Shown: in pieces, positions 1 to 64,000 of the stretch
Position numbering within the stretch: the stretch's first letter is position 1
Layout of the letters: each line of letters begins with the position of its first letter
Origin: Escherichia coli
GTDB taxonomy: Bacteria > Pseudomonadota > Gammaproteobacteria > Enterobacterales > Enterobacteriaceae
Assembly: GCF_036507355.1 (NCBI RefSeq)
Contig: NZ_AP027877.1
Length of the DNA stretch: 64,000 nt
Strand: one strand, 5' to 3'
Program-made: the position numbers and the translations under genes
The notes under the pieces: model-generated
Databases searched by the model: none
What the model was told of the DNA's origin: nothing
The model's input: the letters and a program-made list of their open reading frames with translations, nothing else

Positions 1-30
1 TTTAAATAGGATTATCGCGAGGGTTCACAC

Positions 31-1371
31 ATGTTATTTACTATCCAACTTATCATAATACTGATATGTCTGTTTTATGGTGCCAGAAAGGGTGGTATCG
101 CGCTGGGTTTATTAGGCGGTATCGGTCTGGTCATTCTGGTCTTCGTCTTCCACCTTCAGCCAGGTAAACCACCAGTTGATGTCATGCTGGTTATCATTGC
201 GGTGGTGGCGGCATCGGCGACCTTGCAAGCTTCGGGCGGTCTTGATGTCATGCTGCAAATTGCCGAGAAGCTGCTGCGCCGCAACCCGAAATATGTCTCA
301 ATTGTCGCGCCGTTTGTGACCTGTACGCTGACCATTCTTTGCGGTACGGGTCATGTGGTTTACACCATTCTGCCGATCATCTACGACGTCGCCATTAAGA
401 ACAACATCCGTCCGGAACGTCCGATGGCGGCAAGTTCTATCGGTGCACAGATGGGGATTATCGCCAGTCCGGTGTCGGTTGCGGTCGTGTCTCTGGTTGC
501 AATGCTGGGTAATGTCACCTTTGATGGTCGCCATCTTGAGTTCCTCGACCTGCTGGCAATCACCATTCCATCGACGTTAATCGGTATCCTGGCGATCGGT
601 ATCTTCAGCTGGTTCCGCGGTAAAGATCTGGATAAAGACGAAGAGTTCCAGAAATTCATCTCCGTACCGGAAAACCGTGAGTATGTTTACGGTGATACCG
701 CGACGCTGCTCGATAAAAAACTGCCGAAAAGCAACTGGCTGGCAATGTGGATTTTCCTCGGGGCAATCGCTGTAGTCGCCCTTCTTGGTGCTGATTCGGA
801 CCTGCGTCCATCCTTCGGCGGCAAACCGCTGTCGATGGTACTGGTTATTCAGATGTTTATGCTGCTGACCGGGGCGCTGATTATTATCCTGACCAAAACC
901 AATCCCGCGTCTATCTCAAAAAACGAAGTCTTCCGTTCCGGTATGATCGCCATCGTGGCGGTGTACGGTATCGCATGGATGGCAGAAACCATGTTCGGTG
1001 CGCATATGTCTGAAATTCAGGGCGTACTGGGTGAAATGGTGAAAGAGTATCCGTGGGCCTATGCCATTGTTCTGCTGCTGGTTTCCAAGTTTGTAAACTC
1101 TCAGGCTGCGGCGCTGGCGGCGATTGTTCCGGTCGCGCTGGCGATCGGCGTTGATCCGGCATACATCGTGGCTTCAGCACCGGCTTGCTACGGTTATTAC
1201 ATCCTGCCGACTTATCCGAGCGATCTGGCAGCGATTCAGTTTGACCGTTCCGGCACCACCCACATCGGTCGCTTCGTCATCAACCACAGCTTTATTCTGC
1301 CGGGGTTGATTGGTGTGAGCGTATCGTGCGTCTTCGGCTGGATCTTCGCCGCGATGTACGGGTTCTTATAA
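31..1371 (+). CDS. dcuB: Anaerobic C4-dicarboxylate antiporter DcuB
   Basis: 446-aa ORF; translated sequence ([22 protein letters not shown]...) recognised as DcuB; immediately upstream of fumB as in E. coli. Confidence 0.95.
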
Positions 1372-1448
1372 ATGCACTTTGCGTGCCGCCCGTAACTACG
1401 CGGCACGCCATTTTCGAATAACAAATACAGAGTTACAGGCTGGAAGCT

Positions 1449-3095
1449 ATGTCAAACAAACCCTTTATCTACCAGGCACCTTTCCCGATGGGGAAAGACA
1501 ATACCGAATACTATCTACTCACTTCCGATTACGTTAGCGTTGCCGACTTCGACGGCGAAACCATCCTGAAAGTGGAACCAGAAGCCCTGACCCTGCTGGC
1601 GCAGCAAGCCTTTCACGACGCTTCTTTTATGCTCCGTCCGGCACACCAGAAACAGGTTGCGGCTATTCTTCACGATCCAGAAGCCAGCGAAAACGACAAG
1701 TACGTGGCGCTGCAATTCTTAAGAAACTCCGAAATCGCCGCCAAAGGCGTGCTGCCGACCTGCCAGGATACCGGCACCGCGATCATCGTCGGTAAAAAAG
1801 GCCAGCGCGTGTGGACCGGTGGCGGTGATGAAGAAGCGCTGTCGAAAGGCGTCTATAACACCTATATCGAGGATAACCTGCGCTACTCGCAAAACGCGGC
1901 GCTGGACATGTACAAAGAGGTCAACACCGGCACTAACCTGCCTGCACAAATCGACCTGTACGCGGTAGATGGCGATGAGTACAAATTCCTTTGCGTTGCG
2001 AAAGGCGGCGGCTCTGCCAACAAAACCTATCTCTACCAGGAAACCAAAGCCCTGCTGACTCCCGGCAAACTGAAAAACTTCCTCGTCGAGAAAATGCGTA
2101 CCCTCGGTACTGCAGCCTGCCCGCCGTACCATATCGCGTTTGTGATTGGCGGTACGTCTGCGGAAACCAACCTGAAAACCGTTAAGTTAGCAAGCGCTCA
2201 CTATTACGATGAACTGCCGACGGAAGGGAACGAACATGGTCAGGCGTTCCGCGATGTCCAGCTGGAACAGGAACTGCTGGAAGAGGCCCAGAAACTCGGT
2301 CTTGGCGCGCAGTTTGGCGGTAAATACTTCGCGCACGACATTCGCGTTATCCGTCTGCCACGTCACGGCGCATCCTGCCCGGTAGGCATGGGCGTCTCCT
2401 GCTCCGCTGACCGTAACATTAAAGCGAAAATCAACCGCGAAGGTATCTGGATCGAAAAACTGGAACACAATCCAGGCCAGTACATTCCACAAGAACTGCG
2501 CCAGGCCGGTGAAGGCGAAGCGGTGAAGGTCGACCTTAACCGCCCGATGAAAGAGATCCTCGCCCAGCTTTCGCAATATCCGGTTTCCACTCGTTTGTCG
2601 CTCACCGGCACCATTATTGTGGGTCGAGATATTGCACACGCCAAGCTGAAAGAGCTGATTGACGCCGGTAAAGAACTTCCGCAGTACATCAAAGATCACC
2701 CGATCTACTACGCGGGTCCGGCGAAAACGCCTGCCGGTTATCCATCAGGTTCACTTGGCCCAACCACCGCAGGTCGTATGGACTCCTATGTGGATCTGCT
2801 GCAATCCCACGGCGGCAGCATGATCATGCTAGCGAAAGGTAACCGCAGTCAGCAGGTTACCGACGCGTGTCATAAACACGGCGGCTTCTACCTCGGTAGT
2901 ATCGGCGGTCCGGCGGCGGTACTGGCGCAGCAGAGCATCAAGCATCTGGAATGCGTCGCTTATCCGGAGCTGGGTATGGAAGCTATCTGGAAAATCGAAG
3001 TAGAAGATTTCCCGGCGTTTATCCTGGTCGATGACAAAGGTAACGACTTCTTCCAGCAAATCGTCAACAAACAGTGCGCGAACTGCACTAAGTAA
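1449..3095 (+). CDS. fumB: Class I fumarate hydratase (fumarase B), Fe-S dependent
   Basis: 548-aa ORF; recognised FumB sequence; dcuB-fumB synteny. Confidence 0.95.
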
Positions 3096-3107
3096 CCTCT
3101 TCGGCCC

Positions 3108-3127
3108 AGCGCCTGGCAGCATGCTGC
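3108..3127 (+). terminator. Possible hairpin downstream of fumB (cctggcagcatgctgccagg)
   Basis: Perfect inverted repeat seen in sequence; no clear T-run, so weak. Confidence 0.3.
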
Positions 3128-3217
3128 CAGGTGATCCCCCTGGGCCACCTCTTTTGCGATTGTAATTTCACGCTTGCTGGTGAATAGTCAGTATTTTCCC
3201 TGACTTGCGAACTCACC

Positions 3218-3847
3218 ATGACCCGCACACTCAAGCCGTTAATTCTTAACACTGGCGCACTGGCGCTAACGTTAATCCTCATTTATACCGGCATTTCGGC
3301 CCATGACAAACTCACCTGGCTGATGGAAGTGACACCGGTGATTATTGTCATGCCGCTACTCCTTGCCACCGCGAAACGTTATCCGTTAACGCCGCTGCTC
3401 TATACGCTCATTTTCTTTCACGCCATCATCCTGATGGTCGGCGGGCAATACACCTACGCGAAAGTCCCCGTTGGTTTTGAGGTGCAGGAATGGCTGGGGT
3501 TGAGCCGTAATCCGTATGACAAGCTGGGGCATTTTTTCCAGGGGCTGGTGCCTGCACTGGTGGCACGTGAGATCCTTGTGCGCGGGATGTACGTTCGCGG
3601 ACGTAAAATGGTGGCGTTTCTGGTCTGTTGCGTGGCGCTGGCGATAAGCGCGATGTATGAATTAATCGTGTGGTGGGCGGCGCTGGCAATGGGCCAGGGA
3701 GCGGATGATTTTCTCGGCACCCAGGGCGACCAGTGGGACACGCAATCCGATATGTTCTGCGCGCTGCTTGGCGCATTAACGACGGTGATATTCCTCGCTC
3801 GCTTTCATTGCCGCCAGCTACGGCGCTTTGGCTTGATAACCGGATAA
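3218..3847 (+). CDS. yjdF: Inner-membrane protein YjdF
   Basis: 209-aa hydrophobic ORF; position between fumB and melB. Confidence 0.85.
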   Translation: MTRTLKPLILNTGALALTLILIYTGISAHDKLTWLMEVTPVIIVMPLLLATAKRYPLTPLLYTLIFFHAIILMVGGQYTYAKVPVGFEVQEWLGLSRNPYDKLGHFFQGLVPALVAREILVRGMYVRGRKMVAFLVCCVALAISAMYELIVWWAALAMGQGADDFLGTQGDQWDTQSDMFCALLGALTTVIFLARFHCRQLRRFGLITG

Positions 3848-3861
3848 CAACGTGCACTTTG

Positions 3862-3900
3862 TTGATGCCGGATGCGGCGTGAATTCCTTATCCGGTCTAC
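3862..3900. repeat. REP (repetitive extragenic palindrome) element
   Basis: gatgccggatgcggcgtgaattccttatccggtctac, typical REP consensus. Confidence 0.8.
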
Positions 3901-3985
3901 AAAATTTGCAAATCCAAAGCATTACATTAAGACGTGGCCTGATAAACATATCGCATCAGGCCATTTTCGTTAGCTATTGTCCACG

Positions 3986-5407
3986 TCAGGCTTTCACATC
4001 ACTCACTGCACCGACCGGAATATCAGCATGAACAGGCTCGGGCGGTACTTTGCGATATTTATCCAGCAGATGAATCTGAATCCTGCGCAGCGTGTCGCCA
4101 TTGAGGCGATAGAAACGGAAGTAGAGAATCAGCGTTACCATGAAAAACAGAGTCGGTAGAGCAATCATAATAAACTGCATACCTAATAGGGCTTGCGTAG
4201 ACTGTTCAACATTCGGTACATAGCCAATCATCCCTAAAACAACCGCAATGAAAAAAGCCGCAAAGGCTGAACCGCCCTTCACCACCATAGTCTGCACGGA
4301 GTAAGCGATGCTTTCACAGCGTACGTGCAGTTTATATTCACCGTAATCAACGGTATCTGCCACCATGATGACCTGTAATACCCAGAAAAGCGCCGTTCCC
4401 ACATTCAGCAAAATACCCGCAATCACAATGAGGACGACGTTGTGATAGCTCATTAATGCCATTAACAGGAGAACACCACAGCTTAACACCGGAAGAATAG
4501 ATGCTCCGGCCCATAAAATGCGTCGGGATAATGATTTAACTAAGCGTGGGAAGAATACTAACGTCACCAGGTTAGCAGCTCCCGCATACGACAGATAATA
4601 GGGGAACAAATCCGCATCACCGATAACATATGAGAAATAATAGATAGCAAAGCCGGTAATAATATTGCTGGCTACATTATAAGCAAGAGCCATACCCAAG
4701 AGGCATGAAAGCTGATCGTTTTTATAAATAAGCGCAACGATGGCTTTAAGTGTCAGATGGCTTCCTTCAGCAGACGGTTGATTGTCTGACGAAAAGACTT
4801 CATGCACATTGCGCAGAGTGATGATGGTTGAAACAATAAAAAAGGCGATCAGTACCAGTGTGAACATCTGAAAGCCAAATCCCCGATCGCCACCGCCGAC
4901 ATAATTAACAAATGGTAGCGTCACACCTGCCGTAACAAAGCCCGCCAGACTGGCAAAAAAACGCGGATAAGGAACCAGTTGTTCACGCTCACGTTTATCG
5001 AGCGTGATGGTTGGAACCAGCGACCAGAAGGGAATATCCATAATGGTGTAAGTCATGCCCCAGAGGATGTAGGTCACGCAAACAAAGACAATCTGAGTAG
5101 TACCTTCAAACAGATGCGCACTAAAGAGGAGAAATAAGATTACAGAGTTTGCCAACGTACCGATCAGGATCCAGGGTTTGAACTTACCCCATCGCGATCG
5201 CGTAGCATTTACAATCCATCCCATAATCGGATCGTTAATAGCATCCCAGATCCTCGCCACCAGAAACAAAGTACCGACCAAACCCACAGACAGCCCGACG
5301 ACATCGGTGTAGTAATACATGAGGTACATATACACAATGCCGATCGCAAAATCCTTCCCGAACGCTCCAAATCCATAACTGAGTTTTGTAGTCATTGAAA
5401 TGCTCAT
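3986..5407 (-). CDS. melB: Melibiose:cation symporter MelB
   Basis: ORF 3986..5431; start placed at [20 protein letters not shown], giving 473 aa. Confidence 0.93.
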
Positions 5408-5509
5408 AGGGTATCGGGTCGCTGTTACCAACGCCCGCCTTCTGTTATTGGTATCGTCAGAGGTGTGCGCCGGAATAAATCCCCCGGCGCAGTAGCGTTT
5501 AGTCGCGTT

Positions 5510-6865
5510 TTAACGGTGCAACCAGCCTGGCAGCCAGTCGCCGTGGGCGGAAATCAAGTCGTCAACAAGAGCATATATTTCGTCAATACCCAGCACGGCG
5601 GCAGTATGCGGGTCCATCATCGCGGCGTGGTAAACACGGTCGCGATTTTCCGTAAGAATAGCTTCGGTCAGCAGCGTCTGTACGTTGATGTTGGTTTGCA
5701 TCAGGGCGGCCAGATGCGAAGGTAGCGTACCGACTTTGGTCGGCTGAATGCCATTAGCATCAACCAGACAGGCCACTTCCACGCAACATCCTTGTGGCAG
5801 GTTATCAATCAAACCATCGTTACGGACGTTGCCGTAAATCACACTCGGCTCGCCAGTCCAGATAGCGTTCATGATTGTGCTGGCATATTCCCGTGACGGT
5901 TTAATATCAATCCGGGAGGCGTTCTTATACTCCTCCAGCTCTTTATGCCAGTTCGCCAGCTGCTCGACGCAGCGTTTCGGGTACTCATCCAGCGGTACTT
6001 TATAACGCTCAATCAAATCATCACGACCTGGCTTAATAAACCACGGTGTGTACTCAGCAAAATGTTCTGACGATTCCGTGACGAAATAGCCCAGCTTTTT
6101 GAACATTTCATAGCGCACAATATTCTGGCAGCGAGTATTGCCGTGAATATTCGGCTTCGGTGCCTGCCCTGCGTCATAAGCCGTCAGCAGTTCCGGGTAG
6201 AGATTCACGTAACTGCCGTCGGCGGTTTTGCGCTCCAGCTCCAGGTAAAACGCCATATGGTTGATACCTGCGCAACGGTAACGCAGCGTAGCCGGGTCGA
6301 TATTGAGGTCACGCGCCAGCTCTTCCGCCGTTCCCTGCACCGAATGGCACAGCCCGACCTGTTTGATATGCGGATAGCGGGCATACATCGCCCAGGTATT
6401 CATCGCCATTGGGTTAACATAGTTGAGCATGGTGGCATCGGGGCAGACTTCCGTCATGTCCTCGCAAATTTGCCACAGATGCGGAATGGTACGTAGCGCG
6501 CGCATAATACCGCCCGGCCCCAACGTATCGGCAATGGTTTGTTCCAGACCATGCCGCTTACAGACCTCGAAATCAGTCACCGTGCAAGGTTCATAACCGC
6601 CAATCTGAAATGCCACCACGACAAAATCGGCATCCTCTAAGGCTTCTTTCTGTTGGGTGTGGCAGGTGATTTTGCCGCTGGCCCCTGCTGAATCCATCAG
6701 CTTACGCACCACAATATGCGACTCTTCCAGGCGGGTGGGATCAATGTCCATCAGGGCAATATGCGCCGTTTTCAGCGCCTCGCGATGGAACACATCACCA
6801 AGAATATTTTTAACGAAAATCGTCGAACCAGCGCCGATAAATGTAATTTTAGGTGCAGACATCAT
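5510..6865 (-). CDS. melA: Alpha-galactosidase MelA (GH4, NAD/Mn-dependent)
   Basis: 451-aa ORF; N-terminal MMSAPKITFIGAGSTIF Rossmann motif; melAB synteny. Confidence 0.95.
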   Translation of the reverse strand: MMSAPKITFIGAGSTIFVKNILGDVFHREALKTAHIALMDIDPTRLEESHIVVRKLMDSAGASGKITCHTQQKEALEDADFVVVAFQIGGYEPCTVTDFEVCKRHGLEQTIADTLGPGGIMRALRTIPHLWQICEDMTEVCPDATMLNYVNPMAMNTWAMYARYPHIKQVGLCHSVQGTAEELARDLNIDPATLRYRCAGINHMAFYLELERKTADGSYVNLYPELLTAYDAGQAPKPNIHGNTRCQNIVRYEMFKKLGYFVTESSEHFAEYTPWFIKPGRDDLIERYKVPLDEYPKRCVEQLANWHKELEEYKNASRIDIKPSREYASTIMNAIWTGEPSVIYGNVRNDGLIDNLPQGCCVEVACLVDANGIQPTKVGTLPSHLAALMQTNINVQTLLTEAILTENRDRVYHAAMMDPHTAAVLGIDEIYALVDDLISAHGDWLPGWLHR

Positions 6866-7147
6866 GCAGATCTCCTGGCTTGCTTGAATAACTTCATCAT
6901 GGCAGGCGAATCTGCAGAAAACCTCCGGCTTCCAGGTTGAGCATTCCCATAAACTCAGATCCTGCGTGAAGCAGCAGTAAATCTGAGTTTATGGGAATAA
7001 ATTACCTGAAAAGCAGAGTTTTCGGCCTCATGATGCTCGGACAGTCCCCTCGCCTCTCTGGGAAGAGGGTGAAAACCGTGCTCCCACTCGCAGTCATCCT
7101 CCCTCACTCCTGCCATAATTCTGATATTCCAGGAAAGAGAGCCATCC
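6866..7147. promoter_or_regulatory. Divergent melAB / melR promoter region
   Basis: Intergenic region between divergently oriented melA and melR; MelR and CRP sites are expected here from established knowledge but were not mapped base by base. Confidence 0.5.
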
Positions 7148-8056
7148 ATGAATACAGATACGTTTATGTGCAGCAGCGACGAAAAACAGACCCGCAGCCC
7201 GCTGTCGCTGTATTCGGAATACCAGCGGATGGAAATTGAGTTTCGCGCACCGCATATCATGCCCACCAGCCACTGGCATGGTCAGGTCGAAGTGAATGTG
7301 CCTTTCGATGGCGATGTGGAATACCTGATCAATAATGAAAAAGTGAATATCAATCAGGGTCATATCACGCTGTTCTGGGCCTGTACACCGCACCAACTAA
7401 CAGATACCGGAACCTGTCAGAGCATGGCGATTTTTAATCTGCCGATGCATCTGTTTCTCTCCTGGCCGCTGGATAAAGACCTGATTAACCACGTCACTCA
7501 CGGCATGGTGATCAAATCACTGGCTACACAGCAACTTAGCCCGTTTGAAGTGCGCCGCTGGCAGCAGGAATTGAACAGTCCGAATGAGCAAATTCGCCAG
7601 CTCGCCATTGATGAAATTGGCCTGATGCTCAAGCGATTTAGCCTCTCTGGCTGGGAACCGATTCTGGTCAATAAAACCTCGCGCACACACAAAAACAGCG
7701 TCTCGCGCCATGCGCAATTTTATGTTAGCCAGATGCTGGGCTTTATTGCCGAAAACTATGACCAGGCGCTGACCATCAACGATGTGGCTGAGCACGTCAA
7801 ACTTAACGCCAACTATGCAATGGGGATATTCCAACGGGTCATGCAATTGACGATGAAACAGTACATTACCGCGATGCGCATCAACCACGTTCGCGCGTTA
7901 CTGAGCGATACCGATAAAAGTATTCTCGATATTGCCCTGACGGCAGGCTTTCGTTCAAGTAGTCGTTTTTACAGCACGTTCGGCAAATATGTCGGCATGT
8001 CGCCGCAACAATACCGCAAACTTAGCCAACAGCGCCGCCAGACGTTTCCCGGCTAA
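7148..8056 (+). CDS. melR: AraC-family melibiose operon activator MelR
   Basis: 302-aa ORF; C-terminal AraC-type HTH; divergent from melAB. Confidence 0.93.
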   Translation: MNTDTFMCSSDEKQTRSPLSLYSEYQRMEIEFRAPHIMPTSHWHGQVEVNVPFDGDVEYLINNEKVNINQGHITLFWACTPHQLTDTGTCQSMAIFNLPMHLFLSWPLDKDLINHVTHGMVIKSLATQQLSPFEVRRWQQELNSPNEQIRQLAIDEIGLMLKRFSLSGWEPILVNKTSRTHKNSVSRHAQFYVSQMLGFIAENYDQALTINDVAEHVKLNANYAMGIFQRVMQLTMKQYITAMRINHVRALLSDTDKSILDIALTAGFRSSSRFYSTFGKYVGMSPQQYRKLSQQRRQTFPG

Positions 8057-8254
8057 AGACGATATCAGTATCAGCCAAAAAAATAGTTTAGCCGTCGATA
8101 ATAAGCAGTGAAAATAATTTAAAATAATCACATAACATATTGTTTATAAAAACAAATATTTCAAAAATGTTTGTTTTTCACGCGCTTTACAGCCCGAAAA
8201 GGCCGGAAGATACTTGCCCGCAACGAAGATTCCTTCATAACCGGGTAAGCAATG

Positions 8255-10522
8255 ATGAAAGTATTAATTGTTGAAAGCGAGTTTCTCCATCAAGACACCT
8301 GGGTCGGTAACGCCGTTGAGCGTCTGGCAGATGCTTTAAGCCAGCAAAATGTTACCGTGATTAAATCCACCTCCTTTGATGATGGTTTTGCCATTCTCTC
8401 TTCAAACGAAGCCATTGACTGCCTGATGTTCAGCTATCAAATGGAACATCCGGACGAACATCAAAACGTCAGACAATTGATCGGTAAGCTTCATGAGCGC
8501 CAACAAAACGTGCCGGTCTTCCTGTTGGGCGATCGGGAAAAAGCCCTCGCCGCAATGGATCGCGACCTGCTGGAGCTTGTCGATGAATTCGCCTGGATTC
8601 TGGAAGATACCGCCGACTTTATCGCCGGACGCGCCGTTGCCGCGATGACCCGCTACCGCCAGCAGCTGTTGCCGCCACTGTTCAGCGCGCTGATGAAATA
8701 TAGCGACATCCATGAATATTCCTGGGCAGCGCCAGGCCACCAGGGCGGCGTTGGTTTTACCAAAACACCCGCCGGACGTTTCTACCATGACTACTATGGT
8801 GAAAATCTGTTCCGCACCGATATGGGCATCGAACGAACTTCCCTCGGTTCTTTGCTTGACCATACTGGCGCATTTGGCGAAAGCGAAAAATATGCCGCAC
8901 GCGTATTTGGTGCCGATCGCTCCTGGTCGGTAGTCGTCGGTACTTCCGGCTCTAACCGCACCATCATGCAGGCTTGCATGACCGATAACGATGTCGTGGT
9001 CGTTGACCGTAACTGCCATAAATCCATCGAACAAGGCTTGATGCTGACAGGCGCGAAACCAGTCTACATGGTGCCAAGCCGCAACCGCTACGGCATTATC
9101 GGGCCAATCTATCCGCAGGAAATGCAACCTGAAACCTTGCAGAAGAAAATCAGTGAAAGCCCGCTGACTAAAGACAAAGCCGGGCAAAAACCGTCTTACT
9201 GCGTGGTGACCAACTGCACCTATGACGGCGTGTGTTATAACGCTAAAGAAGCGCAGGATCTGCTGGAAAAAACCTCCGATCGTCTGCACTTTGACGAAGC
9301 CTGGTACGGCTATGCACGTTTCAACCCGATCTATGCCGATCACTATGCCATGCGCGGCGAACCTGGCGATCACAACGGTCCTACCGTTTTCGCCACCCAC
9401 TCCACCCACAAACTACTGAATGCGCTGTCACAGGCCTCTTATATTCATGTACGTGAAGGTCGTGGGGCGATTAACTTCTCCCGCTTCAACCAGGCCTACA
9501 TGATGCATGCCACCACCTCCCCGCTGTATGCCATCTGCGCATCCAACGACGTGGCGGTGTCGATGATGGACGGCAACAGTGGCCTGTCACTGACGCAGGA
9601 AGTGATCGACGAAGCGGTTGATTTCCGTCAGGCGATGGCGCGGCTGTATAAAGAGTTCACCGCTGACGGTAGCTGGTTCTTCAAACCGTGGAACAAAGAA
9701 GTCGTCACCGACCCACAAACCGGCAAAACCTATGACTTTGCTGACGCGCCAACCAAACTGTTGACCACCGTTCAGGACTGCTGGGTAATGCATCCGGGCG
9801 AAAGCTGGCACGGCTTCAAAGATATTCCGGATAACTGGAGTATGCACGACCCGATTAAAGTCAGCATCCTTGCTCCGGGAATGGGTGAAGATGGTGAACT
9901 GGAAGAAACCGGTGTTCCGGCGGCGCTGGTCACTGCCTGGCTTGGTCGCCACGGCATTGTGCCTACCCGCACCACTGACTTCCAAATTATGTTCCTGTTC
10001 TCTATGGGCGTAACCCGTGGGAAATGGGGGACTCTGGTTAACACCCTTTGCTCCTTCAAACGCCACTATGACGCCAACACACCGCTGGCGCAGGTGATGC
10101 CGGAACTTGTTGAACAATATCCTGACACTTATGCGAACATGGGGATTCACGATCTGGGTGACACCATGTTTGCCTGGCTGAAAGAAAACAACCCTGGCGC
10201 ACGGTTGAACGAAGCCTATTCCGGCCTGCCGGTGGCGGAAATCACCCCGCGTGAAGCGTACAACGCGATTGTCGACAACAATGTCGAACTGGTATCCATT
10301 GAAAATCTGCCAGGACGTATCGCGGCAAACTCAGTTATCCCGTATCCGCCAGGAATCCCGATGCTGCTGTCTGGTGAAAACTTCGGCGATAAAAACAGTC
10401 CGCAAGTAAGTTATTTACGCTCGCTGCAATCCTGGGACCATCATTTCCCTGGATTTGAACACGAAACTGAAGGGACTGAAATTATTGACGGTATTTACCA
10501 CGTTATGTGTGTGAAAGCGTAA
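8255..10522 (+). CDS. adiA: Biodegradative (acid-inducible) arginine decarboxylase AdiA
   Basis: 755/756-aa ORF beginning MKVLIVESEF; PLP-dependent Orn/Lys/Arg decarboxylase family; followed by adiY and adiC. Confidence 0.95.
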   Translation: MKVLIVESEFLHQDTWVGNAVERLADALSQQNVTVIKSTSFDDGFAILSSNEAIDCLMFSYQMEHPDEHQNVRQLIGKLHERQQNVPVFLLGDREKALAAMDRDLLELVDEFAWILEDTADFIAGRAVAAMTRYRQQLLPPLFSALMKYSDIHEYSWAAPGHQGGVGFTKTPAGRFYHDYYGENLFRTDMGIERTSLGSLLDHTGAFGESEKYAARVFGADRSWSVVVGTSGSNRTIMQACMTDNDVVVVDRNCHKSIEQGLMLTGAKPVYMVPSRNRYGIIGPIYPQEMQPETLQKKISESPLTKDKAGQKPSYCVVTNCTYDGVCYNAKEAQDLLEKTSDRLHFDEAWYGYARFNPIYADHYAMRGEPGDHNGPTVFATHSTHKLLNALSQASYIHVREGRGAINFSRFNQAYMMHATTSPLYAICASNDVAVSMMDGNSGLSLTQEVIDEAVDFRQAMARLYKEFTADGSWFFKPWNKEVVTDPQTGKTYDFADAPTKLLTTVQDCWVMHPGESWHGFKDIPDNWSMHDPIKVSILAPGMGEDGELEETGVPAALVTAWLGRHGIVPTRTTDFQIMFLFSMGVTRGKWGTLVNTLCSFKRHYDANTPLAQVMPELVEQYPDTYANMGIHDLGDTMFAWLKENNPGARLNEAYSGLPVAEITPREAYNAIVDNNVELVSIENLPGRIAANSVIPYPPGIPMLLSGENFGDKNSPQVSYLRSLQSWDHHFPGFEHETEGTEIIDGIYHVMCVKA

Positions 10523-10639
10523 CCACTATTCCGCTGAAGGCGTAATTGTTTAAATAACATTACGCCGCCTGGCCTTAGGCCTTTTGAGTATGGCAACGTT
10601 TTCATAAAAATTGCTGCAAACAAAAATGTCATACTTTTT

Positions 10640-10665
10640 GCGCGGCCCCACCCCGCGCTTTTTTT
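10640..10665 (+). terminator. Rho-independent terminator after adiA
   Basis: GC-rich hairpin gcgcgg-cccacc-ccgcgc followed by T7. Confidence 0.7.
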
Positions 10666-10845
10666 GCCTGTTATTTATCCTGTAAAAAAATATGTACACG
10701 AGAAATTACTATAAAAATTTGTAATATTAGTAAAACTCGTTATTTTTATGCATGTTTATATTCATCATACAATTATATAACCATTTCCCGGTATCGCTTT
10801 GCTTTAGCGAGAACTGGTCTTTTATTCGCACTCAGGAGTACATGT

Positions 10846-11607
10846 ATGAGGATTTGCAGCGACCAACCTTGTATTGTTTTATTGACTGAAAAAGATGTCT
10901 GGATAAGGGTGAATGGGAAAGAACCTATTAGCCTTAAAGCTAACCATATGGCGTTATTAAATTGTGAAAATAATATTATCGACGTCTCCTCTCTTAACAA
11001 CACTTTGGTTGCTCATATTAGTCACGACATCATCAAAGATTACCTCCGGTTTCTGAATAAAGATCTCTCGCAAATACCAGTATGGCAACGTAGCGCTACG
11101 CCCATCCTCACCCTGCCATGCCTGACGCCAGACGTCTTTCGCGTTGCCGCGCAACACAGCATGATGCCCGCAGAAACTGAGTCAGAAAAGGAGCGAACAC
11201 GCGCATTATTATTCACGGTGCTATCCCGTTTTCTCGACAGTAAAAAATTCCTTTCATTAATGATGTATATGTTACGTAATTGTGTAAGTGACAGCGTTTA
11301 TCAAATTATTGAAAGCGATATTCACAAAGACTGGAATCTTAGTATGGTAGCCAGTTGTTTATGTCTTAGCCCAAGTCTGTTAAAGAAAAAGCTGAAAAGC
11401 GAAAACACCAGTTATAGCCAAATAATCACCACCTGCCGCATGCGTTATGCCGTAAATGAATTAATGATGGACGGTAAAAATATCTCCCAGGTATCACAGT
11501 CCTGCGGCTACAACAGTACGTCGTACTTTATTTCTGTCTTTAAAGACTTCTACGGTATGACGCCGCTGCATTATGTTAGTCAGCACAGAGAACGCACTGT
11601 CGCCTGA
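10846..11607 (+). CDS. adiY: AraC-family regulator AdiY
   Basis: 253-aa ORF in AT-rich DNA; C-terminal AraC HTH; between adiA and adiC. Confidence 0.9.
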   Translation: MRICSDQPCIVLLTEKDVWIRVNGKEPISLKANHMALLNCENNIIDVSSLNNTLVAHISHDIIKDYLRFLNKDLSQIPVWQRSATPILTLPCLTPDVFRVAAQHSMMPAETESEKERTRALLFTVLSRFLDSKKFLSLMMYMLRNCVSDSVYQIIESDIHKDWNLSMVASCLCLSPSLLKKKLKSENTSYSQIITTCRMRYAVNELMMDGKNISQVSQSCGYNSTSYFISVFKDFYGMTPLHYVSQHRERTVA

Positions 11608-11743
11608 TTTTTAACCTTAACGAAGAGCTATATTAATAACGGCATCAGCGATAACCCGGTCGATAATAATTCAACTATCGAATGCAGGCGTATGATATGA
11701 CGTAATTTATTGTCACGAAGCTCGCCTTCGCAGGAGTTTAATT

Positions 11744-13081
11744 ATGTCTTCGGATGCTGATGCTCACAAAGTGGGCTTAATCCCCGTCACCCTGATGGTG
11801 TCGGGGAATATTATGGGGTCAGGTGTTTTTCTGTTACCTGCAAACCTGGCCTCCACCGGCGGGATTGCCATTTATGGATGGTTGGTGACGATTATCGGTG
11901 CGCTGGGGCTCTCGATGGTATACGCCAAAATGTCGTTCCTCGACCCAAGTCCTGGTGGTTCTTACGCTTACGCCCGCCGCTGCTTTGGCCCGTTTCTCGG
12001 TTATCAAACCAACGTCCTCTACTGGCTGGCCTGCTGGATCGGCAATATCGCCATGGTGGTCATTGGCGTAGGATATTTAAGTTACTTCTTCCCGATTCTG
12101 AAAGATCCATTGGTATTAACCATCACCTGCGTCGTGGTGCTGTGGATCTTCGTCCTGCTGAACATTGTCGGTCCGAAAATGATCACCCGTGTGCAGGCCG
12201 TTGCCACCGTGCTGGCGCTGATCCCCATCGTCGGGATTGCCGTATTTGGCTGGTTCTGGTTTCGTGGTGAAACCTATATGGCGGCATGGAACGTCAGCGG
12301 CCTGGGCACCTTCGGTGCAATTCAAAGTACCCTTAACGTTACGCTGTGGTCGTTCATCGGTGTGGAAAGTGCCTCCGTTGCCGCAGGTGTGGTGAAAAAC
12401 CCGAAACGCAACGTCCCTATAGCCACCATTGGTGGGGTATTGATTGCCGCCGTTTGCTATGTGCTCTCCACCACCGCGATTATGGGGATGATCCCTAATG
12501 CCGCACTGCGCGTTTCTGCCTCGCCATTCGGTGATGCCGCACGGATGGCGTTGGGTGACACCGCCGGGGCCATCGTTTCCTTCTGCGCAGCTGCGGGTTG
12601 CTTAGGTTCACTGGGCGGCTGGACATTGCTGGCGGGTCAAACGGCGAAAGCGGCTGCCGATGACGGACTGTTCCCACCGATTTTTGCCCGTGTAAATAAA
12701 GCGGGTACGCCAGTGGCGGGGCTGATTATCGTCGGTATTTTGATGACCATCTTCCAGCTCAGCAGCATTTCACCAAACGCGACCAAAGAATTCGGTCTGG
12801 TGTCTTCCGTCTCGGTCATCTTTACACTGGTGCCATATCTTTACACCTGTGCGGCGTTACTGCTGCTCGGACACGGTCACTTTGGTAAAGCACGCCCGGC
12901 ATATCTGGCAGTTACTACCATTGCCTTCCTCTACTGCATCTGGGCCGTGGTGGGGTCCGGGGCGAAAGAGGTTATGTGGTCATTTGTCACCCTGATGGTC
13001 ATCACCGCCATGTATGCGCTGAATTACAACCGGCTGCATAAAAACCCGTATCCCTTAGATGCACCAATAAGCAAAGATTAA
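11744..13081 (+). CDS. adiC: Arginine:agmatine antiporter AdiC
   Basis: 445-aa APC-family permease; recognised AdiC sequence. Confidence 0.95.
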
Positions 13082-13105
13082 TTCCCCTTAATCCAGCAAA
13101 GATAA

Positions 13106-13143
13106 AAGCCAACCTTAAGAACTTAAGGTTGGCTTAATTTTGC
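13106..13143 (+). terminator. Rho-independent terminator after adiC
   Basis: Hairpin aagccaaccttaag-aa-cttaaggttggctt followed by T-rich tract. Confidence 0.65.
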
Positions 13144-13184
13144 TTTGCGAGCATATGCGCACTTTGTTCGATGGAAACACCGTG

Positions 13185-14828
13185 ATGTTGAAGCGCCTAC
13201 TAAAAAGACCCTCTTTGAATTTACTCGCCTGGCTATTGTTGGCCGCTTTTTATATCTCTATCTGCCTGAATATTGCCTTTTTTAAACAGGTGTTGCAGGC
13301 GCTGCCGCTGGACTCGCTGCATAACGTACTGGTTTTCTTGTCGATGCCGGTCGTCGCCTTCAGCGTGATTAATATTGTCCTGACACTAAGCTCTTTCTTA
13401 TGGCTTAATCGACCGCTGGCCTGCCTGTTTATTCTGGTTGGCGCGGCTGCACAATATTTCATAATGACTTACGGCATCGTCATCGACCGCTCGATGATTG
13501 CCAATATTATTGATACCACTCCGGCAGAAAGTTATGCGCTGATGACACCGCAAATGTTATTAACGCTGGGATTCAGCGGCGTGCTTGCTGCGCTGATTGC
13601 CTGCTGGATAAAAATCAAACCTGCCACCTCGCGTCTGCGCAGTGTTCTTTTCCGTGGAGCCAATATTCTGGTTTCTGTACTGCTGATTTTGCTGGTCGCC
13701 GCACTATTTTATAAAGACTACGCCTCGTTGTTCCGCAACAACAAAGAGCTGGTGAAGTCCTTAAGCCCCTCTAACAGCATTGTTGCCAGCTGGTCATGGT
13801 ACTCCCATCAGCGACTGGCAAATCTGCCGCTGGTGCGAATTGGTGAAGACGCGCACCGCAACCCGTTAATGCAGAACGAAAAACGTAAAAATTTGACCAT
13901 CCTGATTGTCGGCGAAACCTCGCGGGCGGAGAACTTCTCCCTCAACGGCTACCCGCGTGAAACTAACCCGCGGCTGGCGAAAGATAACGTGGTCTATTTC
14001 CCTAATACCGCATCTTGCGGCACGGCAACGGCAGTTTCAGTACCGTGCATGTTCTCGGATATGCCGCGAGAACACTACAAAGAAGAGCTGGCACAGCACC
14101 AGGAAGGCGTGCTGGATATCATTCAGCGAGCGGGCATCAACGTGCTGTGGAATGACAACGATGGTGGCTGTAAAGGTGCCTGCGACCGCGTGCCTCACCA
14201 GAACGTCACCGCGCTGAATCTGCCTGGTCAGTGCATCAACGGCGAATGCTATGACGAAGTGCTGTTCCACGGGCTGGAAGAGTACATCAATAACCTGCAG
14301 GGTGATGGCGTGATTGTCTTACACACCATCGGCAGCCACGGTCCGACCTATTACAACCGCTATCCGCCGCAGTTCAGGAAATTTACCCCAACCTGCGACA
14401 CCAATGAGATCCAGACCTGTACCAAAGAGCAACTGGTGAACACTTACGACAACACGCTGGTCTACGTCGACTATATTGTTGATAAAGCGATTAATCTGCT
14501 GAAAGAACATCAGGATAAATTTACCACCAGCCTGGTTTATCTTTCTGACCACGGTGAATCGTTAGGCGAAAATGGCATCTATCTGCACGGTCTGCCTTAT
14601 GCCATCGCCCCGGATAGCCAAAAACAGGTGCCAATGCTGCTGTGGCTGTCGGAGAATTATCAAAAACGGTATCAGGTTGACCAGAACTGCCTGCAAAAAC
14701 AGGCGCAAACACAACACTATTCACAAGACAATTTATTCTCCACGCTATTGGGATTAACTGGCGTTGAGACGAAGTATTACCAGGCTGCGGATGATATTCT
14801 GCAAACTTGCAGGAGAGTGAGTGAATGA
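13185..14828 (+). CDS. eptA: Lipid A phosphoethanolamine transferase EptA (PmrC)
   Basis: ORF 13140..14828; start placed at [14 protein letters not shown], giving 547 aa; sulfatase-like domain; stop overlaps basR start. Confidence 0.93.
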
Positions 14829-15493
14829 AAATTCTGATTGTTGAAGACGATACGCTGTTATTGCAGGGACTGATTCTGGCGGCGCAAACCGAAGGCTACG
14901 CGTGCGATGGCGTGACAACCGCGCGGATGGCGGAACAAAGCCTTGAGGCAGGTCATTACAGCCTGGTGGTACTGGATTTAGGGTTACCCGACGAAGATGG
15001 ACTGCATTTTCTCGCCCGTATCCGGCAGAAAAAATATACCCTGCCGGTACTGATCCTCACCGCTCGCGATACGCTGACCGACAAAATCGCCGGGCTGGAT
15101 GTCGGTGCCGATGACTATCTGGTGAAGCCTTTTGCGCTGGAAGAGTTACACGCCCGTATCCGCGCCCTGCTACGACGCCATAATAATCAGGGCGAAAGTG
15201 AGCTGATTGTTGGCAATCTGACGCTGAACATGGGTCGCCGTCAGGTATGGATGGGCGGTGAAGAGTTGATTCTGACGCCCAAAGAATATGCTCTGCTGTC
15301 ACGGTTAATGCTCAAAGCAGGCAGTCCGGTGCATCGGGAAATTCTCTACAACGACATCTATAACTGGGACAATGAACCCTCGACCAACACCCTGGAAGTG
15401 CATATCCACAATCTGCGCGACAAAGTGGGCAAAGCCCGTATCCGCACCGTGCGCGGCTTTGGCTATATGCTGGTCGCAAATGAGGAAAACTAA
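14825..15493 (+). CDS. basR: Response regulator BasR (PmrA), OmpR family
   Basis: 222-aa ORF; receiver domain plus winged helix; 4-bp overlap with eptA. Confidence 0.95.
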
Positions 15494-15502
15494 TTGAATC
15501 TG

Positions 15503-16594
15503 ATGCGTTTTCTGCGCCGACCAATATCGCTGCGCCAACGGCTGATATTGACCATCGGGGCCATTTTGTTGGTGTTTGAGCTGATCAGCGTCTTCTGGCT
15601 ATGGCATGAAAGTACCGAGCAGATTCAGCTGTTTGAGCAGGCGCTACGCGACAATCGCAACAACGATCGCCACATCATGCGTGAGATCCGCGAGGCGGTC
15701 GCCAGCCTGATTGTCCCCGGCGTCTTTATGGTCAGCCTGACGCTATTTATCTGCTATCAGGCGGTACGCCGCATCACCCGCCCGCTGGCGGAGCTGCAAA
15801 AAGAGCTGGAAGCGCGCACCGCCGACAACTTAACGCCCATTGCCATTCACAGCGCCACCCTCGAAATCGAAGCGGTGGTTTCGGCGTTGAACGATCTGGT
15901 CAGTCGCCTGACCAGCACGCTGGATAACGAAAGGTTATTTACCGCTGACGTCGCGCACGAACTGCGAACGCCACTGGCGGGGGTGCGTTTGCATCTGGAA
16001 CTGCTGGCGAAAACGCATCACATTGATGTAGCACCGTTAGTGGCACGGCTTGATCAGATGATGGAGAGCGTCTCCCAGCTGCTGCAACTGGCGCGTGCCG
16101 GACAGTCATTTTCTTCCGGTAATTATCAACATGTAAAACTGCTGGAAGATGTCATTCTCCCCTCGTATGACGAACTCAGTACCATGCTCGACCAGCGCCA
16201 GCAAACCCTGCTATTGCCAGAGAGCGCCGCCGACATCACCGTTCAGGGTGATGCAACCCTGCTGCGGATGTTATTGCGAAATCTGGTAGAAAATGCCCAT
16301 CGTTACAGCCCGCAAGGCAGCAACATTATGATTAAGCTGCAAGAAGATGGCGGAGCGGTCATGGCCGTTGAAGATGAAGGACCGGGTATTGATGAGAGTA
16401 AATGCGGGGAGTTGAGTAAAGCGTTTGTACGAATGGACAGCCGTTATGGCGGGATTGGTCTGGGGTTAAGTATTGTCAGCCGCATTACACAGTTGCATCA
16501 CGGGCAGTTTTTCCTGCAAAACCGGCAAGAGACTTCTGGCACGCGCGCCTGGATACGGCTGAAGAAAGATCAGTACGTGGCAAACCAGATATAA
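15503..16594 (+). CDS. basS: Sensor histidine kinase BasS (PmrB)
   Basis: ORF begins at a TTG at 15494; ATG at 15503 (MRFLRRPISLRQ) gives 363 aa; HAMP/HisKA/HATPase architecture. Confidence 0.93.
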   Translation: MRFLRRPISLRQRLILTIGAILLVFELISVFWLWHESTEQIQLFEQALRDNRNNDRHIMREIREAVASLIVPGVFMVSLTLFICYQAVRRITRPLAELQKELEARTADNLTPIAIHSATLEIEAVVSALNDLVSRLTSTLDNERLFTADVAHELRTPLAGVRLHLELLAKTHHIDVAPLVARLDQMMESVSQLLQLARAGQSFSSGNYQHVKLLEDVILPSYDELSTMLDQRQQTLLLPESAADITVQGDATLLRMLLRNLVENAHRYSPQGSNIMIKLQEDGGAVMAVEDEGPGIDESKCGELSKAFVRMDSRYGGIGLGLSIVSRITQLHHGQFFLQNRQETSGTRAWIRLKKDQYVANQI

Positions 16595-16659
16595 AGAAAG
16601 CTGCTGACCACCAGCACGCTGAACACGGTAGTTAAACTTTCATAAACACGGTTTTTCAT
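16570..16659 (-). CDS. pmrR: Small membrane protein PmrR (29 aa), antisense to the 3' end of basS
   Basis: Reverse strand translates to MKNRVYESLTTVFSVLVVSSFLYIWFATY*; not in the ORF track because it is below the size cutoff; overlaps the last 25 bp of basS. Confidence 0.85.
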   Translation of the reverse strand: MKNRVYESLTTVFSVLVVSSFLYIWFATY

Positions 16660-16773
16660 TGCACTCTCCTCCGTTAACCTGGAGGAGAGTATGCGCGTCA
16701 GAGATTAAGTGAACCTTAAGAGTTCAATTGTTGGTCTGATAAGACAGCGTCACATCAGGCCATCCGTTTCAGC

Positions 16774-18276
16774 TTATTCATCAATTCGCGGATGTTGCTG
16801 CACCAGGCGGGTACGTTTCGCCTGCAAATCGGCAATCTCGTGGTCAATATCATCGATTTTCTGCTCGATATTATCGTAATGCTCGACGAGAATTTCCTTC
16901 GCTTCCTGTATATCTGACGCCGCCGGTGTTGCACCTTTCAACGGACGATTTGCCGTCTCTTTCATGGTTACGCCGGTGATTAAACCAACCACCGCCACTA
17001 CCATCAGGTAATAGGCTGGCATCATCAGATTCTGCGAGCTTTCGACCAGCCAGGCCGCCAGTGTTGGCGTCAGACCGGCAACCAGCACCGAAATATTAAA
17101 TGCCGCCGCCAGCGCGCTGTAACGGATATGCGTCGGGAACATCGCTGGCAAGGTAGAAGCCATAACGCCCGTAAAGCAGTTAAGGATCACCGCCAGCATC
17201 AGTAACCCGGCAAAAATCAGGCCGATGACGTTACTGTTAATCAGAATAAACGCCGGGATCGCCAACACAAACAGGGCAACACTACCAAGTAGCACAAACG
17301 GACGACGGCCAAAACGGTCACTCAGCAAGCCCATCACCGGCTGGACAAACAGCATACCGATCATAATGGCGATAATAATCAGCACCCCGTGGTCTTCGGA
17401 GTAATGCAGGTTATGCGACAAATAACTCGGCATATAGGTCAGCAACATGTAGTAAGTCACGTTGGTGGCAATTACCAGACCAATACATGTCAACAGGCTG
17501 CGCCAGTATTTAGTGGCAATCTCTTTAAACGAGACTTTCGGGCCATCCTGCAAACCTTCGCGGTCGCCCTGTTCCAGTTTTTCAACATGCTGCTGGAACG
17601 CCGGAGTTTCTTCCAGCGCATGGCGCAGGTAAAGCCCGATAATCCCTAACGGCAGAGCAATAAAGAACGGAATACGCCAGCCCCAGTCGAGGAAGTTCGC
17701 TTCGCCGACAATGGTCGAAATTAACACCACCACGCCCGCACCCAGCACAAACCCGGCAATAGAACCGAAGTCCAGCCAGCTGCCCATAAAGCCACGTTTA
17801 CGGTCAGGGGAGTATTCCGCAACAAATATCGACGCCCCGGTATATTCACCGCCGACCGAGAAACCTTGTGCCATCTTACAGATCAACAGCAGAATCGGTG
17901 CCCAAATACCAATCGTGTCGTAGGACGGTATTAAGCCAATACAGAACGTACTGATCGACATAATCACAATAGTGATAGCGAGGATCTTCTGGCGACCATA
18001 TTTATCGCCCAACATACCAAAGAAGAGCCCGCCAAGCGGTCGAATCAGAAAGGGAACGGAGAACGTGGCAAGTGCAGCAACCATCTGCACGCTGGGGTCA
18101 GCCCCCGGGAAAAAAACTTTACCTAATGCGTAAGCAACAAAACCATAAACACCAAAATCGAACCATTCCATTGCATTACCCAGTGATGCTGCGGTAATGG
18201 CTTTACGCAGTTTACCGTCATCAATAATGGTGACATCACGAAGGGTAATCGGTTTTACTTTTTTCCTTTTCAGCAT
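16774..18276 (-). CDS. proP: Proline/glycine betaine:proton symporter ProP (MFS)
   Basis: ORF 16774..18309; start placed at MLKRKKVKPITLRDV, giving 500 aa; C-terminal coiled coil. Confidence 0.93.
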   Translation of the reverse strand: MLKRKKVKPITLRDVTIIDDGKLRKAITAASLGNAMEWFDFGVYGFVAYALGKVFFPGADPSVQMVAALATFSVPFLIRPLGGLFFGMLGDKYGRQKILAITIVIMSISTFCIGLIPSYDTIGIWAPILLLICKMAQGFSVGGEYTGASIFVAEYSPDRKRGFMGSWLDFGSIAGFVLGAGVVVLISTIVGEANFLDWGWRIPFFIALPLGIIGLYLRHALEETPAFQQHVEKLEQGDREGLQDGPKVSFKEIATKYWRSLLTCIGLVIATNVTYYMLLTYMPSYLSHNLHYSEDHGVLIIIAIMIGMLFVQPVMGLLSDRFGRRPFVLLGSVALFVLAIPAFILINSNVIGLIFAGLLMLAVILNCFTGVMASTLPAMFPTHIRYSALAAAFNISVLVAGLTPTLAAWLVESSQNLMMPAYYLMVVAVVGLITGVTMKETANRPLKGATPAASDIQEAKEILVEHYDNIEQKIDDIDHEIADLQAKRTRLVQQHPRIDE

Positions 18277-18539
18277 AGCTTTCCTCGCAGAGTTGGCCCA
18301 TTTCCGCAAACGCCAGAAAAATCAGCGCGACGGCCGCAAAAGGGGAGCGGGAATTGCAGGATGCAATCTCTGTAACAAGCGTAGCGGGTTTGCTTACACC
18401 CTCCGGTTAAGGAATGTACAATCAAACCAGTTGACGCCTGAATTGGGCAGTTAATGACCTTTTTACCCTACCAGCGTTTAAATTTGTGATCAACTTCACA
18501 CATGAATTTCGTTTAGGACTCATTGATGTAACTGATTAT

Positions 18540-19418
18540 TTACACTAAATTTACAGAGAAGATTTCCTCGAGCATTGCCCCCGCCAGACGCTGCGCTGAA
18601 CAGAGTCGTGGCATCCCCAGCGCGACAGTTTGCCAGCGTTGGGTCACTGACCAGCAAACGGGTTGTTTATCTGCCGTGGTCCACTTTCCCAGCCAACTTA
18701 AAAAATCAGCATGATCCCCGCCCGTCGGAACGGTCGAAGAGGCAAACCACTGATGGTAATAGTGACGCGTGGTCGGGGCCGCATTGATACTCTCTGCCAG
18801 ATGTTGTGTCGCTTTCACGCGCAAATCACCCAGCAACAACGCCACCGCTTGCGGGCTTCCCAGACGGCAGGCATCGCCAAATGCCCCCCAACGCAACTCT
18901 TCGAGAACGATAAAACAGCGCCCAGGCAACGACCAGGCGTTATACGCCCCAGCACGCCAGCGGGTAAAAATTTGCTCGCTCTGTTCACCTGCCTGCACCA
19001 GTAGGCCCCGTTGCGTTAACGCCTTTTCCTTCCAGCGACAACGGGCTGAAAACCACTCATACAAGGCGGCAATTTGCTGGGGGAGCTCCGGGAAAGCAGA
19101 GTGCTGGCGGTGATCCATTTTTTGCAGCAGCGCCAGATGTTGCGCGATCTGCGTCAGTGCCAGATGACCGGGATCCAGCATCGACGCCAGTTTTTCCACC
19201 AATGTCAAACGCAGGCTAAGCGGCGCATTTAACATTCCGCCGTTCGCCCATGTCTGAAGCTGCACGCGCGCAAGAAGTTCCTGCATCAGTCGTTCACGAA
19301 ACTGCTGCTGATGGGCTTGTGGAAGGCGGGCATCATCGCCCTGCGCCAGATCCACTAAAAAGCGCGGATGAACCGACTCCAGCACGCGACCGGGGCCGTC
19401 CAGTAACGTCTTGGTCAA
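18540..19418 (-). CDS. yjcZ: Uncharacterised protein YjcZ, partner of CrfC
   Basis: 292-aa ORF; 4-bp overlap with upstream crfC (operon). Confidence 0.85.
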   Translation of the reverse strand: MTKTLLDGPGRVLESVHPRFLVDLAQGDDARLPQAHQQQFRERLMQELLARVQLQTWANGGMLNAPLSLRLTLVEKLASMLDPGHLALTQIAQHLALLQKMDHRQHSAFPELPQQIAALYEWFSARCRWKEKALTQRGLLVQAGEQSEQIFTRWRAGAYNAWSLPGRCFIVLEELRWGAFGDACRLGSPQAVALLLGDLRVKATQHLAESINAAPTTRHYYHQWFASSTVPTGGDHADFLSWLGKWTTADKQPVCWSVTQRWQTVALGMPRLCSAQRLAGAMLEEIFSVNLV

Positions 19419-21643
19419 TATCGTTCTGCCGTGAAAAGTGTTTGAATATCATCGCGTAACAGCTGGGCGTCGGTGTAAATCCAGCCGTGAGTCATCACAG
19501 TCTGCTGCAATTGCTGCTGCATCAGCCTGACCACCGATTCATTTTGTTGACGCAGAGCCAGACTTTCGCGTAAACGCGTCTGTAATTCCGTCAAACATGA
19601 AGCGAACTCAGCGAAAAAAGTATTCATGCCTGCCGTAACAGATTCATCGACCTGCTCTGCCAGAACTTTAGCCATTTGTTGGCAATAGAGATCGACTTCT
19701 GCGCTTAATGCTCGTTGCAACACACTGTAATCAACCGTTTCTGTCGGGGATTTCTCATTTCCCCGTCCCCAGTCGGGCTGATTCAACCAGCGCGAAAAAG
19801 TCTCACGCACAACGCCTAAACGCGTGCTCTGCTCGTCCGTTGCTTCCTGGCGCGAAATGACTTCACTGAACAGCTGGCGAGTGTTGAAGTGGGGAACTGC
19901 GCCGTGAAAAACAGGAAAATGAAACCCAGGACGAAACCCTGACTCGCTCAATTCCATTTTGATTTGTTGCTCAATGGGGCGAATAACATCGGTTAACACC
20001 CGGCAAAGGGTGGATTCCAGCTCGGCAAAACGCAGCGTAAAGTCGCGACTGATGGTGTTCTGCGCCGTCTGTAACAGTGTCTCACAGCGGGTACGAATCT
20101 CGCTTAACGGCTCCGAATCATCCTGAAACAACGCGGCTAACTGCGCATTCAGCGCATCTTGCTGTTGACGCAGAAAGAGGTTGGCGGAGGTCAGGGCCAG
20201 CTCGATTTCATGTTTAATCTCGCCGCTCACCTGCGCCTGATTGAGTTGCAATAGCTGCAAACTTTCTTCGACCTGATGGATATTTTGCCGCAATTGTTCA
20301 CAAGCGACGTTTAACCCGTGCGCACGAAAATCCAGGTATTCCCGCGCCTGCTGCGCGTAATTCAACAGTTTATGCGCGGCAGATCGCAGAGCATACAACG
20401 AGGCGTTAGCATAAGCGGCATGAAGCAACGCCTGAATTGGCTGGGCGAACAGCGAATCTTCCCACAACTGATCGGCAGCATGACGAATATGTTCGAGGTC
20501 CGCCAGATCGGCATGACGCCAGCGCCTGCCGAGCGCGGCATGGGCAAAATCTTCCACCCAGCGTTGTTGCTCTGGCGCTGGTAACTTACCGTTGTTGGCT
20601 AACTCATGGCGCGCCCGATTCGCCAGGTAGCCCCACATCGACGACACCGGAAATATCTGCTGTGGCGTAATACAGCCTTTCATCAGCGTTCCGGAAATCA
20701 GTGCCCGCACCTGGTCGGCGTCGTCACTGTTACGATCCTGTTGATCGAACTTATTGACCAGCACATACAGCGGCACCGATTGCCCCACCGCCAAAATCGC
20801 CTCACGGACCTCTTCATCGGAGATCGATTTCAGTTGCGTATAATCCAGCACCGCCAGTACCGCCGAGGCGCGTGCCAGCTGCTGGTTAAGCATTTTTTGC
20901 AGATGCGGTTGCCCGGCTTCATTTGGCCCGGGGGTATCCAGTAACGTCAACTGACCGGGATAACTCTCCAGCCCCGCCAGATGGACAAACTCCACTTCAA
21001 TCACGGGAATATGCTCAATGGCGGCGTAAGCAGAAAAAGGAAAATCGACGTCCAGCGCCTTCGCCAGTCGCACCAAATCATTCAAACTTTTCAGACAATG
21101 AAAAATAGGCTGGGCACCCAGATAATATTTTTCGAAAGCGACGCCATTTTCGATCCGCTGCATAAGCGCACGCATATCTTTATCTATTTCCAGCACATCG
21201 GTCAGATGCTTAATATCGCAATCACGCAGGCGCTGTTGTAATTTTTGAATTAAACAATCGATTGGCGCGACATGTGAAAAATGCAGTACCGGTTCCTTTT
21301 GCCCGGGCGTATGGCGAATAAGCGTCGGCAGGGCAGTCATTGGGCGATTGCGATTAGGCAGAACCTCCGTACCAACAATGGCATTAATGGTGGTTGATTT
21401 CCCTGCTTTCATAGTACCGACAATCGCCAGCACCATTTCCAGTTGGGAAATTTTACGCAACTCATTATTCAGCATCGCGTGACGCTCGGCGATATTAGGC
21501 TGACTCCAGGGTAAAGCCAGTTGTGGCGCATCGTCTCCGGGTACAGAGAGAGGCATTTTTTCCAGTAACTGCAACTGTTGGCGAGAAAGCTGTAACAGGC
21601 GTTCAGCCTCCTGACTTAACTCATACAGGGTCTGTGTGTACAT
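19415..21643 (-). CDS. crfC: Dynamin-like GTPase CrfC (YjdA)
   Basis: 742-aa ORF; P-loop GTMKAGKST near N-terminus; long coiled-coil-rich C-terminal part. Confidence 0.9.
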   Translation of the reverse strand: MYTQTLYELSQEAERLLQLSRQQLQLLEKMPLSVPGDDAPQLALPWSQPNIAERHAMLNNELRKISQLEMVLAIVGTMKAGKSTTINAIVGTEVLPNRNRPMTALPTLIRHTPGQKEPVLHFSHVAPIDCLIQKLQQRLRDCDIKHLTDVLEIDKDMRALMQRIENGVAFEKYYLGAQPIFHCLKSLNDLVRLAKALDVDFPFSAYAAIEHIPVIEVEFVHLAGLESYPGQLTLLDTPGPNEAGQPHLQKMLNQQLARASAVLAVLDYTQLKSISDEEVREAILAVGQSVPLYVLVNKFDQQDRNSDDADQVRALISGTLMKGCITPQQIFPVSSMWGYLANRARHELANNGKLPAPEQQRWVEDFAHAALGRRWRHADLADLEHIRHAADQLWEDSLFAQPIQALLHAAYANASLYALRSAAHKLLNYAQQAREYLDFRAHGLNVACEQLRQNIHQVEESLQLLQLNQAQVSGEIKHEIELALTSANLFLRQQQDALNAQLAALFQDDSEPLSEIRTRCETLLQTAQNTISRDFTLRFAELESTLCRVLTDVIRPIEQQIKMELSESGFRPGFHFPVFHGAVPHFNTRQLFSEVISRQEATDEQSTRLGVVRETFSRWLNQPDWGRGNEKSPTETVDYSVLQRALSAEVDLYCQQMAKVLAEQVDESVTAGMNTFFAEFASCLTELQTRLRESLALRQQNESVVRLMQQQLQQTVMTHGWIYTDAQLLRDDIQTLFTAERY

Positions 21644-22044
21644 AGAAAATTCTTCCTTAAAGCAAATTTTATTACTTTTATTTAGCCAGATTGTTTTTGA
21701 GTTCTGTTTTCGGCTTTTATAATTACTGCAAGAAATAATTTTATATTTAGAGTGTTGTTTTTTATTAGAATAAATAACATCTTCCGATACGTTTAAAACG
21801 TCAGAAAGATAAAAATATCATGTGAATTAAAAAAAGAACAAGTAGAGCATTAACCTTATCTTAAATAATAAATGGAGGCAAAAAGATTATTTTCTTTTTG
21901 CGTTTCCTTTCAAATGAAAACGATCGTCGTCTAAAATCAGCAGTACCCCCGACAAACTCAGGGATTTTGTGTATAATTGCGGCCTTTTTCGGCAATCTGC
22001 CGTTTTTTGGCGCTTTTGCCCTGCTGACTTTTGAGGAAATCCAC

Positions 22045-22380
22045 ATGTCATTACCACACTGCCCAAAATGCAACTCCGAATACACCTACGAAGATAACGG
22101 CATGTACATCTGCCCGGAATGTGCCTACGAATGGAACGACGCAGAACCTGCACAGGAAAGCGATGAGCTGATCGTTAAAGATGCTAACGGCAATCTGCTG
22201 GCTGACGGCGACAGCGTTACCATCATTAAAGATCTGAAGGTGAAAGGTAGCTCTTCGATGCTGAAAATTGGCACCAAAGTGAAAAACATCCGCCTGGTTG
22301 AAGGCGACCATAACATCGATTGCAAAATCGACGGTTTTGGTCCGATGAAACTGAAATCTGAGTTTGTGAAAAAGAACTGA
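22045..22380 (+). CDS. phnA: PhnA (YjdM), zinc-ribbon protein
   Basis: ORF 21898..22380 is over-extended; ATG at 22045 gives 111 aa ([30 protein letters not shown], CxxC...CxxC). Confidence 0.9.
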
Positions 22381-22392
22381 TTGTATTGTGAT

Positions 22393-22551
<159 letters not shown>

Positions 22552-22607
22552 ACCTGTACAAATTTCGAACTACACTTAACAGGCTTCTCTTCACTGAGGT
22601 CACCATC

Positions 22608-23051
22608 ATGCCGTTAAGTCCCTACATCTCTTTTGCCGGTAACTGTGCCGACGCGATTGCTTATTATCAACGCACATTGGGCGCGGAACTGCTCTATAAA
22701 ATCAGCTTCGGCGAAATGCCAAAATCAGCGCAGGACAGCGCCGAGAACTGCCCTTCCGGAATGCAATTTCCCGATACTGCCATCGCTCATGCCAACGTGC
22801 GTATTGCCGGAAGCGACATCATGATGAGCGATGCTATACCGTCAGGAAAAGCCAGCTACTCCGGTTTTACGCTGGTGCTCGATTCGCAACAGGTCGAAGA
22901 AGGAAAACGCTGGTTTGATAACCTTGCAGCTAACGGAAAAATCGAAATGGCCTGGCAGGAAACTTTCTGGGCGCATGGCTTCGGCAAAGTCACCGATAAA
23001 TTTGGCGTACCGTGGATGATTAATGTTGTCAAACAACAACCAACGCAATAA
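22608..23051 (+). CDS. phnB: PhnB (YjdN), glyoxalase/bleomycin-resistance fold protein
   Basis: ORF 22440..23051 runs through the REP cluster; ATG at 22608 (MPLSPYISFAGNCADAIAYYQ) gives 147 aa. Confidence 0.88.
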   Translation: MPLSPYISFAGNCADAIAYYQRTLGAELLYKISFGEMPKSAQDSAENCPSGMQFPDTAIAHANVRIAGSDIMMSDAIPSGKASYSGFTLVLDSQQVEEGKRWFDNLAANGKIEMAWQETFWAHGFGKVTDKFGVPWMINVVKQQPTQ

Positions 23052-23106
23052 TCCGCCGGGAGGCCCGCCCTCCCGCACTGTCATCGAATTCCCGTTAACT
23101 CTTCAT

Positions 23107-23146
23107 CTGTTAGTCACTTTTAATTAACCAAATCGTCACAATAATC
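23107..23146 (+). promoter_or_regulatory. Pho box (PhoB binding) of the phnC promoter
   Basis: ctgttagtcacttttaattaaccaaatcgtcacaataatc: CTGTnA-type direct repeats at about 11-bp spacing, upstream of phnC. Confidence 0.7.
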
Positions 23147-23183
23147 CGCCACGATGGAGCCACTTTTTTAGGGAGGCTCCAGC

Positions 23184-23972
23184 ATGCAAACGATTATCCG
23201 TGTCGAGAAGCTCGCCAAAACCTTCAATCAGCATCAGGCGCTGCATGCGGTTGATCTGAACATTCATCACGGTGAAATGGTGGCTCTGCTTGGGCCGTCG
23301 GGTTCCGGCAAATCCACCCTTTTACGTCACTTAAGCGGCCTGATTGTCGGCGATAAAAAACCAGAATGCCGCGTCGAACTGCTGGGCCGTACCGTCCAGC
23401 AAAATGGCCGTCTGGCCCGCGATATCCGCAAAAGCCGCGCCCATACCGGCTACATCTTCCAACAATTCAACCTGGTGAATCGCCTGAGCGTACTGGAGAA
23501 CGTGCTGATTGGCGCGCTCGGCAGCACGCCGTTCTGGCGCACCTGTTTTAGCTACTTCACCCGCGAGCAGAAACAGCGCGCGTTACAGGCGCTGACCCGC
23601 GTTGGCATGGTGCATTTTGCCCATCAACGCGTTTCCACCCTCTCCGGCGGCCAGCAGCAGCGTGTGGCGATTGCCCGCGCGCTGATGCAGCAGGCGAAAG
23701 TGATTCTCGCAGACGAACCGATCGCCTCGCTGGACCCGGAATCGGCGCGCATCGTGATGGACACCCTGCGCGACATCAACCAGAACGACGGCATCACCGT
23801 GGTCGTCACGCTGCATCAGGTGGATTACGCCCTGCGCTACTGCGAGCGCATCGTCGCCCTGCGTCAGGGGCACGTCTTCTACGACGGCAGCAGCCAACAG
23901 TTTGATAACGAACGTTTTGACCATCTCTACCGCAGCATTAACCGCGTCGAAGAGAACGCGAAAGCTGCCTGA
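23184..23972 (+). CDS. phnC: Phosphonate ABC transporter ATPase PhnC
   Basis: 262 aa; Walker [13 protein letters not shown] signature LSGGQQQR. Confidence 0.95.
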
Positions 23973-23996
23973 CATCCCCATCATTGAGGAAAACGA

Positions 23997-25013
23997 ATGA
24001 ACGCTAAGATAATTGCCTCGCTGGCCTTCACCAGCATGTTCAGCCTCAGCACCCTGTTTAGCCCGGCGCACGCCGAGGAGCAGGAAAAGGCGCTGAATTT
24101 CGGCATTATTTCAACGGAATCACAGCAAAACCTGAAACCGCAATGGACGCCGTTTTTACAGGATATGGAGAAGAAGCTGGGCGTGAAGGTCAACGCCTTC
24201 TTTGCCCCGGACTACGCGGGCATTATCCAGGGAATGCGTTTCAACAAAGTGGATATCGCCTGGTACGGCAACCTGTCGGCGATGGAAGCAGTGGATCGCG
24301 CCAACGGTCAGGTCTTCGCTCAGACCGTCGCGGCGGATGGATCGCCGGGTTACTGGAGCGTGTTAATCGTCAACAAAGACAGCCCGATCAACAACCTGAG
24401 CGATCTGCTGGCGAAGCGGAAAGATCTCACCTTCGGCAATGGCGATCCTAACTCCACCTCTGGCTTCCTCGTCCCCGGCTACTACGTCTTCGCCAAAAAC
24501 AATATCTCCGCCAGCGACTTCAAGCGCACCGTCAACGCCGGGTATGAAACCAACGCGCTGGCCGTCGCCAACAAGCAGGTGGATGTGGCGACCAACAACA
24601 CCGAAAACCTCGACAAGCTGAAAACCTCCGCACCGGACAAGCTCAAAGAACTGAAAGTGATCTGGAAGTCGCCGCTGATCCCAGGCGATCCGATCGTCTG
24701 GCGCAAGAATCTTTCCGAAACCACCAAAGACAAGATCTACGACTTCTTTATGAACTACGGCAAAACGCCGGAAGAAAAAGCGGTGCTGGAACGCCTGGGC
24801 TGGGCGCCGTTCCGCGCTTCCAGCGACCTGCAACTGGTGTCGATTCGCCAGCTCGCGCTGTTTAAAGAGATGCAGGGCGTGAAAAGCAATAAAGGACTGA
24901 ATGAGCAGGACAAGCTGGCAAAAACCACCGAGATTCAGGCGCAGCTGGATGACCTGGACCGCCTGAACAACGCGCTAAGCGCGATGAGTTCGGTGAGTAA
25001 AGCGGTGCAGTAA
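23997..25013 (+). CDS. phnD: Phosphonate ABC transporter periplasmic binding protein PhnD
   Basis: 338 aa; signal peptide; recognised PhnD. Confidence 0.95.
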   Translation: MNAKIIASLAFTSMFSLSTLFSPAHAEEQEKALNFGIISTESQQNLKPQWTPFLQDMEKKLGVKVNAFFAPDYAGIIQGMRFNKVDIAWYGNLSAMEAVDRANGQVFAQTVAADGSPGYWSVLIVNKDSPINNLSDLLAKRKDLTFGNGDPNSTSGFLVPGYYVFAKNNISASDFKRTVNAGYETNALAVANKQVDVATNNTENLDKLKTSAPDKLKELKVIWKSPLIPGDPIVWRKNLSETTKDKIYDFFMNYGKTPEEKAVLERLGWAPFRASSDLQLVSIRQLALFKEMQGVKSNKGLNEQDKLAKTTEIQAQLDDLDRLNNALSAMSSVSKAVQ

Positions 25014-25016
25014 ATC

Positions 25017-25104
25017 GTAGGTCGGATAAGACGCCCCGGCGTCGCATCCGACAATGTGCAGGCGTTGATGCCGGATGCGGTGCAAGCACCTTATCCGGCC
25101 TACA
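25017..25104. repeat. REP pair (BIME) inside the phn operon, between phnD and phnE
   Basis: gtaggtcggataagacgc...gatgccggatgcggtg...ccttatccggcctaca. Confidence 0.85.
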
Positions 25105-25118
25105 GACCGGAGCCAAAC

Positions 25119-25898
25119 ATGCAAACCATCACCATCGCCCCACCCAAGCGCAGCTGGTTCTCGCTTCTGAGCTGGGCCGTTGTTCTCGCCGTGTTGGTCG
25201 TCTCGTGGCAGGGCGCGGAAATGGCCCCGCTCACGCTGATTAAAGACGGCGGCAACATGGCGACTTTCGCCGCCGACTTCTTCCCGCCTGATTTCAGCCA
25301 GTGGCAGGATTACCTCACCGAAATGGCCGTCACGCTGCAAATCGCCGTCTGGGGCACCGCGCTGGCGGTGGTTCTCTCCATCCCCTTCGGCCTGATGAGC
25401 GCCGAAAACCTGGTGCCGTGGTGGGTTTACCAGCCCGTTCGCCGCCTGATGGACGCCTGCCGCGCCATTAACGAAATGGTCTTCGCCATGCTGTTCGTGG
25501 TCGCCGTCGGCCTCGGCCCGTTCGCTGGCGTGTTGGCGCTGTTTATCCACACCACCGGCGTGCTCTCCAAACTGCTTTCCGAAGCGGTGGAAGCGATTGA
25601 ACCCGGCCCGGTGGAAGGCATTCGCGCGACCGGCGCTAACAAGCTCGAAGAGATCCTCTACGGCGTGCTGCCGCAGGTGATGCCGCTGCTGATCTCCTAC
25701 TCCCTCTATCGCTTCGAATCCAACGTCCGCTCGGCGACCGTCGTCGGCATGGTCGGCGCGGGCGGGATCGGCGTCACGCTGTGGGAAGCGATTCGCGGTT
25801 TCCAGTTCCAGCAAACCTGCGCCCTGATGGTGCTCATCATCGTCACGGTCAGCCTGCTGGATTTCCTCTCTCAACGGTTGCGTAAGCACTTTATCTGA
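25119..25898 (+). CDS. phnE: Phosphonate ABC transporter permease PhnE (intact frame)
   Basis: ORF 25056..25898 begins inside the REP; ATG at 25119 (MQTITIAPP) gives 259 aa uninterrupted. Confidence 0.9.
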
Positions 25899-25918
25899 TT
25901 AGCGAGGCATTGATAGCT

Positions 25919-26644
25919 ATGCACTTGTCTACACATCCGACCAGCTACCCAACACGCTATCAGGAGATAGCCGCAAAACTTGAGCAGGAGCTTCGTCAAC
26001 ACTACCGCTGCGGCGACTATCTTCCCGCCGAGCAGCAGCTGGCGGCGCGCTTTGAGGTAAACCGCCACACCCTGCGCCGCGCCATCGACCAACTGGTGGA
26101 AAAAGGCTGGGTACAGCGCCGTCAGGGCGTCGGCGTGCTGGTGCTGATGCGCCCGTTCGATTACCCGCTCAACGCCCAGGCGCGTTTTAGCCAGAATCTG
26201 CTGGATCAGGGCAGCCATCCCACCAGCGAAAAACTGCTGTCGGTGCTGCGCCCGGCGTCTGGTCACGTCGCTGACGCGCTGGGGATAACCGAGGGGGAGA
26301 ACGTCATCCACCTGCGCACCCTGCGCCGGGTCAACGGCGTCGCGCTCTGTTTAATCGACCACTACTTTGCGGACCTCACCCTCTGGCCGACGCTGCAACG
26401 CTTCGACAGCGGTTCGCTGCACGATTTTCTGCGCGAGCAAACGGGAATTGCGCTGCGCCGCAGCCAGACGCGGATCAGCGCCCGCCGCGCCCAAGCCAAA
26501 GAGTGCCAGCGCCTTGAAATCCCGAATATGTCGCCGCTGCTGTGCGTGCGCACCCTTAACCACCGTGACGGTGAAAGCAGCCCGGCGGAGTATTCCGTCA
26601 GCCTGACGCGCGCCGACATGATTGAATTCACTATGGAGCACTGA
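25919..26644 (+). CDS. phnF: GntR-family repressor PhnF
   Basis: 241 aa from MHLSTHPTSYP; HTH plus UTRA domain. Confidence 0.92.
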   Translation: MHLSTHPTSYPTRYQEIAAKLEQELRQHYRCGDYLPAEQQLAARFEVNRHTLRRAIDQLVEKGWVQRRQGVGVLVLMRPFDYPLNAQARFSQNLLDQGSHPTSEKLLSVLRPASGHVADALGITEGENVIHLRTLRRVNGVALCLIDHYFADLTLWPTLQRFDSGSLHDFLREQTGIALRRSQTRISARRAQAKECQRLEIPNMSPLLCVRTLNHRDGESSPAEYSVSLTRADMIEFTMEH

Positions 26645-27097
26645 ATGCACGCAGATACCGCGACCCGCCAGCACTGGATGTCCGTGCTGGCGCACAGCCA
26701 ACCGACTGAGCTGGCAGCCCGCCTGAACGCGCTGAACATCACCGCCGACTATGAAGTGATCCGCACCGCCGAAACTGGTCTGGTGCAGATTCAGGCGCGG
26801 ATGGGCGGCACCGGCGAACGCTTTTTTGCCGGCGACGCCACGCTCACCCGCGCCGCCGTACGCCTGACTGACGGCACGCTCGGCTACAGCTGGGTGCTGG
26901 GGCGCGACAAACAGCACGCCGAACGCTGCGCGCTGATTGACGCGCTGATGCAGCAATCTCGCCACTTTCAAAACTTATCAGAAACTCTTATTGCCCCGCT
27001 GGACGCTGACCGTATGGCACGCATTGCCGCACGCCAGGCCGAAGTGAACGCCAGCCGGGTCGACTTCTTTACGATGGTTCGCGGAGACAACGCATGA
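26645..27097 (+). CDS. phnG: C-P lyase core complex subunit PhnG
   Basis: 150 aa; operon position. Confidence 0.93.
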
Positions 27098-27678
27098 CCC
27101 TGGAAACCGCTTTTATGCTTCCCGTGCAGGATGCCCAGCACAGTTTTCGTCGCCTGTTAAAGGCCATGAGCGAGCCGGGCGTGATTGTCGCCCTGCATCA
27201 GCTCAAACGCGGCTGGCAGCCGCTGAATATCGCCACCACCAGCGTGCTGCTGACGCTGGCTGATAACGACACGCCGGTGTGGCTTGCCGCGCCATTAAGT
27301 AACGATATCGTCAGCCAGAGCCTGCGTTTTCATACCAACGCGCCGCTGGTCAATCAACCGGAACAGGCGACCTTCGCGGTGACGGATGAGACGATTTCCA
27401 GCGAACAGCTCAACGCCCTTTCCACCGGCACCGCCGTTGCGCCAGAAGCGGGCGCGACGCTGATTTTACAGGTCGCCAGCCTGAGCGGCGGGCGCATGTT
27501 GCGCCTCACCGGTGCGGGTATTGCCGAAGAACGAATGATCGCTCCGCAGCTGCCGGAGTGCATTTTGCACGAACTCACCGAGCGCCCGCACCCGTTCCCG
27601 CTCGGCATCGACCTGATCCTGACCTGCGGCGAGCGCCTGCTGGCTGTTCCGCGAACCACTCATGTGGAGGTGTGCTGA
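27094..27678 (+). CDS. phnH: C-P lyase core complex subunit PhnH
   Basis: 194 aa; 4-bp overlap with phnG. Confidence 0.93.
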
Positions 27679-28742
27679 TGTACGTTGCCGTGAAAGGGGG
27701 CGAGAAGGCGATCGACGCCGCCCACGCCCTGCAAGAGAGCCGACGCCGGGGCGATACCGATTTGCCCGAACTGAGCGTCGCCCAGATTGAACAGCAGCTT
27801 AACCTCGCGGTAGATCGCGTGATGACCGAAGGCGGCATTGCCGACCGCGAACTGGCGGCGCTGGCGCTGAAACAGGCCAGCGGCGATAACGTCGAAGCGA
27901 TTTTTCTGCTGCGCGCCTACCGCACCACGCTGGCGAAGCTGGCGGTGAGCGAACCGCTCGACACCACCGGGATGCGTCTCGAACGGCGTATCTCCGCTGT
28001 TTATAAAGATATTCCCGGCGGCCAACTGCTTGGCCCAACCTACGACTACACCCATCGCCTGCTCGATTTCACCCTGCTGGCAAACGGCGAAGCGCCAACG
28101 CTGACCACCGCCGACAGCGAACAACAGCCGTCGCCGCACGTTTTCAGCCTGCTTGCGCGTCAGGGGCTGGCGAAGTTTGAAGAGGATAGCGGCGCACAGC
28201 CGGATGACATCACCCGCACGCCGCCGGTTTACCCCTGCTCACGTTCTTCCCGTTTGCAGCAGTTGATGCGCGGCGACGAAGGCTATTTGCTGGCGCTGGC
28301 CTACTCCACCCAACGCGGTTACGGGCGCAATCACCCGTTCGCGGGTGAAATCCGCAGTGGTTACATCGACGTGTCGATTGTGCCGGAAGAGCTGGGATTT
28401 GCGGTAAACGTCGGCGAACTGCTGATGACCGAGTGTGAAATGGTCAACGGTTTTATCGATCCGCCGGATGAACCACCGCATTTTACACGCGGCTACGGGC
28501 TGGTGTTCGGCATGAGCGAGCGCAAAGCGATGGCAATGGCGCTAGTCGATCGTGCGTTGCAGGCCCCGGAGTACGGCGAGCACGCGACAGGCCCGGCGCA
28601 GGATGAAGAGTTCGTGCTGGCGCATGCCGACAACGTCGAAGCCGCAGGCTTTGTCTCGCACCTCAAACTCCCGCACTACGTCGATTTCCAGGCCGAACTG
28701 GAGCTACTCAAACGTCTGCAACAGGAGCAGAACCATGGCTAA
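27678..28742 (+). CDS. phnI: C-P lyase core complex subunit PhnI
   Basis: Start placed at [13 protein letters not shown] (354 aa); TGATG overlap with phnH. Confidence 0.93.
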   Translation: MYVAVKGGEKAIDAAHALQESRRRGDTDLPELSVAQIEQQLNLAVDRVMTEGGIADRELAALALKQASGDNVEAIFLLRAYRTTLAKLAVSEPLDTTGMRLERRISAVYKDIPGGQLLGPTYDYTHRLLDFTLLANGEAPTLTTADSEQQPSPHVFSLLARQGLAKFEEDSGAQPDDITRTPPVYPCSRSSRLQQLMRGDEGYLLALAYSTQRGYGRNHPFAGEIRSGYIDVSIVPEELGFAVNVGELLMTECEMVNGFIDPPDEPPHFTRGYGLVFGMSERKAMAMALVDRALQAPEYGEHATGPAQDEEFVLAHADNVEAAGFVSHLKLPHYVDFQAELELLKRLQQEQNHG

Positions 28743-29580
28743 TCTGAGCGGCTACAACTTTGCCTACCTCGACGAGCAGACCAAACGCATGATCCGCCGC
28801 GCCATCTTAAAAGCGGTGGCGATCCCCGGTTATCAGGTGCCGTTTGGCGGGCGCGAGATGCCGATGCCGTACGGCTGGGGAACCGGCGGCATACAGCTTA
28901 CCGCCAGCGTGATTGGCGAAAGCGACGTACTGAAGGTGATTGACCAGGGAGCGGATGACACCACCAACGCCGTGTCGATTCGCAACTTCTTCAAGCGCGT
29001 GACCGGGGTAAACACCACGGAACGTACGGACGATGCGACGGTTATCCAGACGCGTCACCGCATCCCCGAAACGCCGCTGACCGAAGATCAGATCATTATT
29101 TTCCAGGTGCCGATCCCCGAACCGCTGCGCTTTATCGAGCCGCGCGAAACGGAAACCCGCACCATGCACGCGCTGGAGGAGTACGGCGTGATGCAGGTGA
29201 AACTGTATGAAGATATCGCCCGCTTCGGTCATATCGCCACCACCTACGCCTATCCGGTGAAGGTGAACGGGCGCTACGTGATGGACCCGTCGCCGATCCC
29301 GAAATTCGATAACCCGAAAATGGACATGATGCCTGCCCTGCAGCTGTTCGGCGCGGGGCGCGAAAAGCGCATCTATGCGGTGCCACCGTTTACCCGCGTT
29401 GAAAGTCTCGATTTCGAGGATCACCCGTTCACCGTTCAGCAGTGGGATGAGCCATGCGCCATCTGCGGATCGACCCACAGCTATCTCGATGAAGTGGTGC
29501 TGGATGACGCCGGAAACCGCATGTTTGTCTGCTCCGATACCGATTATTGCCGCCAACAGAGCGAGGCAAAAAGCCAATGA
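28735..29580 (+). CDS. phnJ: C-P lyase PhnJ (radical SAM-like, four-Cys motif)
   Basis: Start at MANLSGYNFAYLDEQTKR (281 aa); C-terminal CxxCxxxxC...C cysteines. Confidence 0.93.
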   Translation: MANLSGYNFAYLDEQTKRMIRRAILKAVAIPGYQVPFGGREMPMPYGWGTGGIQLTASVIGESDVLKVIDQGADDTTNAVSIRNFFKRVTGVNTTERTDDATVIQTRHRIPETPLTEDQIIIFQVPIPEPLRFIEPRETETRTMHALEEYGVMQVKLYEDIARFGHIATTYAYPVKVNGRYVMDPSPIPKFDNPKMDMMPALQLFGAGREKRIYAVPPFTRVESLDFEDHPFTVQQWDEPCAICGSTHSYLDEVVLDDAGNRMFVCSDTDYCRQQSEAKSQ

Positions 29581-30335
29581 ATCAACCGTTACTTTCGGTC
29601 AATAACCTGACCCACCTTTACGCGCCGGGCAAAGGCTTTAGCGATGTCTCTTTTGATTTATGGCCGGGGGAAGTGCTGGGCATTGTCGGGGAGTCCGGCT
29701 CCGGGAAGACCACGCTGCTGAAATCAATCTCCGCGCGCCTGACGCCGCAGCAGGGGGAAATTCACTACGAGAACCGTTCGCTGTATGCAATGAGCGAGGC
29801 CGACCGCCGTCGCCTGCTGCGCACCGAATGGGGCGTGGTGCATCAGCATCCGCTCGACGGCCTGCGCCGCCAGGTCTCAGCAGGCGGCAACATCGGCGAG
29901 CGGCTGATGGCGACCGGGGCGCGTCATTACGGCGATATTCGCGCCACCGCGCAGAAGTGGCTGGAAGAGGTGGAAATTCCCGCCAACCGGATCGACGACC
30001 TGCCGACCACCTTTTCCGGCGGCATGCAGCAACGTTTGCAGATTGCCCGCAACCTGGTGACGCATCCGAAGCTGGTATTTATGGACGAGCCAACCGGCGG
30101 GCTGGATGTGTCGGTGCAGGCCCGCCTGCTCGACCTGCTGCGCGGCCTGGTGGTGGAGCTGAACCTGGCGGTGGTTATTGTCACCCATGATTTAGGCGTC
30201 GCCCGCCTGCTGGCGGACCGTTTGCTGGTGATGAAGCAGGGGCAAGTGGTGGAGAGTGGGTTAACCGACCGCGTGCTCGACGACCCGCATCATCCGTATA
30301 CACAGCTGCTGGTGTCATCGGTTTTGCAGAATTGA
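29577..30335 (+). CDS. phnK: C-P lyase accessory ATPase PhnK (ABC-type)
   Basis: Start at [11 protein letters not shown] (252 aa); Walker [10 protein letters not shown]. Confidence 0.93.
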
Positions 30336-30338
30336 GCC

Positions 30339-30428
30339 GGTGCCGGATGCGGCGTAAACGCCTTATCCTGCCTACAAATGCGCTCCCCGTAGGTCGGATA
30401 AGACGCGTCAGCGTCGCATCCGACACCC
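30339..30428. repeat. REP pair (BIME) inside the phn operon, between phnK and phnL
   Basis: gccggatgcggcgtaaacgccttatcctgcctaca...gtaggtcggataagacgcgtcagcgtcgcatccgac. Confidence 0.85.
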
Positions 30429-30445
30429 GAACCACGAGGCGAAAA

Positions 30446-31126
30446 ATGATTAACGTACAAAACGTCAGTAAAACCTTCATCCTGCACCAGCAAAACGGCG
30501 TGCGCCTGCCCGTCCTCAACCGCGCCTCGCTCACCGTCAACGCGGGCGAATGCGTGGTGCTCCACGGCCATTCCGGCAGCGGAAAATCAACCCTGCTACG
30601 CTCGCTGTACGCCAACTATCTGCCCGACGAAGGGCAAATCCAGATCAAACACGGTGACGAATGGGTCGATCTGGTCACCGCGCCAGCGCGCAAAGTGGTG
30701 GAGATCCGCAAAACCACCGTTGGCTGGGTGAGCCAGTTTCTGCGCGTCATCCCGCGCATTTCGGCGCTGGAAGTGGTGATGCAGCCGCTACTCGATACCG
30801 GCGTACCACGTGAAGCCTGCGCCGCTAAAGCCGCGCGTCTTCTCACCCGCCTGAACGTGCCGGAACGCCTGTGGCACCTGGCTCCATCGACCTTCTCCGG
30901 CGGCGAACAGCAGCGCGTCAACATCGCCCGCGGCTTTATCGTCGACTACCCCATTCTGCTGCTCGACGAACCTACCGCCTCGCTGGACGCCAAAAACAGC
31001 GCCGCGGTGGTGGAACTGATTCACGAAGCCAAAGCCCGTGGCGCAGCCATTGTCGGCATCTTCCATGACGAAGCCGTACGTAATGACGTTGCCGACCGCC
31101 TGCACCCAATGGGAGCCTCTTCATGA
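30446..31126 (+). CDS. phnL: C-P lyase accessory ATPase PhnL (ABC-type)
   Basis: Start at [11 protein letters not shown] (226 aa); Walker [10 protein letters not shown]. Confidence 0.93.
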
Positions 31127-32259
31127 TTATCAATAACGTCAAATTGGTGCTGGAAAACGAAGTGGTACACGGTTCACTGGAGGTGCAGGACGGCGAAATC
31201 CGCGCCTTTGCCGAAAGCCAGAGCCGCCTGCCGGAGGCGATGGACGGCGAAGGCGGCTGGCTGCTGCCGGGGCTGATTGAGCTGCATACCGATAATCTGG
31301 ATAAATTCTTCACCCCGCGCCCGAAAGTTGACTGGCCTGCCCACTCGGCGATGAGCAGCCACGACGCGCTGATGGTGGCGAGCGGCATCACCACCGTACT
31401 GGATGCCGTGGCAATTGGCGACGTGCGCGACGGCGGCGATCGGCTGGAGAATCTTGAGAAGATGATCAACGCCATCGAAGAGACGCAGAAACGCGGCGTC
31501 AACCGCGCCGAGCACCGTCTACACCTGCGCTGCGAACTGCCGCATCACACCACGCTGCCGCTGTTTGAAAAACTGGTGCAGCGCGAGCCGGTGACGCTGG
31601 TGTCGCTGATGGACCACTCGCCGGGCCAGCGCCAGTTCGCCAATCGCGAGAAGTATCGCGAATATTATCAGGGTAAATACTCGCTCACTGATGCGCAGAT
31701 GCAGCAGTACGAAGAAGAGCAACTGGCGCTCGCCGCACGCTGGTCGCAGCCGAATCGCGAATCCATCGCCGCCCTGTGCCGCGCGCGACACATTGCGCTT
31801 GCCAGCCACGATGACGCCACCCACGCCCACGTTGCCGAATCCCACCAGCTTGGCAGCGTGATCGCCGAATTTCCCACCACGTTCGAAGCGGCAGAAGCCT
31901 CGCGCAAGCATGGCATGAACGTGTTGATGGGCGCGCCGAATATCGTGCGCGGCGGTTCGCACTCCGGCAACGTGGCGGCCAGTGAACTGGCACAGCTTGG
32001 CCTGCTGGATATCCTCTCTTCCGACTACTACCCCGCCAGCCTGCTGGATGCGGCGTTCCGCGTGGCCGATGACCAGAGCAACCGCTTTACGCTGCCGCAG
32101 GCGGTGAAGCTGGTGACTAAAAATCCGGCGCAGGCGCTTAATCTCCAGGATCGCGGGGTGATTGGCGAGGGCAAACGCGCCGACCTGGTGCTGGCGCATC
32201 GCAAGGGCAATCATATTCACATCGACCACGTCTGGCGTCAGGGGAAAAGGGTGTTCTGA
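31123..32259 (+). CDS. phnM: PhnM, amidohydrolase-family ribosyl-triphosphonate diphosphohydrolase
   Basis: 378 aa; 4-bp overlap with phnL. Confidence 0.93.
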
Positions 32260-32816
32260 TGATGGGAAAGCTAATCTGGTTGATGGGGCCGTCCGGCTCC
32301 GGGAAAGACAGCCTGCTGGCGGAACTCCGCCTGCGGGAACAGGCGCAGTTGCTGGTGGCGCATCGCTATATCACGCGCGACGCCAGCGCCGGAAGTGAAA
32401 ACCATATCGCCCTGAGCGAGCAGGAGTTTTTTGCCCGTGCAGGTCAGCAACTCTTCGCGTTAAGCTGGCATGCTAACGGCTACTATTACGGCGTCGGGCT
32501 GGAAATTGATCTCTGGCTGCACGCCGGATTCGACGTGCTGGTCAACGGCTCACGCGCCCATCTGCCGCAGGCGCGGGCACGCTATGCATCGGCGCTGCTG
32601 CCCATCTGCTTACAGGTGTCGCCAGAGATCCTGCGCCAGCGCCTGGAAAACCGTGGTCGTGAAAACGCCAGTGAAATTAACGCCCGGCTGGCGCGCGCCG
32701 CCCGCTATACTCCTCAGGATTGCCATACGCTCAATAATGACGGCAGCCTGCGCCAGTCGGTCGACACACTGCTGACGCTGATCCATCAGAAGGAGAAACA
32801 CCATGCCTGCTTGTGA
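32259..32816 (+). CDS. phnN: Ribose 1,5-bisphosphate phosphokinase PhnN
   Basis: 185 aa; P-loop GPSGSGKDS. Confidence 0.93.
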
Positions 32817-33237
32817 GCTTCGCCCGGCCACACAGTACGACACCGACGCGGTTTACGCGTTGATTTGTGAGCTAAAACAGGCGGAGTTTGACCATCACGC
32901 GTTTCGCGTGGGCTTTAACGCCAACCTGCGTGACCCAAACATGCGCTACCATCTGGCGCTGCTGGATGGCGAAGTTGTCGGTATGATCGGCCTGCATTTG
33001 CAGTTTCATCTGCATCATATCAACTGGATTGGCGAAATTCAGGAACTGGTGGTGATGTCGCAGGCGCGCGGCCTGAACGTCGGTAGCAAGTTGCTGGCGT
33101 GGGCAGAAGAAGAAGCCCGCCAGGCCGGGGCCGAAATGACCGAGCTTTCCACTAACGTGAAGCGCCACGACGCGCACCGTTTCTATCTGCGCGAAGGCTA
33201 CGAGCAGAGTCACTTCCGCTTCACCAAGGTGCTGTAA
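32803..33237 (+). CDS. phnO: Aminoalkylphosphonate N-acetyltransferase PhnO (GNAT)
   Basis: 144 aa; 14-bp overlap with phnN. Confidence 0.93.
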
Positions 33238-33238
33238 C

Positions 33239-33997
33239 ATGAGCCTGACCCTCACGCTCACCGGCTCCGGCGGCGCACAGGGCGTTCCGGCATGGGGCTG
33301 CGAGTGCGCGGCCTGCGCCAGAGCGCGGCGCTCGCCGCACTATCGCCGCCAGCCATGCAGCGGCGTAGTGAAGTTTAACGAGGCGATCACCCTGATCGAC
33401 GCCGGGCGGCACGATCTCGCCGATCGCTGGTCGCCAGGATCGTTCCAGCAGTTTTTACTGACGCACTACCATATGGATCACGTCCAGGGGCTATTCCCGC
33501 TGCGCTGGGGCGTGGGCGATCCGATCCCGGTCTACGGCCCGCCGGATGAACAGGGCTGCGACGATCTGTTTAAACATCCGGGCCTGCTTGATTTCAGCCA
33601 CACGGTGGAACCGTTTGTGGTGTTTGATTTGCAGGGGTTACAGGTCACGCCCCTGCCGCTCAACCACTCAAAACTGACCTTCGGTTATCTGCTGGAAACG
33701 GCACACAGCCGGGTGGCGTGGCTGTCTGACACCGCAGGCTTGCCGGAAAAAACGCTGAAATTTTTACGCAATAATCAGCCGCAGGTAATGGTGATTGATT
33801 GCAGCCACCCGCCGCGCGAGGATGCGCCACGTAATCACTGTGATTTAAACACCGTGCTGGCGCTGAATGAAGTTATCCGCTCGCCGCGGGTGATTCTGAC
33901 CCATATCAGCCACCAGTTTGATACGTGGCTGATGGAGAATGCGCTGCCGCCGGGTTTTGAGGCGGGGTTTGATGGGATGGAGATTGGGGTGGCGTGA
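33239..33997 (+). CDS. phnP: Phosphoribosyl cyclic phosphodiesterase PhnP (metallo-beta-lactamase fold)
   Basis: 252 aa; HYHMDH metal-binding motif. Confidence 0.93.
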
Positions 33998-34033
33998 TGA
34001 GTGTGCGCGCTGGGCCCCTCACCCTAGCCTACC

Positions 34034-34363
34034 TCACCGCCCATACTCATCTTCCATTCTCCGCTCTTCATCCTCCAGTTGCCGACGCTCCTGATCAAGC
34101 TGGCGCTGGCGATCGTCCAGCTGCCTGCGGCGATCTTCAAACTGGCGGCGGCGGTCGTCATATTGTCTGCGCCGATCGTCGCTCACTTCACGCTGCCAGC
34201 CGTCGTCGCGCGAATCGTCATAGTCTCGCCCACGGTCAGGGTTATAAGCGTCATTAATCGCCTGCTGAATATTGCCAATGGTGTCGTCGATAATATCGGC
34301 CTGGGCCGGTACGGTGGTCAGCGTGAGCAGGGTGAATAAAAGAAATAGCGGAAAGCGTTTCAT
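34034..34363 (-). CDS. yjdP: Secreted low-complexity protein YjdP
   Basis: 109 aa; signal peptide MKRFPLFLLFTLLTLTTVPAQA followed by charged DDRRRQ / EDRRRQ / DDRQRQ repeats. Confidence 0.8.
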   Translation of the reverse strand: MKRFPLFLLFTLLTLTTVPAQADIIDDTIGNIQQAINDAYNPDRGRDYDDSRDDGWQREVSDDRRRQYDDRRRQFEDRRRQLDDRQRQLDQERRQLEDEERRMEDEYGR

Positions 34364-34431
34364 TAGCCAACCTCAAAAAGAAACTCTATCCACATTAGTC
34401 ATTACTCATCCATGCAAGTAGTGGATGAATC

Positions 34432-43499: not shown

Positions 43500-45647
43500 A
43501 TGAAAAAAGTCGTCACGGTTTGCCCCTATTGCGCATCAGGTTGCAAAATCAACCTGGTCGTCGATAACGGCAAAATCGTCCGGGCGGAGGCAGCGCAGGG
43601 GAAAACCAACCAGGGTACCCTGTGTCTGAAGGGTTATTATGGCTGGGATTTCATTAACGATACCCAGATCCTGACCCCGCGCCTGAAAACCCCCATGATC
43701 CGTCGCCAGCGTGGCGGCAAACTCGAACCTGTTTCCTGGGATGAGGCACTGAATTACGTTGCCGAGCGCCTGAGCGCCATCAAAGAGAAGTACGGTCCGG
43801 ATGCCATCCAGACGACCGGCTCCTCGCGTGGTACGGGTAACGAAACCAACTATGTAATGCAAAAATTTGCGCGCGCCGTTATTGGTACCAATAACGTTGA
43901 CTGCTGCGCTCGTGTCTGACACGGCCCATCGGTTGCAGGTCTGCACCAATCGGTCGGTAATGGCGCAATGAGCAATGCTATTAACGAAATTGATAATACA
44001 GATTTAGTGTTCGTTTTCGGGTACAACCCGGCGGATTCCCACCCAATCGTAGCGAATCACGTAATTAACGCTAAACGTAACGGGGCGAAAATTATCGTCT
44101 GCGATCCGCGCAAAATTGAAACCGCGCGCATTGCTGACATGCACATTGCACTGAAAAACGGCTCGAACATCGCGCTGTTGAATGCGATGGGCCATGTCAT
44201 TATTGAAGAAAATCTGTACGACAAAGCGTTCGTCGCTTCACGTACAGAAGGCTTTGAAGAGTATCGTAAAATCGTTGAAGGCTACACGCCGGAGTCGGTT
44301 GAAGATATCACCGGCGTCAGCGCCAGTGAGATTCGTCAGGCGGCGCGGATGTATGCCCAGGCGAAAAGCGCCGCCATCCTGTGGGGCATGGGTGTAACCC
44401 AGTTCTACCAGGGCGTGGAAACCGTGCGTTCTCTGACCAGCCTCGCGATGCTGACCGGTAACCTCGGTAAGCCGCATGCGGGTGTAAACCCGGTTCGTGG
44501 TCAGAACAACGTGCAGGGTGCCTGCGATATGGGCGCGCTGCCGGATACGTATCCGGGATACCAGTACGTAAAAGATCCGGCTAACCGCGAGAAATTCGCC
44601 AAAGCCTGGGGCGTGGAAAGCCTGCCTGCTCATACCGGTTATCGCATCAGCGAGCTGCCGCACCGTGCAGCGCATGGCGAAGTGCGTGCCGCGTACATTA
44701 TGGGCGAAGATCCGCTGCAAACTGACGCGGAGCTGTCGGCAGTACGTAAAGCCTTTGAAGATCTGGAACTGGTTATCGTTCAGGACATCTTTATGACCAA
44801 AACCGCGTCGGCGGCGGATGTTATTTTACCGTCAACGTCGTGGGGCGAGCATGAAGGCGTGTTTACTGCGGCTGACCGTGGCTTCCAGCGTTTCTTCAAA
44901 GCAGTTGAACCGAAATGGGATCTGAAAACGGACTGGCAAATCATCAGTGAAATCGCCACCCGTATGGGTTATCCGATGCACTACAACAACACCCAGGAGA
45001 TCTGGGATGAGTTGCGTCATCTGTGCCCGGATTTCTACGGTGCGACTTACGAGAAAATGGGCGAACTGGGCTTCATTCAGTGGCCTTGCCGCGATACTTC
45101 AGATGCCGATCAGGGGACTTCTTATCTGTTTAAAGAGAAGTTTGATACCCCGAACGGTCTGGCGCAGTTCTTCACCTGCGACTGGGTAGCGCCAATCGAC
45201 AAACTCACCGACGAGTACCCGATGGTACTGTCAACGGTGCGTGAAGTTGGTCACTACTCTTGCCGTTCGATGACCGGTAACTGTGCGGCACTGGCGGCGC
45301 TGGCTGATGAACCTGGCTACGCACAAATCAATACCGAAGACGCCAAACGTCTGGGTATTGAAGATGAGGCATTGGTTTGGGTGCACTCGCGTAAAGGCAA
45401 AATTATCACCCGTGCGCAGGTCAGCGATCGTCCGAACAAAGGGGCGATTTACATGACCTACCAGTGGTGGATTGGTGCCTGTAACGAGCTGGTTACCGAA
45501 AACTTAAGCCCGATTACGAAAACGCCGGAATACAAATACTGCGCCGTGCGCGTCGAGCCGATCGCCGATCAGCGCGCCGCCGAGCAGTACGTGATTGACG
45601 AGTACAACAAGTTGAAAACTCGCCTGCGCGAAGCGGCACTGGCGTAA
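43500..45647 (+). CDS. fdhF: Formate dehydrogenase H (selenocysteine-containing molybdoenzyme)
   Basis: Two ORF-track pieces (43500..43919 and 43968..45647) are a single frame joined through the in-frame TGA at 43917..43919 (codon 140); 715 aa; N-terminal Fe-S Cys cluster. Confidence 0.95.
43917..43965 (+). other. UGA selenocysteine codon plus SECIS stem-loop
   Basis: In-frame TGA followed by cacggcccatcggttgcaggtctgcaccaatcggtcgg, which can form the SelB-binding hairpin. Confidence 0.8.
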
Positions 45648-45660
45648 TACAGTCCTTTCT

Positions 45661-45689
45661 ACAGCCTCCTTTCGGAGGCTGTTTTTTTA
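45661..45689 (+). terminator. Rho-independent terminator of fdhF
   Basis: acagcctcc-tttc-ggaggctgt hairpin followed by T7. Confidence 0.85.
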
Positions 45690-45740
45690 TCCATTCGAAC
45701 TCTTTATACTGGTTACTCCCTACCCAATCGTATTATCAAA

Positions 45741-46430
45741 ATGAAAAAAATTATCGCATTGATGTTGTTTTTGACATTCTTTGCCCACGCCAACGACTCC
45801 GAGCCTGGCAGCCAGTATTTAAAGGCAGCAGAGGCCGGGGACCGACGCGCACAATATTTTCTTGCCGACAGCTGGTTTAGCTCCGGCGATTTGAGCAAAG
45901 CCGAATATTGGGCACAGAAAGCCGCCGACAGCGGTGATGCTGATGCCTGCGCGCTGTTGGCGCAGATCAAAATCACCAATCCGGTCAGTCTGGACTATCC
46001 ACAAGCAAAAGTTCTTGCAGAGAAAGCGGCGCAAGCGGGCAGTAAAGAAGGTGAAGTAACGCTGGCGCATATTCTGGTAAATACTCAAGCGGGTAAACCG
46101 GATTATCCAAAGGCGATTTCGCTGTTAGAAAACGCCTCGGAAGATCTGGAGAATGACTCCGCCGTCGATGCCCAAATGCTGCTTGGTTTGATTTACGCCA
46201 ACGGCGTGGGCATTAAGGCCGACGATGACAAGGCAACCTGGTATTTCAAACGCAGCTCTGCAATTTCCCGAACCGGTTATTCCGAGTACTGGGCGGGAAT
46301 GATGTTCTTAAACGGTGAAGAAGGTTTTATCGAGAAGAACAAGCAAAAGGCGCTGCACTGGTTGAACCTGAGCTGTATGGAAGGGTTTGATACCGGGTGT
46401 GAAGAGTTTGAAAAATTAACTAACGGTTAA
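45741..46430 (+). CDS. yjcO: Sel1/TPR-like repeat periplasmic protein YjcO
   Basis: 229 aa; signal peptide MKKIIALMLFLTFFAHA; repeated Sel1-like motifs. Confidence 0.85.
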   Translation: MKKIIALMLFLTFFAHANDSEPGSQYLKAAEAGDRRAQYFLADSWFSSGDLSKAEYWAQKAADSGDADACALLAQIKITNPVSLDYPQAKVLAEKAAQAGSKEGEVTLAHILVNTQAGKPDYPKAISLLENASEDLENDSAVDAQMLLGLIYANGVGIKADDDKATWYFKRSSAISRTGYSEYWAGMMFLNGEEGFIEKNKQKALHWLNLSCMEGFDTGCEEFEKLTNG

Positions 46431-46431
46431 G

Positions 46432-46590
46432 GTAGGCCTGATAAGACGCGTTAAGCGTCGCATCAGGCGTTGATGTCGGATGCGGCGTAAACGCCTTATC
46501 CGACCTACAAAATCACGCTAAATCAGGCTATTGCGCTGTCTGACGTAGGCCTGATAAGACGCACCAGCGTCGCATCAGGCATCCACACAT
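46432..46590. repeat. BIME / REP cluster between yjcO and gltP
   Basis: At least four REP copies in alternating orientation (gtaggcctgataagacgc..., gtcggatgcggcg...). Confidence 0.85.
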
Positions 46591-46619
46591 TGCCGGGGGA
46601 TATCCCCGGCAATCTTCAA

Positions 46620-47933
46620 TTATTGATCCGCAGTTTTATCAAATTTGCCCAGCACTTCACGCTCATAAGCCAGCGCCTTTTTGCGGTCAAATTTGTGTTC
46701 CCACTTGGCAATCACCAGCACCGCCAGCGCATTACCCACCACGTTCAGCGCAGTACGCGCCATATCGAGGATACGGTCAACACCGGCAATAAACGCCAGA
46801 CCTTCCAGCGGAATACCTACGCTACCCAGCGTTGCCAGCAACACCACAAACGACACGCCCGGCACGCCAGCAATCCCTTTCGAGGTCACCATCAGCGTCA
46901 GCACCAGAATGATTTCCTGCCAGATGGACAGGTCAATGCCATACAGCTGAGCGATGAAAATAGCGGCAATACTTTGATACAGCGTCGAACCATCAAGGTT
47001 AAAAGAGTAACCGGTCGGCACCACGAAGCTGGTGATCGACGCCGGTGCTCCGTAGGCTTCCATCTTCTCAATAATTCGCGGCAGTACGCTTTCAGAGCTG
47101 GCAGTGGAGTACGCCAGAATCAGCTCATCTTTCAGAATACGAATCAGGATCCAGACGCTTAACCCGCACAGGCGCGCCACAATTCCCAGCACTACCAGCG
47201 CGAAGAACAGAATGGCGAAATGCACCAGCAGCACCAGTTTCGCCAGTGGCCACAGAGAAGAGAAACCAAAGTTAGCCACCGTCACCGCAATCAGCGCAAA
47301 CACACCCACCGGCGCATAACGCATCACCATGTGAGTCACTTTAAACATGGTTTCAGAGATGGAGCGGAACACGGTCACCAGCGGTTCACGATGCGTCGCG
47401 GGCAGGGAGGAAAGCCCCAGACCAAACAGCACCGAGAAGAAGATGATCGGCAGCATTTCGCCTTTCGCCATCGACGCCACAATGTTCGTCGGCACCAGCG
47501 ACAAAATCGTGCCCATAATGCCGTGGGAACTGCTTTGTACCGCTTCCGTAGTGCTCTGATATTTCGAGATATCGACGGTCGCCAGCTGCGACATATCCAC
47601 CCCGGCACCGGGCTGGAAGACGTTCGCCAGAGTGATCCCCAAAATGATGGCGACGGTGGTGATCACCTCGAAGTAAATAATGGTTTTCGCGCCAATACGC
47701 CCGAGCTGTTTGGCATCACCCACACCCGCGATACCCACCACCAGCGTGGAGATCACAATCGGCACAACAATCATTTTGATCAGATGGATGAAGATATCAC
47801 CCGCCGGAGAGAGCAAATTGACGACCAGCCAGTCGCGGCTGTCGCTATGGTAGTGCAGGTAGCTTCCCAGGAGAATGCCCAGCACCATAGCAAACAGAAT
47901 CTGCCAGGCCAGGCTGAATTTTATATTTTTCAT
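46620..47933 (-). CDS. gltP: Glutamate/aspartate:proton symporter GltP
   Basis: 437 aa; recognised GltP (DAACS family). Confidence 0.95.
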   Translation of the reverse strand: MKNIKFSLAWQILFAMVLGILLGSYLHYHSDSRDWLVVNLLSPAGDIFIHLIKMIVVPIVISTLVVGIAGVGDAKQLGRIGAKTIIYFEVITTVAIILGITLANVFQPGAGVDMSQLATVDISKYQSTTEAVQSSSHGIMGTILSLVPTNIVASMAKGEMLPIIFFSVLFGLGLSSLPATHREPLVTVFRSISETMFKVTHMVMRYAPVGVFALIAVTVANFGFSSLWPLAKLVLLVHFAILFFALVVLGIVARLCGLSVWILIRILKDELILAYSTASSESVLPRIIEKMEAYGAPASITSFVVPTGYSFNLDGSTLYQSIAAIFIAQLYGIDLSIWQEIILVLTLMVTSKGIAGVPGVSFVVLLATLGSVGIPLEGLAFIAGVDRILDMARTALNVVGNALAVLVIAKWEHKFDRKKALAYEREVLGKFDKTADQ

Positions 47934-48274
47934 CAGAATAACTTCCTCAATGGAGCGCCGTTCCCCGTTCAGAAACGCGAGAACGTGACATACTGCCAGG
48001 GCATGAATTGTGTTGCGTTGGTTTGTAGACTTTTTTAACGCTTATGATCAGTATCATTTGCGCGGTATGTTGCGCAACCCTTTAACAACAGAGCTTTTCG
48101 CTGCATTAATGCATAATAACGCGAGTTTATGGCAGGATTAATGAATAACCATTTGTTATGGAAAGATTTTTATTTGTTTAATCTGCAATAATACTGATTA
48201 GTGATTATTTTTAGTATATGTTCATTCGATTATTTTTTATGCAGCTCAATAACATAATCTTCATCACCAGATGA

Positions 48275-48871
48275 TTAATCCGATCTCCGCTGCAACAATT
48301 TCGCCATATTAATCGACTCGACCAGCTGTGTCCGGTTGATCCGGGGTGAGTTGAGATCCATCACTTTTTGCCATAGTTCGATGGCTTGCGCGTAGTTCGC
48401 CTGCATAAACGCATCGGAAGCCAGCAGCATCAGAGCGGTGATTTCGTTAGAGTCCAGCGCGAGGGCTTTGTCGATCATTGCGCGAGTCTGGGCGGTCATA
48501 TGCTGGCTGGCCTGATAGTAGAGCACCGTCGCCAGCGCCGCATACAATTCAGCATTCTCACCACGTAGTTGCAACGCCTGACGGTACGCCAGCAGCGAAT
48601 TGCTGTAATCGTTTTGCCACAGATAGTACTCGCCCAGTAACGCCCACTGTTCGCTGTTTTGCGGATTAGCGCGGATTTTATCCTGCAATGCCTGAAGCTG
48701 CGCTTCCGGGGTTTGCTGGCTGGCAAACTGATGTAGCGGATCGCGCTGACGCTGATACTCCGCACGTACCGCCTGCCATTTTGGGCTTAACAGATAACTG
48801 CCGACACAGAGGAATACCATCAATATCGTGAGTGTTGTCAGCATTTTCACCGGTATTTGAGGCTGTTTCAT
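48275..48871 (-). CDS. nrfG: Cytochrome c nitrite reductase biogenesis protein NrfG (TPR)
   Basis: ORF 48275..48937; start placed at [13 protein letters not shown] (198 aa), which gives a 4-bp ATGA overlap with nrfF. Confidence 0.88.
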
Positions 48872-49251
48872 CGCTTTGCCCTCACTCGCCAGAGGATCAG
48901 TGCCATCAGCAGTAACAACACCACTGGCAGCGCCCACAACACCAGCGTCTGACCCGTTAACGGTGGGTTATAGCGAACAAAATCTCCGTAGCGTTCGGTC
49001 ATCCAGCCAATGATTTCGACTTCACTTTTCCCCTCCGCCACCATGCTGTAAACCTGATGGCGCATACTGACTGCCACCGGCGCGTTGGATTCCAGTAAGT
49101 TTTGATTCTGGCACTGCGGACAACGTAACTGGCTGGCAATATTTAACGCCTGTTGCTGTTGTTGCGGATTGGCGAATTGCCAGGTGTCTACAACCTGAGC
49201 GCGCGCAAAACAGGTAAATAACAGCAGTAGCGTGAGAAGCCCTTTATACAT
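48868..49251 (-). CDS. nrfF: NrfF (CcmH-like thiol-disulfide protein)
   Basis: 127 aa; CPQC motif; signal peptide. Confidence 0.9.
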
Positions 49252-50926
49252 CGCGCTTCTTCCCCCGCCATCCGCTTAACAATGCGCCTGCAATCATCAA
49301 CAATCCTCCCCCCCAGATCCAGCGCACACCGCTTTGTACATACAAACGAAAAGCGTAACGATCCGGCCCAGTTTTCTCCCCCATGACCGCATACCAGTCA
49401 TGGATGCCGTTCCAGCGAATTGACGGTTCCATCATTTGCTGACGGCGTGCTTCATAAAAACGCCGCTCCGGCGTCAGTTCACCAATACGTTGCTGATGGT
49501 CAAACAGTGCCACTATCGCTTTTTCGCTGGTGTAATTGCCTCTGGCTTGCAGATCGAGGCGCTCAAAACGGAAGGTGTATCCTGCCAGCGTCACCTGCTG
49601 ACCCAGCTGTAAATTCAGGCTGATTTCCTGACGGCTGACGCTGGAAACCACGACCCCAGCGGCAAATAACAGCACGCCCGCATGAGCTACCAGCGCCGGA
49701 AGCTGCACGCGTTTGCCAGAGACAAACGTCGCCAGCACAATCACCACCAACATCAACAGACCAAACGGTAACGTCGCGCGGTTAAAATACGGTGCGCCAA
49801 CGGAGAGGCGTCCCCAGCCCAGCAGGCCGTAAATCATCGGATAAAGCGTTCCCACCAGCACGATCAGTAGCACTGCGCAAAACAGCAACAGCGTAGCGAG
49901 GATTAACATTTCCCGCGATAACCCCGAAAAACGCACCGCCGGGCCACCGTCCCGCGCTCGCCAGCCATACAGAGCCAGAGACGCAAGGCTAATCAGTGCA
50001 AACAGACTGAACAACGGCACGGCGCGGACGTTATCCAGCGCGAACGCATGAACCGAAACCAGAATGCCAGAACGGACAATTAAGGTGCCCAGCAATGACA
50101 GCATCAGAGTAACTATCGCCAACAACAGCGACCAGTGGCGGAAAATCCCCCGCTGGCGTGTCAGGGATAAACTGTGCAGCAGCGCAGTGGCAGAAAGCCA
50201 GGGTAATAAAGAGGCGTTTTCCACCGGATCCCAGAACCACCAGCCGCCCCAGCCCAGTTCGCAATAGGCCCACCAGGAACCGAGGATGATCCCCGCAGTT
50301 AATGCGCTCCAGCCAGGTAACGCCCAGCGCCAGCAAATTCGGGCGCAGGCACCATCAAACTCGCCGCGCAGTAGACTCGCCAGCGCCACGCTCGCCGCTA
50401 CCATCAAACCGCCATAGCCAAGGTAAAGCAGCGGTGGATGAAAGATAAGACCGGGATGTTGCAGCATCGGATTGAGATCGCGGCCTTCGATTGCTGGTGG
50501 AAATATCCGCACGAAAGGATCGGACCACAGCACTACAAACAGTAGCAGTGCGGCGAGCATGAGAGATAAAACGGCTAACGTCAGCGGAAATAGCGGATCG
50601 GTTTGCTGCCGATAATGCCAGGCAAACAGCGCGCTCCAGGCGGAAAGCAGCAGAACCCAAAGCAGCAGCGAACCTTCATGACCACCCCATACCGCCGCCA
50701 GTTTGAGTTCCCACGACAGCAGGCTGTAGCTATGTTGGGCGACATAAATGACCGAGAAATCGCTGATGAGAAAACAATACGTCAGTACGCCAAAGGCGAG
50801 CAGCAGGAGCGCGAACTGTGCCAGAATGCCGATGCAAGTGAGTCGCATCATGGCAGGCCAGCGCAACCGCACTCCCGCGAAGGCCGTCAACGGGGTCAAC
50901 ACGTTGACCCCGAGACTTAACAACAA
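49244..50926 (-). CDS. nrfE: NrfE (CcmF-like haem lyase)
   Basis: 560-codon ORF; the true start may be a few codons downstream; polytopic membrane protein. Confidence 0.9.
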   Translation of the reverse strand: MLLSLGVNVLTPLTAFAGVRLRWPAMMRLTCIGILAQFALLLLAFGVLTYCFLISDFSVIYVAQHSYSLLSWELKLAAVWGGHEGSLLLWVLLLSAWSALFAWHYRQQTDPLFPLTLAVLSLMLAALLLFVVLWSDPFVRIFPPAIEGRDLNPMLQHPGLIFHPPLLYLGYGGLMVAASVALASLLRGEFDGACARICWRWALPGWSALTAGIILGSWWAYCELGWGGWWFWDPVENASLLPWLSATALLHSLSLTRQRGIFRHWSLLLAIVTLMLSLLGTLIVRSGILVSVHAFALDNVRAVPLFSLFALISLASLALYGWRARDGGPAVRFSGLSREMLILATLLLFCAVLLIVLVGTLYPMIYGLLGWGRLSVGAPYFNRATLPFGLLMLVVIVLATFVSGKRVQLPALVAHAGVLLFAAGVVVSSVSRQEISLNLQLGQQVTLAGYTFRFERLDLQARGNYTSEKAIVALFDHQQRIGELTPERRFYEARRQQMMEPSIRWNGIHDWYAVMGEKTGPDRYAFRLYVQSGVRWIWGGGLLMIAGALLSGWRGKKRDV

Positions 50927-50981
50927 CGCCAGAAAACCGACTTCAGGAAGGAATACGTCCAGAAACCACCTCTTTTCTGGC

Positions 50982-51938
50982 TTACGCCACCGTTAACTGC
51001 CCGGCGTAGAGAATGAAAAAACGCAGCATCAAGACGCCGACCAGGCTGGCCCCACACGCCGCCAGCACGGCAGGAATGCCGGAACTGCGATTGACCCACG
51101 GTTTGAGCAACATTGGTACAATCAACCCCAGCCCGGCGACACCAAGCCAGAACCACCACGTCCAGAAACCGCCGCCCAATGCCGCCACCAGCGCACGCAC
51201 TTTACCGTCATCGCCCAGCGCCAGACCGACAAAAAACGCCACCAGCAGGAAGATTTCACCCCATACCACGGGGATTTCCATCCGGTGAACAAAGTGCGCT
51301 TCCGTGGAATGCGGATTTTTGCGTTGGCGTATCGCCATGGCGATCAGCGCTACCGCCGCACCGGACGAGATGCCGGAGAAGAGGAACAGCACCGGCAGGA
51401 TCGGGTTATTGAGGAACGGATACGATTTCAGCGCCGACAGCAGAAAACCGGTATAAGCCCCCAACAACACCGCCAGCACCAGCATCAATGTTTCCAGTCC
51501 GCGATGAACGGGCGTCAGCAGGCTCAGAACCTTTTGCACGATCCCCAGCTTCGGCAACCAGCGTTGTTGCAGGGCAAGCAAATCATGTTCAAAGATTTTC
51601 GCCAGCCACAGCACCAGCACCACCATGTAAAGCTGAAACAGCATCACCCCCATCGACATCACCGAGGTAAAACTGTAGTGGAACATCAGCTTCCAGAAGG
51701 TCCACGGTCTTGTCAGGTGGAAGACGAGGATCAATAGACCGAGGATCACCGCGCCAGGTCCGACAATCAGCGTGGTGCGCAGCAACGTGCTGTCTGCACC
51801 GCCCGCCTGCGGGTAGAAGCGACGTAACAGCACAGCCAGCGTCACCAGACCAGCAGAAATACCAATCAAAAACAGGTAGATGGCAATCGGCCAGTCCCAC
51901 ACCAGTGATTCAAAATGAAATGCGGAAGTCTGCGTCAT
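50982..51938 (-). CDS. nrfD: NrfD (membrane quinol-interacting subunit)
   Basis: 318 aa; polytopic membrane protein; overlaps nrfC. Confidence 0.92.
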   Translation of the reverse strand: MTQTSAFHFESLVWDWPIAIYLFLIGISAGLVTLAVLLRRFYPQAGGADSTLLRTTLIVGPGAVILGLLILVFHLTRPWTFWKLMFHYSFTSVMSMGVMLFQLYMVVLVLWLAKIFEHDLLALQQRWLPKLGIVQKVLSLLTPVHRGLETLMLVLAVLLGAYTGFLLSALKSYPFLNNPILPVLFLFSGISSGAAVALIAMAIRQRKNPHSTEAHFVHRMEIPVVWGEIFLLVAFFVGLALGDDGKVRALVAALGGGFWTWWFWLGVAGLGLIVPMLLKPWVNRSSGIPAVLAACGASLVGVLMLRFFILYAGQLTVA

Positions 51939-52606
51939 TGGCTCACCTCCCCGTATTTAAACGGTACGCGGTACAGCTTCGGTTTGGTTCCCAGCGCCAG
52001 CTTGTAGCGGTAAGTGGGCTTCTGGCGCAGCAGTTGCGAAATCTCACTGTTGGGATCGTCCAGATTGCCAAACGTCAGCGCCTTCGTCGGGCAAGCCTCA
52101 ACGCACGCGGGAAGCTTACCGGCCTGCAAATTGGTCTTACGGCAGAAATCGCATTTGTCCGCTGTCTTCGTGACCGGATGGATAAAGCGCACGCGGTACG
52201 GACAGGCGGCGATGCAGTACTGACAACCGACGCAGAGATCCGGATTAACATCGACAATCCCGCTAGCGGCATCACGAAAAGACGCACCGGTCGGGCAGAC
52301 GTCAACGCACGGCGCATGATCGCAGTGCTGGCAAGACTTACGGAAGAAGCGATATTTCACATCAGGAAATTCGCCCTGCGGCTCGCTACGAATAATCGTC
52401 AGGCGCGAGACGCCTTCCGGCACCTTGTTCACTTCCCGACAAGCATCCATACAGGCGGTACAGCCGATGCATAACGACTCGTCATGCACCATGCCGTAAC
52501 GTACCCCATTGATATTCAACGTTTTCGCCACCACGCGTCCTGCGGTGCCGCTGACGGCTGCCAGCACGCCGACGCCGGTGAGAAACTGGCGACGAGACCA
52601 GGTCAT
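51935..52606 (-). CDS. nrfC: NrfC (4Fe-4S ferredoxin-type subunit, Tat signal)
   Basis: 223 aa; RRQFLTG twin-arginine motif; multiple CxxCxxCxxxCP motifs. Confidence 0.93.
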
Positions 52607-53169
52607 GGCTGCTCCTTAAGCAACGGAACAGACGCCGGGTTAAAGTTCGGATTGGTGCGCTGATCGCTGTGGCAATCGACGCAAATCTTAATCCGTCCTT
52701 TGTCACTTAACGTCTGCATCGTATCTTGCTGTGGATGCAGGGAATGGCAGCTGGCGCACGCCACTTTGGTTACGTGGACATCGTGCGGCCAGAACGCTTT
52801 TTGCAACTGTTCCGGCAGATGGCAGGACATACAGACGCTGTTCTGCTCTCCAACCTTGTACATCGGCTCGTTAAAGCGCATCACATCTTTCACCCCTTCG
52901 CGGTGTTGCGGTGATGGCTGGCCGTGACAGTTGGTGCAGGTGACCGGCAGTTTGTTATTCGGGTTGATAACGGAAGCATGTTTGCCATGCATACCTTCGG
53001 TATCTGGCTTATGACAGTCCAGACAGGCGGCATCCGGGTTACGCTGCTGGGTAACTTCGTAGCGATCATCAGATGCCTGCGCCGCAGGGGTAGCGGTAAT
53101 TCCGTTCAGGCTCCACAACAGGCCCGACGCCAGCACCCCGGCAGTTAATAACGAACGTAATACGCTCAT
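52603..53169 (-). CDS. nrfB: NrfB pentahaem cytochrome c
   Basis: Start at [11 protein letters not shown] (188 aa); five CxxCH motifs. Confidence 0.93.
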
Positions 53170-53213
53170 ATTCACTCCATTGTGTTTTCCGCCCCTTGCG
53201 AGGCGGAACGGGG

Positions 53214-55042
<1,829 letters not shown>

Positions 55043-57001
55043 ATGAGTCAAATTCACAAACACACCATTCCTGCCAACATCGCAGACCGTTGCCTGATAA
55101 ACCCTCAGCAGTACGAGGCGATGTATCAACAATCTATTAACGCACCTGATACCTTCTGGGGCGAACAGGGAAAAATTCTCGACTGGATCAAACCGTACCA
55201 GAAGGTGAAAAACACCTCCTTTGCCCCCGGTAATGTGTCCATTAAATGGTACGAGGACGGCACGCTGAATCTGGCGGCAAACTGTCTTGACCGCCATCTG
55301 CAAGAAAACGGCGATCGTACCGCCATCATCTGGGAAGGCGACGACGCCAGCCAGAGCAAACATATCAGCTATAAAGAGCTGCACCGCGACGTCTGCCGCT
55401 TCGCCAATACCCTGCTCGAGCTGGGCATTAAAAAAGGTGATGTGGTGGCGATTTATATGCCGATGGTGCCGGAAGCCGCGGTTGCGATGCTGGCCTGCGC
55501 CCGTATTGGCGCGGTGCATTCGGTAATTTTCGGTGGCTTCTCGCCGGAAGCGGTTGCCGGGCGCATTATCGATTCCAACTCACGACTGGTGATCACTTCC
55601 GACGAAGGCGTGCGCGCCGGGCGTAGTATTCCGCTGAAGAAAAACGTTGATGACGCACTAAAAAACCCGAACGTCACCAGCGTAGAGCATGTGGTGGTAC
55701 TGAAGCGTACTGGCGGAAAAATTGACTGGCAGGAAGGGCGCGACCTGTGGTGGCACGACCTGGTTGAGCAAGCCAGCGATCGGCACCAGGCGGAAGAGAT
55801 GAACGCCGAAGATCCGCTGTTTATTCTCTATACCTCCGGTTCTACCGGAAAACCAAAAGGCGTACTGCACACTACCGGCGGTTATCTGGTGTACGCGGCG
55901 CTGACCTTTAAATATGTCTTTGATTATCATCCGGGCGATATCTACTGGTGCACCGCCGATGTGGGTTGGGTTACCGGACACAGTTATTTGCTGTACGGCC
56001 CGCTGGCCTGCGGCGCGACCACGCTGATGTTTGAAGGCGTACCGAACTGGCCGACGCCTGCCCGTATGGCACAGGTGGTGGACAAGCATCAGGTCAATAT
56101 TCTCTATACCGCGCCCACGGCGATTCGCGCGCTGATGGCGGAAGGCGATAAAGCGATCGAAGGCACCGACCGTTCGTCGCTGCGCATTCTCGGTTCCGTG
56201 GGCGAGCCAATTAACCCGGAAGCGTGGGAGTGGTACTGGAAAAAAATCGGCAACGAGAAATGTCCGGTGGTCGATACCTGGTGGCAGACCGAAACTGGCG
56301 GTTTCATGATCACCCCGCTACCTGGCGCTACCGAGCTGAAAGCCGGTTCGGCAACACGTCCGTTCTTCGGCGTGCAACCGGCGCTGGTCGATAACGAAGG
56401 TAACCCGCTGGAAGGGGCTACCGAAGGTAGCCTGGTGATCACCGACTCCTGGCCGGGTCAGGCGCGTACGCTGTTTGGCGATCACGAACGTTTTGAGCAG
56501 ACCTATTTTTCCACCTTCAAAAATATGTATTTCAGCGGCGACGGCGCGCGTCGTGATGAAGATGGCTATTACTGGATCACCGGGCGTGTGGACGATGTGC
56601 TGAACGTCTCCGGTCACCGTCTGGGAACGGCGGAGATTGAGTCGGCGCTGGTGGCGCATCCGAAAATCGCCGAAGCCGCTGTCGTCGGTATTCCGCACAA
56701 TATTAAAGGTCAGGCGATCTACGCCTACGTCACGCTTAATCACGGGGAGGAACCGTCACCAGAACTGTACGCAGAAGTCCGCAACTGGGTGCGTAAAGAG
56801 ATTGGCCCGCTGGCGACGCCAGACGTGCTGCACTGGACCGACTCCCTGCCTAAAACCCGCTCCGGCAAAATTATGCGCCGTATTCTGCGCAAAATTGCGG
56901 CGGGCGATACCAGCAACCTGGGCGATACCTCGACGCTTGCCGATCCTGGCGTAGTCGAGAAGCTGCTTGAAGAGAAGCAGGCTATCGCGATGCCATCGTA
57001 A
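55043..57001 (+). CDS. acs: Acetyl-CoA synthetase
   Basis: 652 aa; AMP-binding motif [11 protein letters not shown]; recognised Acs. Confidence 0.96.
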
Positions 57002-57010
57002 CCCACAATT

Positions 57011-57052
57011 GCCGGATGCGGCGTATAACGCCTTATCCGGCCTACATTCGGC
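57011..57052. repeat. REP element after acs
   Basis: gccggatgcggcgtataacgccttatccggcctaca. Confidence 0.8.
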
Positions 57053-57133
57053 AAGGGTTACCCGAGCGTTAACCTTCTCCCATAAGGGAGCGGGAATTAA
57101 AACAATCCCTACATTACCTCTGGAGAATCTGTG

Positions 57134-59094
<1,961 letters not shown>

Positions 59095-59271
59095 TCTCTC
59101 CCCTTCCCCGGTCGTCTGACCGGGGAATACTCTTCCTCTCCCAAATGCATCACCTTTTCCCATAATATTAAACAAATAAACTCATTAAAAAATGAGCGAT
59201 TTTTGACAGTCGTAGAAAATGATAATGCAGAGAATATGCCTTTTCTTTCTTGTTAATTATAAGGATATTTT

Positions 59272-64000: not shown

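Follow-up and report, generated by a model that had tools for sequence, protein, structure and literature searches.

Positions 8057-13143 of the window, the 64,000-nucleotide stretch of E. coli DNA that was analysed, hold the well-studied adiA-adiY-adiC (AR3/Adi) locus, which is already known and ordinary. The best explanation overall, which we hold to be very probable, is a canonical AR3/Adi locus in which adiY is held down by H-NS and in which an AT-rich module appears to have been inserted in the distant past.

Genes and signals of the adi locus

The gene order was melR-adiA-adiY-adiC-eptA, with all three adi genes on the + strand. The features of the locus are as follows:

8057-8251, + strand: PadiA, melR-adiA intergenic promoter/operator (GC 0.344)
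8252-10522, + strand: adiA, biodegradative PLP-dependent arginine decarboxylase (NF011603 match)
10523-10666, + strand: adiA 3'UTR including the AdiZ homolog module (terminator scan, fold and alignment)
10667-10845, + strand: PadiY, adiY promoter region and most AT-rich stretch of the locus (GC windows)
10846-11607, + strand: adiY, AraC/XylS-family activator and cytoplasmic pH sensor (Pfam HTH_AraC/HTH_18, 253 aa)
11608-11743, + strand: PadiC, adiY-adiC intergenic promoter/operator (GC 0.382, no terminator)
10523-11743, + strand: AT-rich module comprising the adiA 3'UTR, PadiY, adiY and PadiC (1221 bp, GC 0.400)
11744-13081, + strand: adiC, arginine:agmatine antiporter (NF007929 match)
13106-13143, no strand assigned: adiC intrinsic terminator (13-bp perfect stem at 13106-13135, T-rich tails on both strands)

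The initial annotation had described a complete arginine-dependent acid resistance system, and its gene content and coordinates were borne out by the NCBIfam equivalogs and by identity to K-12. AdiA matched the NF011603 equivalog over its full length (residues 1-756; 1704 bits, cutoff 1167) and AdiC matched NF007929 over residues 1-445 (892 bits, cutoff 574). No NCBIfam equivalog was matched by AdiY, for which the best was GadX, below its cutoff. AdiA and AdiY are both 100% identical to their K-12 counterparts, and the pH-sensing residues His34 and His60 of AdiY are present; the start of adiA annotated in K-12 corresponds to position 8255.

In K-12 it is established that AdiA decarboxylates arginine, consuming a proton, and that AdiC exchanges agmatine for arginine. 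K-12 AdiY senses cytoplasmic acidification via His34 and His60, and the tetramer then binds the promoters of adiA and adiC; these target promoters correspond to the outer two of the AT-rich intergenic regions. The K-12 system is induced by low pH and anaerobiosis and protects cells at pH 2.5 with arginine; from the identity to K-12 we assume that the present locus would be induced by acid and protective in the same way.

The 195-bp PadiA fragment (primers PadiA_SPR-F/R) is bound by AdiY as a tetramer at pH 5.8-6.0 (Gallo 2025, PMC12826058), and its primers, located by eye, map exactly onto 8057-8251. Scanning of this region yielded a sigma-70-like promoter, TTTACA (8186-8191) and GATACT (8209-8214) with a spacing of 17. 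The core bases TTTAC (-35) and ATACT (-10) were invariant in nine sequences from Escherichia, Citrobacter and Salmonella, as were the upstream blocks ATATCA-TATCAGC and GTCGATAA. The PadiC fragment of the same study, bound by AdiY with a KD of ~120 nM (Gallo 2025, PMC12826058), maps by its primers to 11549-11743. It contains a TATGAT hexamer (11691-11696), of which TAT-AT was invariant in 15 sequences from at least seven genera, and a largely conserved upstream block, (T)ATATCAGCA..GCGATA. The PadiY fragment, which showed weak activity and no AdiY binding (Gallo 2025, PMC12826058), maps to 10539-10845; PadiY holds the conserved blocks TTATTTT-A-G and ATTC-TCA-AC.

Each gene had been thought to be followed by its own hairpin terminator, which holds for adiA and adiC but not for adiY. 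The adiA terminator has the textbook form in the scan (GCGCGG-loop-CCGCGC at 10640-10658, then T7 at 10659-10665). The adiC terminator was reported on both strands, with a fold of -25.9 kcal/mol (z = -6.1). After adiY, the scan of 11608-11743 was empty and the 146-nt interval folded no better than its shuffles (z = +0.64).

The ~145 nt immediately downstream of adiA belong to its 3'UTR and carry the AdiZ homolog module; they are not a regulatory spacer. This region, the 3'UTR/AdiZ nature of which had been overlooked earlier, contains in order a hairpin (10539-10567), the AdiZ-homologous stem (arms 10587-10595 and 10627-10635), a U-rich stretch and the intrinsic terminator; the fold of 10523-10668 gave z = -2.8. 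No Rfam family was matched in it. The block TGTCATAC-TTTTTGCGCGG...CCCGCGCTTTTTT was invariant across Escherichia, Citrobacter and Salmonella (nine sequences) and matches the 'Hfq-binding module' of AdiZ/STnc1180 (Kanda 2025, PMC12746102). The same authors reported an Escherichia-Shigella adiZ cluster, and we estimate the 5' end of the putative E. coli AdiZ at ~10580. Processing by RNase E, dependence on Hfq and repression of ptsG, pykF and dmsA have been described in Salmonella only, and Escherichia does not conserve the SgrS-like seed that acts on ptsG (Kanda 2025, PMC12746102); the seed region is variable. Since this seed is not conserved and the 3'UTRs differ, the function of E. coli AdiZ is only putative.

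Base composition of adiY and its control by H-NS

Sliding-window analysis confirmed that base composition is not uniform across the locus and that adiY (GC 0.419) and the intergenic regions 8057-8251 (0.344) and 10523-10845 (0.362) are more AT-rich than adiA (0.526) and adiC (0.544), as first proposed; the whole window has a GC of 0.531. The 200-bp windows 10600-10799 and 10700-10899, in the PadiY region, gave 0.305 and 0.320. The adiY gene differed from adiA plus adiC by a chi-square of 32 (p = 1.3e-8; third codon positions alone, p = 6e-5) and had the second lowest GC among the 61 CDS of the neighbourhood (mean 0.544, sd 0.05). The AT-rich sequence forms one contiguous 1.2-kb module between two normal-GC genes. 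By its GC this module (10523-11743) was within the lowest 1.8% of sliding windows of equal length across the whole 64 kb, and it differed from adiA plus adiC with a chi-square p of 1e-15.

This AT-richness could be meaningless: promoters are AT-rich in general, and the weakly expressed adiY encodes a member of an AraC subfamily rich in I, N, K, F, Y and M, so that neither selection for H-NS nor foreign origin would be needed. The three intergenic regions ranked only 3rd, 5th and 8th lowest in GC among 30 in the neighbourhood, ten of which were below 0.40; they are therefore ordinary AT-rich promoter DNA, and the adiY gene body is the real outlier. Within adiY (GC1/2/3 of 0.421/0.366/0.469), ~60% of the GC deficit lies at codon positions 1 and 2, and the paralog envY has the same values there (GC1/GC2 of 0.429/0.370), which points to the amino-acid composition of the AraC subfamily and not to selection at the DNA level. 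In agreement, FYMINK and GARP residues make up 30% and 14.6% of AdiY versus 25% and 25% of AdiA, and the adiY promoter was weak in every condition tested (Gallo 2025, PMC12826058). What this explanation leaves unaccounted for is the third codon position, where adiY (0.469) lies below adiA (0.596), adiC (0.628), melR (0.611) and envY (a normal 0.591), so that the synonymous-site deficit is specific to the locus. The adiY deficit was moreover repeated in all 30 orthologous loci described below, and binding and derepression involving H-NS are documented by experiment (Krin 2010, PMC2984483). We regard a meaningless AT bias as unlikely.

In an hns mutant adiY mRNA increased 5-fold, and purified H-NS preferred the adiY promoter fragment in a competitive gel shift; early ChIP-chip studies did not list adiY as an H-NS target (Krin 2010, PMC2984483). 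Loss of hns derepressed adiA 17-fold and adiC 12-fold, and this derepression was gone in an hns adiY double mutant (Krin 2010, PMC2984483), indicating that the documented effect of H-NS runs through adiY. The proposal of H-NS control is borne out by work published in 2010 for the adiY promoter, but not for 8057-8254, which is documented as the AdiY-dependent adiA promoter. Control by H-NS is genuine, but it was known from the literature and does not have to be deduced from base composition. In K-12, H-NS on the adiY promoter holds adiY down ~5-fold and, via adiY, prevents expression of adiA and adiC at neutral pH.

Matches to the high-affinity H-NS consensus TCGATAAATT were not enriched (68, versus 55 +/- 7.6 expected) and showed no clustering in the AT-rich parts. 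Raised AT over several hundred bp, one mark of H-NS-silenced DNA, was found in 10523-11743. The dN/dS of adiY was 0.025-0.036, like that of its neighbours, and its dS of 0.53-0.63 was not reduced; the AT shift is kept across genera though synonymous sites turn over freely. The AT-richness of the module may have been maintained since its insertion instead of being ameliorated, and selection for H-NS occupancy could plausibly explain this.

Age and origin of the AT-rich module

The comparison covered 30 adiY-bearing loci from Escherichia, Citrobacter, Salmonella, Yokenella, Kluyvera, Kosakonia, Enterobacter, Hafnia and two further Enterobacteriaceae. In every one of them the GC of adiY was below the adiA/adiC mean, by 0.093-0.140 (mean difference -0.119), and the interval equivalent to 10523-11743 was AT-shifted. 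The gene had the same syntenic position and an equal AT shift in Escherichia, Citrobacter, Salmonella, Kluyvera, Yokenella, Kosakonia and Hafnia.

A GC below that of the flanks is a classical sign of recent transfer, and would be expected if adiY or the whole AT-rich module had been acquired or replaced by recombination within E. coli. This possibility is effectively refuted: the locus was found in 5400 of 5426 complete E. coli genomes; the Salmonella and Citrobacter loci have the same flanks, melR and eptA; the DNA identity of adiY (99.3% to K-12, 90-91% to cryptic Escherichia) matches that of adiA and melR; and the K-12 annotation contains no IS, integrase, tRNA or repeat in the stretch from melR to eptA. 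The locus shares 99.5% DNA identity with many E. coli genomes. Nor do the data support the label xenogeneic, if taken to mean DNA of recent foreign origin, for a sequence that is near-universal in E. coli, syntenic in at least eight genera and, within Escherichia, as diverged as its neighbours.

The mosaic origin suggested for the regulator is accordingly tenable as an ancient event but not as a recent one, given the synteny in many genera. Xenorhabdus (17 loci) has adiA and adiC as a tight bicistron, with a ~20-bp spacer holding a ribosome-binding site only, and no AdiY-like gene was found in the flanks examined (up to 8 kb per side). The two genes have the order and strand seen in E. coli and their products are orthologous (AdiA 72-74%, AdiC 80-84% identical); adiY, the internal promoters and the adiA terminator are missing. 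The adiA-adiC gap also varies in content: in Kluyvera, Yokenella, Kosakonia and Enterobacter sp. Bisph1 it additionally holds gadE-like, hdeD and hdeA genes (GC 0.39-0.44). We infer that adiA and adiC originally formed a pair, and that the regulator module came to lie between them by insertion at an early stage of the Enterobacteriaceae/Hafnia lineage.

The reverse polarity, with adiY ancestral and precisely deleted in Xenorhabdus, would make the locus not mosaic at all. Xenorhabdus is the sole sampled lineage with an orthologous AdiC (>80% identity) but no adiY, and the other outgroup antiporters are non-orthologous, being only 29-36% identical to AdiC and often encoded upstream of adiA; the polarity of insertion versus loss rests on these few outgroups. 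Hafnia, which is outside the Enterobacteriaceae, has an adiY-like gene in the corresponding place, allowing either an older insertion or transfer of the whole locus. Counting against deletion are the clean ~20-bp Xenorhabdus junction, in which neither adiY nor its promoters have left a trace, and the antiporter directly after adiA in a Variovorax locus and in a deltaproteobacterial MAG. The differing gap content among Enterobacteriaceae genera, with or without gadE-hdeD-hdeA, indicates that the adiA-adiC interval gains and loses genes. AdiC has moreover been found in Yersiniaceae, Morganellaceae and Lysobacteraceae, and AdiY only in Enterobacteriaceae (Brameyer et al. 2022). Ancestral adiY seems an improbable alternative to insertion.

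More speculatively, the 1.2-kb adiA-adiC interval could be a long-lived slot for a portable 'acid-regulator cassette', a reading we put forward with considerable doubt. It is suggested by the presence of gadE-hdeD-hdeA together with an AdiY/EnvY-like gene in the gap of Kluyvera, Yokenella, Kosakonia and one Enterobacter, and by a synonymous-site AT bias that all lineages seem to have kept up actively from before Escherichia and Salmonella diverged, despite turnover of the sequence itself. If this were true, the adiY gene body would be a platform for an H-NS filament co-silencing PadiY and PadiC, AdiY would be a counter-silencer, and the origin of the acid fitness island regulators would be tied to the adi locus.

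Comparison with known systems

The locus is functionally the same as the Adi system of K-12 (b4117-b4115). Gene order, orientation, spacing and the melR and eptA flanks are alike, all five protein sequences are 100% identical, and DNA identity is ~99% in every segment; the two differ only by a few dozen substitutions and by one single-nucleotide indel between adiA and adiY.

The architecture is also like that of the Salmonella adiA-adiZ-adiY-adiC locus (Kanda 2025, PMC12746102), with no change between the two in the adiA terminator or in the U-rich/Hfq module before it. At 144 nt the E. coli 3'UTR exceeds that of Salmonella in length and has an extra 5' hairpin (10539-10567) that is absent in Salmonella, and the 8-U RNase E site of Salmonella is represented by only 4 U in the E. 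coli sequence.

The closest E. coli paralog of AdiY is EnvY (K-12 b0566), which is of equal length and 57% identical over 252 aa. Its gene adjoins ompT, just past the point where the DLP12 cryptic prophage is annotated to end, and outside the acid-resistance loci. In the acid fitness island, gadE, gadW and gadX by gadA are likewise AT-rich, H-NS-bound regulators (GC 0.330, 0.418 and 0.410) beside structural genes of normal GC (gadA 0.540, mdtEF 0.53-0.55), and GadX and GadW share 33-38% identity with AdiY. In the wider family, appY has a GC of 0.317. The adiY module would be part of an AT-rich AdiY/EnvY/GadX group of acid regulators. The acid fitness island serves a different decarboxylase system and occurs mostly in Escherichia/Shigella, whereas adiY is common to many genera of the Enterobacteriaceae.

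Gene content and base composition of the adi locus

The arginine-dependent acid resistance (AR3) genes are located between melR and eptA, in the order melR-adiA-adiY-adiC-eptA-basR-basS that is also found in the K-12 record, in which no RNA gene, IS or repeat feature is annotated between melR and eptA. The system is complete, as the initial annotation had stated: adiA, adiY and adiC were all found, and the five proteins from MelR to EptA are 100% identical to those of K-12. The NCBIfam equivalog curated cutoffs were exceeded by AdiA, AdiC, MelR and EptA; AdiY contains an AraC-type HTH, together with H34 and H60, the two histidines through which, according to recent work, it senses pH. The window is chromosomal E. 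coli DNA. The 5087-bp query matched 5417 of 5426 complete E. coli genomes, with coverage of at least 80% in 5400 and a best identity of 99.5%.

Features of the adi locus (genes from ORF calls; primers of Gallo et al. 2025, PMC12826058, map exactly to the three promoter regions)
7148-8056, + strand, melR
8057-8251, PadiA, the promoter region of adiA and the whole melR-adiA intergenic region, GC 0.344
8252-10522, + strand, adiA, GC 0.526; a second ATG at 8255 is the K-12 annotated start
10539-10845, PadiY, the promoter region of adiY (lies in the adiA-adiY intergenic region 10523-10845, whose GC is 0.362)
10640-10658, then seven T, canonical intrinsic terminator of adiA, from the terminator scan
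10846-11607, + strand, adiY, GC 0.419
11549-11743, PadiC, the promoter region of adiC (includes the adiY-adiC intergenic region 11608-11743, whose GC is 0.382)
11744-13081, + strand, adiC, GC 0.544
13106-13135, intrinsic terminator of adiC, 13-bp stem with T-rich tails on both strands, fold z = -6.1
from 13185, + strand, eptA
whole window, GC 0.531

The GC content was not uniform across the locus: adiY (0.419) and the intergenic regions (0.34-0.38) are more AT-rich than adiA and adiC (0.526 and 0.544), as first noted for adiY and two of these regions, and the difference between adiY and adiA plus adiC was significant (p = 1.3e-8; third codon positions alone, p = 6e-5). The local baseline consisted of 61 CDS and 30 intergenic regions from the annotation of the closest genome. 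Among the 61 CDS (mean 0.544, sd 0.05) adiY was the second most AT-rich, and the first among those over 300 bp; the three adi intergenic regions ranked only 3rd, 5th and 8th of 30, and one third of the neighbourhood intergenic regions had a GC content below 0.40. The real compositional anomaly is therefore the adiY gene body, and the adi intergenic regions are ordinary AT-rich promoter regions. Positions 10523-11743 form a contiguous 1221-bp tract of GC 0.400, among the lowest 1.8% of windows of the same length.

Within the whole window AT-richness peaked at 58945-60808 (1864 bp, GC 0.373, minimum 0.28 in 500 bp), a stretch that deviates more strongly in composition than adiY and includes a 430-aa pentapeptide-repeat ORF (59272-60564), probably yjcF.

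Transcriptional control and transcript ends

In an hns mutant, adiY is up 5-fold, adiA 17-fold and adiC 12-fold, the values for the last two being 0.7 and 1.4 in hns adiY, and the adiY promoter fragment is preferentially bound by purified H-NS (Krin et al. 2010, PMC2984483). The documented direct H-NS target is therefore PadiY and not the melR-adiA intergenic region, and the effect of H-NS on adiA is indirect. H-NS control, initially suggested for adiY and both intergenic regions flanking adiA, is documented for PadiY, where it was already published. The check serves mainly as calibration: the GC dip over a regulator gene between genes of normal GC content had correctly pointed to an H-NS target already on record, and the AT-richness of intergenic regions is not diagnostic by itself.

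Krin et al. 2010 (PMC2984483) remarked that adiY was missing from the target lists of earlier ChIP-chip studies, and text searches of the literature turned up no report of H-NS occupancy at adi by ChIP. A scan for the H-NS high-affinity consensus TCGATAAATT with up to 2 mismatches was uninformative: the 68 matches (55 +/- 7.6 expected; 68 was reached in 6 of 100 shuffles) did not cluster in the AT-rich segments.

The AdiY tetramer binds PadiA (KD about 170 nM) and PadiC (about 120 nM) at pH 5.8-6.0; PadiY was not bound by AdiY and was a weak promoter in all conditions tested (Gallo et al. 2025, PMC12826058). In our alignments PadiA showed a TTTACA-17-GATACT promoter with invariant core bases and invariant upstream blocks; in PadiC, five of the six positions of a TATGAT hexamer were invariant, and an upstream block was conserved for the most part. 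Within the window, exact copies of the 11-mer GTCGATAATAA were limited to PadiA (8094-8104) and PadiC (11659-11669), and a common block, ATATCAGyATyAGCs, is found in PadiA (8062-8076) and, with 2 mismatches, in PadiC (11636-11650). The PadiA blocks were invariant across three genera. The ATCAG-type blocks and GTCGATAATAA are possible, statistically weak, candidates for AdiY operator elements; the published AdiY work that we found defines no binding motif.

An AdiY box is not claimed for GTCGATAATAA, because its PadiC copy is specific to E. coli and unconserved even in other Escherichia lineages. ATATCAGyATyAGCs is kept as a lead only, the pattern having been derived from the same sequences and two unrelated window sites matching equally well. 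The adiA -35 hexamer is closely preceded by an inverted repeat (8148-8178; 14 nt, AAAAACAAATATTT / AAATGTTTGTTTTT, 93% complementary, 3-nt spacer), which is not conserved in the other aligned Escherichia lineages.

A terminator had been assigned to each gene. This was borne out for adiA and adiC and not for adiY: the scan between adiY and adiC was empty, and the 146-nt interval folded no better than shuffles (z = +0.64). The adiC ribosome-binding site is closely preceded by a small CGAAG...CTTCG hairpin, which lacks a T tail and is missing in Citrobacter. The adiY transcripts are likely to read through into adiC. Rfam at E <= 1 over 7000-14000 gave only a sub-threshold Qrr match at the adiC terminator, which was taken as chance; AdiZ is absent from Rfam 15.

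Directly after adiA come ~145 nt that belong to its 3'UTR and are not spacer; part of a supposed regulatory spacer can be sRNA-encoding 3'UTR. In Salmonella, RNase E cuts the Hfq-dependent sRNA AdiZ out of this 3'UTR, and in the Escherichia-Shigella adiZ cluster the U-rich stretch and terminator module are nearly perfectly conserved (Kanda et al. 2025, PMC12746102). The invariance of this module was reproduced in our own alignment, and the E. coli 3'UTR was significantly structured (fold z = -2.8). Caution is required on AdiZ function in E. coli, since its 3'UTR has an extra 5' hairpin (10539-10567, GGCGTAAT...ATTACGCC) when compared with Salmonella, only 4 U are found at the position of the RNase E site, against 8 U in Salmonella, and conservation of the seed that targets ptsG does not extend to Escherichia (Kanda et al. 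2025, PMC12746102). The C. freundii group likewise lacks the extra hairpin, and at its position another sequence, which forms a hairpin too (GCGTCA...TGACGC), is found in C. amalonaticus and C. sedlakii.

Distribution and origin of the regulator module

An AdiA scan with one genome per species yielded 80 loci, in each of which AdiA, AdiY and AdiC were located. An adiY or adiY-like gene was found between adiA and adiC in 30 loci, from Escherichia, Citrobacter, Salmonella, Yokenella, Kluyvera, Kosakonia, Enterobacter, Hafnia and two further Enterobacteriaceae. In all 30, adiY was 9.3-14.0 GC points under the flank mean (mean -11.9), and GC3 was also lower. The chromosomal flanks differed by genus, melR and eptA being found only in Escherichia, Citrobacter and Salmonella. 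Hafnia, scored as lacking AdiY at a threshold of E < 1e-100 (Brameyer et al. 2022), carries a 253-aa AdiY-like AraC gene between adiA and adiC (L025 10600-11361 and L026 2712-3470, in the coordinates of those loci; 49-51% identical, GC 0.37-0.38).

Seventeen Xenorhabdus loci contained orthologous adiA and adiC (AdiC 80-84% identical) about 20 bp apart, with a spacer consisting of the ribosome-binding site only, and no AdiY-like gene was found in the flanking DNA examined (up to 8 kb per side). This tight bicistron (L030-L046, L050; e.g. L030 8001-11650) has a GGGAAG-type ribosome-binding site between the two genes, and no adiY, adiA terminator or internal promoter.

In Kluyvera, Yokenella, Kosakonia and Enterobacter sp. 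Bisph1 the adiA-adiC gap is 1.5-2.3 kb larger and holds genes for a GadE homolog (46% identical to full-length K-12 GadE; Pfam GerE), HdeD (missing in Kosakonia) and HdeA, the last two above the NCBIfam cutoff, all of GC 0.39-0.44. The gadE-hdeD-hdeA genes sit in the adiA-adiY gap (Kluyvera, L021 10386-15159; also L019, L047, L075 and L023), and Kluyvera has an HdeB-like ORF after adiC. The Kluyvera-type arrangement amounts to a small acid-fitness island inside the adi locus, all of it at GC 0.39-0.46; no description of gadE-hdeD-hdeA inside an adi locus was found in the literature.

Within Escherichia, adiY divergence tracked that of its neighbours. Per-segment identity, used as a test for recent mosaicism, showed no adiY anomaly; dN/dS was 0.025-0.036, as in the neighbours, and dS was not reduced. 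This neighbour-like divergence, the 30 AT-shifted adiY loci, the Xenorhabdus bicistron, the variable gap and the variable flanks lead us to argue from sequence comparison that an AT-rich regulator module would have been inserted long ago into a decarboxylase-antiporter pair and then vertically inherited, and against a recent mosaic. The mosaic origin initially proposed for the regulator is retained only in this ancient sense. Insertion, as against loss in Xenorhabdus, is the inferred polarity.

AdiY matches on plasmids were rejected as evidence of mobility. The high-identity ones were mostly on very large records (0.3-4.9 Mb), nearly all predicted to be non-mobilizable, and look like chromosomal DNA filed as plasmids. 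Against two cryptic Escherichia lineages (L003, L004) adiC was more diverged (86.7-87.7% DNA identity, dS 0.69-0.77) than adiA, melR and eptA (91.7-93.7%, dS 0.29-0.45), with no excess divergence against L048; this hints at old recombination at adiC rather than adiY.

Comparison with known systems

The adi locus is a textbook system. Its genes and promoters, the mechanism of its regulator, its control by H-NS and its 3'UTR sRNA have all been described in print. For E. coli the finding adds nothing new, and for the window itself it matters little. The comparative by-products, namely the Xenorhabdus bicistron, gadE-hdeD-hdeA within the adi locus of Kluyvera-like genera, and a conserved synonymous-site AT bias despite sequence turnover, may interest those who study how acid resistance evolved in enterobacteria, although they are incremental.

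About 60% of the adiY GC deficit resides at codon positions 1 and 2. EnvY, which the plasmid search with AdiY revealed and which at 57% identity over 252 aa is closer to AdiY than any other E. coli paralog, has the same GC1/GC2 deficit (envY 0.43/0.37; adiY 0.42/0.37), and this part therefore reflects amino-acid composition. The GC3 deficit, in contrast, is specific to adiY (0.469, versus 0.591 in envY and 0.60-0.63 in the flanking genes). It recurs in all genera despite saturation of synonymous sites between them, so that the composition appears to be maintained without sequence conservation. Selection for H-NS occupancy and local mutational bias are both compatible with this, and are not separable here.

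In K-12, envY (L085 8148-8909) adjoins ompT, just past the point at which the DLP12 cryptic prophage is annotated to end. The Kluyvera-type AdiY lies equally far from both paralogs (62% identical to AdiY, 63% to EnvY).

The same layout is found in the K-12 acid fitness island, in which the AT-rich regulators gadX (GC 0.410), gadW (0.418) and gadE (0.330) lie beside gadA (0.540).

Follow-up and report, generated by a model that had tools for sequence, protein, structure and literature searches.

The pmrR gene at the 3' end of basS in Escherichia coli: a conserved 29-codon membrane-peptide gene with a predicted PmrA-box promoter and a conserved stem-loop

We analyzed a 64,000-nucleotide stretch of E. 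coli DNA (the window), in which a short reading frame on the minus strand runs into the 3' end of the sensor kinase gene basS (pmrB). A preliminary description of this DNA had claimed a 29-codon minus-strand open reading frame (ORF) here and had called it pmrR. The ORF listing gives exactly this ATG-started frame at 16570-16659, and its product, MKNRVYESLTTVFSVLVVSSFLYIWFATY (29 aa), is the peptide exactly as it had been quoted. The N-terminus of the peptide is basic and polar and is followed by one hydrophobic segment, the Kyte-Doolittle mean being 1.94 for residues 9-27 vs -1.43 for residues 1-8. The coding features are as follows.

16570-16659, minus strand: pmrR coding sequence, 29 codons plus a TGA stop (ORF, NCBIfam, identity with K-12 b4703)
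15494-16594, plus strand: basS/pmrB sensor kinase gene, convergent to pmrR (ORF; RefSeq annotation of an identical stretch)
16570-16594, pmrR on minus and basS on plus: coding overlap of 25 bp (coordinates)

The name given to the frame holds on three grounds: a match to an NCBIfam model, identity with the K-12 gene b4703, and the RefSeq annotation. The NCBIfam model NF033224 ('LpxT activity modulator PmrR') matched the peptide with 74.2 bits (E = 5e-21), relative to a curated cutoff of 30 bits, and the alignment is full length, with peptide residues 1-29 on profile positions 1-29. A Pfam scan of the peptide returned no relevant model and no meaningful match. The pmrR gene of K-12 MG1655 (4332116-4332205) shows no difference in the gene itself and encodes an identical peptide, UniProt PMRR_ECOLI is exactly the same sequence, and RefSeq also names the peptide 'LpxT activity modulator PmrR'. 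The promoter and stem-loop described below are identical to those of K-12 as well; from the proP stop to past the pmrR stop, the window and K-12 differ at four sites, a 3-nt indel and three substitutions, none of which falls in the gene, the promoter or the stem-loop (the indel and one substitution adjoin a REP-like element, and the other two substitutions lie 3' of the pmrR stop). A 401-bp query around the ORF is present in 5408 of 5426 complete E. coli genomes, and among the matches listed this stretch is annotated pmrB, pmrR and proP. In the identical stretch of strain ECNB21-M121, the gene order is adiC, eptA, basR, pmrB, pmrR (opposite strand), proP, rdcB and crfC.

Short frames are abundant here, with 82 ORFs of at least 20 aa overlapping 14000-19500 (5.5 kb), so a 29-codon ORF alone is not beyond chance, and pmrR might be a chance ORF without function. 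What raises it above chance is the NF033224 match, a PmrA box, a GGAGG site, and an ORF, box and spacing that are conserved together in 55 loci; the codon pattern, the homology between peptide profiles and the published experiments, all given below, also speak against a chance frame. Hence, we consider a functionless ORF to be already refuted and its probability negligible.

To sample other species, we used BasS as an anchor and collected 80 Enterobacterales loci, one genome per species, in which homologues were sought by local tblastn and ORF scans. In 55 of the 80 loci, the end of pmrB faces a convergent hydrophobic ORF that is 28-33 codons long (29-30 codons in 53 of them), so the check for conservation in related genomes, which the preliminary description had proposed, came out in favor of the gene. 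The loci with the ORF belong to Escherichia, Citrobacter, Klebsiella, Raoultella, Kluyvera, Kosakonia, Phytobacter, Trabulsiella, Pseudocitrobacter, Yokenella and Pluralibacter; further ones are labeled Enterobacter sp., Pantoea sp., Erwinia (MAG) and unnamed Enterobacteriaceae, and one is labeled Chryseobacterium sp. (probably a mislabeled record). Within the same 80 loci, the ORF is missing from Pectobacterium, Rahnella, Rouxiella, Ewingella and relatives, and also from a few loci where uvrB runs directly into pmrB.

An alignment of 29 representative peptides has an invariant Phe and an invariant Trp, and the C-termini are mostly Thr or Ser followed by Tyr or Phe. Variability is highest at codon position 3 (0.57), followed by position 1 (0.42) and position 2 (0.28). 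Comparing the profile of the Escherichia/Citrobacter peptides with that of the other (Klebsiella-type) peptides gave a match at 96.4% probability (E = 1e-9). Wherever it could be identified, the co-directional upstream gene is proP in Escherichia and Citrobacter and uvrB in nearly all others.

PmrR homologues in Klebsiella and many other genera adjoin uvrB. When scored singly, seven of seven peptides from the uvrB context fell below the curated PmrR cutoff. The K. pneumoniae homologue has 30 aa (MQKINFREYLAVATALVIIVAFFHQWVLTF) and is unnamed ('hypothetical') in the public sources consulted.

Read on the minus strand, the region upstream of pmrR consists of the proP stop (16776-16774), a REP-like palindrome (about 16760-16734), a PmrA box, a 10-nt spacer, the hexamer CATACT, an inverted repeat, GCA and the ATG at 16659. 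The putative control elements are as follows.

16704-16720, minus strand: PmrA/BasR box CTTAAGGTTCACTTAAT (consensus match; spacing kept in 55 loci)
16688-16693, minus strand: presumptive -10 hexamer CATACT, 10 nt 3' of the PmrA box (conserved xAxACT)
16663-16672, minus strand: ribosome-binding site GGAGGAGAGT with its GGAGG core at 16672-16668, 8 nt 5' of the ATG (sequence)
13122-13138, plus strand: second PmrA box, upstream of eptA-basRS (consensus match)

The preliminary description had suggested looking upstream of 16659 on the minus strand for a PmrA box, and had held that lack of a ribosome-binding site there would count against the gene; both elements are in place, the box at 16704-16720 and GGAGG before the ATG. 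We searched the whole 64-kb window with the consensus YTTAAK-N5-YTTAAK and found two matches relative to 0.05 expected. The two boxes have nearly the same geometry, with 46 nt from box end to start codon at eptA (start codon position from RefSeq) vs 44 nt at pmrR. In 55 of 55 homologous loci, a PmrA box that deviates from the consensus at no more than one position lies 58-63 nt upstream of the ATG, for which the chance is about 7.5e-5 per position. The homologues that have this box include those of Klebsiella pneumoniae, Raoultella, Kluyvera and Kosakonia.

In the alignment of the 55 loci, xAxACT is the sole conserved element between the box and the stem, with A2 invariant and both A4 and the CT at 5-6 conserved to at least 90%; the GG of the ribosome-binding core is invariant. 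Box and hexamer together form the predicted pmrR promoter, and transcription would start 7-8 nt 3' of the hexamer, at about 16680-16681, inside the loop of the stem-loop. PhoB, which is in the same regulator family as PmrA, likewise has its pho box 10 nt upstream of the -10 hexamer. A sigma-70 consensus scan found no promoter at pmrR, as is expected where an activator box takes the place of the -35 element. The accessible portion of a Cappable-seq supplement has no start-site entry near pmrR. In low Mg2+, a pmrR transcriptional reporter gave no significant response, yet RNA-seq showed induction (PMC11429745).

Published constructs with different lengths of DNA downstream of pmrB have boundaries at these elements. 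In the work of Xu et al., a mutant pmrB gave full colistin resistance when cloned with 126 bp of downstream DNA, partial resistance with 103 bp and none with 86 bp (PMC8004244). If the count begins at the basS stop, the 86-bp construct reaches 16680, the predicted start site, and so holds the ORF but not its promoter. The 103-bp construct reaches 16697 and gains the 5' arm of the stem-loop together with the -10 hexamer, and the 126-bp construct ends at 16720, exactly where the PmrA box ends. Xu et al. raised PmrR merely as a possibility (PMC8004244). The coincidence suggests that the boundaries of the 'pmrB 3'-downstream region' mapped the pmrR promoter, a reading to be taken together with the facts that the host kept its chromosomal pmrR and that pmrB mRNA levels also changed (PMC8004244).

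The inverted repeat between the box and the ATG is a conserved stem-loop, with its parts as follows.

16663-16690, minus strand: conserved stem-loop (fold energy, covariation, published RNA 3' end)
16690-16681, minus strand: 5' arm ACTCTCCTCC
16680-16673, minus strand: loop AGGTTAAC
16672-16663, minus strand: 3' arm GGAGGAGAGT

The last three bases of CATACT open the 5' arm, and the ribosome-binding site doubles as the 3' arm. The folding energy of the 96-nt stretch 16735-16640 is -27.8 kcal/mol (z = -3.8). When the 48 nt immediately upstream of the ATG are aligned across the 55 loci, the 12-pair helix has 81.9% of its cells paired vs 37-50% for registers slid by 1-3 columns, and seven of the 12 pairs have changes on both sides (compensatory, across genera); for example, one pair occurs as A-U (17), C-G (15), G-C (6) and G-U (6). 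None of 500 shuffles matched the observed covariation score, and RNAalifold independently recovered the core of the helix. On the pmrR strand, the core helix has 33 G-U cells vs 8 A-C cells, and this excess favors pmrR-sense RNA as the strand that folds.

Published RNA ends lie at this structure. A significant RNA 3' end was reported at K-12 4332112-4332120 with its peak at 4332117 (PMC10687069 supplement), which corresponds to 16663-16655 in the window and so reaches from the final stem base into the first pmrR codons. By the account of the same authors, SEnd-seq shows that transcription of the upstream gene ends inside pmrR (PMC10687069). We found a terminator-like site between the upstream gene and the stem-loop in only 9 of 50 loci, so read-through into the stem-loop is the rule; in several of these nine loci, the terminator-like T-tract is the PmrA box itself. 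A start inside the loop would give a PmrA-dependent mRNA that lacks the 5' arm, and therefore its ribosome-binding site would be free. We tentatively propose, with somewhat less than even confidence, that the stem-loop is an insulator: read-through RNA from proP or uvrB would hide the ribosome-binding site and end at the stem, and the PmrA-dependent start in the loop would bypass it.

Three other roles for structures in this region were considered and rejected. As a terminator of basS on the basS strand, the stem-loop lacks a T-tract after it on either strand, and the G-U bias favors pmrR-sense RNA. As a mere terminator of the upstream gene, it is at odds with one locus (L061) that keeps it despite a canonical uvrB terminator just upstream, and with the loci without pmrR, which are also without the stem-loop; no T-tract follows it here either. 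The third candidate lies inside the coding sequence.

16602-16616, minus strand: weak, doubtful terminator-like hairpin plus T-rich run within the pmrR coding sequence (consensus scan; 0.5 expected by chance in the region)

Only four E. coli-like Escherichia loci have this site; E. albertii, E. whittamii and the other genera lack it. Hence, it was rejected as a conserved part, whether as a proP terminator or as a translation-coupled switch.

The same stretch is also filed as an RNA family.

16563-16728, minus strand: Rfam RF02052 'STnc630' (181.8 bits, full length)

The gathering score of RF02052 is 55, its span in the window extends over the PmrA box, the stem-loop and all of the pmrR ORF, and the stem-loop belongs to its consensus structure. 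One locus is thus non-coding in Rfam (an sRNA gene) and coding in RefSeq. The full-length match (16728..16563) is what one would see if the locus made a non-coding sRNA, STnc630, perhaps a fragment of the proP 3' UTR, in which the ORF is incidental; such an RNA would fit the 3' end mapped to the stem base and the reported end of upstream transcription inside pmrR (PMC10687069), both of which mean that RNAs not encoding the full peptide exist here. However, the RF02052 consensus itself holds an intact 29-codon ORF that translates to a 29-aa PmrR-like peptide, and part of the Rfam span, the PmrA box, is promoter DNA. The frame stays open with coding-type substitutions in the 55 loci, including genera missed by the Rfam model, which detects the Escherichia and Citrobacter (proP-context) loci and none of the 12 uvrB-context loci scanned. 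In addition, translation has been detected, and complementation needs the start codon (PMC11429745). A family filed as non-coding, with no conserved translated frame, therefore covers the same DNA as a conserved ORF with a coding-type pattern and published translation (PMC11429745), along with its promoter box. Hence, an sRNA as the sole explanation is already largely refuted, and we regard it as very improbable; the peptide-coding gene is the reading we keep.

At its other end, pmrR overlaps basS. The preliminary description had placed this overlap in the final 25 bp of basS, which agrees with the ORF coordinates and with the same 25 bp annotated in K-12: the minus-strand span of pmrR starts at 16570 and basS ends at 16594 (TAA stop 16592-16594), so 16570-16594 is shared, and this takes in both stop codons. 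The third codon positions of both frames coincide in the overlap (16570, 16573 ... 16594), and hence the mutual constraint of the antisense frames is minimal. Across genera, the layout ranges from an 8-nt gap (-8) to a coding overlap of +57 bp: 25 bp in Escherichia, 22 in Klebsiella, 57 in Pseudocitrobacter, 42 in several Kosakonia, 4 in Citrobacter amalonaticus and Raoultella planticola/ornithinolytica, and none in Kluyvera genomosp., K. intermedia, K. cryocrescens and K. sichuanensis. Because its extent varies in this way, the coding overlap itself is incidental, and the 25 bp is lineage-specific. In all 55 loci, any gap between the stop codons of pmrR and pmrB is at most 8 nt, too short to fit a terminator, so overlap of the two transcripts is unavoidable at every one of these loci.

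That the pmrR and basS transcripts are mutually antisense had also been claimed, and two published data sets bear this out. A list of 165 convergent overlapping pairs, each seen in at least 50% of 58 MG1655 transcriptomes, includes pmrR-basS (PMC12288877, Table 1), and the 'primary' RNA 3' end of pmrR was mapped to K-12 4332305, 100 nt past its stop (PMC10687069 Supplementary Data 4). By collinearity, this end is 16470 in the window, well inside basS, which defines one more feature.

16470-16569, minus strand: published 3' UTR of the pmrR-strand transcript (PMC10687069, mapped by collinearity)

This 3' UTR and the 25-bp overlap together are antisense to the last ~125 nt of basS. The RNA past the pmrR stop (16600-16455) showed no significant structure (z = -1.3).

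With such an arrangement, the main role of the locus could be antisense damping of the basS mRNA from the PmrA-activated pmrR promoter, with the peptide secondary. The listing of the pair as convergent and overlapping (PMC12288877), the pmrR-strand 3' end 100 nt past the stop and inside basS (PMC10687069), the convergent layout with at most 8 nt between stops in 55 of 55 loci, and the variation of pmrB mRNA level with the length of cloned downstream DNA (PMC8004244) are all in keeping with it. However, pmrR on a plasmid restored the polymyxin resistance lost with the promoter box (PMC8129183, data not shown there), deleting lpxT reverses the polymyxin sensitivity (PMC8129183), and a copy of pmrR supplied in trans complements the Mg2+ growth defect only if its start codon is intact (PMC11429745). 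Moreover, pmrR rises together with basR and eptA, with no mutual exclusion (PMC13405929), and the extent of the coding overlap is not conserved. Hence, antisense damping as the main role is unlikely. Since both promoters have PmrA boxes and the genes are co-induced, the pair is not a simple either/or switch, and any antisense effect on basS would be damping and not mutual exclusion.

What remains is a peptide-coding gene, and published work on E. coli describes what it does. The study that describes pmrR as overlapping pmrB and under PmrA-box control found that, in a pmrA-constitutive background, loss of nothing but the pmrR PmrA box is enough to abolish resistance to polymyxin B and to bring back resistance to deoxycholate, and that deletion of lpxT reverses the polymyxin sensitivity of the box-deletion strain (PMC8129183). 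Hence, PmrA-dependent control and inhibition of LpxT are supported for E. coli by published genetics, in line with the preliminary description, which had PmrR as a PmrA-activated peptide feeding back on lipid A modification. Its claim of a membrane peptide stands too: in low Mg2+, Ribo-RET detected translation initiation at pmrR, and His-tagged PmrR fractionated with membranes on western blots (PMC11429745). Deleting pmrR causes a growth defect in low Mg2+, complementation of which is lost when the ATG is changed to TAA (PMC11429745). This growth defect is independent of lpxT (PMC11429745), so LpxT may not be the sole target of PmrR. In iron-adapted E. coli B, pmrR is co-induced with eptA, arn and basR (PMC13405929).

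The original biochemistry of PmrR and LpxT reportedly comes from Salmonella (Kato et al. 2012, as cited in later papers). In the Salmonella model, as cited in later papers, less Fe3+ is bound when the charge is reduced, and this is the feedback on PmrB. With the known PmrR of Salmonella enterica and E. coli, the gene in the window shares its position relative to the 3' end of basS/pmrB, the PmrA box, the length and the full-length match to the NCBIfam model.

Taken in order, the proposed mechanism would run as follows. Phosphorylated BasR/PmrA would bind the direct-repeat box at 16720-16704 (binding from the literature; box seen as sequence), which would replace the -35 element 10 nt before CATACT and direct a predicted start at about 16680. 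From the short leader with its strong GGAGG site, the peptide would be made and inserted in the membrane, as published for E. coli. PmrR would then inhibit LpxT, which otherwise adds a second phosphate at the 1-position of lipid A, so that this position would stay free and EptA could add phosphoethanolamine. Surface charge would go down, polymyxin resistance up and deoxycholate resistance down, in line with published E. coli genetics. At every pmrR locus, the pmrR and basS transcripts would run antisense to each other. We are highly confident that the locus is pmrR, a genuine gene whose product is a single-pass inner-membrane peptide of 29 residues that would act through this proposed PmrA-LpxT mechanism.

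Two known arrangements resemble this one. MgrB and MgtS are PhoP-induced small membrane peptides that act on PhoQ or MgtA. As there, a two-component system induces a peptide of ~30-50 residues with one membrane segment, and the peptide modulates a membrane protein and feeds back on signaling (PMC11429745); in contrast, pmrR uses PmrA, targets LpxT, has no sequence relationship to these peptides, and is convergent with and overlaps the kinase gene of its own system. The overlapping convergent transcripts of pmrR and basS are documented (PMC12288877) and in this resemble an excludon; unlike in an excludon, the two partners share one activator and rise together, so mutually exclusive expression is not expected.

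The original observation is thus confirmed and its interpretation supported; the finding is correct but ordinary. The gene is already catalogued, being annotated in K-12 and across RefSeq, and its role in polymyxin resistance is published, so with its role in lipid A modification also on record the finding itself matters little, and the additional observations may be of greater importance. The case does show that a functional gene related to resistance is overlooked when gene finders and six-frame displays apply length cutoffs. The homologues with PmrA boxes in Klebsiella pneumoniae and other species bear on studies of colistin resistance there. The stem-loop suggests how a tiny gene 3' of an unrelated gene is insulated from read-through; if the insulator model is true, the pmrR promoter would be nested in a terminator/insulator hairpin, and both PmrR synthesis and antisense transcription into basS would be strictly PmrA-dependent.

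In alignment A1 (the 48 nt preceding the pmrR ATG at the 55 loci that have a pmrR homologue), we found a conserved element in the pmrR leader:

16663-16690, minus strand: stem-loop that links the 3' end of the -10 hexamer with the Shine-Dalgarno sequence

The stem-loop is kept across genera with compensatory changes and is 81.9% paired across the 55 loci of A1; in the same alignment, 7 of its 12 pairs show two-sided changes, and 0 of 500 shuffles reached its score. The PmrA-dependent start is predicted to lie within its loop, and a published RNA 3' end (K-12 4332112-4332120; PMC10687069) corresponds to its base.

PmrR homologues were also found at loci where uvrB, rather than proP, lies upstream, as in Klebsiella pneumoniae (locus L021 of the 80 BasS-anchored loci):

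L021 4050-4142: PmrR homologue of 30 aa, between pmrB and uvrB

The other 30-aa homologues between pmrB and uvrB are at loci L008 and L010-L062, and the genera include Klebsiella, Raoultella, Kluyvera, Kosakonia, Phytobacter and Trabulsiella, among others. Their PmrA-box spacing and stem-loop are the same as at pmrR. Public sources name the K. pneumoniae homologue 'hypothetical/uncharacterised'. None of the uvrB-context peptides tested scored above 20 bits with the NCBIfam PmrR model (cutoff 30); despite these sub-cutoff scores, profile comparison gave 96.4% probability.

In several genera (L021, L033, L041, L042 and L044), a G+C-rich hairpin follows uvrB and the PmrA box comes immediately next; in K. 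pneumoniae, this junction reads AAGGCCGCGTTGCGGCCTT on the hairpin side and CTTAATGTTT on the box side. Since the box directly adjoins the hairpin, the T-rich PmrA box serves also as the terminator T-tract. Two further elements were found around pmrR in the window:

16602-16616, minus strand: terminator-like hairpin with a T-rich run, within the pmrR coding sequence
about 16734-16760: REP-like palindrome GCCTGATGTGACGCTGTCTTATCAGAC (minus-strand sequence), downstream of the proP stop and upstream of the pmrR promoter

Among the loci compared, the hairpin within pmrR is limited to four E. coli-like Escherichia loci and was not found in E. albertii, E. whittamii or other genera; proP transcripts are reported to terminate inside pmrR (PMC10687069). 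The sole indel relative to K-12 in the proP-pmrR region is at the edge of the REP-like palindrome.

We found pmrR to be absent from L067-L070 and L075-L079 (Rahnella, Serratia sp., Rouxiella, Edaphovirga and Chimaeribacter). At most of these loci, other small conserved ORFs lie 20-80 nt downstream of pmrB on the opposite strand: a Thr/Lys-rich type (...MKMTTKASKSFTNVN...), a very acidic type of 37-39 aa (MWDDYHREQLAEVE...DDDWDDDWDEDDDEGVEIIYER), or both.

At the other end of basS, the annotated start differs between PGAP records (TTG at 15494, plus strand, immediately 3' of the basR stop; 1101 nt) and K-12 (9 nt further downstream, the window ATG at 15503, plus strand; 1092 nt).

Rfam matches in the window were as follows:

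16563-16728, minus strand: RF02052 'STnc630', 181.8 bits
22398-22474, plus strand: naRNA4 (CssrE, repeat-derived)
25020-25100, minus strand: naRNA4 (CssrE, repeat-derived)
43912-43966, plus strand: SECIS_2 selenocysteine insertion element
46435-46505, minus strand: naRNA4 (CssrE, repeat-derived)

Rfam classes RF02052 as a non-coding sRNA. Its match takes in the entire pmrR ORF together with the stem-loop and PmrA box upstream of it, and its consensus itself encodes a 29-aa PmrR. Hence, Rfam lists the pmrR locus as non-coding and RefSeq lists it as coding.

Subclones of the 'pmrB 3'-downstream region' have been reported to confer no colistin resistance when ending at +86, partial resistance at +103 and full resistance at +126 (PMC8004244). 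Counted from the basS stop, these boundaries are window positions 16680, 16697 and 16720. We found that the first matches the start site predicted for pmrR, the second the point where the -10 hexamer and 5' arm end, and the third the final base of the PmrA box. Hence, these boundaries suggest that the element mapped in that study is the pmrR promoter.

Follow-up and report, generated by a model that had tools for sequence, protein, structure and literature searches.

The locus lies on the minus strand of a 64,000-nucleotide stretch of Escherichia coli DNA (contig NZ_AP027877.1 of assembly GCF_036507355.1), the whole of which is referred to here as the window. It holds two genes. The first, crfC (also known as yjdA or rdcA; 19415..21643), starts with ATG and encodes a dynamin-like GTPase of 742 amino acids plus stop; the second, rdcB (yjcZ; 18540..19418), starts with TTG and encodes 292 amino acids plus stop. 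As read from the sequence, the stop and start codons overlap by 4 nt (T-TGA / TTG-A, 19415..19418, minus strand), i.e. crfC ends in cga tat TGA and the TTG of rdcB begins on the last T of tat. The RefSeq boundaries in a 99.4%-identical genome, as well as the 4-nt overlap, are identical to those of the open reading frames (ORFs) in the window. RefSeq names the 742-residue gene crfC and gives the yjcZ product as 'diguanylate cyclase regulator RdcB family protein'.

Judged by their sequences, both ORFs are real genes, because Pfam Dynamin_N, Pfam YjcZ and the NCBIfam CrfC equivalog all match. Dynamin_N covers residues 72-277 of CrfC (3e-18; 66.8 bits, cut-off 27), the equivalog NF007368 covers residues 1-742 of 742 (1592.1 bits, cut-off 1146), and PF13990 (YjcZ) matches RdcB over profile positions 1-272 of 272 (7.6e-145; 481.7 bits, cut-off 27). 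RdcB also keeps the YjcZ-family signature around E174-L-x-W-G-x-F-G181, and its residues R167, W177, G181, R185 and R277 are conserved in the family. The earlier note had identified the genes as crfC-yjcZ, with the sizes and the overlap given above; Pfam, the NCBIfam equivalog and the RefSeq names agree with this identification, and the ORFs and the sequence confirm the sizes and the overlap.

The pair was present in 5,417 of the 5,426 complete E. coli genomes (99.8%), and the DNA identity of the locus to nearly all E. coli genomes is 95-99%. The allele of the window was matched at 99% identity or more in only 50 of the 5,419 matching records, so the allele comes from a less-sampled lineage. 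The locus is thus an ordinary core operon of E. coli, rdcA (crfC/yjdA)-rdcB (yjcZ), which is already known and not new. Compared with RdcA and RdcB of E. coli K-12 (Pfiffer, Sarenko, Possling & Hengge 2019, PMC6510439), the genes, the locus and the lengths (742 and 292 amino acids) are the same, the functional residues and the intragenic FliA promoter are shared, and we see no substantive difference. As it was flagged, the locus changes nothing; what is gained is the correction of the label 'partner of unknown function'.

The earlier note had described CrfC as a protein with an N-terminal, dynamin-like P-loop GTPase domain and long helical regions, and this description holds. Besides the Dynamin_N match, all four GTPase motifs are present in the sequence: the G1/P-loop (76-GTMKAGKS-83, including Lys82; codons at 21395..21418, minus strand), the G2 catalytic threonine Thr103 (21335..21337, minus strand), G3 (236-DTPG) and G4 (297-NKFD). 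The alignment of dynamin-like proteins (DLPs), which comprised 37 sequences from both two-gene and three-gene operons, showed G1 to be invariant (37 of 37), as well as Thr103. An AF2 model of CrfC (pLDDT 79.1, pTM 0.65) predicts long helices at residues 414-505, 513-566, 639-700 and 702-741. When this model was compared with the PDB using Foldseek, all of the top 50 matches belonged to the dynamin superfamily with probability 1.00, among them SynDLP (6.8e-12), IniA, BDLP, mitofusins, Drp1 and LeoA (4aur). The structure prediction that had been proposed as a check therefore returned a dynamin-like fold. The global TM-scores are just 0.2-0.3, since the domain orientations differ. SynDLP (7zw6), IniA (6j72), BDLP (2j68/2j69) and Campylobacter DLP1/2 (5owv/5oxf) share with CrfC a GTPase domain followed by a helical-hairpin stalk, although the sequence identity is only 12-16%. 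In contrast to the structurally characterised bacterial DLPs, E. coli CrfC lacks the paddle-like tip, and its partner is a small all-alpha protein rather than a second DLP.

The tip of the stalk is conspicuous in the alignment. The gaps fall after residues 508/512 of CrfC, and in the model they map to the turn that joins helix 414-505 to helix 513-566 (residues 506-513; 20105..20128, minus strand), where about 32 amino acids have been deleted specifically in Escherichia. At the same position the DLPs of three-gene relatives bear an insert that is basic and amphipathic, rich in F, L, G and S. Alignment and model together suggest that the stalk tip of Escherichia CrfC carries no membrane-binding element of the paddle, PH or TM type. 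RdcA/CrfC has been described as soluble or as devoid of a membrane-binding motif, and GTPase activity and homo-oligomers have been reported for it (PMC6510439, PMC6374313).

With respect to expression, the DLP and YjcZ genes retain an overlap of -4 or -1 nt in most of the 49 related loci that we surveyed. This conserved stop/start overlap suggests that the two genes were already translationally coupled in their ancestor. The earlier note had likewise proposed translational coupling. Besides coupling, rdcB expression has a second route, since a FliA (sigma-28) promoter inside crfC drives rdcB separately. A pattern search located this promoter in codons 658-667 of crfC (19644..19670, minus strand; TAAAGTTCTGGCAGAGCAGGTCGATGA). 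The sequence TAAAGTTCTGGCAGAGCAGGTCGATGA is identical to the '(yjdA)yjcZ' FliA site mapped by ChIP-seq (Table 2 of Fitzgerald et al. 2014, PMC4183435), and through this identity the rdcAB locus can be placed under FliA, i.e. flagellar-regulon, control. The yjcZ RNA amounts to 52 in the wild type and 1 in a fliA deletion (PMC4183435), and a reporter confirms the FliA-dependent activity of the intragenic site (bioRxiv 10.1101/188474). It is the sole match to the sigma-28 pattern at the locus. A second match elsewhere in the window (35244-35270, plus strand) is at chance level, with 0.6 matches expected and two or more found in 13 of 100 shuffles.

The crfC promoter presumably lies in the AT-rich stretch (21644..22044; GC down to 0.41) that separates crfC from the divergently oriented yjdM. 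A ribosome-binding site, AAGGAAG, lies 7 nt ahead of the crfC ATG, and a sigma-70-like site with 10 of 12 matches is found upstream of the gene on the minus strand (21913..21886). No sigma-28 consensus was found within 3 mismatches in 21644-22044, in line with the conclusion of Fitzgerald et al. that a FliA promoter predicted earlier upstream of yjdA was wrong (PMC4183435).

What the two proteins do together is best known from signalling by cyclic di-GMP. Both RdcB and RdcA are genetically required for activating the diguanylate cyclase DgcE, and knockouts of rdcA, rdcB and dgcE phenocopy each other in a non-additive manner (PMC6510439). In two-hybrid assays RdcA binds the MASE1 domain of DgcE, itself and RdcB, with no direct contact detected between RdcB and DgcE; the K82A variant of RdcA is active, whereas T103D is inactive and loses both the binding and the activation of DgcE (PMC6510439). 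An independent genome-wide transposon screen from 2026 recovered rdcA, rdcB and dgcE, all three as low-c-di-GMP mutants (PMC13031359). Motility is unchanged in a single deletion of yjcZ (PMC4183435). In the window both genes are intact, and K82, T103 and G1-G4 are all kept.

We consider it highly probable that the RdcA-RdcB pair, a soluble GTPase with its tightly bound partner, is a nucleotide-state switch that activates the membrane cyclase DgcE, an enzyme of biofilm signalling, a model that rests on genetics and bacterial two-hybrid data, no reconstitution with purified proteins being reported in the cited papers. According to the published mechanism, RdcA would dimerise or oligomerise and bind RdcB, and would be inactive with GTP bound. 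GTP hydrolysis, or a drop of the GTP pool at the entry into stationary phase, would then allow nucleotide-free RdcA to dock on the MASE1 domain of DgcE. The docking would promote dimerisation of the PAS3/GGDEF part of DgcE and thereby the synthesis of c-di-GMP. By way of PdeR-DgcM-MlrA this second messenger would act on csgD (curli, cellulose), and by way of YcgR it would act on the flagellar motor. The dgcE gene is located about 2 Mb from rdcAB in E. coli and hence outside the window. RdcB itself was modelled as an all-alpha protein with AF2 (pLDDT 91.7), and the comparison of this model with the PDB gave no informative match and no solved relative. Within the switch, we infer that RdcB tunes the GTPase cycle, either by stimulating GTP hydrolysis or by promoting nucleotide release. 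The earlier note had called the role of the YjcZ partner poorly defined; this no longer applies at the level of the pathway, given its part in DgcE activation (PMC6510439, PMC13031359), but it remains a fair description of RdcB biochemistry.

Ozaki et al. reportedly described CrfC in 2013 as a clamp-binding dynamin-like nucleoid partition factor. What Taniguchi et al. [quoted passage not shown] The main role of the protein might thus be to bind the beta clamp, hold sister forks and position nucleoids, with YjcZ as an accessory. In favour of such a role, after which the NCBIfam equivalog is also named, CrfC oligomers are reported to bind the clamp, mutants with a crfC deletion or Q41A to give anucleate cells, and the protein to localise to nucleoid poles (PMC6374313). 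However, QLALP was found nowhere outside E. coli proper. In the remaining Escherichia the sequence reads PLTLP and so lacks the essential Gln, in other genera it reads V(L/H)PL(H/K)F, and none of the 93 clusters (about 784 amino acids) from other genera has the clamp motif, whereas all of these groups keep the gene pair, the GTPase core and the synteny. In addition, the CrfC paper (PMC6374313) mentions YjcZ 0 times in its main text. Pfiffer et al. point out that clamp binding is GTP-independent, that many of the in vivo experiments on CrfC relied on expression from plasmids and that the knockout grows at an undiminished rate (PMC6510439). Since the motif is restricted to E. coli while the module is conserved and much older, clamp binding is more likely a recent extra than the reason for the module. 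We regard it as improbable that clamp binding is the main role; it probably arose recently and in E. coli only. The proposed functions of CrfC and RdcA are different, and the restricted distribution of the motif bears on the debate between them.

The wider distribution of the family was investigated by a YjcZ genome scan with a 24-sequence alignment of the distant branch, the 66-sequence alignment being too diverse. In each of the 49 species loci the YjcZ homologue is immediately preceded by a DLP sequence; 46 of these loci are intact, 1 is cut by a contig end, 1 is a pseudogenised pair and 1 is truncated. The same holds for metagenomic contigs wherever the upstream gene is on the contig. The co-conservation of the pair, which had been named as a check, is thus well supported. 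All 27 two-gene species loci, which belong to the Enterobacteriaceae, are syntenic with yjdM and proP; in the window, too, the locus lies between these genes and proP is the next gene after rdcB. Given the synteny with yjdM, proP and phn, the flanks of the two-gene form are housekeeping genes. Among the species loci surveyed, no rdcAB was found in Salmonella or Klebsiella, an apparent absence, and just two singleton clusters labelled as Salmonella were found elsewhere. Among 50,697 phage genome records there was no YjcZ-family match.

The core pair is nested within a wider family whose other arrangement has three genes, DLP-YjcZ-patatin. This three-gene form occurs in 2,606 of the 5,426 E. coli genomes (48%). 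It shares with the core pair a homologous DLP (about 30-36% identity) with the invariant G1/G2 core, a homologous YjcZ-family protein (about 23-30% identity), the gene order and the stop/start overlaps. It differs in having a third gene, which encodes a patatin whose GxSxG is intact, and in its DLP, which is about 800 amino acids long and bears the stalk-tip insert. It also differs in its setting, being accessory and mobile, whereas the pair is core and stays at one site across the 27 Enterobacteriaceae species loci: the three-gene operons are found in tRNA-linked CP4-like islands and on 44 plasmids, and adjoin restriction, BREX, DISARM and PDC genes. Transcriptomic work from 2026 suggests the trio as a putative defence system (PMC12922286). 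Literature searches for a defence system that combines dynamin and patatin turned up no validated one, just this transcriptomic suggestion and a passing island annotation. In the window, a tblastn search with four patatin queries found no patatin or patatin relic downstream of rdcB.

Eleos (LeoA/LeoBC) is said to be a dynamin-type anti-phage system described by Millman et al. in 2022. The core pair has in common with Eleos and with LeoABC of ETEC a dynamin-superfamily GTPase, LeoA (4aur) being among the structural matches mentioned above, but it lacks a second dynamin-like gene and a defence-island context, and its YjcZ-family component is absent from Eleos. PADLOC gave partial matches of CrfC to LeoBC (1.1e-05, 22.8 bits) and LeoA (2.4e-05, 21.6 bits) in the GTPase domain. 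With matches this weak and no paired dynamin-like gene, the pair was not assigned to Eleos. In the 2023 version of PADLOC, YjcZ of E. coli went unmatched, as did the distant form, and the catalogue thus contains neither the pair nor the trio.

The earlier note had framed the pair in terms of membrane remodelling and protection against phage and had proposed a survey of its association with defence islands. That the core crfC-yjcZ is itself a membrane-remodelling or anti-phage module, like DynA of Bacillus subtilis or Eleos, seems very improbable to us: the dynamin-like fold, the weak PADLOC matches and the closest wider relatives, i.e. patatin phospholipase operons in defence-rich islands labelled as putative defence systems (PMC12922286), speak for it, but the pair occupies a single syntenic proP-yjdM site in almost every E. 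coli genome and no island, the window holds no patatin, other effector gene or relic, the paddle-like insert of the relatives is deleted, both literatures report a soluble protein or one without a membrane-binding motif, YjcZ is unmatched in PADLOC, and the published phenotypes are signalling phenotypes. The framing thus does not fit the locus, and the locus does not lie in a defence island.

The descent of the core pair was examined with a neighbour-joining tree of the DLPs; as it was midpoint-rooted without an outgroup, its root is uncertain. The two-gene clan was recovered in 200 of 200 bootstraps, and so was its grouping with a three-gene DLP. With this fairly good support, the pair probably goes back to an ancestor with three genes, DLP-YjcZ-patatin, from which the phospholipase gene and the membrane element at the stalk tip were lost. 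Combining this with the DgcE switch, we tentatively suggest, as a possible but doubtful joint reading, that rdcAB is a domesticated, effector-less descendant of a membrane-acting mobile trio, in which YjcZ served as an adaptor and the GTPase switch was co-opted. The ancestral trio would plausibly have acted in abortive infection or another kind of anti-phage defence. YjcZ, as adaptor or regulator, would relay the nucleotide state of the GTPase to an effector, which would be the phospholipase in the mobile form and DgcE in the Enterobacteriaceae. If this were so, second-messenger signalling would have taken over a GTPase switch of immune type. Apart from this reading, the survey offers a comparative handle on the job of RdcB, i.e. 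GTPase regulator versus effector adaptor, in that a YjcZ-family protein accompanies the DLP wherever the family occurs, usually together with a patatin on mobile islands. It also draws attention to the trio as a common accessory operon of E. coli with a putative function in phage defence.

The pair of genes is the already known RdcA/RdcB (CrfC/YjcZ) operon in an ordinary core-genome setting. On the minus strand, crfC (yjdA, rdcA; 742 aa, 19415-21643) begins with an ATG preceded by AAGGAAG, and rdcB (yjcZ; 292 aa, 18540-19418) begins with a TTG. The two frames share four nucleotides (19415-19418, minus strand) at the junction tat-TGA, where the last T of tat opens the TTG. The same gene boundaries are found in the RefSeq annotation of a 99.4%-identical genome. 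The crfC-yjcZ naming, the sizes and the overlap in the earlier note are all correct. CrfC has a Pfam Dynamin_N match (3e-18) and scores 1592 bits against the NCBIfam equivalog 'clamp-binding protein CrfC' (cut-off 1146), and RdcB matches Pfam YjcZ over its full length (7.6e-145). The gene order is adiC-eptA-basRS-proP / rdcB-crfC / yjdM-yjdN-phnC..., and the 3.6-kb crfC-rdcB region (window 18300-21900) is present in 5,417 of 5,426 complete E. coli genomes, annotated as crfC and 'diguanylate cyclase regulator RdcB family protein'.

Among 5,419 E. coli records that match this region, 5,365 are 95-99% identical to the present allele and just 50 reach 99% or more; the window therefore represents a comparatively rare or less-sampled lineage, or its allele of this region is divergent. 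Its CrfC retains G1 (76-GTMKAGKS-83, including K82), T103, G3 (236-DTPG), G4 (297-NKFD) and 41-QLALP, and as far as the sequence tells, the allele fits the known RdcA/RdcB system. Some E. coli assemblies also encode Dynamin_N and YjcZ in a single chain at about 97% identity (P0020-P0022, 438-442 aa, and P0288, 672 aa; P0020 represents 40 sequences and P0021 was found on 13 contigs). They seem to have arisen from crfC-rdcB by in-frame deletion or fusion.

The genes yjdA/yjcZ were renamed rdcA/rdcB by Pfiffer et al. in 2019. In that study, macrocolony matrix, CsgD, curli and c-di-GMP were affected alike and non-additively by deletion of rdcA, rdcB or dgcE, the last encoding a membrane diguanylate cyclase. 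In two-hybrid assays RdcA showed self-interaction and also bound RdcB and the DgcE MASE1 domain, and RdcA was the sole partner of RdcB. RdcA K82A, which does not bind GTP, was fully active and T103D, which does not hydrolyse it, was inactive and lost DgcE binding; nucleotide-free RdcA is therefore regarded as the activator and GTP as inhibitory, with the GTP drop on stationary-phase entry proposed as the input signal and RdcB left as a candidate for either a GTPase-activating or a nucleotide-release factor (PMC6510439). [quoted passage not shown] The description of the partner's role as poorly defined thus holds at the biochemical level only, since activation of DgcE has been published (PMC6510439, PMC13031359).

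Under the name CrfC, this protein has also been studied by the Katayama laboratory: it binds the beta clamp via 41-QLALP and aids nucleoid partition, and the Q41A change abolishes clamp binding (PMC6374313). Of the 13 clusters retrieved in the 742-aa class, 11 have the motif (residues 41-45; 21509-21523, minus strand), and the remaining two (P0280, P0282), which come from other Escherichia lineages and are 88-89% identical, have PLTLP without Gln41. In the class of about 784 aa from other genera (P0287-P0387) the motif is missing in 93 of 93 clusters, with unrelated residues in its place. QLALP is confined to E. coli proper and the module is much older; clamp binding can therefore be no more than an addition specific to E. 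coli. The restriction of the motif lends comparative support to Hengge's 'moonlighting' view (PMC6510439).

A sigma-28 pattern search gave a match within crfC (19644-19670, minus strand; codons 658-667) that is identical to the FliA site '(yjdA)yjcZ' mapped by ChIP-seq (Fitzgerald et al. 2014, PMC4183435). That paper reports a fall of yjcZ RNA from 52 to 1 upon fliA deletion, and declares the FliA promoter formerly predicted upstream of yjdA wrong (PMC4183435); the intragenic site is active by reporter (bioRxiv 10.1101/188474). There are therefore two routes to rdcB, read-through from crfC and a promoter of its own about 225 nt upstream. No obvious Shine-Dalgarno sequence is visible before the TTG, and on the FliA transcript no ribosomes come from the crfC start, nor do any arrive from upstream unless translation begins internally; the first in-frame ATG past the promoter is Met673 (19625-19627). 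A second sigma-28-like match (35244-35270, plus strand; TAAAGTTTACTACCGCGCGGACGATTA) has two mismatches. The window holds no more such matches than chance would give, and the part of Table 2 of Fitzgerald et al. that was covered lists no FliA site nearby (PMC4183435), so this one is probably fortuitous.

An AlphaFold2 model of CrfC was built from a 37-sequence alignment (pLDDT 79.1, pTM 0.65). Besides an N-terminal helix and the alpha/beta GTPase domain, it shows four very long helices (414-505, 513-566, 639-700 and 702-741). The top 50 Foldseek matches in the PDB were all dynamin-superfamily proteins, SynDLP being the best (6.8e-12), followed by IniA, BDLP, mitofusins, Drp1, dynamin-1, LeoA, Campylobacter DLP1/2, Mgm1 and MxB, each with a probability of 1.00. 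Global TM-scores were just 0.2-0.3, as expected for hinged domains that differ in pose. The dynamin-like fold claimed earlier is borne out by the model.

Co-conservation of the pair proved to be strong as well. When 1.84 billion cluster representatives were searched exhaustively, 197 proved to belong to the YjcZ family, with identities down to about 22%. In a scan of one genome per species, 49 loci carried a YjcZ homologue, and sequence homologous to the dynamin-like protein (DLP) lay immediately upstream in all 49, of which 46 were intact and one was cut by a contig end (L032). The remaining two were a decayed pair of frameshifted pseudogenes at the syntenic site in Enterobacter sp. EA-1 (L062, 6324-9491) and a cyanobacterial locus of Scytonema tolypothrichoides (L054, 8457-10975), in which the DLP is reduced to its C-terminal ~230 aa and the downstream YjcZ and patatin genes are intact. 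Most loci keep the overlap between stop and start codons (-4 or -1 nt), and the metagenomic loci are concordant wherever the contig includes the upstream gene.

The loci take two forms. In 27 species loci there is no downstream patatin; the hosts all belong to the Enterobacteriaceae (Enterobacter, Cedecea, Leclercia, Kosakonia, Phytobacter, Siccibacter, Citrobacter-labelled, Atlantibacter, Franconibacter) and the position is that of E. coli, with a divergent yjdM upstream in 27 of 27 and proP downstream where the contig extends. In the other 22 species loci (Pseudomonas, Chromatiaceae, Comamonadaceae, Gallionella, Pantoea, Erwinia, Budvicia, Methylococcales, a cyanobacterium and Escherichia albertii) a patatin of about 355 aa follows directly, usually overlapping, and synteny is not shared. 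A patatin is also present in every sampled metagenomic sub-cluster with an annotated downstream gene, and GxSxG and the Asp-Gly near residue 223 are kept in 26 of 26 patatins examined. The flanks of the three-gene loci hold WYL proteins (6), integrases (4), BrxC, DrmD, JukA/B, type I and III methyltransferases and the candidate defence families PDC-S08, PDC-M09A and PDC-M27C.

Within E. coli, a paralogous operon of dynamin family protein, RdcB-family protein and patatin-like phospholipase occurs in 2,606 of 5,426 complete genomes, in up to five places per genome (e.g. 14001-18366 in both L063, O103:H2 12009, and L064, strain 88_1577; E. albertii has it at L027 6581-10946). It is cargo of tRNA-Ile-linked CP4-like islands, with a YeeP-type GTPase gene on one side and the DUF932 / antirestriction / RadC / YeeU-CbtA backbone on the other. 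Among plasmid records, 44 carry it, including 16 conjugative ones; no phage record does. A January 2026 paper describes it as the gene set with the strongest induction in MP1 lysogens of Kapi1, where it adjoins EcoKI and Druantia, and names it as a putative defence system that shares about 30% identity with core RdcAB (PMC12922286). PADLOC (2023) gave zero matches for YjcZ, and our literature search found no paper validating a DLP-YjcZ-patatin defence system.

The G1/G2 core is essentially invariant over both forms. In the neighbour-joining tree the two-gene DLPs form a single clan that joins the Budvicia three-gene DLP (each in 200 of 200 bootstraps), and under midpoint rooting this clan is nested within the three-gene diversity. 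The simplest reading is that in an ancestor of the Enterobacteriaceae a copy became fixed at the yjdM-proP site and its patatin gene was lost, the rooting without an outgroup being the weak point of this reading. That the RdcA/RdcB pair descends from a mobile DLP-YjcZ-patatin system has fairly good support. The fuller reading, in which that mobile ancestor was putatively defensive and YjcZ proteins would couple the GTPase to an effector, is a tentative one that we would place on the doubtful side. The defence framing suggested earlier for crfC-rdcB does not apply at the present locus, a known operon in the core genome.

The forms also differ at the predicted stalk tip. After residue 508, about 32 aa that every homologue has are missing from Escherichia CrfC (columns 520-640 of the DLP alignment A4); in the model this site (20105-20128, minus strand) forms the turn that links the two longest helices. 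Three-gene DLPs have 55-75 additional residues there, i.e. a Lys/Arg-rich run and then a short Phe/Leu/Gly/Ser-rich segment (e.g. SGFAEIFASLIGTL, RGFLAIFSSFLNS), whereas the two-gene relatives outside Escherichia have about 36 residues without this segment. The paddle of BDLP is a membrane-binding element. By analogy, the basic and amphipathic insert looks like a putative paddle-like, membrane-binding element that would have been lost stepwise. Such a loss fits the description of RdcA/CrfC as soluble (PMC6510439, PMC6374313), and also the MASE1 domain of DgcE serving as the membrane anchor of RdcA.

Follow-up and report, generated by a model that had tools for sequence, protein, structure and literature searches.

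The 401 bp that separate the divergent genes crfC and yjdM on the Escherichia coli chromosome are best read, from sequence and with a probability of roughly 0.7, as a divergent promoter region of an ordinary kind, together with the untranslated leaders of both genes. Transcription of yjdM(-yjdN) would start near position 21984 on the plus strand, from the sigma70 promoter CCGACA-17-TATAAT, and the 61-nt leader that follows would carry two small hairpins, whose probable role is to protect the mRNA or tune it. For crfC-rdcB, the start would lie near 21846 on the minus strand, with TTGCCT-17-TAAGGT as a weaker promoter of sigma70 type. The two promoters would thus stand back-to-back, with about 68 bp between their -35 elements, and the AT-rich 200 bp beside crfC would be transcribed as a long AU-rich leader, whose last ~85 nt are conserved (SD and A/U-rich blocks) and whose middle would be free spacer.

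Two points of this reading are modestly new. The predicted crfC promoter is well supported phylogenetically and would imply a long AU-rich leader, and the predicted yjdM leader covaries while lying outside RNA families. What is gained is a set of testable promoter and TSS positions for two genes that have no RefSeq promoter annotation, and otherwise little beyond the annotation. As for the genes themselves, crfC/rdcA feeds the DgcE c-di-GMP biofilm switch, and yjdM encodes a conserved zinc-ribbon protein and is the model locus of REP325.

The spacer and its composition

The window, i.e. the whole stretch of 64,000 nucleotides that was analysed, holds the spacer at positions 21644-22044. It is bounded by the start codon of crfC at 21643-21641 on the minus strand and by the ATG of yjdM at 22045 on the plus strand. 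Both genes have synonyms: crfC is also called yjdA and rdcA, and phnA is an old name of yjdM. The K-12 counterpart lies at NC_000913.3 4326735-4327134, where it measures 400 bp. Across the spacer stretch, the DNA of the window is identical (100%) to that of strain PapRG-06-5, and a 601-bp query that spans the spacer is matched over at least 80% of its length at a place in 5404 of 5426 complete E. coli genomes. Between this strain and K-12 MG1655, 8 positions of the spacer differ, including 21671, 21675, 21855, and 21874; the predicted crfC -10 is affected (TAAGGT here, TAATGT in K-12), and two changes fall in the conserved block beside crfC. RefSeq annotates no feature inside the spacer, either in the record of this strain or in NC_000913.3.

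An earlier note on this DNA had described a 400-bp AT-rich non-coding gap between crfC and phnA, with homopolymer tracts and no credible ORF, and this description holds. The 401 bp have a GC content of 0.31, which falls to 0.237 in the crfC-proximal 257 bp (21644-21900), and among 250-bp windows across the 64 kb (mean 0.53, sd 0.068) the GC minimum starts at 21646. Homopolymers include an A7 at 21829, a T6 at 21758 and another at 22003, besides several 5-nt runs. TpA steps are twice as dense as in the window, and 5 promoter-like matches were counted where shuffles give 1.9 +/- 1.6. None of the ORFs in the spacer is conserved as coding sequence in the orthologous spacers: where such ORFs cluster, they only reflect, in several frames, that the DNA near the yjdM promoter is conserved; the two E. 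coli ORFs of 32 aa and 20 aa have no conserved counterparts; and a 7-codon ORF after an SD-like AAGGT is missing even in E. whittamii. The same note had called the gap unusually long, which is true in part. It is the longest of the four divergent spacers of the window (282, 252, 392, and 401 bp), but it ranks only third among all spacers between annotated genes, after those of 557 and 545 bp, and the nrfA-acs spacer already reaches 392 bp.

In its general organization the region resembles the nrfA-acs (392 bp) and melA-melR (282 bp) regions, which likewise have opposed genes, a shared AT-rich spacer, a -35/-10 pair per strand, and no coding capacity. In the crfC-yjdM spacer, a -35/-10 pair with 17-bp spacing, within the expected 16-18 bp, is present on each strand and directed toward the gene that flanks it there. 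Unlike those divergent regions, its crfC-side leader is predicted to be unusually long (~200 nt here, and 300-360 nt in other genera).

Conservation among Enterobacteriaceae and within E. coli

A scan with the CrfC N-terminus yielded 80 loci from Escherichia, Citrobacter, Enterobacter, Kosakonia, Lelliottia, Leclercia, Cedecea, and other genera. The comparison covered about 75 Enterobacteriaceae loci, and 71 orthologous spacers were aligned. Wherever the positions of yjdM and crfC could both be found, the two are divergent neighbours. Orthologous spacers are 323-612 bp long, reaching ~800-1400 bp in Cedecea, Buttiauxella, and a few Enterobacter-labelled loci, and some of these longest spacers carry an extra gene. 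In Cedecea and a group of Enterobacter sp. (loci L076-L079 and L081 of the collection), an extra gene of ~238 aa lies inside a crfC-yjdM spacer of 1181-1182 bp. All orthologous spacers are less GC-rich than their surroundings. Since the crfC and yjdM flanks themselves have normal GC and a synteny conserved across the family, the flanking genes are long-standing residents and not a foreign island.

Klebsiella (L085) separates the two halves of the region. There, crfC-rdcB is absent, proP stands divergent to yjdM, and the yjdM promoter is kept. The proP-yjdM spacer has a GC content of 0.47 and is not AT-rich; the AT-rich part therefore goes with the crfC side. Outside the core Enterobacteriaceae the context of yjdM is not fixed, the gene following miaB in Serratia (L086) and a LacI-family gene in Proteus (L088).

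The alignment of the 71 spacers resolves three conserved zones and a variable centre. The same pattern recurs within E. coli, where the gradient of constraint fits promoter and leader versus free spacer. Next to yjdM, the 100 nt of predicted promoter and leader at 21944-22043 have an identity of at least 99% in 5410 of 5414 E. coli records, a level that a yjdM coding block reaches in only 4258 of 5411. For the crfC-proximal ~85 nt, this level is found in 3147 of 5403 records, and for a crfC coding block in 575 of 5406, the leader end being the more constrained of the two. The central 100 nt are the most polymorphic: 367 of 5277 records reach 99% identity there, and 662 are at 90-95%.

Nucleoid-associated proteins

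The composition of the spacer is also what an alternative reading would emphasize, namely that the AT-rich DNA mainly binds H-NS, Fis, and possibly IHF, which would silence or modulate crfC and/or yjdM. The earlier note had named H-NS/Fis-bound regulatory DNA as a candidate. Such a role could coexist with the promoters and leaders proposed here, and we regard it as possible but rather unlikely. No stretch of the window is more AT-rich than the 257 bp of 23.7% GC, the TpA density is doubled, and an excess of promoter-like matches over shuffles is typical of AT-rich H-NS targets. However, of the H-NS nucleation motifs, TCGATAAATT is unmatched in the spacer and TCGATATATT has one match there, with 2 mismatches. 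The Fis consensus GNNNAWWWWWTNNNC has no match in the spacer, the IHF consensus WATCAANNNNTTR has none even at 1 mismatch, and the AT-rich half lacks an AA/TT periodicity of 10-11 bp (power at 10.5 bp, 0.07). An RpoD SELEX table marks H-NS at nearby spacers, and the crfC-yjdM spacer is not among them (PMC3946193). Compared by sequence only, the spacer shares very low GC and many TpA steps with H-NS-silenced regions, but it differs from them in lacking a nucleation motif and a foreign-gene context, its synteny being conserved. What speaks for H-NS or Fis at this place is the composition only.

The predicted yjdM promoter and leader

The predicted yjdM core promoter spans 21949-21977 on the plus strand, with a -35 element CCGACA at 21949-21954, a 17-bp spacing, and a -10 element TATAAT at 21972-21977. 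It is the best plus-strand PWM match (10.3 bits), it agrees with the consensus at 10 of 12 positions, and CCGACA-17-TATAAT or its TATACT variant tops the yjdM-sense matches in 41 of the 71 orthologous spacers. The near-consensus -10 that the earlier note had placed at about 22000, upstream of phnA, is thus a real TATAAT at a corrected position. Its suggestion of regulatory DNA is also borne out, in that this hexamer serves as the -10 in a promoter element that Enterobacteriaceae have kept, even Klebsiella, where crfC is lacking. From this promoter, the TSS of yjdM is predicted at ~21984 (+/-2), or about NC_000913.3 4326795. A published RpoD-holoenzyme SELEX study lists a site in the yjdN/yjdM spacer and does not mention the yjdM/yjdA spacer (PMC3946193).

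The predicted leader, 61 nt at 21984-22044 on the plus strand, comprises two hairpins and an SD. Hairpin 1, CGGCA-AUC-UGCCG, lies at 21990-22002 and is followed by U6 at 22003-22008; hairpin 2, GGC-GCUUUU-GCC, lies at 22009-22020; and the SD, GAGGA, lies at 22033-22037. Covariation was assessed on 42 distinct yjdM leaders, with a MAFFT alignment that was not fitted to structure, a hand-specified structure, and 500 shuffles. Paired cells amount to 75.4%, against 67.2 +/- 1.2 in the shuffles, and the covariation score to 0.255, against 0.140; for both measures, 0 of 500 shuffles were as high. As a control, sliding the pairing partners by 1-3 columns gave at most 50% paired. Compensatory changes were found in 9 of the 11 pairs, and folds computed sequence by sequence give the two hairpins in most genera and keep them in Klebsiella and Cronobacter. 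The fold of the E. coli leader is not significantly more stable than shuffles (z = -1.37), RNAalifold on the raw alignment of the leaders returned no structure, and an Rfam scan of the leader matched no family.

Hairpin 1 with its U6 scores as terminator-like and, in Escherichia and Citrobacter, looks like a weak intrinsic terminator. Leaders of the Enterobacter type have an interrupted U-run, and for this reason a stabilizing or tuning role of the hairpins seems more likely than conserved attenuation. Leaders of the ompA type, with a 5'-terminal stem-loop, stabilize mRNAs. The yjdM leader resembles them in having a small hairpin ~7 nt from its predicted 5' end, conserved by covariation, but it differs in having two hairpins, each followed by a U-rich run.

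Published transcript data touch on this locus at a few points. The term-seq supplement text of one study (PMC7815308), which may be incomplete, gives no 3' ends at the coordinates of the spacer. A preprint (bioRxiv 10.64898/2026.03.23.713779) handles yjdM-yjdN as an operon with REP325 between the two genes, presents RNA-seq coverage over 4,326,900-4,325,100, and remarks that yjdM is an intrinsically stable transcript. In a SMRT-Cappable-seq supplement, a per-gene two-column table has '1 1' for both b4108 and b4109 (PMC6131387), which we take as one operon variant each in two conditions.

Three minor observations concern yjdM and its surroundings. First, the 557-bp yjdM-yjdN spacer contains REP325/naRNA4 repeats (Rfam RF02564) at 22398-22543, with 102 bits and a weaker second copy; this REP cluster, REP325, is a studied model of a terminator and stabilizer of yjdM mRNA. 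Second, a TTG-started in-frame extension of yjdM at 21898-22380 (160 aa) runs over the promoter and leader; database YjdM entries of 123-190 aa are common, against the usual 111 aa, and resemble over-extended gene calls. Third, a 17-nt inverted repeat (82% complementary) pairs 21927-21943 with 22021-22037, its 3' arm covering the yjdM SD. It is relevant only to a transcript that starts further upstream, because its 5' arm precedes the predicted yjdM TSS.

The predicted crfC promoter

The core promoter predicted for crfC (rdcA) lies at 21853-21881 of the minus strand, with a -35 element TTGCCT at 21881-21876, a 17-bp spacing, and a -10 element TAAGGT at 21858-21853. It is the best minus-strand PWM match, with 11.1 bits against an AT-rich background. 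The pattern TTGnnn, exactly 17 bp, and TA[A/T]GGT is the top crfC-sense match in 58 of the 71 spacers and the second in 5 more. The hexamers and their spacing are conserved and the sequence between them is not, while the distances from the element to both genes vary by more than 100 bp (from ~200 to ~360 nt to the crfC ATG). This combination of fixed hexamers and spacing with free intervening sequence and free gene distances argues for a core promoter and against a factor site placed with respect to another promoter. Since its -10 (TAAGGT, or TAATGT in K-12) fits just 3 of 6 consensus positions, the promoter may depend on an activator, or the main start may be a different one. From the element, the TSS of crfC is predicted at ~21846 (+/-3), or about NC_000913.3 4326933.

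A different reading places the crfC start near its ATG, within the blocks at 21660-21727. The AT-rich DNA would then be an untranscribed UP-element-like or activator region, and TTGCCT-17-TAAGGT would be something else, e.g. a factor site. The strongest cross-genus conservation on the crfC side indeed falls in the last 85 bp, a modest TTTCCA-18-GAAACT match of ~5 bits occurs near crfC in some genera, and TAAAAU and TATAAA-like hexamers are present there. Nevertheless, no sigma70-like promoter is positionally conserved in the last 150 nt before crfC, where the E. coli matches reach at most 3.5 bits, and the distal element is conserved in the fashion of a promoter, as set out above. A start near the ATG is therefore judged unlikely.

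Several candidate sites around this promoter were considered and rejected. BasR/PmrA boxes follow the pattern TTAAnnTT-N3-TTAAnnTT. A sequence of this kind, TTAACCTT-ATC-TTAAATAA at 21851-21869, looked good in E. coli and lies 5 kb from basRS, but in other genera its TTAA cores read TCAC and CGAA/TGAA. The conserved core of this BasR-like site is the -10 of the crfC promoter, and no literature link of BasR to crfC or yjdM was found. A CRP half-site TGTGA at 21821 lacks its right half and is unconserved, and an NsrR/PurR-like palindrome, ACGTTTAAAACGT at 21790-21802, is specific to E. coli. Apart from these, a perfect 9-6-9 inverted repeat, GCAAAAAGA-TTATTT-TCTTTTTGC, at 21878-21901 overlaps the predicted crfC -35 and occurs in Escherichia only; it could be an operator, or a chance product of AT-rich DNA.

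The predicted crfC leader

From the distal promoter, the crfC leader would extend over 21644-21846 on the minus strand (~203 nt), taking in the bulk of the AT-rich stretch. Its predicted length is ~200-235 nt in Escherichia, C. koseri, and Pluralibacter; most other genera have ~305-360 nt. The greater part of the AT-rich stretch is thus probably a transcribed leader of crfC and not silent spacer. This is a point that the earlier note overlooked, since the bulk of the AT-rich DNA lies downstream of a conserved, predicted crfC-sense promoter.

The part nearest to crfC, at 21646-21727 on the minus strand, consists of conserved blocks: an SD, AAGGAAG (21658-21652), GGCUAAAUAAAAGUAAUAAAAUUUGC, and GUAAUUAUAAAAGCCGAAAA. 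Column identity in these blocks is 80-99% over the 71 spacers from many genera, and they are found in Cronobacter too. Folding covered this conserved part and gave no consensus secondary structure. The ~85 nt are most likely conserved for translation initiation or post-transcriptional control, but the blocks may also be sites in the DNA and not elements of the RNA.

The central segment, at 21728-21852, is AT-rich and fast-evolving, with no specific element detected. It can be aligned only poorly even to E. whittamii, and other genera have an extra 130-200 bp there. Given its polymorphism within E. coli, the centre of the predicted leader looks like unconstrained spacer that evolves about neutrally.

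The larger spacers of the other genera deserve a brief description. In Citrobacter, Enterobacter, Kosakonia, and others (loci L005-L070), they measure 526-614 bp, and the Escherichia spacer is a shortened version. The additional 130-200 bp of those genera are conserved sequence with the palindromes AGGATATATCCT, TGACAGG-N4/5-TGTCA, and TAAGCATCGCTTA, all lacking in E. coli. These palindromes may be operator sites that were lost in Escherichia.

A possible role of the leaders as regulatory RNAs

A more ambitious reading would make both leaders regulatory RNAs in their own right, the yjdM leader as an attenuator or protein site (conceivably for YjdM, a zinc-ribbon protein) and the crfC leader as a post-transcriptional control point of crfC/rdcA. 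We consider this improbable, although its consequences are worth stating. RdcA (YjdA) and RdcB (YjcZ) activate the diguanylate cyclase DgcE, and their operon is described as belonging to the flagellar regulon (PMC6510439). If the reading were true, the 200-360-nt crfC leader, dependent on Hfq, ProQ, or an sRNA, or on S1, would couple the RdcA-RdcB-DgcE c-di-GMP switch to motility status, and control through this leader would account for the FliA-dependence of yjdA RNA, described below, with no FliA site in the spacer. The control of RdcAB would then gain a post-transcriptional layer; nothing found demands it. An (ARN)5 Hfq-type motif in the crfC leader of this strain is broken in K-12 by two changes and therefore counts as speculation only.

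A possible small RNA

The suggestion in the earlier note of an unannotated small RNA, taken here as a spacer gene that has a promoter and a terminator to itself, found no support in the comparison and is very improbable. It could draw on the several promoter-like sites of the spacer, on two terminator-like hairpins of the plus strand (21878-21901, and 21990-22002 with a T-run), and on a weak match to STnc410 at 21814-21904 on the minus strand. However, the first hairpin is AT-rich, has a poor T-run, and is specific to Escherichia, the second sits at +7 of the predicted yjdM leader, and the minus strand of the spacer has no terminator at all. No promoter and intrinsic terminator were found that bound a unit of 50-300 nt in the spacer. 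Conservation is lowest at the centre of the spacer, whether genera or E. coli records are compared. Neither the spacer nor 19 orthologous loci have an Rfam match at threshold, and the possibly incomplete supplement text cited above (PMC7815308) is likewise silent on 3' ends here. The STnc410 match scores 15.4 bits against a gathering score of 50, finds no counterpart in the 19 orthologous loci, and was set aside as chance.

FliA and the regulation of crfC

Equally improbable is a sigma28 (FliA) class-3 promoter upstream of crfC/yjdA, which had been predicted from expression data before 2014. The sequence GCCGAAAA at 21714-21707 (minus strand) fits the sigma28 -10 GCCGATAA at 7 of 8 positions and is fairly conserved, and yjdA RNA drops about 10-fold, from 111 to 11, in a fliA mutant (PMC4183435). 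On the other hand, the corresponding -35 position reads TCTTGCAG, with 2 of 8 matches to TAAAGTTT, and the full pattern TAAAGTTT-N11-GCCGATAA is absent from the spacer even when 3 mismatches are allowed. FliA ChIP-seq located the site inside yjdA, where it drives yjcZ, and the upstream prediction was called incorrect (PMC4183435); RpoF SELEX likewise maps inside yjdA (PMC5493296). The published 28-nt FliA motif for yjcZ/rdcB has an exact copy at 19643-19670 on the minus strand, inside crfC. The FliA-dependent yjcZ promoter thus belongs to the same operon as crfC, but it lies inside that gene, 2 kb from the spacer. The regulation of crfC is not fully accounted for by the divergent promoters proposed here, because yjdA RNA drops in the fliA mutant with no FliA site in the spacer.

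Elsewhere in the window, a sigma28-like sequence, TAAAGTTT-N11-GACGATTA (2 mismatches), lies at 35244-35270 on the plus strand, upstream of yjcS and outside the FliA ChIP-seq list. It is probably a chance match, 13 of 100 shuffles giving at least 2 matches.

Follow-up and report, generated by a model that had tools for sequence, protein, structure and literature searches.

The window analysed, a stretch of 64,000 nucleotides of Escherichia coli DNA, carries the 14-gene phn operon, phnC to phnP, on its plus strand at 23184..33997, as delimited by ORF calls and mapping of K-12 genes. The phnCDEFGHIJKLMNOP genes encode a phosphonate ABC transporter, a regulator, and the C-P lyase pathway.

phnC, 23184-23972, plus strand, NCBIfam equivalog
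phnD, 23997-25013, plus strand, NCBIfam equivalog, stop codon TAA at 25011..25013
phnE, 25119-25898, plus strand, NCBIfam equivalog, intact, 259 aa
phnF, 25919-26644, plus strand, NCBIfam equivalog
phnG, 26645-27097, plus strand, from ORF/K-12 mapping
phnH, 27094-27678, plus strand, from ORF/K-12 mapping
phnI, 27678-28742, plus strand, from ORF/K-12 mapping
phnJ, 28735-29580, plus strand, from ORF/K-12 mapping
phnK, 29577-30335, plus strand, NCBIfam equivalog, stop codon TGA at 30333..30335
phnL, 30446-31126, plus strand, NCBIfam equivalog
phnM, 31123-32259, plus strand, NCBIfam equivalog
phnN, 32259-32816, plus strand, from ORF/K-12 mapping
phnO, 32803-33237, plus strand, from ORF/K-12 mapping
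phnP, 33239-33997, plus strand, from ORF/K-12 mapping

Only two sizeable intercistronic gaps interrupt phnC-P, one of 105 nt between phnD and phnE and one of 110 nt between phnK and phnL. The remaining junctions range from -14 to +24 nt; they are mostly tight, as the initial annotation had stated, but phnC/phnD (+24) and phnE/phnF (+20) are short gaps and not overlaps. Each large gap holds two genuine inverted REP elements in a BIME-like arrangement, which bears out the earlier assignment of REP pairs to these junctions at coordinates right to within 1-4 nt.

25017..25052, minus strand, REP 1 of the phnD/E gap: z2-like, GTAGGTCGGATAAGACGCC-CC-GGCGTCGCATCCGAC, hairpin of -20.0 kcal/mol
25053..25069, no strand, linker of the phnD/E REPs: 17 nt, head-to-head, AATGTGCAGGCGTTGAT
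25070..25103, plus strand, REP 2 of the phnD/E gap: Y type, GCCGGATGCGGTGCAAGCACCTTATCCGGCCTAC, hairpin of -19.8 kcal/mol, CTAC end at 25103
25109-25112, plus strand, Shine-Dalgarno GGAG of phnE, starting 5 nt past the end of the REP pair, with the ATG at 25119-25121
30342..30375, plus strand, REP 1 of the phnK/L gap: Y type, hairpin of -16.2 kcal/mol, CTAC end at 30375
30376..30388, no strand, linker of the phnK/L REPs: 13 nt, tail-to-tail, AAATGCGCTCCCC
30389..30424, minus strand, REP 2 of the phnK/L gap: z2-like, GTAGGTCGGATAAGACGCGTCAGCGTCGCATCCGAC, hairpin of -21.3 kcal/mol, GTAG at 30389
30436-30439, plus strand, Shine-Dalgarno GAGG of phnL, with the ATG at 30446-30448

Both pairs begin close to the preceding stop codon. 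The GTAG foot of the first phnD/E REP (25017-25020) starts 3 nt past the phnD TAA and its local stem 7 nt past it, and the head of the first phnK/L REP lies 6 nt past the phnK TGA. The latter element carries a stem mismatch at 30369, where the window has T and K-12 has G.

The phn elements are genuine E. coli REPs, one inverted pair to each gap. The REP tail motif CTTATCMGRCCTAC (14 nt) occurs in nine exact copies in the 64-kb window as against none in 100 dinucleotide shuffles, and within the phn gaps it is exact in three of the four REPs, with one mismatch in the remaining one. All four are extragenic, possess the GTAG/CTAC foot, match the consensus, and belong to a high-copy family; a query containing the phnK/L gap found a median of 16-23 matching places per E. 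coli genome. They are imperfect palindromes of 34-36 nt, and each is predicted to form a hairpin (-16 to -21 kcal/mol) interrupted by an internal loop of the AA/GC type. Whole-gap RNA folds are predicted at -51.5 kcal/mol (z -4.2) for phnD/E and -55.6 kcal/mol (z -6.6) for phnK/L, and none of the shuffled gap sequences folds as stably. No U-tract terminator or promoter-like site was found in either gap, which sets the REP pairs apart from simple terminators and internal promoters.

As to class, both gaps have the composition of BIME-2, a Y REP plus a z2-like REP joined by a short linker (17 and 13 nt), but with one unit per gap, in the window and in K-12, instead of tandem copies; hence they count as single units of a BIME-2-like or 'atypical' kind. 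Aligned to the Y-l-Z2 model, the first phnD/E REP shows two compensated base-pair changes relative to the Z2 consensus, the z2-like REP reading GTCGGAT...ATCCGAC where the consensus has GCCTGAT...ATCAGGC. BIME-1 was rejected for both gaps on the absence of a Z1-type REP, on linker length, and on the lack, by inspection, of a match to WATCAANNNNTTR; the 17-nt phnD/E linker contains no IHF consensus and is too short for the BIME-1 L motif. The naRNA4 model (Rfam RF02564, Y-l-Z2) scores 69.1 bits at 25020-25100 on the minus strand, above its gathering threshold of 59.5, and 50.5 bits on the plus strand of the same pair; at the phnK/L pair it scores 30-36 bits, under the threshold. This model in effect picks up any Y-l-Z2 unit, and its best phnD/E strand is antisense to phn.

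By analogy with the REP325/naRNA4 locus, the pairs might act at the DNA level, as gyrase or HU sites easing transcription-induced supercoiling or as nucleoid contacts. The naRNA4 score of the phnD/E pair and an authentic REP325 locus 2.5 kb upstream are consistent with such a role, and published work names BIME-2 and REP elements among the targets of gyrase and HU (PMC3333891, PMC4550694). It is nevertheless highly improbable: the phn elements are single units, whereas BIME-2 typically forms tandem arrays; no promoter-like site was found on the antisense strand that carries the naRNA4 match at the phnD/E pair; and the substitution of these pairs by BoxC in many genomes, described below, speaks against a need for the REP sequence itself.

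A survey of 5,426 complete E. coli genomes revealed that both phn gaps are polymorphic for REP versus BoxC, a new detail of this analysis. At the phnD/E gap, 3873 genomes have the REP pair and 1506 (about 28%) have a BoxC (triplex-motif) palindrome in its place; at the phnK/L gap the counts are 4839 and 546 (about 10% BoxC). Since a BoxC-derived element can replace the REP pair so often, the exact sequence at phnD/E is dispensable, and most phnD/E BoxC alleles are still hairpin-forming. Further alleles of the gaps have deletions, an expanded hexamer, or a changed copy number, and one allele (L004) has 34/35 identity to TMECO no. 2. BoxC is reported to have neither terminator nor promoter activity (PMC4666352).

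Within E. coli, 3 of the 105 columns of the phnD/E gap vary, against 116 of 1204 in the coding DNA on either side (binomial P = 0.007), an about 3-fold lower variation. None of the three changes disturbs the predicted fold: one is an indel in a loop, one turns a G-C pair into G-U, and one affects a linker base. Conservation of the phnK/L gap is not significant (P = 0.06), and its first REP is decaying through the accumulation of stem-breaking changes. The low variability at phnD/E could be due to recent spread by recombination or REP gene conversion instead of selection. The gap lies inside the longest run without differences between the window and K-12 (343 nt), in an operon that outside the REP gaps diverges from K-12 by about 4%. 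REP and BoxC cassettes segregate at both gaps and appear to pass between lineages by short recombination patches; the phnD/E REP gap is identical to that of K-12 within this diverged operon, and the phn REP linkers resemble the spacers of BoxC alleles.

A comparison of 40 loci with the phnCDE-F order gave a phnD/E gap of at least 55 nt in all 40, with a fold z below -2 in 30 of them (median z -3.7). Counted by genus, the phnD/E gap is structured in 18/22 and the phnK/L gap in 8/25 (Fisher P = 0.001). Across taxa the phnD/E hairpin starts 0-17 nt past the phnD stop codon. The sequences that form it are lineage-specific and unrelated to one another: BoxC serves in Kluyvera, Leclercia, and Enterobacter, enterobacterial REPs serve in Lelliottia, Citrobacter, and Cedecea, other cases use Pseudomonas REPs, and Hafnia, Shimwellia, Photobacterium, Marinomonas, and Marinobacterium have unique hairpins. 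In Photobacterium and Pseudomonas ANT_H4 a T-run follows the hairpin, resembling a weak intrinsic terminator. The phnK/L gap is present in nearly all phn operons, hairpin or not, and is in most cases short and without structure (median z -0.33); both non-overlapping gaps are found across Proteobacteria with or without repeats. Perhaps, although this is rather doubtful, a hairpin right after phnD is under selection while its sequence is free, and palindromic repeats serve as interchangeable 'hairpin cassettes'.

Published expression data bear on both junctions, while no 3'-end maps, half-lives or REP deletions for phn were found in the literature. RNA-seq of an engineered, mutagenised K-12 W3110 derivative under phosphate limitation, in units not clearly defined, gives 24 h to 48 h values of 8.93 for phnC and 18.55 for phnD, followed by 1.2 for phnF, -0.17 for phnG, 0.31 for phnI, 0.28 for phnK, and 0.16 for phnL, with phnF to phnN lying near 0-2.4 (PMC10080781, Table 1). 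Read along the operon, these values change stepwise at the phnD/phnE junction, and phnK passes to phnL without such a step. In a separate study of phosphate limitation, phnC, phnD, and phnN were the only phn genes differentially expressed (PMC7657598).

The phnD/phnE step fits attenuation of transcription as well as it fits stabilisation of mRNA. The untranslated, structured gaps, with 105-110 nt of RNA each, could cause partial Rho-dependent or BIME-associated termination and a stepwise drop in flux, and the T-runs of Photobacterium and Pseudomonas ANT_H4 point the same way. Attenuation as the main explanation is quite improbable, however. The E. coli pairs have no U-tract, no obvious rut-like sequence was seen in the phn gaps, and these gaps are almost wholly base-paired and G-rich, thus offering poor Rho loading sites. 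In addition, phnF to phnN all rose 7-17-fold in the first interval (PMC10080781, Table 1), which implies substantial read-through.

It is also possible, with the chances tilted against it, that both pairs are neutral passengers, mobile or recombining repeats lodged in the sole two insertion-tolerant positions of phn with no significant effect on expression. The existence of both gaps across Proteobacteria independently of repeats, the mostly short and unstructured phnK/L gap, the unrelated repeat families and other length variants at both gaps in E. coli, the decay of the first phnK/L REP, and the lack of an expression step at phnK/phnL (PMC10080781) all agree with this. The phnD/E junction does not fit: it is structured in most genera through unrelated sequences, it varies less than the coding DNA around it and only in ways that preserve the structure, and it coincides with an expression step, although in one data set (PMC10080781).

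On balance, we lean towards a divided answer, in which the phnD/E pair is a classical REP stabiliser that sets phnCD above phnE-phnP and the phnK/L pair is a tolerated passenger. The initial annotation had proposed that such pairs can act as stabilisers or decay barriers. At phnD/E this is plausible because the order of binding-protein gene, REP, and permease gene repeats the malE-malF and hisJ-hisQ anatomy, because 18/22 genera have a structured gap made of unrelated sequences, because variation is about 3-fold lower and structure-preserving, and because phnC and phnD still rise between 24 and 48 h while phnF-phnN remain at about 0-2.4 (PMC10080781). At phnK/L the evidence is weak or negative, with 8/25 genera structured, P = 0.06 for conservation, stem-breaking changes, and no step. 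The further suggestion that the REPs separate transporter from lyase genes does not hold, as the phnD/E pair cuts through the transporter genes, leaving phnCD on one side and phnE on the other, and the phnK/L pair sits between phnGHIJK and phnLMNOP.

The effects on mRNA and protein levels that we infer would arise as follows. The REP pairs would be transcribed within the phn mRNA, where either each REP would form a hairpin of its own (about -20 kcal/mol) or the two would pair with each other into one long inter-REP hairpin (about -50 kcal/mol). The phnD/E pair would stop 3'-to-5' exonucleases, would uncouple translation over the phnD/phnE junction, and might contribute some transcription attenuation, so that the phnCD segment, with its genes for the ATPase and the abundant binding protein of the periplasm, would build up above phnE-phnP. 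The phnK/L pair would have a small effect at most. Transcribed REPs are stated to withstand exonucleases and to set steady-state 3' ends in the relevant passage of PMC6061677, citing Newbury 1987 and Khemici & Carpousis 2004.

The position of the first REPs also admits an effect of opposite direction, translational down-regulation, which was not considered in the initial annotation. According to the passage of PMC12306157 that cites Liang & Deutscher 2015, a REP no more than 15 nt past a stop codon lowers expression of the upstream gene, that is, with a sign contrary to stabilisation. Since the first phn REPs begin 3-7 nt past the stop codon, their hairpin might, by analogy, enter the mRNA entry channel of the terminating ribosome and provoke stalling, trans-translation or mRNA cleavage, yielding less PhnD and PhnK. 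The distances of 3-7 nt at phnD and 6 nt at phnK lie within that 15-nt limit, and the 0-17 nt spacing of the phnD/E hairpin across taxa is in keeping with such a brake. We consider it unlikely, however, as lowering a periplasmic binding protein runs against the stoichiometry usually needed, and the transcript signal of phnCD, being higher, is contrary to it (PMC7657598, PMC10080781).

For engineering or quantification of C-P lyase, the subunit ratios among phnCD, phnE-K, and phnL-P may depend on the REP or BoxC allele of the strain used. The swap of REP and BoxC at both junctions, together with the conserved phnD hairpin, offers a cheap and well-defined system in which selected regulators could be told from tolerated passengers. 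Should the cassette reading be true, this polymorphism would constitute a ready natural experiment on intra-operonic repeats.

Setting unequal expression within a single transcript is a textbook use of intra-operonic REPs, above all in ABC-transporter operons, where the binding protein is set against the membrane components, as in malE-malF and hisJ-hisQ. Intercistronic REP 'stabilisers' of ABC-transporter operons reportedly go back to Higgins in 1982, Stern in 1984, and Newbury in 1987. Like malE-REP-malF and hisJ-REP-hisQ, the phnD/E REP pair lies between a binding-protein and a permease gene of one polycistronic operon and forms stable hairpins without a U-tract, with upstream mRNA expected to exceed downstream mRNA; unlike them, phn has its ATPase gene, phnC, also upstream of the REP, and its first REP just 3-7 nt from the stop codon. 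In this last respect both first phn REPs, within 15 nt, resemble the REPs of Liang & Deutscher 2015 (nrdAB example), whose rule, as relayed by PMC12306157, predicts less PhnD and PhnK, unlike the stabiliser model. With BIME-2 and REP325 (naRNA4) the phn pairs share the Y plus z2-like composition, the short linker, and the alternating orientation, but they differ in being single units with a z2-like REP that carries two compensated pairs and, at phnK/L, in their tail-to-tail order. BoxC/PIT/TMECO triplex-motif repeats are likewise palindromic, intergenic, and hypervariable and occupy the same two phn gaps, although BoxC is a family unrelated to REP, with polypurine/polypyrimidine blocks able to form intrastrand triplexes (PMC4666352). 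The location of BIME-type pairs inside a transcription unit also recalls the BIME-associated attenuation of Espeli, Moulin & Boccard 2001, as outlined in the corresponding passage of PMC6061677. The phn REP pairs are thus elements of a long-known, textbook kind and introduce no new principle.

The phosphonate operon phnCDEFGHIJKLMNOP is of the E. coli type and lies at 23184-33997 on the + strand, as placed from the list of open reading frames and the K-12 gene ends; PhnC, D, E, F, K, L and M were confirmed by NCBIfam equivalog models. Consecutive genes are spaced as follows, negative values denoting overlaps:

C/D, +24 nt
D/E, +105 nt
E/F, +20 nt
F/G, 0 nt
G/H, -4 nt
H/I, -1 nt
I/J, -8 nt
J/K, -4 nt
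K/L, +110 nt
L/M, -4 nt
M/N, -1 nt
N/O, -14 nt
O/P, +1 nt

The phnD/phnE and phnK/phnL gaps, singled out by the initial annotation, are thus the sole sizeable ones. Of the remaining junctions, described there as overlapping, C/D and E/F are short gaps. The phnE gene (25119-25898) is an intact, uninterrupted open reading frame of 259 codons (259 aa), whereas K-12 phnE carries a known frameshift. Since its reading frame is uninterrupted, the phosphonate transporter of this strain is predicted from sequence to be functional, unlike that of K-12.

The REP pairs attributed to these two gaps were confirmed, with two inverted elements in each:

25017-25052, - strand, first REP of the phnD/phnE gap
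25070-25103, + strand, second REP of the phnD/phnE gap
30342-30375, + strand, first REP of the phnK/phnL gap
30389-30424, - strand, second REP of the phnK/phnL gap

The phnD/phnE elements are arranged head-to-head with a linker of 17 nt, and those of phnK/phnL tail-to-tail with a linker of 13 nt. All four display the GTAG/CTAC foot, the GATGCG head, and an imperfect stem. A 14-nt REP tail motif, carried exactly by three of them and with one mismatch by the fourth, occurs in nine exact copies in the window and in none of 100 shuffles. Each pair joins a canonical Y-type REP to one with a Z2-type interior, in which GTCGGAT...ATCCGAC takes the place of the consensus GCCTGAT...ATCAGGC, that is, two compensated base-pair changes in the model alignment. 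By the definitions summarised in PMC3333891, both pairs are single BIME-2-like units (BIMEs being assemblies of REPs); typical BIME-2 elements form tandem arrays, whereas the phn gaps hold one unit each. A BIME-1 assignment was rejected: neither gap has a Z1 REP, and linkers of 17 and 13 nt fall short of the long L linker with its IHF site. An IHF site in the gaps was rejected on the same grounds. K-12 has these phn REPs in unchanged form. Further REP/BIME elements of the window, all intergenic, lie at 3867-3961, 16730-16760, 46432-46580 (a cluster of three REPs), and 57011-57045.

The Rfam naRNA4 model represents one Y-l-Z2 unit of REP325 (PMC4550694). It scored 69.1 bits on the - strand of the phnD/phnE pair (gathering score 59.5) and only about 30 bits on the phnK/phnL pair, which has the other arrangement. 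A discrete antisense naRNA4-like gene at phnD/phnE is unsupported; the match reflects the Y-l-Z2 repeat unit. The authentic REP325/naRNA4 locus is found at 22395-22546, between yjdM (22045-22380) and yjdN (22608-23051), where the model matches 22398-22474 on the + strand with 102 bits; another unit, a partial one, occupies 22494-22543. The yjdM/yjdN gap measures 657 nt in K-12, with six units, and only 227 nt in the window, which puts REP325 of this strain at about two Y-l-Z2 units. The two phn REP elements are presumably the neighbours of REP325 in MG1655 numbering; for this region the RefSeq annotations of MG1655 and of a K-12 derivative give CDS features only.

On the phn mRNA, single REPs are predicted to fold at -16 to -21 kcal/mol, or the two REPs of a pair may instead combine into one long hairpin. 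The stretches spanning the gaps fold at -51.5 kcal/mol (z -4.2) for phnD/phnE and -55.6 kcal/mol (z -6.6) for phnK/phnL, with 0 of 200 shuffles as good in either case. Neither gap has a U-tract terminator or a sigma-70-like consensus match, and both an intrinsic terminator and an internal promoter were rejected for these sites. From the stop codon to the start of the first REP there are 3-7 nt at phnD and 6 nt at phnK, and the second REP ends 5 nt (phnD/phnE) or 11 nt (phnK/phnL) before the downstream Shine-Dalgarno sequence.

Comparison across genera used one genome per species and returned 80 loci, none of them from a named Escherichia outgroup. In all 40 loci with the phnCDE-F order the phnD/phnE gap is at least 55 nt long, and in 30 of these 40 it folds better than shuffles (z < -2; median z -3.7). 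The hairpins start 0-17 nt past the phnD stop codon and are unrelated in sequence, belonging to the following kinds:

BoxC, a palindromic triplex-motif (TMECO) repeat, in Kluyvera, Leclercia, and Enterobacter
enterobacterial REPs, in Lelliottia, Citrobacter, and Cedecea
Pseudomonas-type REPs
unique stem-loops, in Hafnia, Shimwellia, Photobacterium, Marinomonas, and Marinobacterium

The phnK/phnL junction is almost never overlapping and is usually short and unstructured (median z -0.33). Structure was found in 18 of 22 genera after phnD versus 8 of 25 after phnK (genus-level Fisher P = 0.001); therefore, the gap after phnD looks like a conserved hairpin position, and that after phnK like a permissive site filled with repeats in some lineages.

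About 5,387 of the 5,426 complete E. coli genomes have both junctions, but what fills the gaps differs among them. Allele-specific queries assigned the REP pair to 3,873 genomes and a BoxC-derived allele to 1,506 at phnD/phnE, and the REP pair to 4,839 and a BoxC pair to 546 at phnK/phnL. BoxC identity was established directly for the allele of locus L004, CCCTCTCCCTTGAGGGAGAGGGTTAGGGTGAGGGG, which is identical to TMECO no. 2 at 34 of 35 positions (Table 1, PMC4666352). Variants of the phnD/phnE gap include:

truncated single BoxC hairpin, gap of 61-67 nt
inverted copy, 64 nt
pair, 125 nt
(GGGAGA)n expansion, 139 nt
REP allele whose first REP lacks 16 nt

The hexanucleotide expansion occurs in the BoxC-derived alleles of E. 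coli O121 RM8352 (L091), whose gap is the one of 139 nt, and O103 ML775 (L090), where it acts as a variable-number tandem repeat within the operon. Among five genomes sampled, the three with BoxC at phnK/phnL also had it at phnD/phnE, and the other two with BoxC at phnD/phnE had REPs at phnK/phnL. The REP linkers (25053-25072 and 30376-30388) resemble the spacers of the BoxC alleles in loci L004 and L007, as seen at phnD/phnE (AATGTGCAGGCGTTGATGCC vs AATGCGCACGCTGATGCC) and at phnK/phnL (AAATGCGCTCCCC vs CAATGCGCGCACCGCTCCCC). It looks as if REPs had replaced the BoxC cores, or the reverse, with the spacer kept. A truncated BoxC remnant, GTGCGCGCTGGGCCCCTCACCCTAGCC, lies at 34003-34030, just past the phnP stop (33997); K-12 has at this site a full BoxC, TMECO no. 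22 (MG1655 4,314,285-4,314,320), between phnP and yjdP.

BoxC arrays of 251 and 298 nt fill both gaps of L047 (QNRL01000011.1), a locus labelled Pseudocitrobacter faecalis DSM 27453. Nucleotide identity of its phn genes to those of the window is 91-96%, and amino-acid identity of its PhnL 99%, much too close for another genus; it would be either wrongly labelled Escherichia-like DNA or a horizontal transfer. With its identity in doubt, this one locus gives no sufficient basis for calling either REP or BoxC the ancestral state.

Variability of the gaps was compared with that of adjoining coding DNA in five diverse E. coli genomes with REP alleles. At phnD/phnE, 3 of 105 columns are variable versus 116 of 1204 in the coding flank (binomial P = 0.007); the changes (a loop indel, a G-C to G-U pair, a linker base) keep the predicted folds. 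At phnK/phnL the figures are 7 of 110 versus 137 of 1209 (P = 0.06), and the changes cluster in the first REP, some of them breaking the stem, including T at 30369 in the window. Low diversity at phnD/phnE could instead reflect recent spread by recombination: the phn operon of the window is about 4% diverged from K-12, yet this gap sits in a difference-free run of 343 nt, the longest in the operon alignment, of which 6e-4 would be expected under uniform divergence. The phnK/phnL gap lies in a stretch of 343 nt with a single difference from K-12. Identity or near identity at 24841-25183 and 30177-30519, the gaps with about 100 nt of adjoining coding sequence on either side, suggests strong constraint or else short patches of recombination with the gaps at their centre. 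The whole phn region (22608-33997) is a divergent allele, with 92-98% per-gene identity to K-12 and a best match of 96.8% over 12.5 kb among the 5,426 complete genomes, while its flanks (8000-20000 and 36000-48000) are 99.0-99.4% identical and yjdM 99.7%. The divergence forms a mosaic, interrupted by difference-free runs of 343, 265, 263, and 232 nt.

In phosphate-limited fermentation of a W3110 derivative, all reported phn genes rose 5-17-fold from 16 h to 24 h (PMC10080781, Table 1). From 24 h to 48 h only phnC (8.93) and phnD (18.55) were still rising, phnF to phnN lying between -0.17 and 2.38 (phnK 0.28, phnL 0.16). These values, uncontrolled for REPs, hint at an expression step between phnD and phnE but not between phnK and phnL. 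In another study of phosphate limitation, likewise uncontrolled for REPs, only phnC, phnD, and phnN were called differentially expressed among phn genes (PMC7657598). PMC6061677 describes transcribed REPs as resistant to PNPase and RNase II and as setting the steady-state 3' ends, and also notes a link of REPs with Rho-dependent termination. A REP within 15 nt of a stop codon, as PMC12306157 has it (citing Liang & Deutscher 2015), stalls ribosomes and lowers expression of the upstream gene; this rule would predict an opposing effect on translation of PhnD and PhnK.

The role of mRNA stabiliser or decay barrier proposed for both pairs is partly supported: it is plausible for phnD/phnE, on its anatomy and constraint evidence, and the phnK/phnL pair is more likely a tolerated passenger. 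Raising phnCD above phnE-P would be the most likely function of the phnD/phnE pair, a reading that stabiliser anatomy and the comparative and population evidence of constraint place somewhat above even chances. Exonuclease protection, partial attenuation, and translational uncoupling are candidate routes, indistinguishable here. The suggested division of transporter from lyase genes does not quite fit the map: the first pair parts phnCD from phnE, within the transporter, and the second lies between phnGHIJK and phnLMNOP.

REPs were reportedly noted already in the first papers on the phn sequence. A full-text literature search found no studies of REP function in phn, nor was there anything on phn in the supplementary files of the naRNA4 and RepRanger articles. 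Elements of this kind, and the role proposed for them, were known before; what is added is modest: allelic replacement of REP and BoxC at both gaps, a hairpin after phnD conserved across genera, and the proximity of the REPs to stop codons. The REPs of malE-malF and hisJ-hisQ are the classical stabilisers, and the phnD/phnE pair resembles them in anatomy.

Follow-up and report, generated by a model that had tools for sequence, protein, structure and literature searches.

What kind of protein is encoded by the short open reading frame at positions 34034..34363 (minus strand) of the window, i.e. the 64,000-nt stretch of Escherichia coli DNA analyzed here, and how is it controlled? The initial annotation named the gene yjdP and described its product as a secreted, disordered, low-complexity protein. 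Taken together, the evidence below leads us to a different picture, to which we assign a probability of roughly 70%: a conserved yjdP, encoding an exported rod-like helix protein and expressed from a promoter of its own with an RcsB-type box.

According to the open reading frame list and the translation, the gene runs from an ATG to a TGA and consists of 109 codons plus the stop, giving a product of 109 aa; a Shine-Dalgarno sequence (GAGG, 34371..34374, minus strand), read from the sequence, lies 7 nt 5' of the ATG. The product matches the family model NF041443 ("DDRRRQL repeat protein YjdP") over its full length, with residues 1-103 aligned to positions 1-101 of the 101-position profile, at an E-value of 6e-44 and 148.4 bits against a curated cut-off of 90. 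RefSeq carries the label "yjdP: DDRRRQL repeat protein YjdP" under the match in 5404/5426 complete E. coli genomes, and the name yjdP is thereby upheld. The precomputed annotation places Pfam PF28054 ("YjdP") on all relatives; in our local Pfam-A search nothing reached the gathering score, DUF7900 (E 0.037) coming closest. Only two residues, S16T and E49D, separate the protein from that of K-12 (98% identity). Alignments of 61 orthologues display the architecture found here as well, i.e. a signal peptide, an ADIIDDxIGNIQQAINDAY helix, an acidic linker and RRQL-type heptads, and the gene is convergent with phnP in the window, a criterion of our own outside the family model. The locus thus holds yjdP, a core enterobacterial gene, in intact form; 99.6% of complete E. 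coli genomes have the gene, and its conservation extends over about a dozen genera of Enterobacteriaceae. The gene, its name and its repeat motif are already known in RefSeq, NCBIfam and Pfam. Searches of yjdP with PADLOC and PHROGs gave nothing meaningful and hence no defence or phage link, while source names carried by some relatives ("Skp family chaperone", "RNase H-like nuclease" and "membrane protein involved in colicin uptake") were dismissed as coiled-coil noise.

A long hydrophobic open reading frame of 86 aa lies antisense to yjdP (34079-34339, plus strand, in the open reading frame list) and has the same codon boundaries, which raises the alternative that yjdP is spurious or that the real product, this protein or an RNA, comes from the opposite strand. 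We consider the chance of this negligible. Among the 61 orthologues, the entropy of codon positions 1/2/3 is 0.25/0.16/1.08 bits over residues 23-40 and 0.19/0.11/1.27 bits over the core heptads, i.e. variation is concentrated at sense third positions, which are antisense first positions; this pattern rules out the antisense frame as a real product. In addition, it is the sense frame that has the Shine-Dalgarno sequence, the signal peptide and the curated family match, and an Rfam search of 32000-37000 gave no match. yjdP codes for a protein and is subject to strong purifying selection.

The gene had also been described as sitting at the edge of the als deletion scar. The adjacency is real, as a remnant rpiB open reading frame of 105 aa (34432..34749, minus strand) was left at the als deletion; this 318-nt frame is labelled "RpiB/LacA/LacB family sugar-phosphate isomerase" in RefSeq. 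Positions 34031-34569 of the window align at 99% identity to K-12 yjdP together with the final 138 nt of rpiB, 34564-34633 match an internal piece of rpiB at 90%, and 34634-34777 have no match in K-12. The scar is nothing special to the window, since it occurs in 1569/5426 E. coli genomes, and with a catalogued gene next to a common als-less allele, the locus is ordinary as a genome-scan finding. The conserved neighbor of yjdP is phnP rather than als: in the window, phnP (33239..33997, plus strand, from the open reading frame list) is convergent with yjdP, with the stop codons 36 nt apart, and it is found downstream and convergent in 51/61 orthologue loci. A link to phosphonate metabolism through this neighbor was considered and rejected, as the two genes face each other and a conserved promoter of its own is inferred for yjdP.

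The N-terminus bears out the clear signal peptide of the initial annotation. Residues 1-22 (MKRFPLFLLFTLLTLTTVPAQA; 34298..34363, minus strand) show n-, h- and c-regions, namely MKR, a 14-residue hydrophobic core (FPLFLLFTLLTLTT) and VPAQA, with cleavage predicted after AQA and before the following Asp. Judged by the (-3,-1) rule only, the basic n-region, hydrophobic h-region and small residues at -3 and -1 are those of a Sec substrate of signal peptidase I; inspection of the sequence revealed neither a lipobox Cys nor a twin-Arg motif. Residue -1 is Ala in 61/61 orthologues and residue -3 in 59/61, and 55/61 have a signal peptide of 22 aa. By these features, the precursor would be exported by Sec and cut after AQA to give an 87-residue periplasmic product.

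The predicted mature protein falls into three parts. Residues 23-40 (DIIDDTIGNIQQAINDAY; 34244..34297, minus strand) appear to form an N-terminal amphipathic helix, as indicated by conservation (91% mean amino acid identity among the 61 orthologues), a hydrophobic moment of 0.52 and an AlphaFold2 (AF2) model in which they are helical at a pLDDT of only about 48-50. They are followed by an acidic linker, residues 41-53 (NPDRGRDYDDSRD; 34205..34243, minus strand), which is the least conserved, length-varying part of the YjdP family and the only stretch, of 13 residues, that falls below a pLDDT of 50. Six heptads, defined by their layout, Tandem Repeats Finder and conservation, then occupy residues 62-103 (34055..34180, minus strand), in the order DDRRRQY, DDRRRQF, EDRRRQL, DDRQRQL, DQERRQL and EDEERRM. 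Tandem Repeats Finder reports a period of 21 nt with 3.5 copies at 34108-34180, and between genera, of which about a dozen are represented, the core heptads agree in 95% of their residues, third codon positions being free to vary. Charged Arg/Asp/Gln/Glu repeats had been rightly noticed, although the unit is not the hexamer that was proposed; it comprises seven residues, the seventh of which is always hydrophobic (Y/F/L/L/L/M). Nor is the protein almost entirely repeats: these make up 42 of the 87 mature residues only, residues 23-61 comprising the conserved non-repeat helix and the linker.

The repeat DNA had further been suspected of being prone to length variation, and a comparison of repeat number across strains had been proposed. 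In this comparison the number turned out to be nearly fixed, with six hydrophobic positions at a spacing of seven residues, i.e. six heptads, in 59/61 species. Rare alleles that keep the frame encode 95, 102 or 123 aa; the 102-aa allele, one heptad shorter, was found in about 16-18 of 5405 E. coli complete-genome records (about 0.3%). The suspicion thus holds for rare in-frame alleles, not for a general proneness. The missing heptad differs between alleles, pointing to independent events, and the 102-aa allele (P0040) is recorded in 2561 blocks of a large assembly collection. The tract that does vary, in some E. coli, lies in the signal peptide. Comparison of the window with other alleles identified an imperfect 9-nt repeat in the hydrophobic core, TTCACCCTG CTCACGCTG, encoding FTL LTL (34319..34336, minus strand); in these strains the tract is now a perfect (TTCACGCTG)n of variable copy number, with 3-6 copies. 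Alleles of 339, 348, 357 and 366 nt (loci L072, L071, L001 and L002) were compared with the window DNA, and about 9/90 evenly sampled genomes have the expansion. The result is a natural allelic series of signal peptides, 22 to 34 residues in length, which could serve in export studies.

Such observations might be taken to mean that yjdP is a contingency-type locus, in which slippage in the repeats often changes the length between strains. Independent heptad losses, the 2561 blocks with the 102-aa allele and a true 9-nt repeat speak for it. We nevertheless regard it as very improbable, since the near-perfect, frame-shifting DNA repeats of a contingency locus were not found. The 21-nt units are only 33-81% identical in DNA, with 7-17 of the 21 bases in common; exact repeats reach at most 7-8 nt, and 7 nt at the 21-nt offset. 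Both the 21-nt and the 9-nt units are multiples of three, so that the frame is kept and no on/off switching by frameshift results, and the rarity of the 102-aa allele and the constancy of six heptads among species weigh in the same direction.

Is the repeat region disordered, as had been predicted? AF2 instead models a single long alpha-helix over residues 54-108 (34040..34204, minus strand), also indicated by the charge pattern. This helix of 55 residues (32-86 in mature numbering) would be about 8 nm long at 1.5 A per residue. The pLDDT is 86-98 over the last 47 residues (mature residues 41-87), a figure to be read with the caveat that AF2 commonly renders charged repeats as confident single helices. 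The charge order itself was compared with expectation. Opposite-charge pairs at i+3/i+4 number 36 against 21 expected and like-charge pairs 4 against 20 expected, giving a net stabilising score of 32 against 0.9 +/- 6.3, with 0/20,000 shuffles as good. The charge order of the repeats is thus non-random and suited to within-helix salt bridges. Disorder, as far as the model goes, is confined to the linker.

A competing explanation takes YjdP for an intrinsically disordered polyampholyte comparable to hydrophilins or to the acid-shock protein Asr, with repeats that matter by composition only and a non-specific periplasmic action as shield, chaperone or ion buffer. The composition fits: the mature protein contains 23% Asp, 23% Arg, 11.5% Gln and 9% Glu, is of low complexity, has a net charge of -8, and has a charged fraction of 0.55, rising to 0.67 in the tail. 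The linker is modelled as disordered, and yjdP is co-induced with the osmotic/desiccation genes osmB, osmY, osmC, yjbJ and ymdF. A function by composition alone would, however, tolerate shuffling and drift, whereas the core heptads are 95% identical, their charge order is non-random, the hydrophobic seventh residue is kept and the AF2 confidence is high; we therefore judge this explanation unlikely. Our best guess is that YjdP works through a rigid helix, in a structural or a binding capacity, rather than as a disordered shield, and it is this rigid charged helix that we offer as a structural hypothesis in place of disorder. As modelled, periplasmic YjdP would begin with a short amphipathic helix, which is conserved, continue through a flexible acidic linker and end in an approximately 8-nm rod of six heptads, in which the spacing of Asp/Glu and Arg would allow intra-helix salt bridges. 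The Tyr/Phe/Leu/Met stripe, recurring at each seventh residue, may provide a narrow seam for self-association or partner docking.

As for the control of the gene, an 18-nt motif (TTGAGATTCATCCACTAC; 34418..34435, minus strand) is located 54-58 nt before the ATG in 60/60 distinct upstream regions of orthologues, irrespective of the gene that precedes yjdP, and occurs once in the window against 0.03 expected. Within it lies a 14-mer (TGAGATTCATCCAC; 34421-34434, minus strand), the first three bases of which are the TGA of the rpiB remnant (34432-34434), and which resembles the RcsB box, with the consensus TN(G/A)GAN4TC(T/C)NA (PMC7913699). The core TNRGAN4TCYN is present in 60/60 orthologue upstream regions and the box fits the consensus at 13/14 positions, the exception being the last base, which all orthologues have as C instead of A. 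The 14-mer varies at six positions, all of which coincide with degenerate RcsB positions (hypergeometric estimate about 0.009); the core pattern alone, found 6 times in the window where 18 are expected, is not rare. A candidate -10 hexamer, TAATGT (34392..34397, minus strand; TAACGT in most genera), was inferred from the anchored alignment of the 60 upstream regions, where the T, A and final T have frequencies of 0.9, 0.8 and 0.8; a consensus promoter scan of the window did not call a yjdP promoter. With this hexamer, transcription would start near 34385, about 22 nt 5' of the ATG, and the box would span -49 to -36 and be centered near -42, to be compared with -50 to -36 for ytfK and -55 to -41 for yciG among listed RcsB sites (PMC7913699). 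Folding scans of the terminator and 5'-UTR in the window gave no structure better than shuffles.

Published transcript data agree with an active gene. With a LolCDE inhibitor, yjdP was up 9.5- and 10.6-fold, alongside osmB, bdm, wca, rcsA, ivy and spy, in a response that also includes sigma-S and Cpx genes (PMC5105897), so that the induction could be indirect. In DH10B, yjdP received 478-672 reads and the rpiB gene next to it 61-96, and imipenem changed it only 1.4-fold (PMC6286996 Table S2). yjdP is thus transcribed in E. coli K-12 and about 10-fold induced when lipoprotein sorting is blocked, and a lack of expression evidence, which the initial annotation had named as a ground for doubting the gene, is not what these two sources give. 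We did not find yjdP in the supplements of Rcs/iModulon papers, nor rcsB-mutant data for the gene, or protein-level detection, localisation or a phenotype of YjdP, in the searchable literature.

The conserved upstream site suggests control by the Rcs envelope-stress system. By conservation and co-expression, yjdP would be transcribed from its own promoter just 3' of the box near -42, and YjdP would be made within the Rcs, and possibly also the sigma-S, envelope-stress response. Alternatively, the motif is not an RcsB site and the induction is either indirect (RprA, sigma-S) or due to another regulator, e.g. CsiR, which we hold to be the less probable course. Many genes on the LolCDE-inhibitor list are sigma-S dependent, yjdP falls 3.5-fold when CsiR is overexpressed and contains a ChIP-seq peak for it, and the box has a non-consensus last base and a core pattern that is common by chance. 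The E. coli gene also has a C at -13 before TAATGT, a feature of many sigma-S promoters. Against this stand the fixed position and 60/60 conservation of the motif, the restriction of its substitutions to degenerate RcsB positions, and a box that abuts the -35 region as in known RcsB-activated promoters. The conserved RcsB-type box at -49 to -36 is the new lead of this analysis, and gives Rcs control of yjdP the form of a concrete regulatory hypothesis.

More speculatively, and with a rather low probability in our estimation, yjdP could be controlled directly by RcsB, and its product could act in the periplasm as an envelope-stress effector of a new kind, i.e. a self-associating, salt-bridged Asp/Arg rod of about 8 nm, comparable to the Lpp helix, with a docking N-terminal helix. 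If so, the rod would self-associate via its one-residue-wide Leu stripe and the invariant N-terminal helix would dock on an envelope partner; YjdP would then serve as a scaffold or spacer, or would bind cationic molecules upon outer-membrane damage.

Compared with known systems, the protein shares both the architecture and the phnP neighbor of the YjdP family (NF041443/PF28054), of which the window copy is an E. coli-type member. Its promoter region resembles those of osmC, ytfK and yciG, where the RcsB box adjoins the -35 region, as does the yjdP box with the inferred promoter; the osmC box reads TGAGATTTATCCTA and the yjdP 14-mer TGAGATTC(A/C)TCC(A/G)C, which differs in ending with C instead of A. 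Like Spy, CpxP and ZraP, YjdP is small, helical and exported (the latter two by prediction), and LolCDE inhibition raises yjdP together with spy and cpxP, but the protein has no match to their LTXXQ family. Braun's lipoprotein Lpp is a periplasmic heptad helix similar in length to the YjdP rod, from which YjdP differs by having neither lipobox nor peptidoglycan-linking Lys. Profile matches in the PDB were all coiled coils and marginal, the best being the repeats of streptococcal M protein (9mmx; M6) at E 0.0027, with no solved relative among these sequence matches, and Foldseek found no PDB match for a tandem AF2 model. In that model the linked helices pack together; as the covalent tandem construct is biased to a hairpin, self-association is weakly supported by it. 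With leucine zippers, YjdP shares a strict seven-residue period (21 nt/7 aa) and Leu at one core position. With Leu at d, its e positions are acidic and its g positions basic, as in the g-e' pairs of zippers. While d reads YFLLLM, the second core position, a, reads RRRQRE, i.e. Arg, Gln or Glu instead of the hydrophobic residues of a coiled coil, which disfavours a classical coiled coil. The charged single alpha-helix (SAH, ER/K-type) likewise has dense opposite-charge pairs at i+3/i+4, hardly any like-charge pairs and a long isolated helix, all of which recur in YjdP with the AF2 model. YjdP, in contrast, is bacterial and predicted to be periplasmic, uses Asp/Arg where SAH domains use Glu/Lys, and keeps one hydrophobic residue per heptad, a conserved Y/F/L/L/L/M stripe that is absent from SAH domains.

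The yjdP gene lies on the minus strand at 34034-34363, exactly the extent given in the initial annotation, with an ATG start, a TGA stop, 109 codons and a Shine-Dalgarno sequence (GAGG) 7 nt 5' of the ATG. The name YjdP was confirmed with the NCBIfam model NF041443 ("DDRRRQL repeat protein YjdP"), which matched end-to-end with a score of 148.4 bits, the curated cut-off being 90. Among the Pfam models, none in the copy searched directly scored above threshold for this protein; PF28054 ("YjdP") is precomputed on its relatives. Megablast found the gene, annotated as yjdP in each case, in 5404 out of 5426 complete E. coli genomes, and the protein differs from that of K-12 at two residues (S16T and E49D). 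From these matches, the annotation and the near-identity to K-12, the locus is therefore a known, named gene with no function assigned. Every feature tested for YjdP family membership was found, and we give a spurious reading frame a negligible probability. The product begins with MKR-FPLFLLFTLLTLTT-VPAQA, followed by DIIDD, in which the basic n-region, hydrophobic core and Ala-x-Ala cleavage motif of the signal peptide claimed earlier can all be read; the N-terminal sequence contains neither a lipobox nor a twin-arginine motif. Position -1 is Ala in 61/61 orthologues and position -3 in 59/61. The precursor would be exported by the Sec route and cleaved after AQA. The mature protein is highly charged, as had been noted, with 23% Asp, 23% Arg, 11.5% Gln and 9% Glu.

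Scanning a single genome for each species yielded 61 yjdP loci, distributed over Escherichia, Citrobacter, Raoultella, Klebsiella (grimontii group), Kosakonia, Pluralibacter, Atlantibacter, Pseudocitrobacter, Phytobacter, Kluyvera, Trabulsiella and several unnamed Enterobacteriaceae, and cluster look-ups extended the gene to Cronobacter, Buttiauxella and Entomohabitans. One assembly titled 'Chryseobacterium sp. 18061' (CACSKA010000007.1, locus L014) holds an Enterobacteriaceae-type yjdP-phnP-phnO locus and is probably mislabelled or contaminated. The family is narrow: when 1.84 billion representative proteins were searched exhaustively with HMMER, just 52 matched at E <= 0.001, and almost every one was a family member or a fragment. 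All members consist of four parts, i.e. the signal peptide, an amphipathic helix that hardly changes between members (D-I-I-D-D-A-I-G-N-I-Q-Q-A-I-N-D-A-Y), an acidic linker rich in Asp, Arg and Ser that varies in sequence and length, and a block of conserved heptads, RQ(Y)DDRRRQ(L/F)EDRRRQLDDRQRQLDQERRQLxDEERR(L/M). In a codon alignment of the 61 orthologues, the entropies at codon positions 1/2/3 were 0.19/0.11/1.27 bits in the core heptads, 0.25/0.16/1.08 bits in the N-terminal helix and 0.98/0.76/1.46 bits in the linker. The core heptad residues are 95% identical with third positions free to vary, so that the repeats are under strong purifying selection at the amino-acid level. A hydrophobic antisense ORF of 86 aa at 34079-34339 (+) was rejected as coding, since it shares its codon boundaries with yjdP, so that the variable sites fall on its first codon positions; it is a mirror image of the GAC/CGC-rich codons.

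Tandem Repeats Finder detected a 21-nt period at 34108-34180, and residues 62-103 form six heptads (DDRRRQY, DDRRRQF, EDRRRQL, DDRQRQL, DQERRQL and EDEERRM). Repeats are thus present as initially described, but each unit has seven residues rather than six, the seventh being hydrophobic, and the units account for 42 of 87 residues in the mature protein rather than for almost all of it. AlphaFold2, run on an alignment of 40 mature sequences, predicted a helix with low confidence for mature residues 3-18 (pLDDT about 48-50), no structure for the linker at residues 19-31 (pLDDT below 50) and a single continuous helix at 32-86, with pLDDT 86-98 over its last 47 residues. Within the long helix, opposite charges are paired at i+3/i+4 in 36 cases against 21 expected and like charges in 4 against 20, a net charge score reached by 0 out of 20,000 composition-preserving shuffles. 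The predicted disorder is therefore unsupported for the repeat region. Together with the residue-level conservation, this ordered charge pattern also speaks against YjdP being a disordered polyampholyte shield, which we regard as unlikely. A hydrophobic residue occupies every seventh position, six in succession, in 59/61 species, and with Leu placed at heptad position d, e is acidic (DDEDDE), g basic (RRRREE) and a polar (RRRQRE). As read from these residues, the layout is zipper-like with one hydrophobic core position only. In the mature protein, a flexible acidic tether would join a docking-type amphipathic helix to a salt-bridged rod of roughly 8 nm that carries a narrow hydrophobic seam.

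Length variation, suspected initially from the repetitive DNA, does occur, but it is rare and the heptad count is essentially fixed across species. Alleles of 102 aa have one heptad fewer, and the missing heptad differs among the cluster representatives P0040, P0025, P0028 and P0024; alleles of 95 aa and 123 aa (E. albertii) are also represented. With a 102-aa allele as query against 5405 records, 16 matched at >=99% and two more at 95-99%, while the remaining evenly sampled records all span at least 330 nt. Changes in heptad number are rare because the 21-nt units are imperfect, sharing 7-17 of 21 bases, with a longest exact repeat at the 21-nt offset of 7 nt. These imperfect in-frame units and the near-fixed copy number make it very improbable that yjdP is a slippage-prone contingency locus. 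Across the family, length varies in the linker rather than in the heptads. Some E. coli strains carry a signal-peptide core made of a perfect 9-nt repeat, (TTCACGCTG)n, encoding (FTL)n, in genes of 339 nt (L072:101-439), 348 nt (L071:101-448), 357 nt (L001:601-957) and 366 nt (L002:601-966). The expansion adds 1-4 Phe-Thr-Leu units, giving signal peptides of 25-34 residues instead of 22, and occurs in about 9 out of 90 evenly sampled complete genomes; the sequence at hand has an imperfect FTL-LTL tract at 34319-34336. This polymorphism is a modest new lead.

In K-12, alsK-alsE-alsC-alsA-alsB-alsR-rpiB sit between yjcS and yjdP. Here, the order along the window is phnP, yjdP, a 105-aa rpiB remnant (34432-34749, minus strand) and yjcS (34990-36987, plus strand). 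Positions 34031-34569 are collinear with yjdP and the final 138 nt of rpiB in K-12, 34564-34633 is an internal rpiB fragment (90% identity), and 34634-34777 (about 144 nt) is without K-12 match, the latter two forming the N-terminal part of the remnant ORF; the yjcS side resumes at 34778. From the K-12 gene order and these rpiB pieces, the als deletion scar proposed earlier is real, but 1569/5426 E. coli genomes have this arrangement contiguously, with query coverage of at least 80%, and carry the remnant under the annotation RpiB/LacA/LacB family protein. In EHEC, a different island occupies the slot (PMC10128022); E. coli O-antigen strain CDC#03-98 (L003:1-516) has an upstream gene annotated as a hybrid sensor kinase, matching that island. 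The yjcS-yjdP slot is a recurrent gene-swapping site. Across genera, the constant neighbor is phnP (here 33239-33997, plus strand), convergent in 51/61 loci, and the upstream gene varies, being rpiB in 11 loci, yjcS in five and a different gene in others. The coding end upstream of yjdP resembles a response-regulator/hybrid-kinase C-terminus in several loci of Citrobacter, Pluralibacter and Atlantibacter; such an end (...KPFT...LAQALR...) lies just upstream in L010, L011, L016, L018-L020, L036, L040 and L041. The yjdP-phnP spacer (33998-34033) is 36 nt long, compared with 41 nt in E. coli PapM-32-1 and 146 nt both in K-12 and in the majority of als-less E. coli. A G-quadruplex-hairpin element reported from this spacer (PMC5100583) coincides with the ~105 nt that K-12 has in addition. 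No terminator-like fold was seen 3' of yjdP in the window. Further along, a 1264-nt IS600 copy (IS3 family; 37952-39215), 99.9% identical to copies carried by plasmids of Shigella sonnei and E. coli, is inserted in mdtN relative to PapM-32-1, and mdtN is therefore probably inactivated. Over 26000-46000 (20 kb), the closest complete RefSeq E. coli genome is 97.9% identical. Taken with the IS600 copy, this distance points to a Shigella or an Escherichia lineage with little sampling as the probable origin of the window.

Because the upstream gene varies, sequence conserved upstream should belong to yjdP. The motif TTGAGATTCCTCCGCTAC occurs in all 60 distinct upstream regions, ending 54-58 nt 5' of the ATG; here it reads TTGAGATTCATCCACTAC (34418-34435, minus strand, 18 nt), with one occurrence against 0.03 expected. 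Its 14-mer fits the RcsB homodimer box TN(G/A)GAN4TC(T/C)NA (PMC7913699) at every position except the last (C for A). The core TNRGAN4TCYN is present in 60/60 regions, a pattern that by itself is not rare (6 window matches against 18 expected). The 14-mer varies among genera at six positions (3, 6, 8, 9, 12 and 13), each of which is degenerate in the consensus (hypergeometric P about 0.009, a rough value that ignores shared ancestry). The R and Y positions change only within R and Y, and T1, G4, A5, T10 and C11 are invariant. A conserved candidate -10 hexamer of the form T-A-x-x-x-T (TAATGT at 34392-34397, minus strand; TAACGT in most genera) lies about 20 nt downstream of the box; a consensus promoter scan of the window did not call a yjdP promoter. 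With this hexamer as -10, the box is predicted to span about -49 to -36, the same place as the listed RcsB sites of ytfK (-50 to -36) and yciG (-55 to -41). The upstream gene's stop codon overlaps the box, here the remnant's TGA at 34432-34434. In many genera other than E. coli (e.g. L032:3960-4003, L047 and L013), the leader contains the inverted repeat GCCAG...GAGACTGGC; its 3' arm lies directly against the Shine-Dalgarno sequence, and the repeat could form a translation-control or stabilizing hairpin.

Expression is supported by reported transcripts in K-12 and DH10B; literature searches for proteomic, localization and phenotype records of YjdP found none, and the support is at transcript level. 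In K-12, inhibition of LolCDE raised yjdP 9.5- and 10.6-fold. The list in which it appears consists mostly of envelope-stress genes, many being established targets of Rcs (osmB, bdm, wca/wza, rcsA, ivy and yjbEFGH), and also includes spy, cpxP and many sigma-S genes (PMC5105897). In DH10B, yjdP had 478 reads, up to 672 with imipenem, against 96 and 61 for the upstream rpiB (PMC6286996 Table S2), which fits a separate yjdP promoter. Overexpressing CsiR reduced yjdP 3.5-fold, and a ChIP-seq peak falls within the gene (PMC5217608). RcsB would activate transcription from the box abutting the -35 region, and direct control, taken alone, is somewhat favored; indirect or other regulation, e.g. by sigma-S or CsiR, would replace this step only and seems the less probable option.

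We take it as shown that yjdP belongs to a curated family, is under constraint, is transcribed and is induced by stress. For the full reading, in which a Sec-exported helix-tether-rod protein would be made under RcsB activation, we estimate a probability of roughly 0.7. The modest new leads are the RcsB-type box conserved upstream, the case against disorder and the polymorphic repeat in the signal peptide. Among known systems, YjdP resembles charged single alpha-helices in its charge pattern but differs in keeping a hydrophobic seam at every seventh residue, and it shares heptad periodicity with coiled coils but is hydrophobic at d alone instead of at both a and d. Spy and CpxP it resembles only as a small, stress-induced protein, predicted to be helical and exported.
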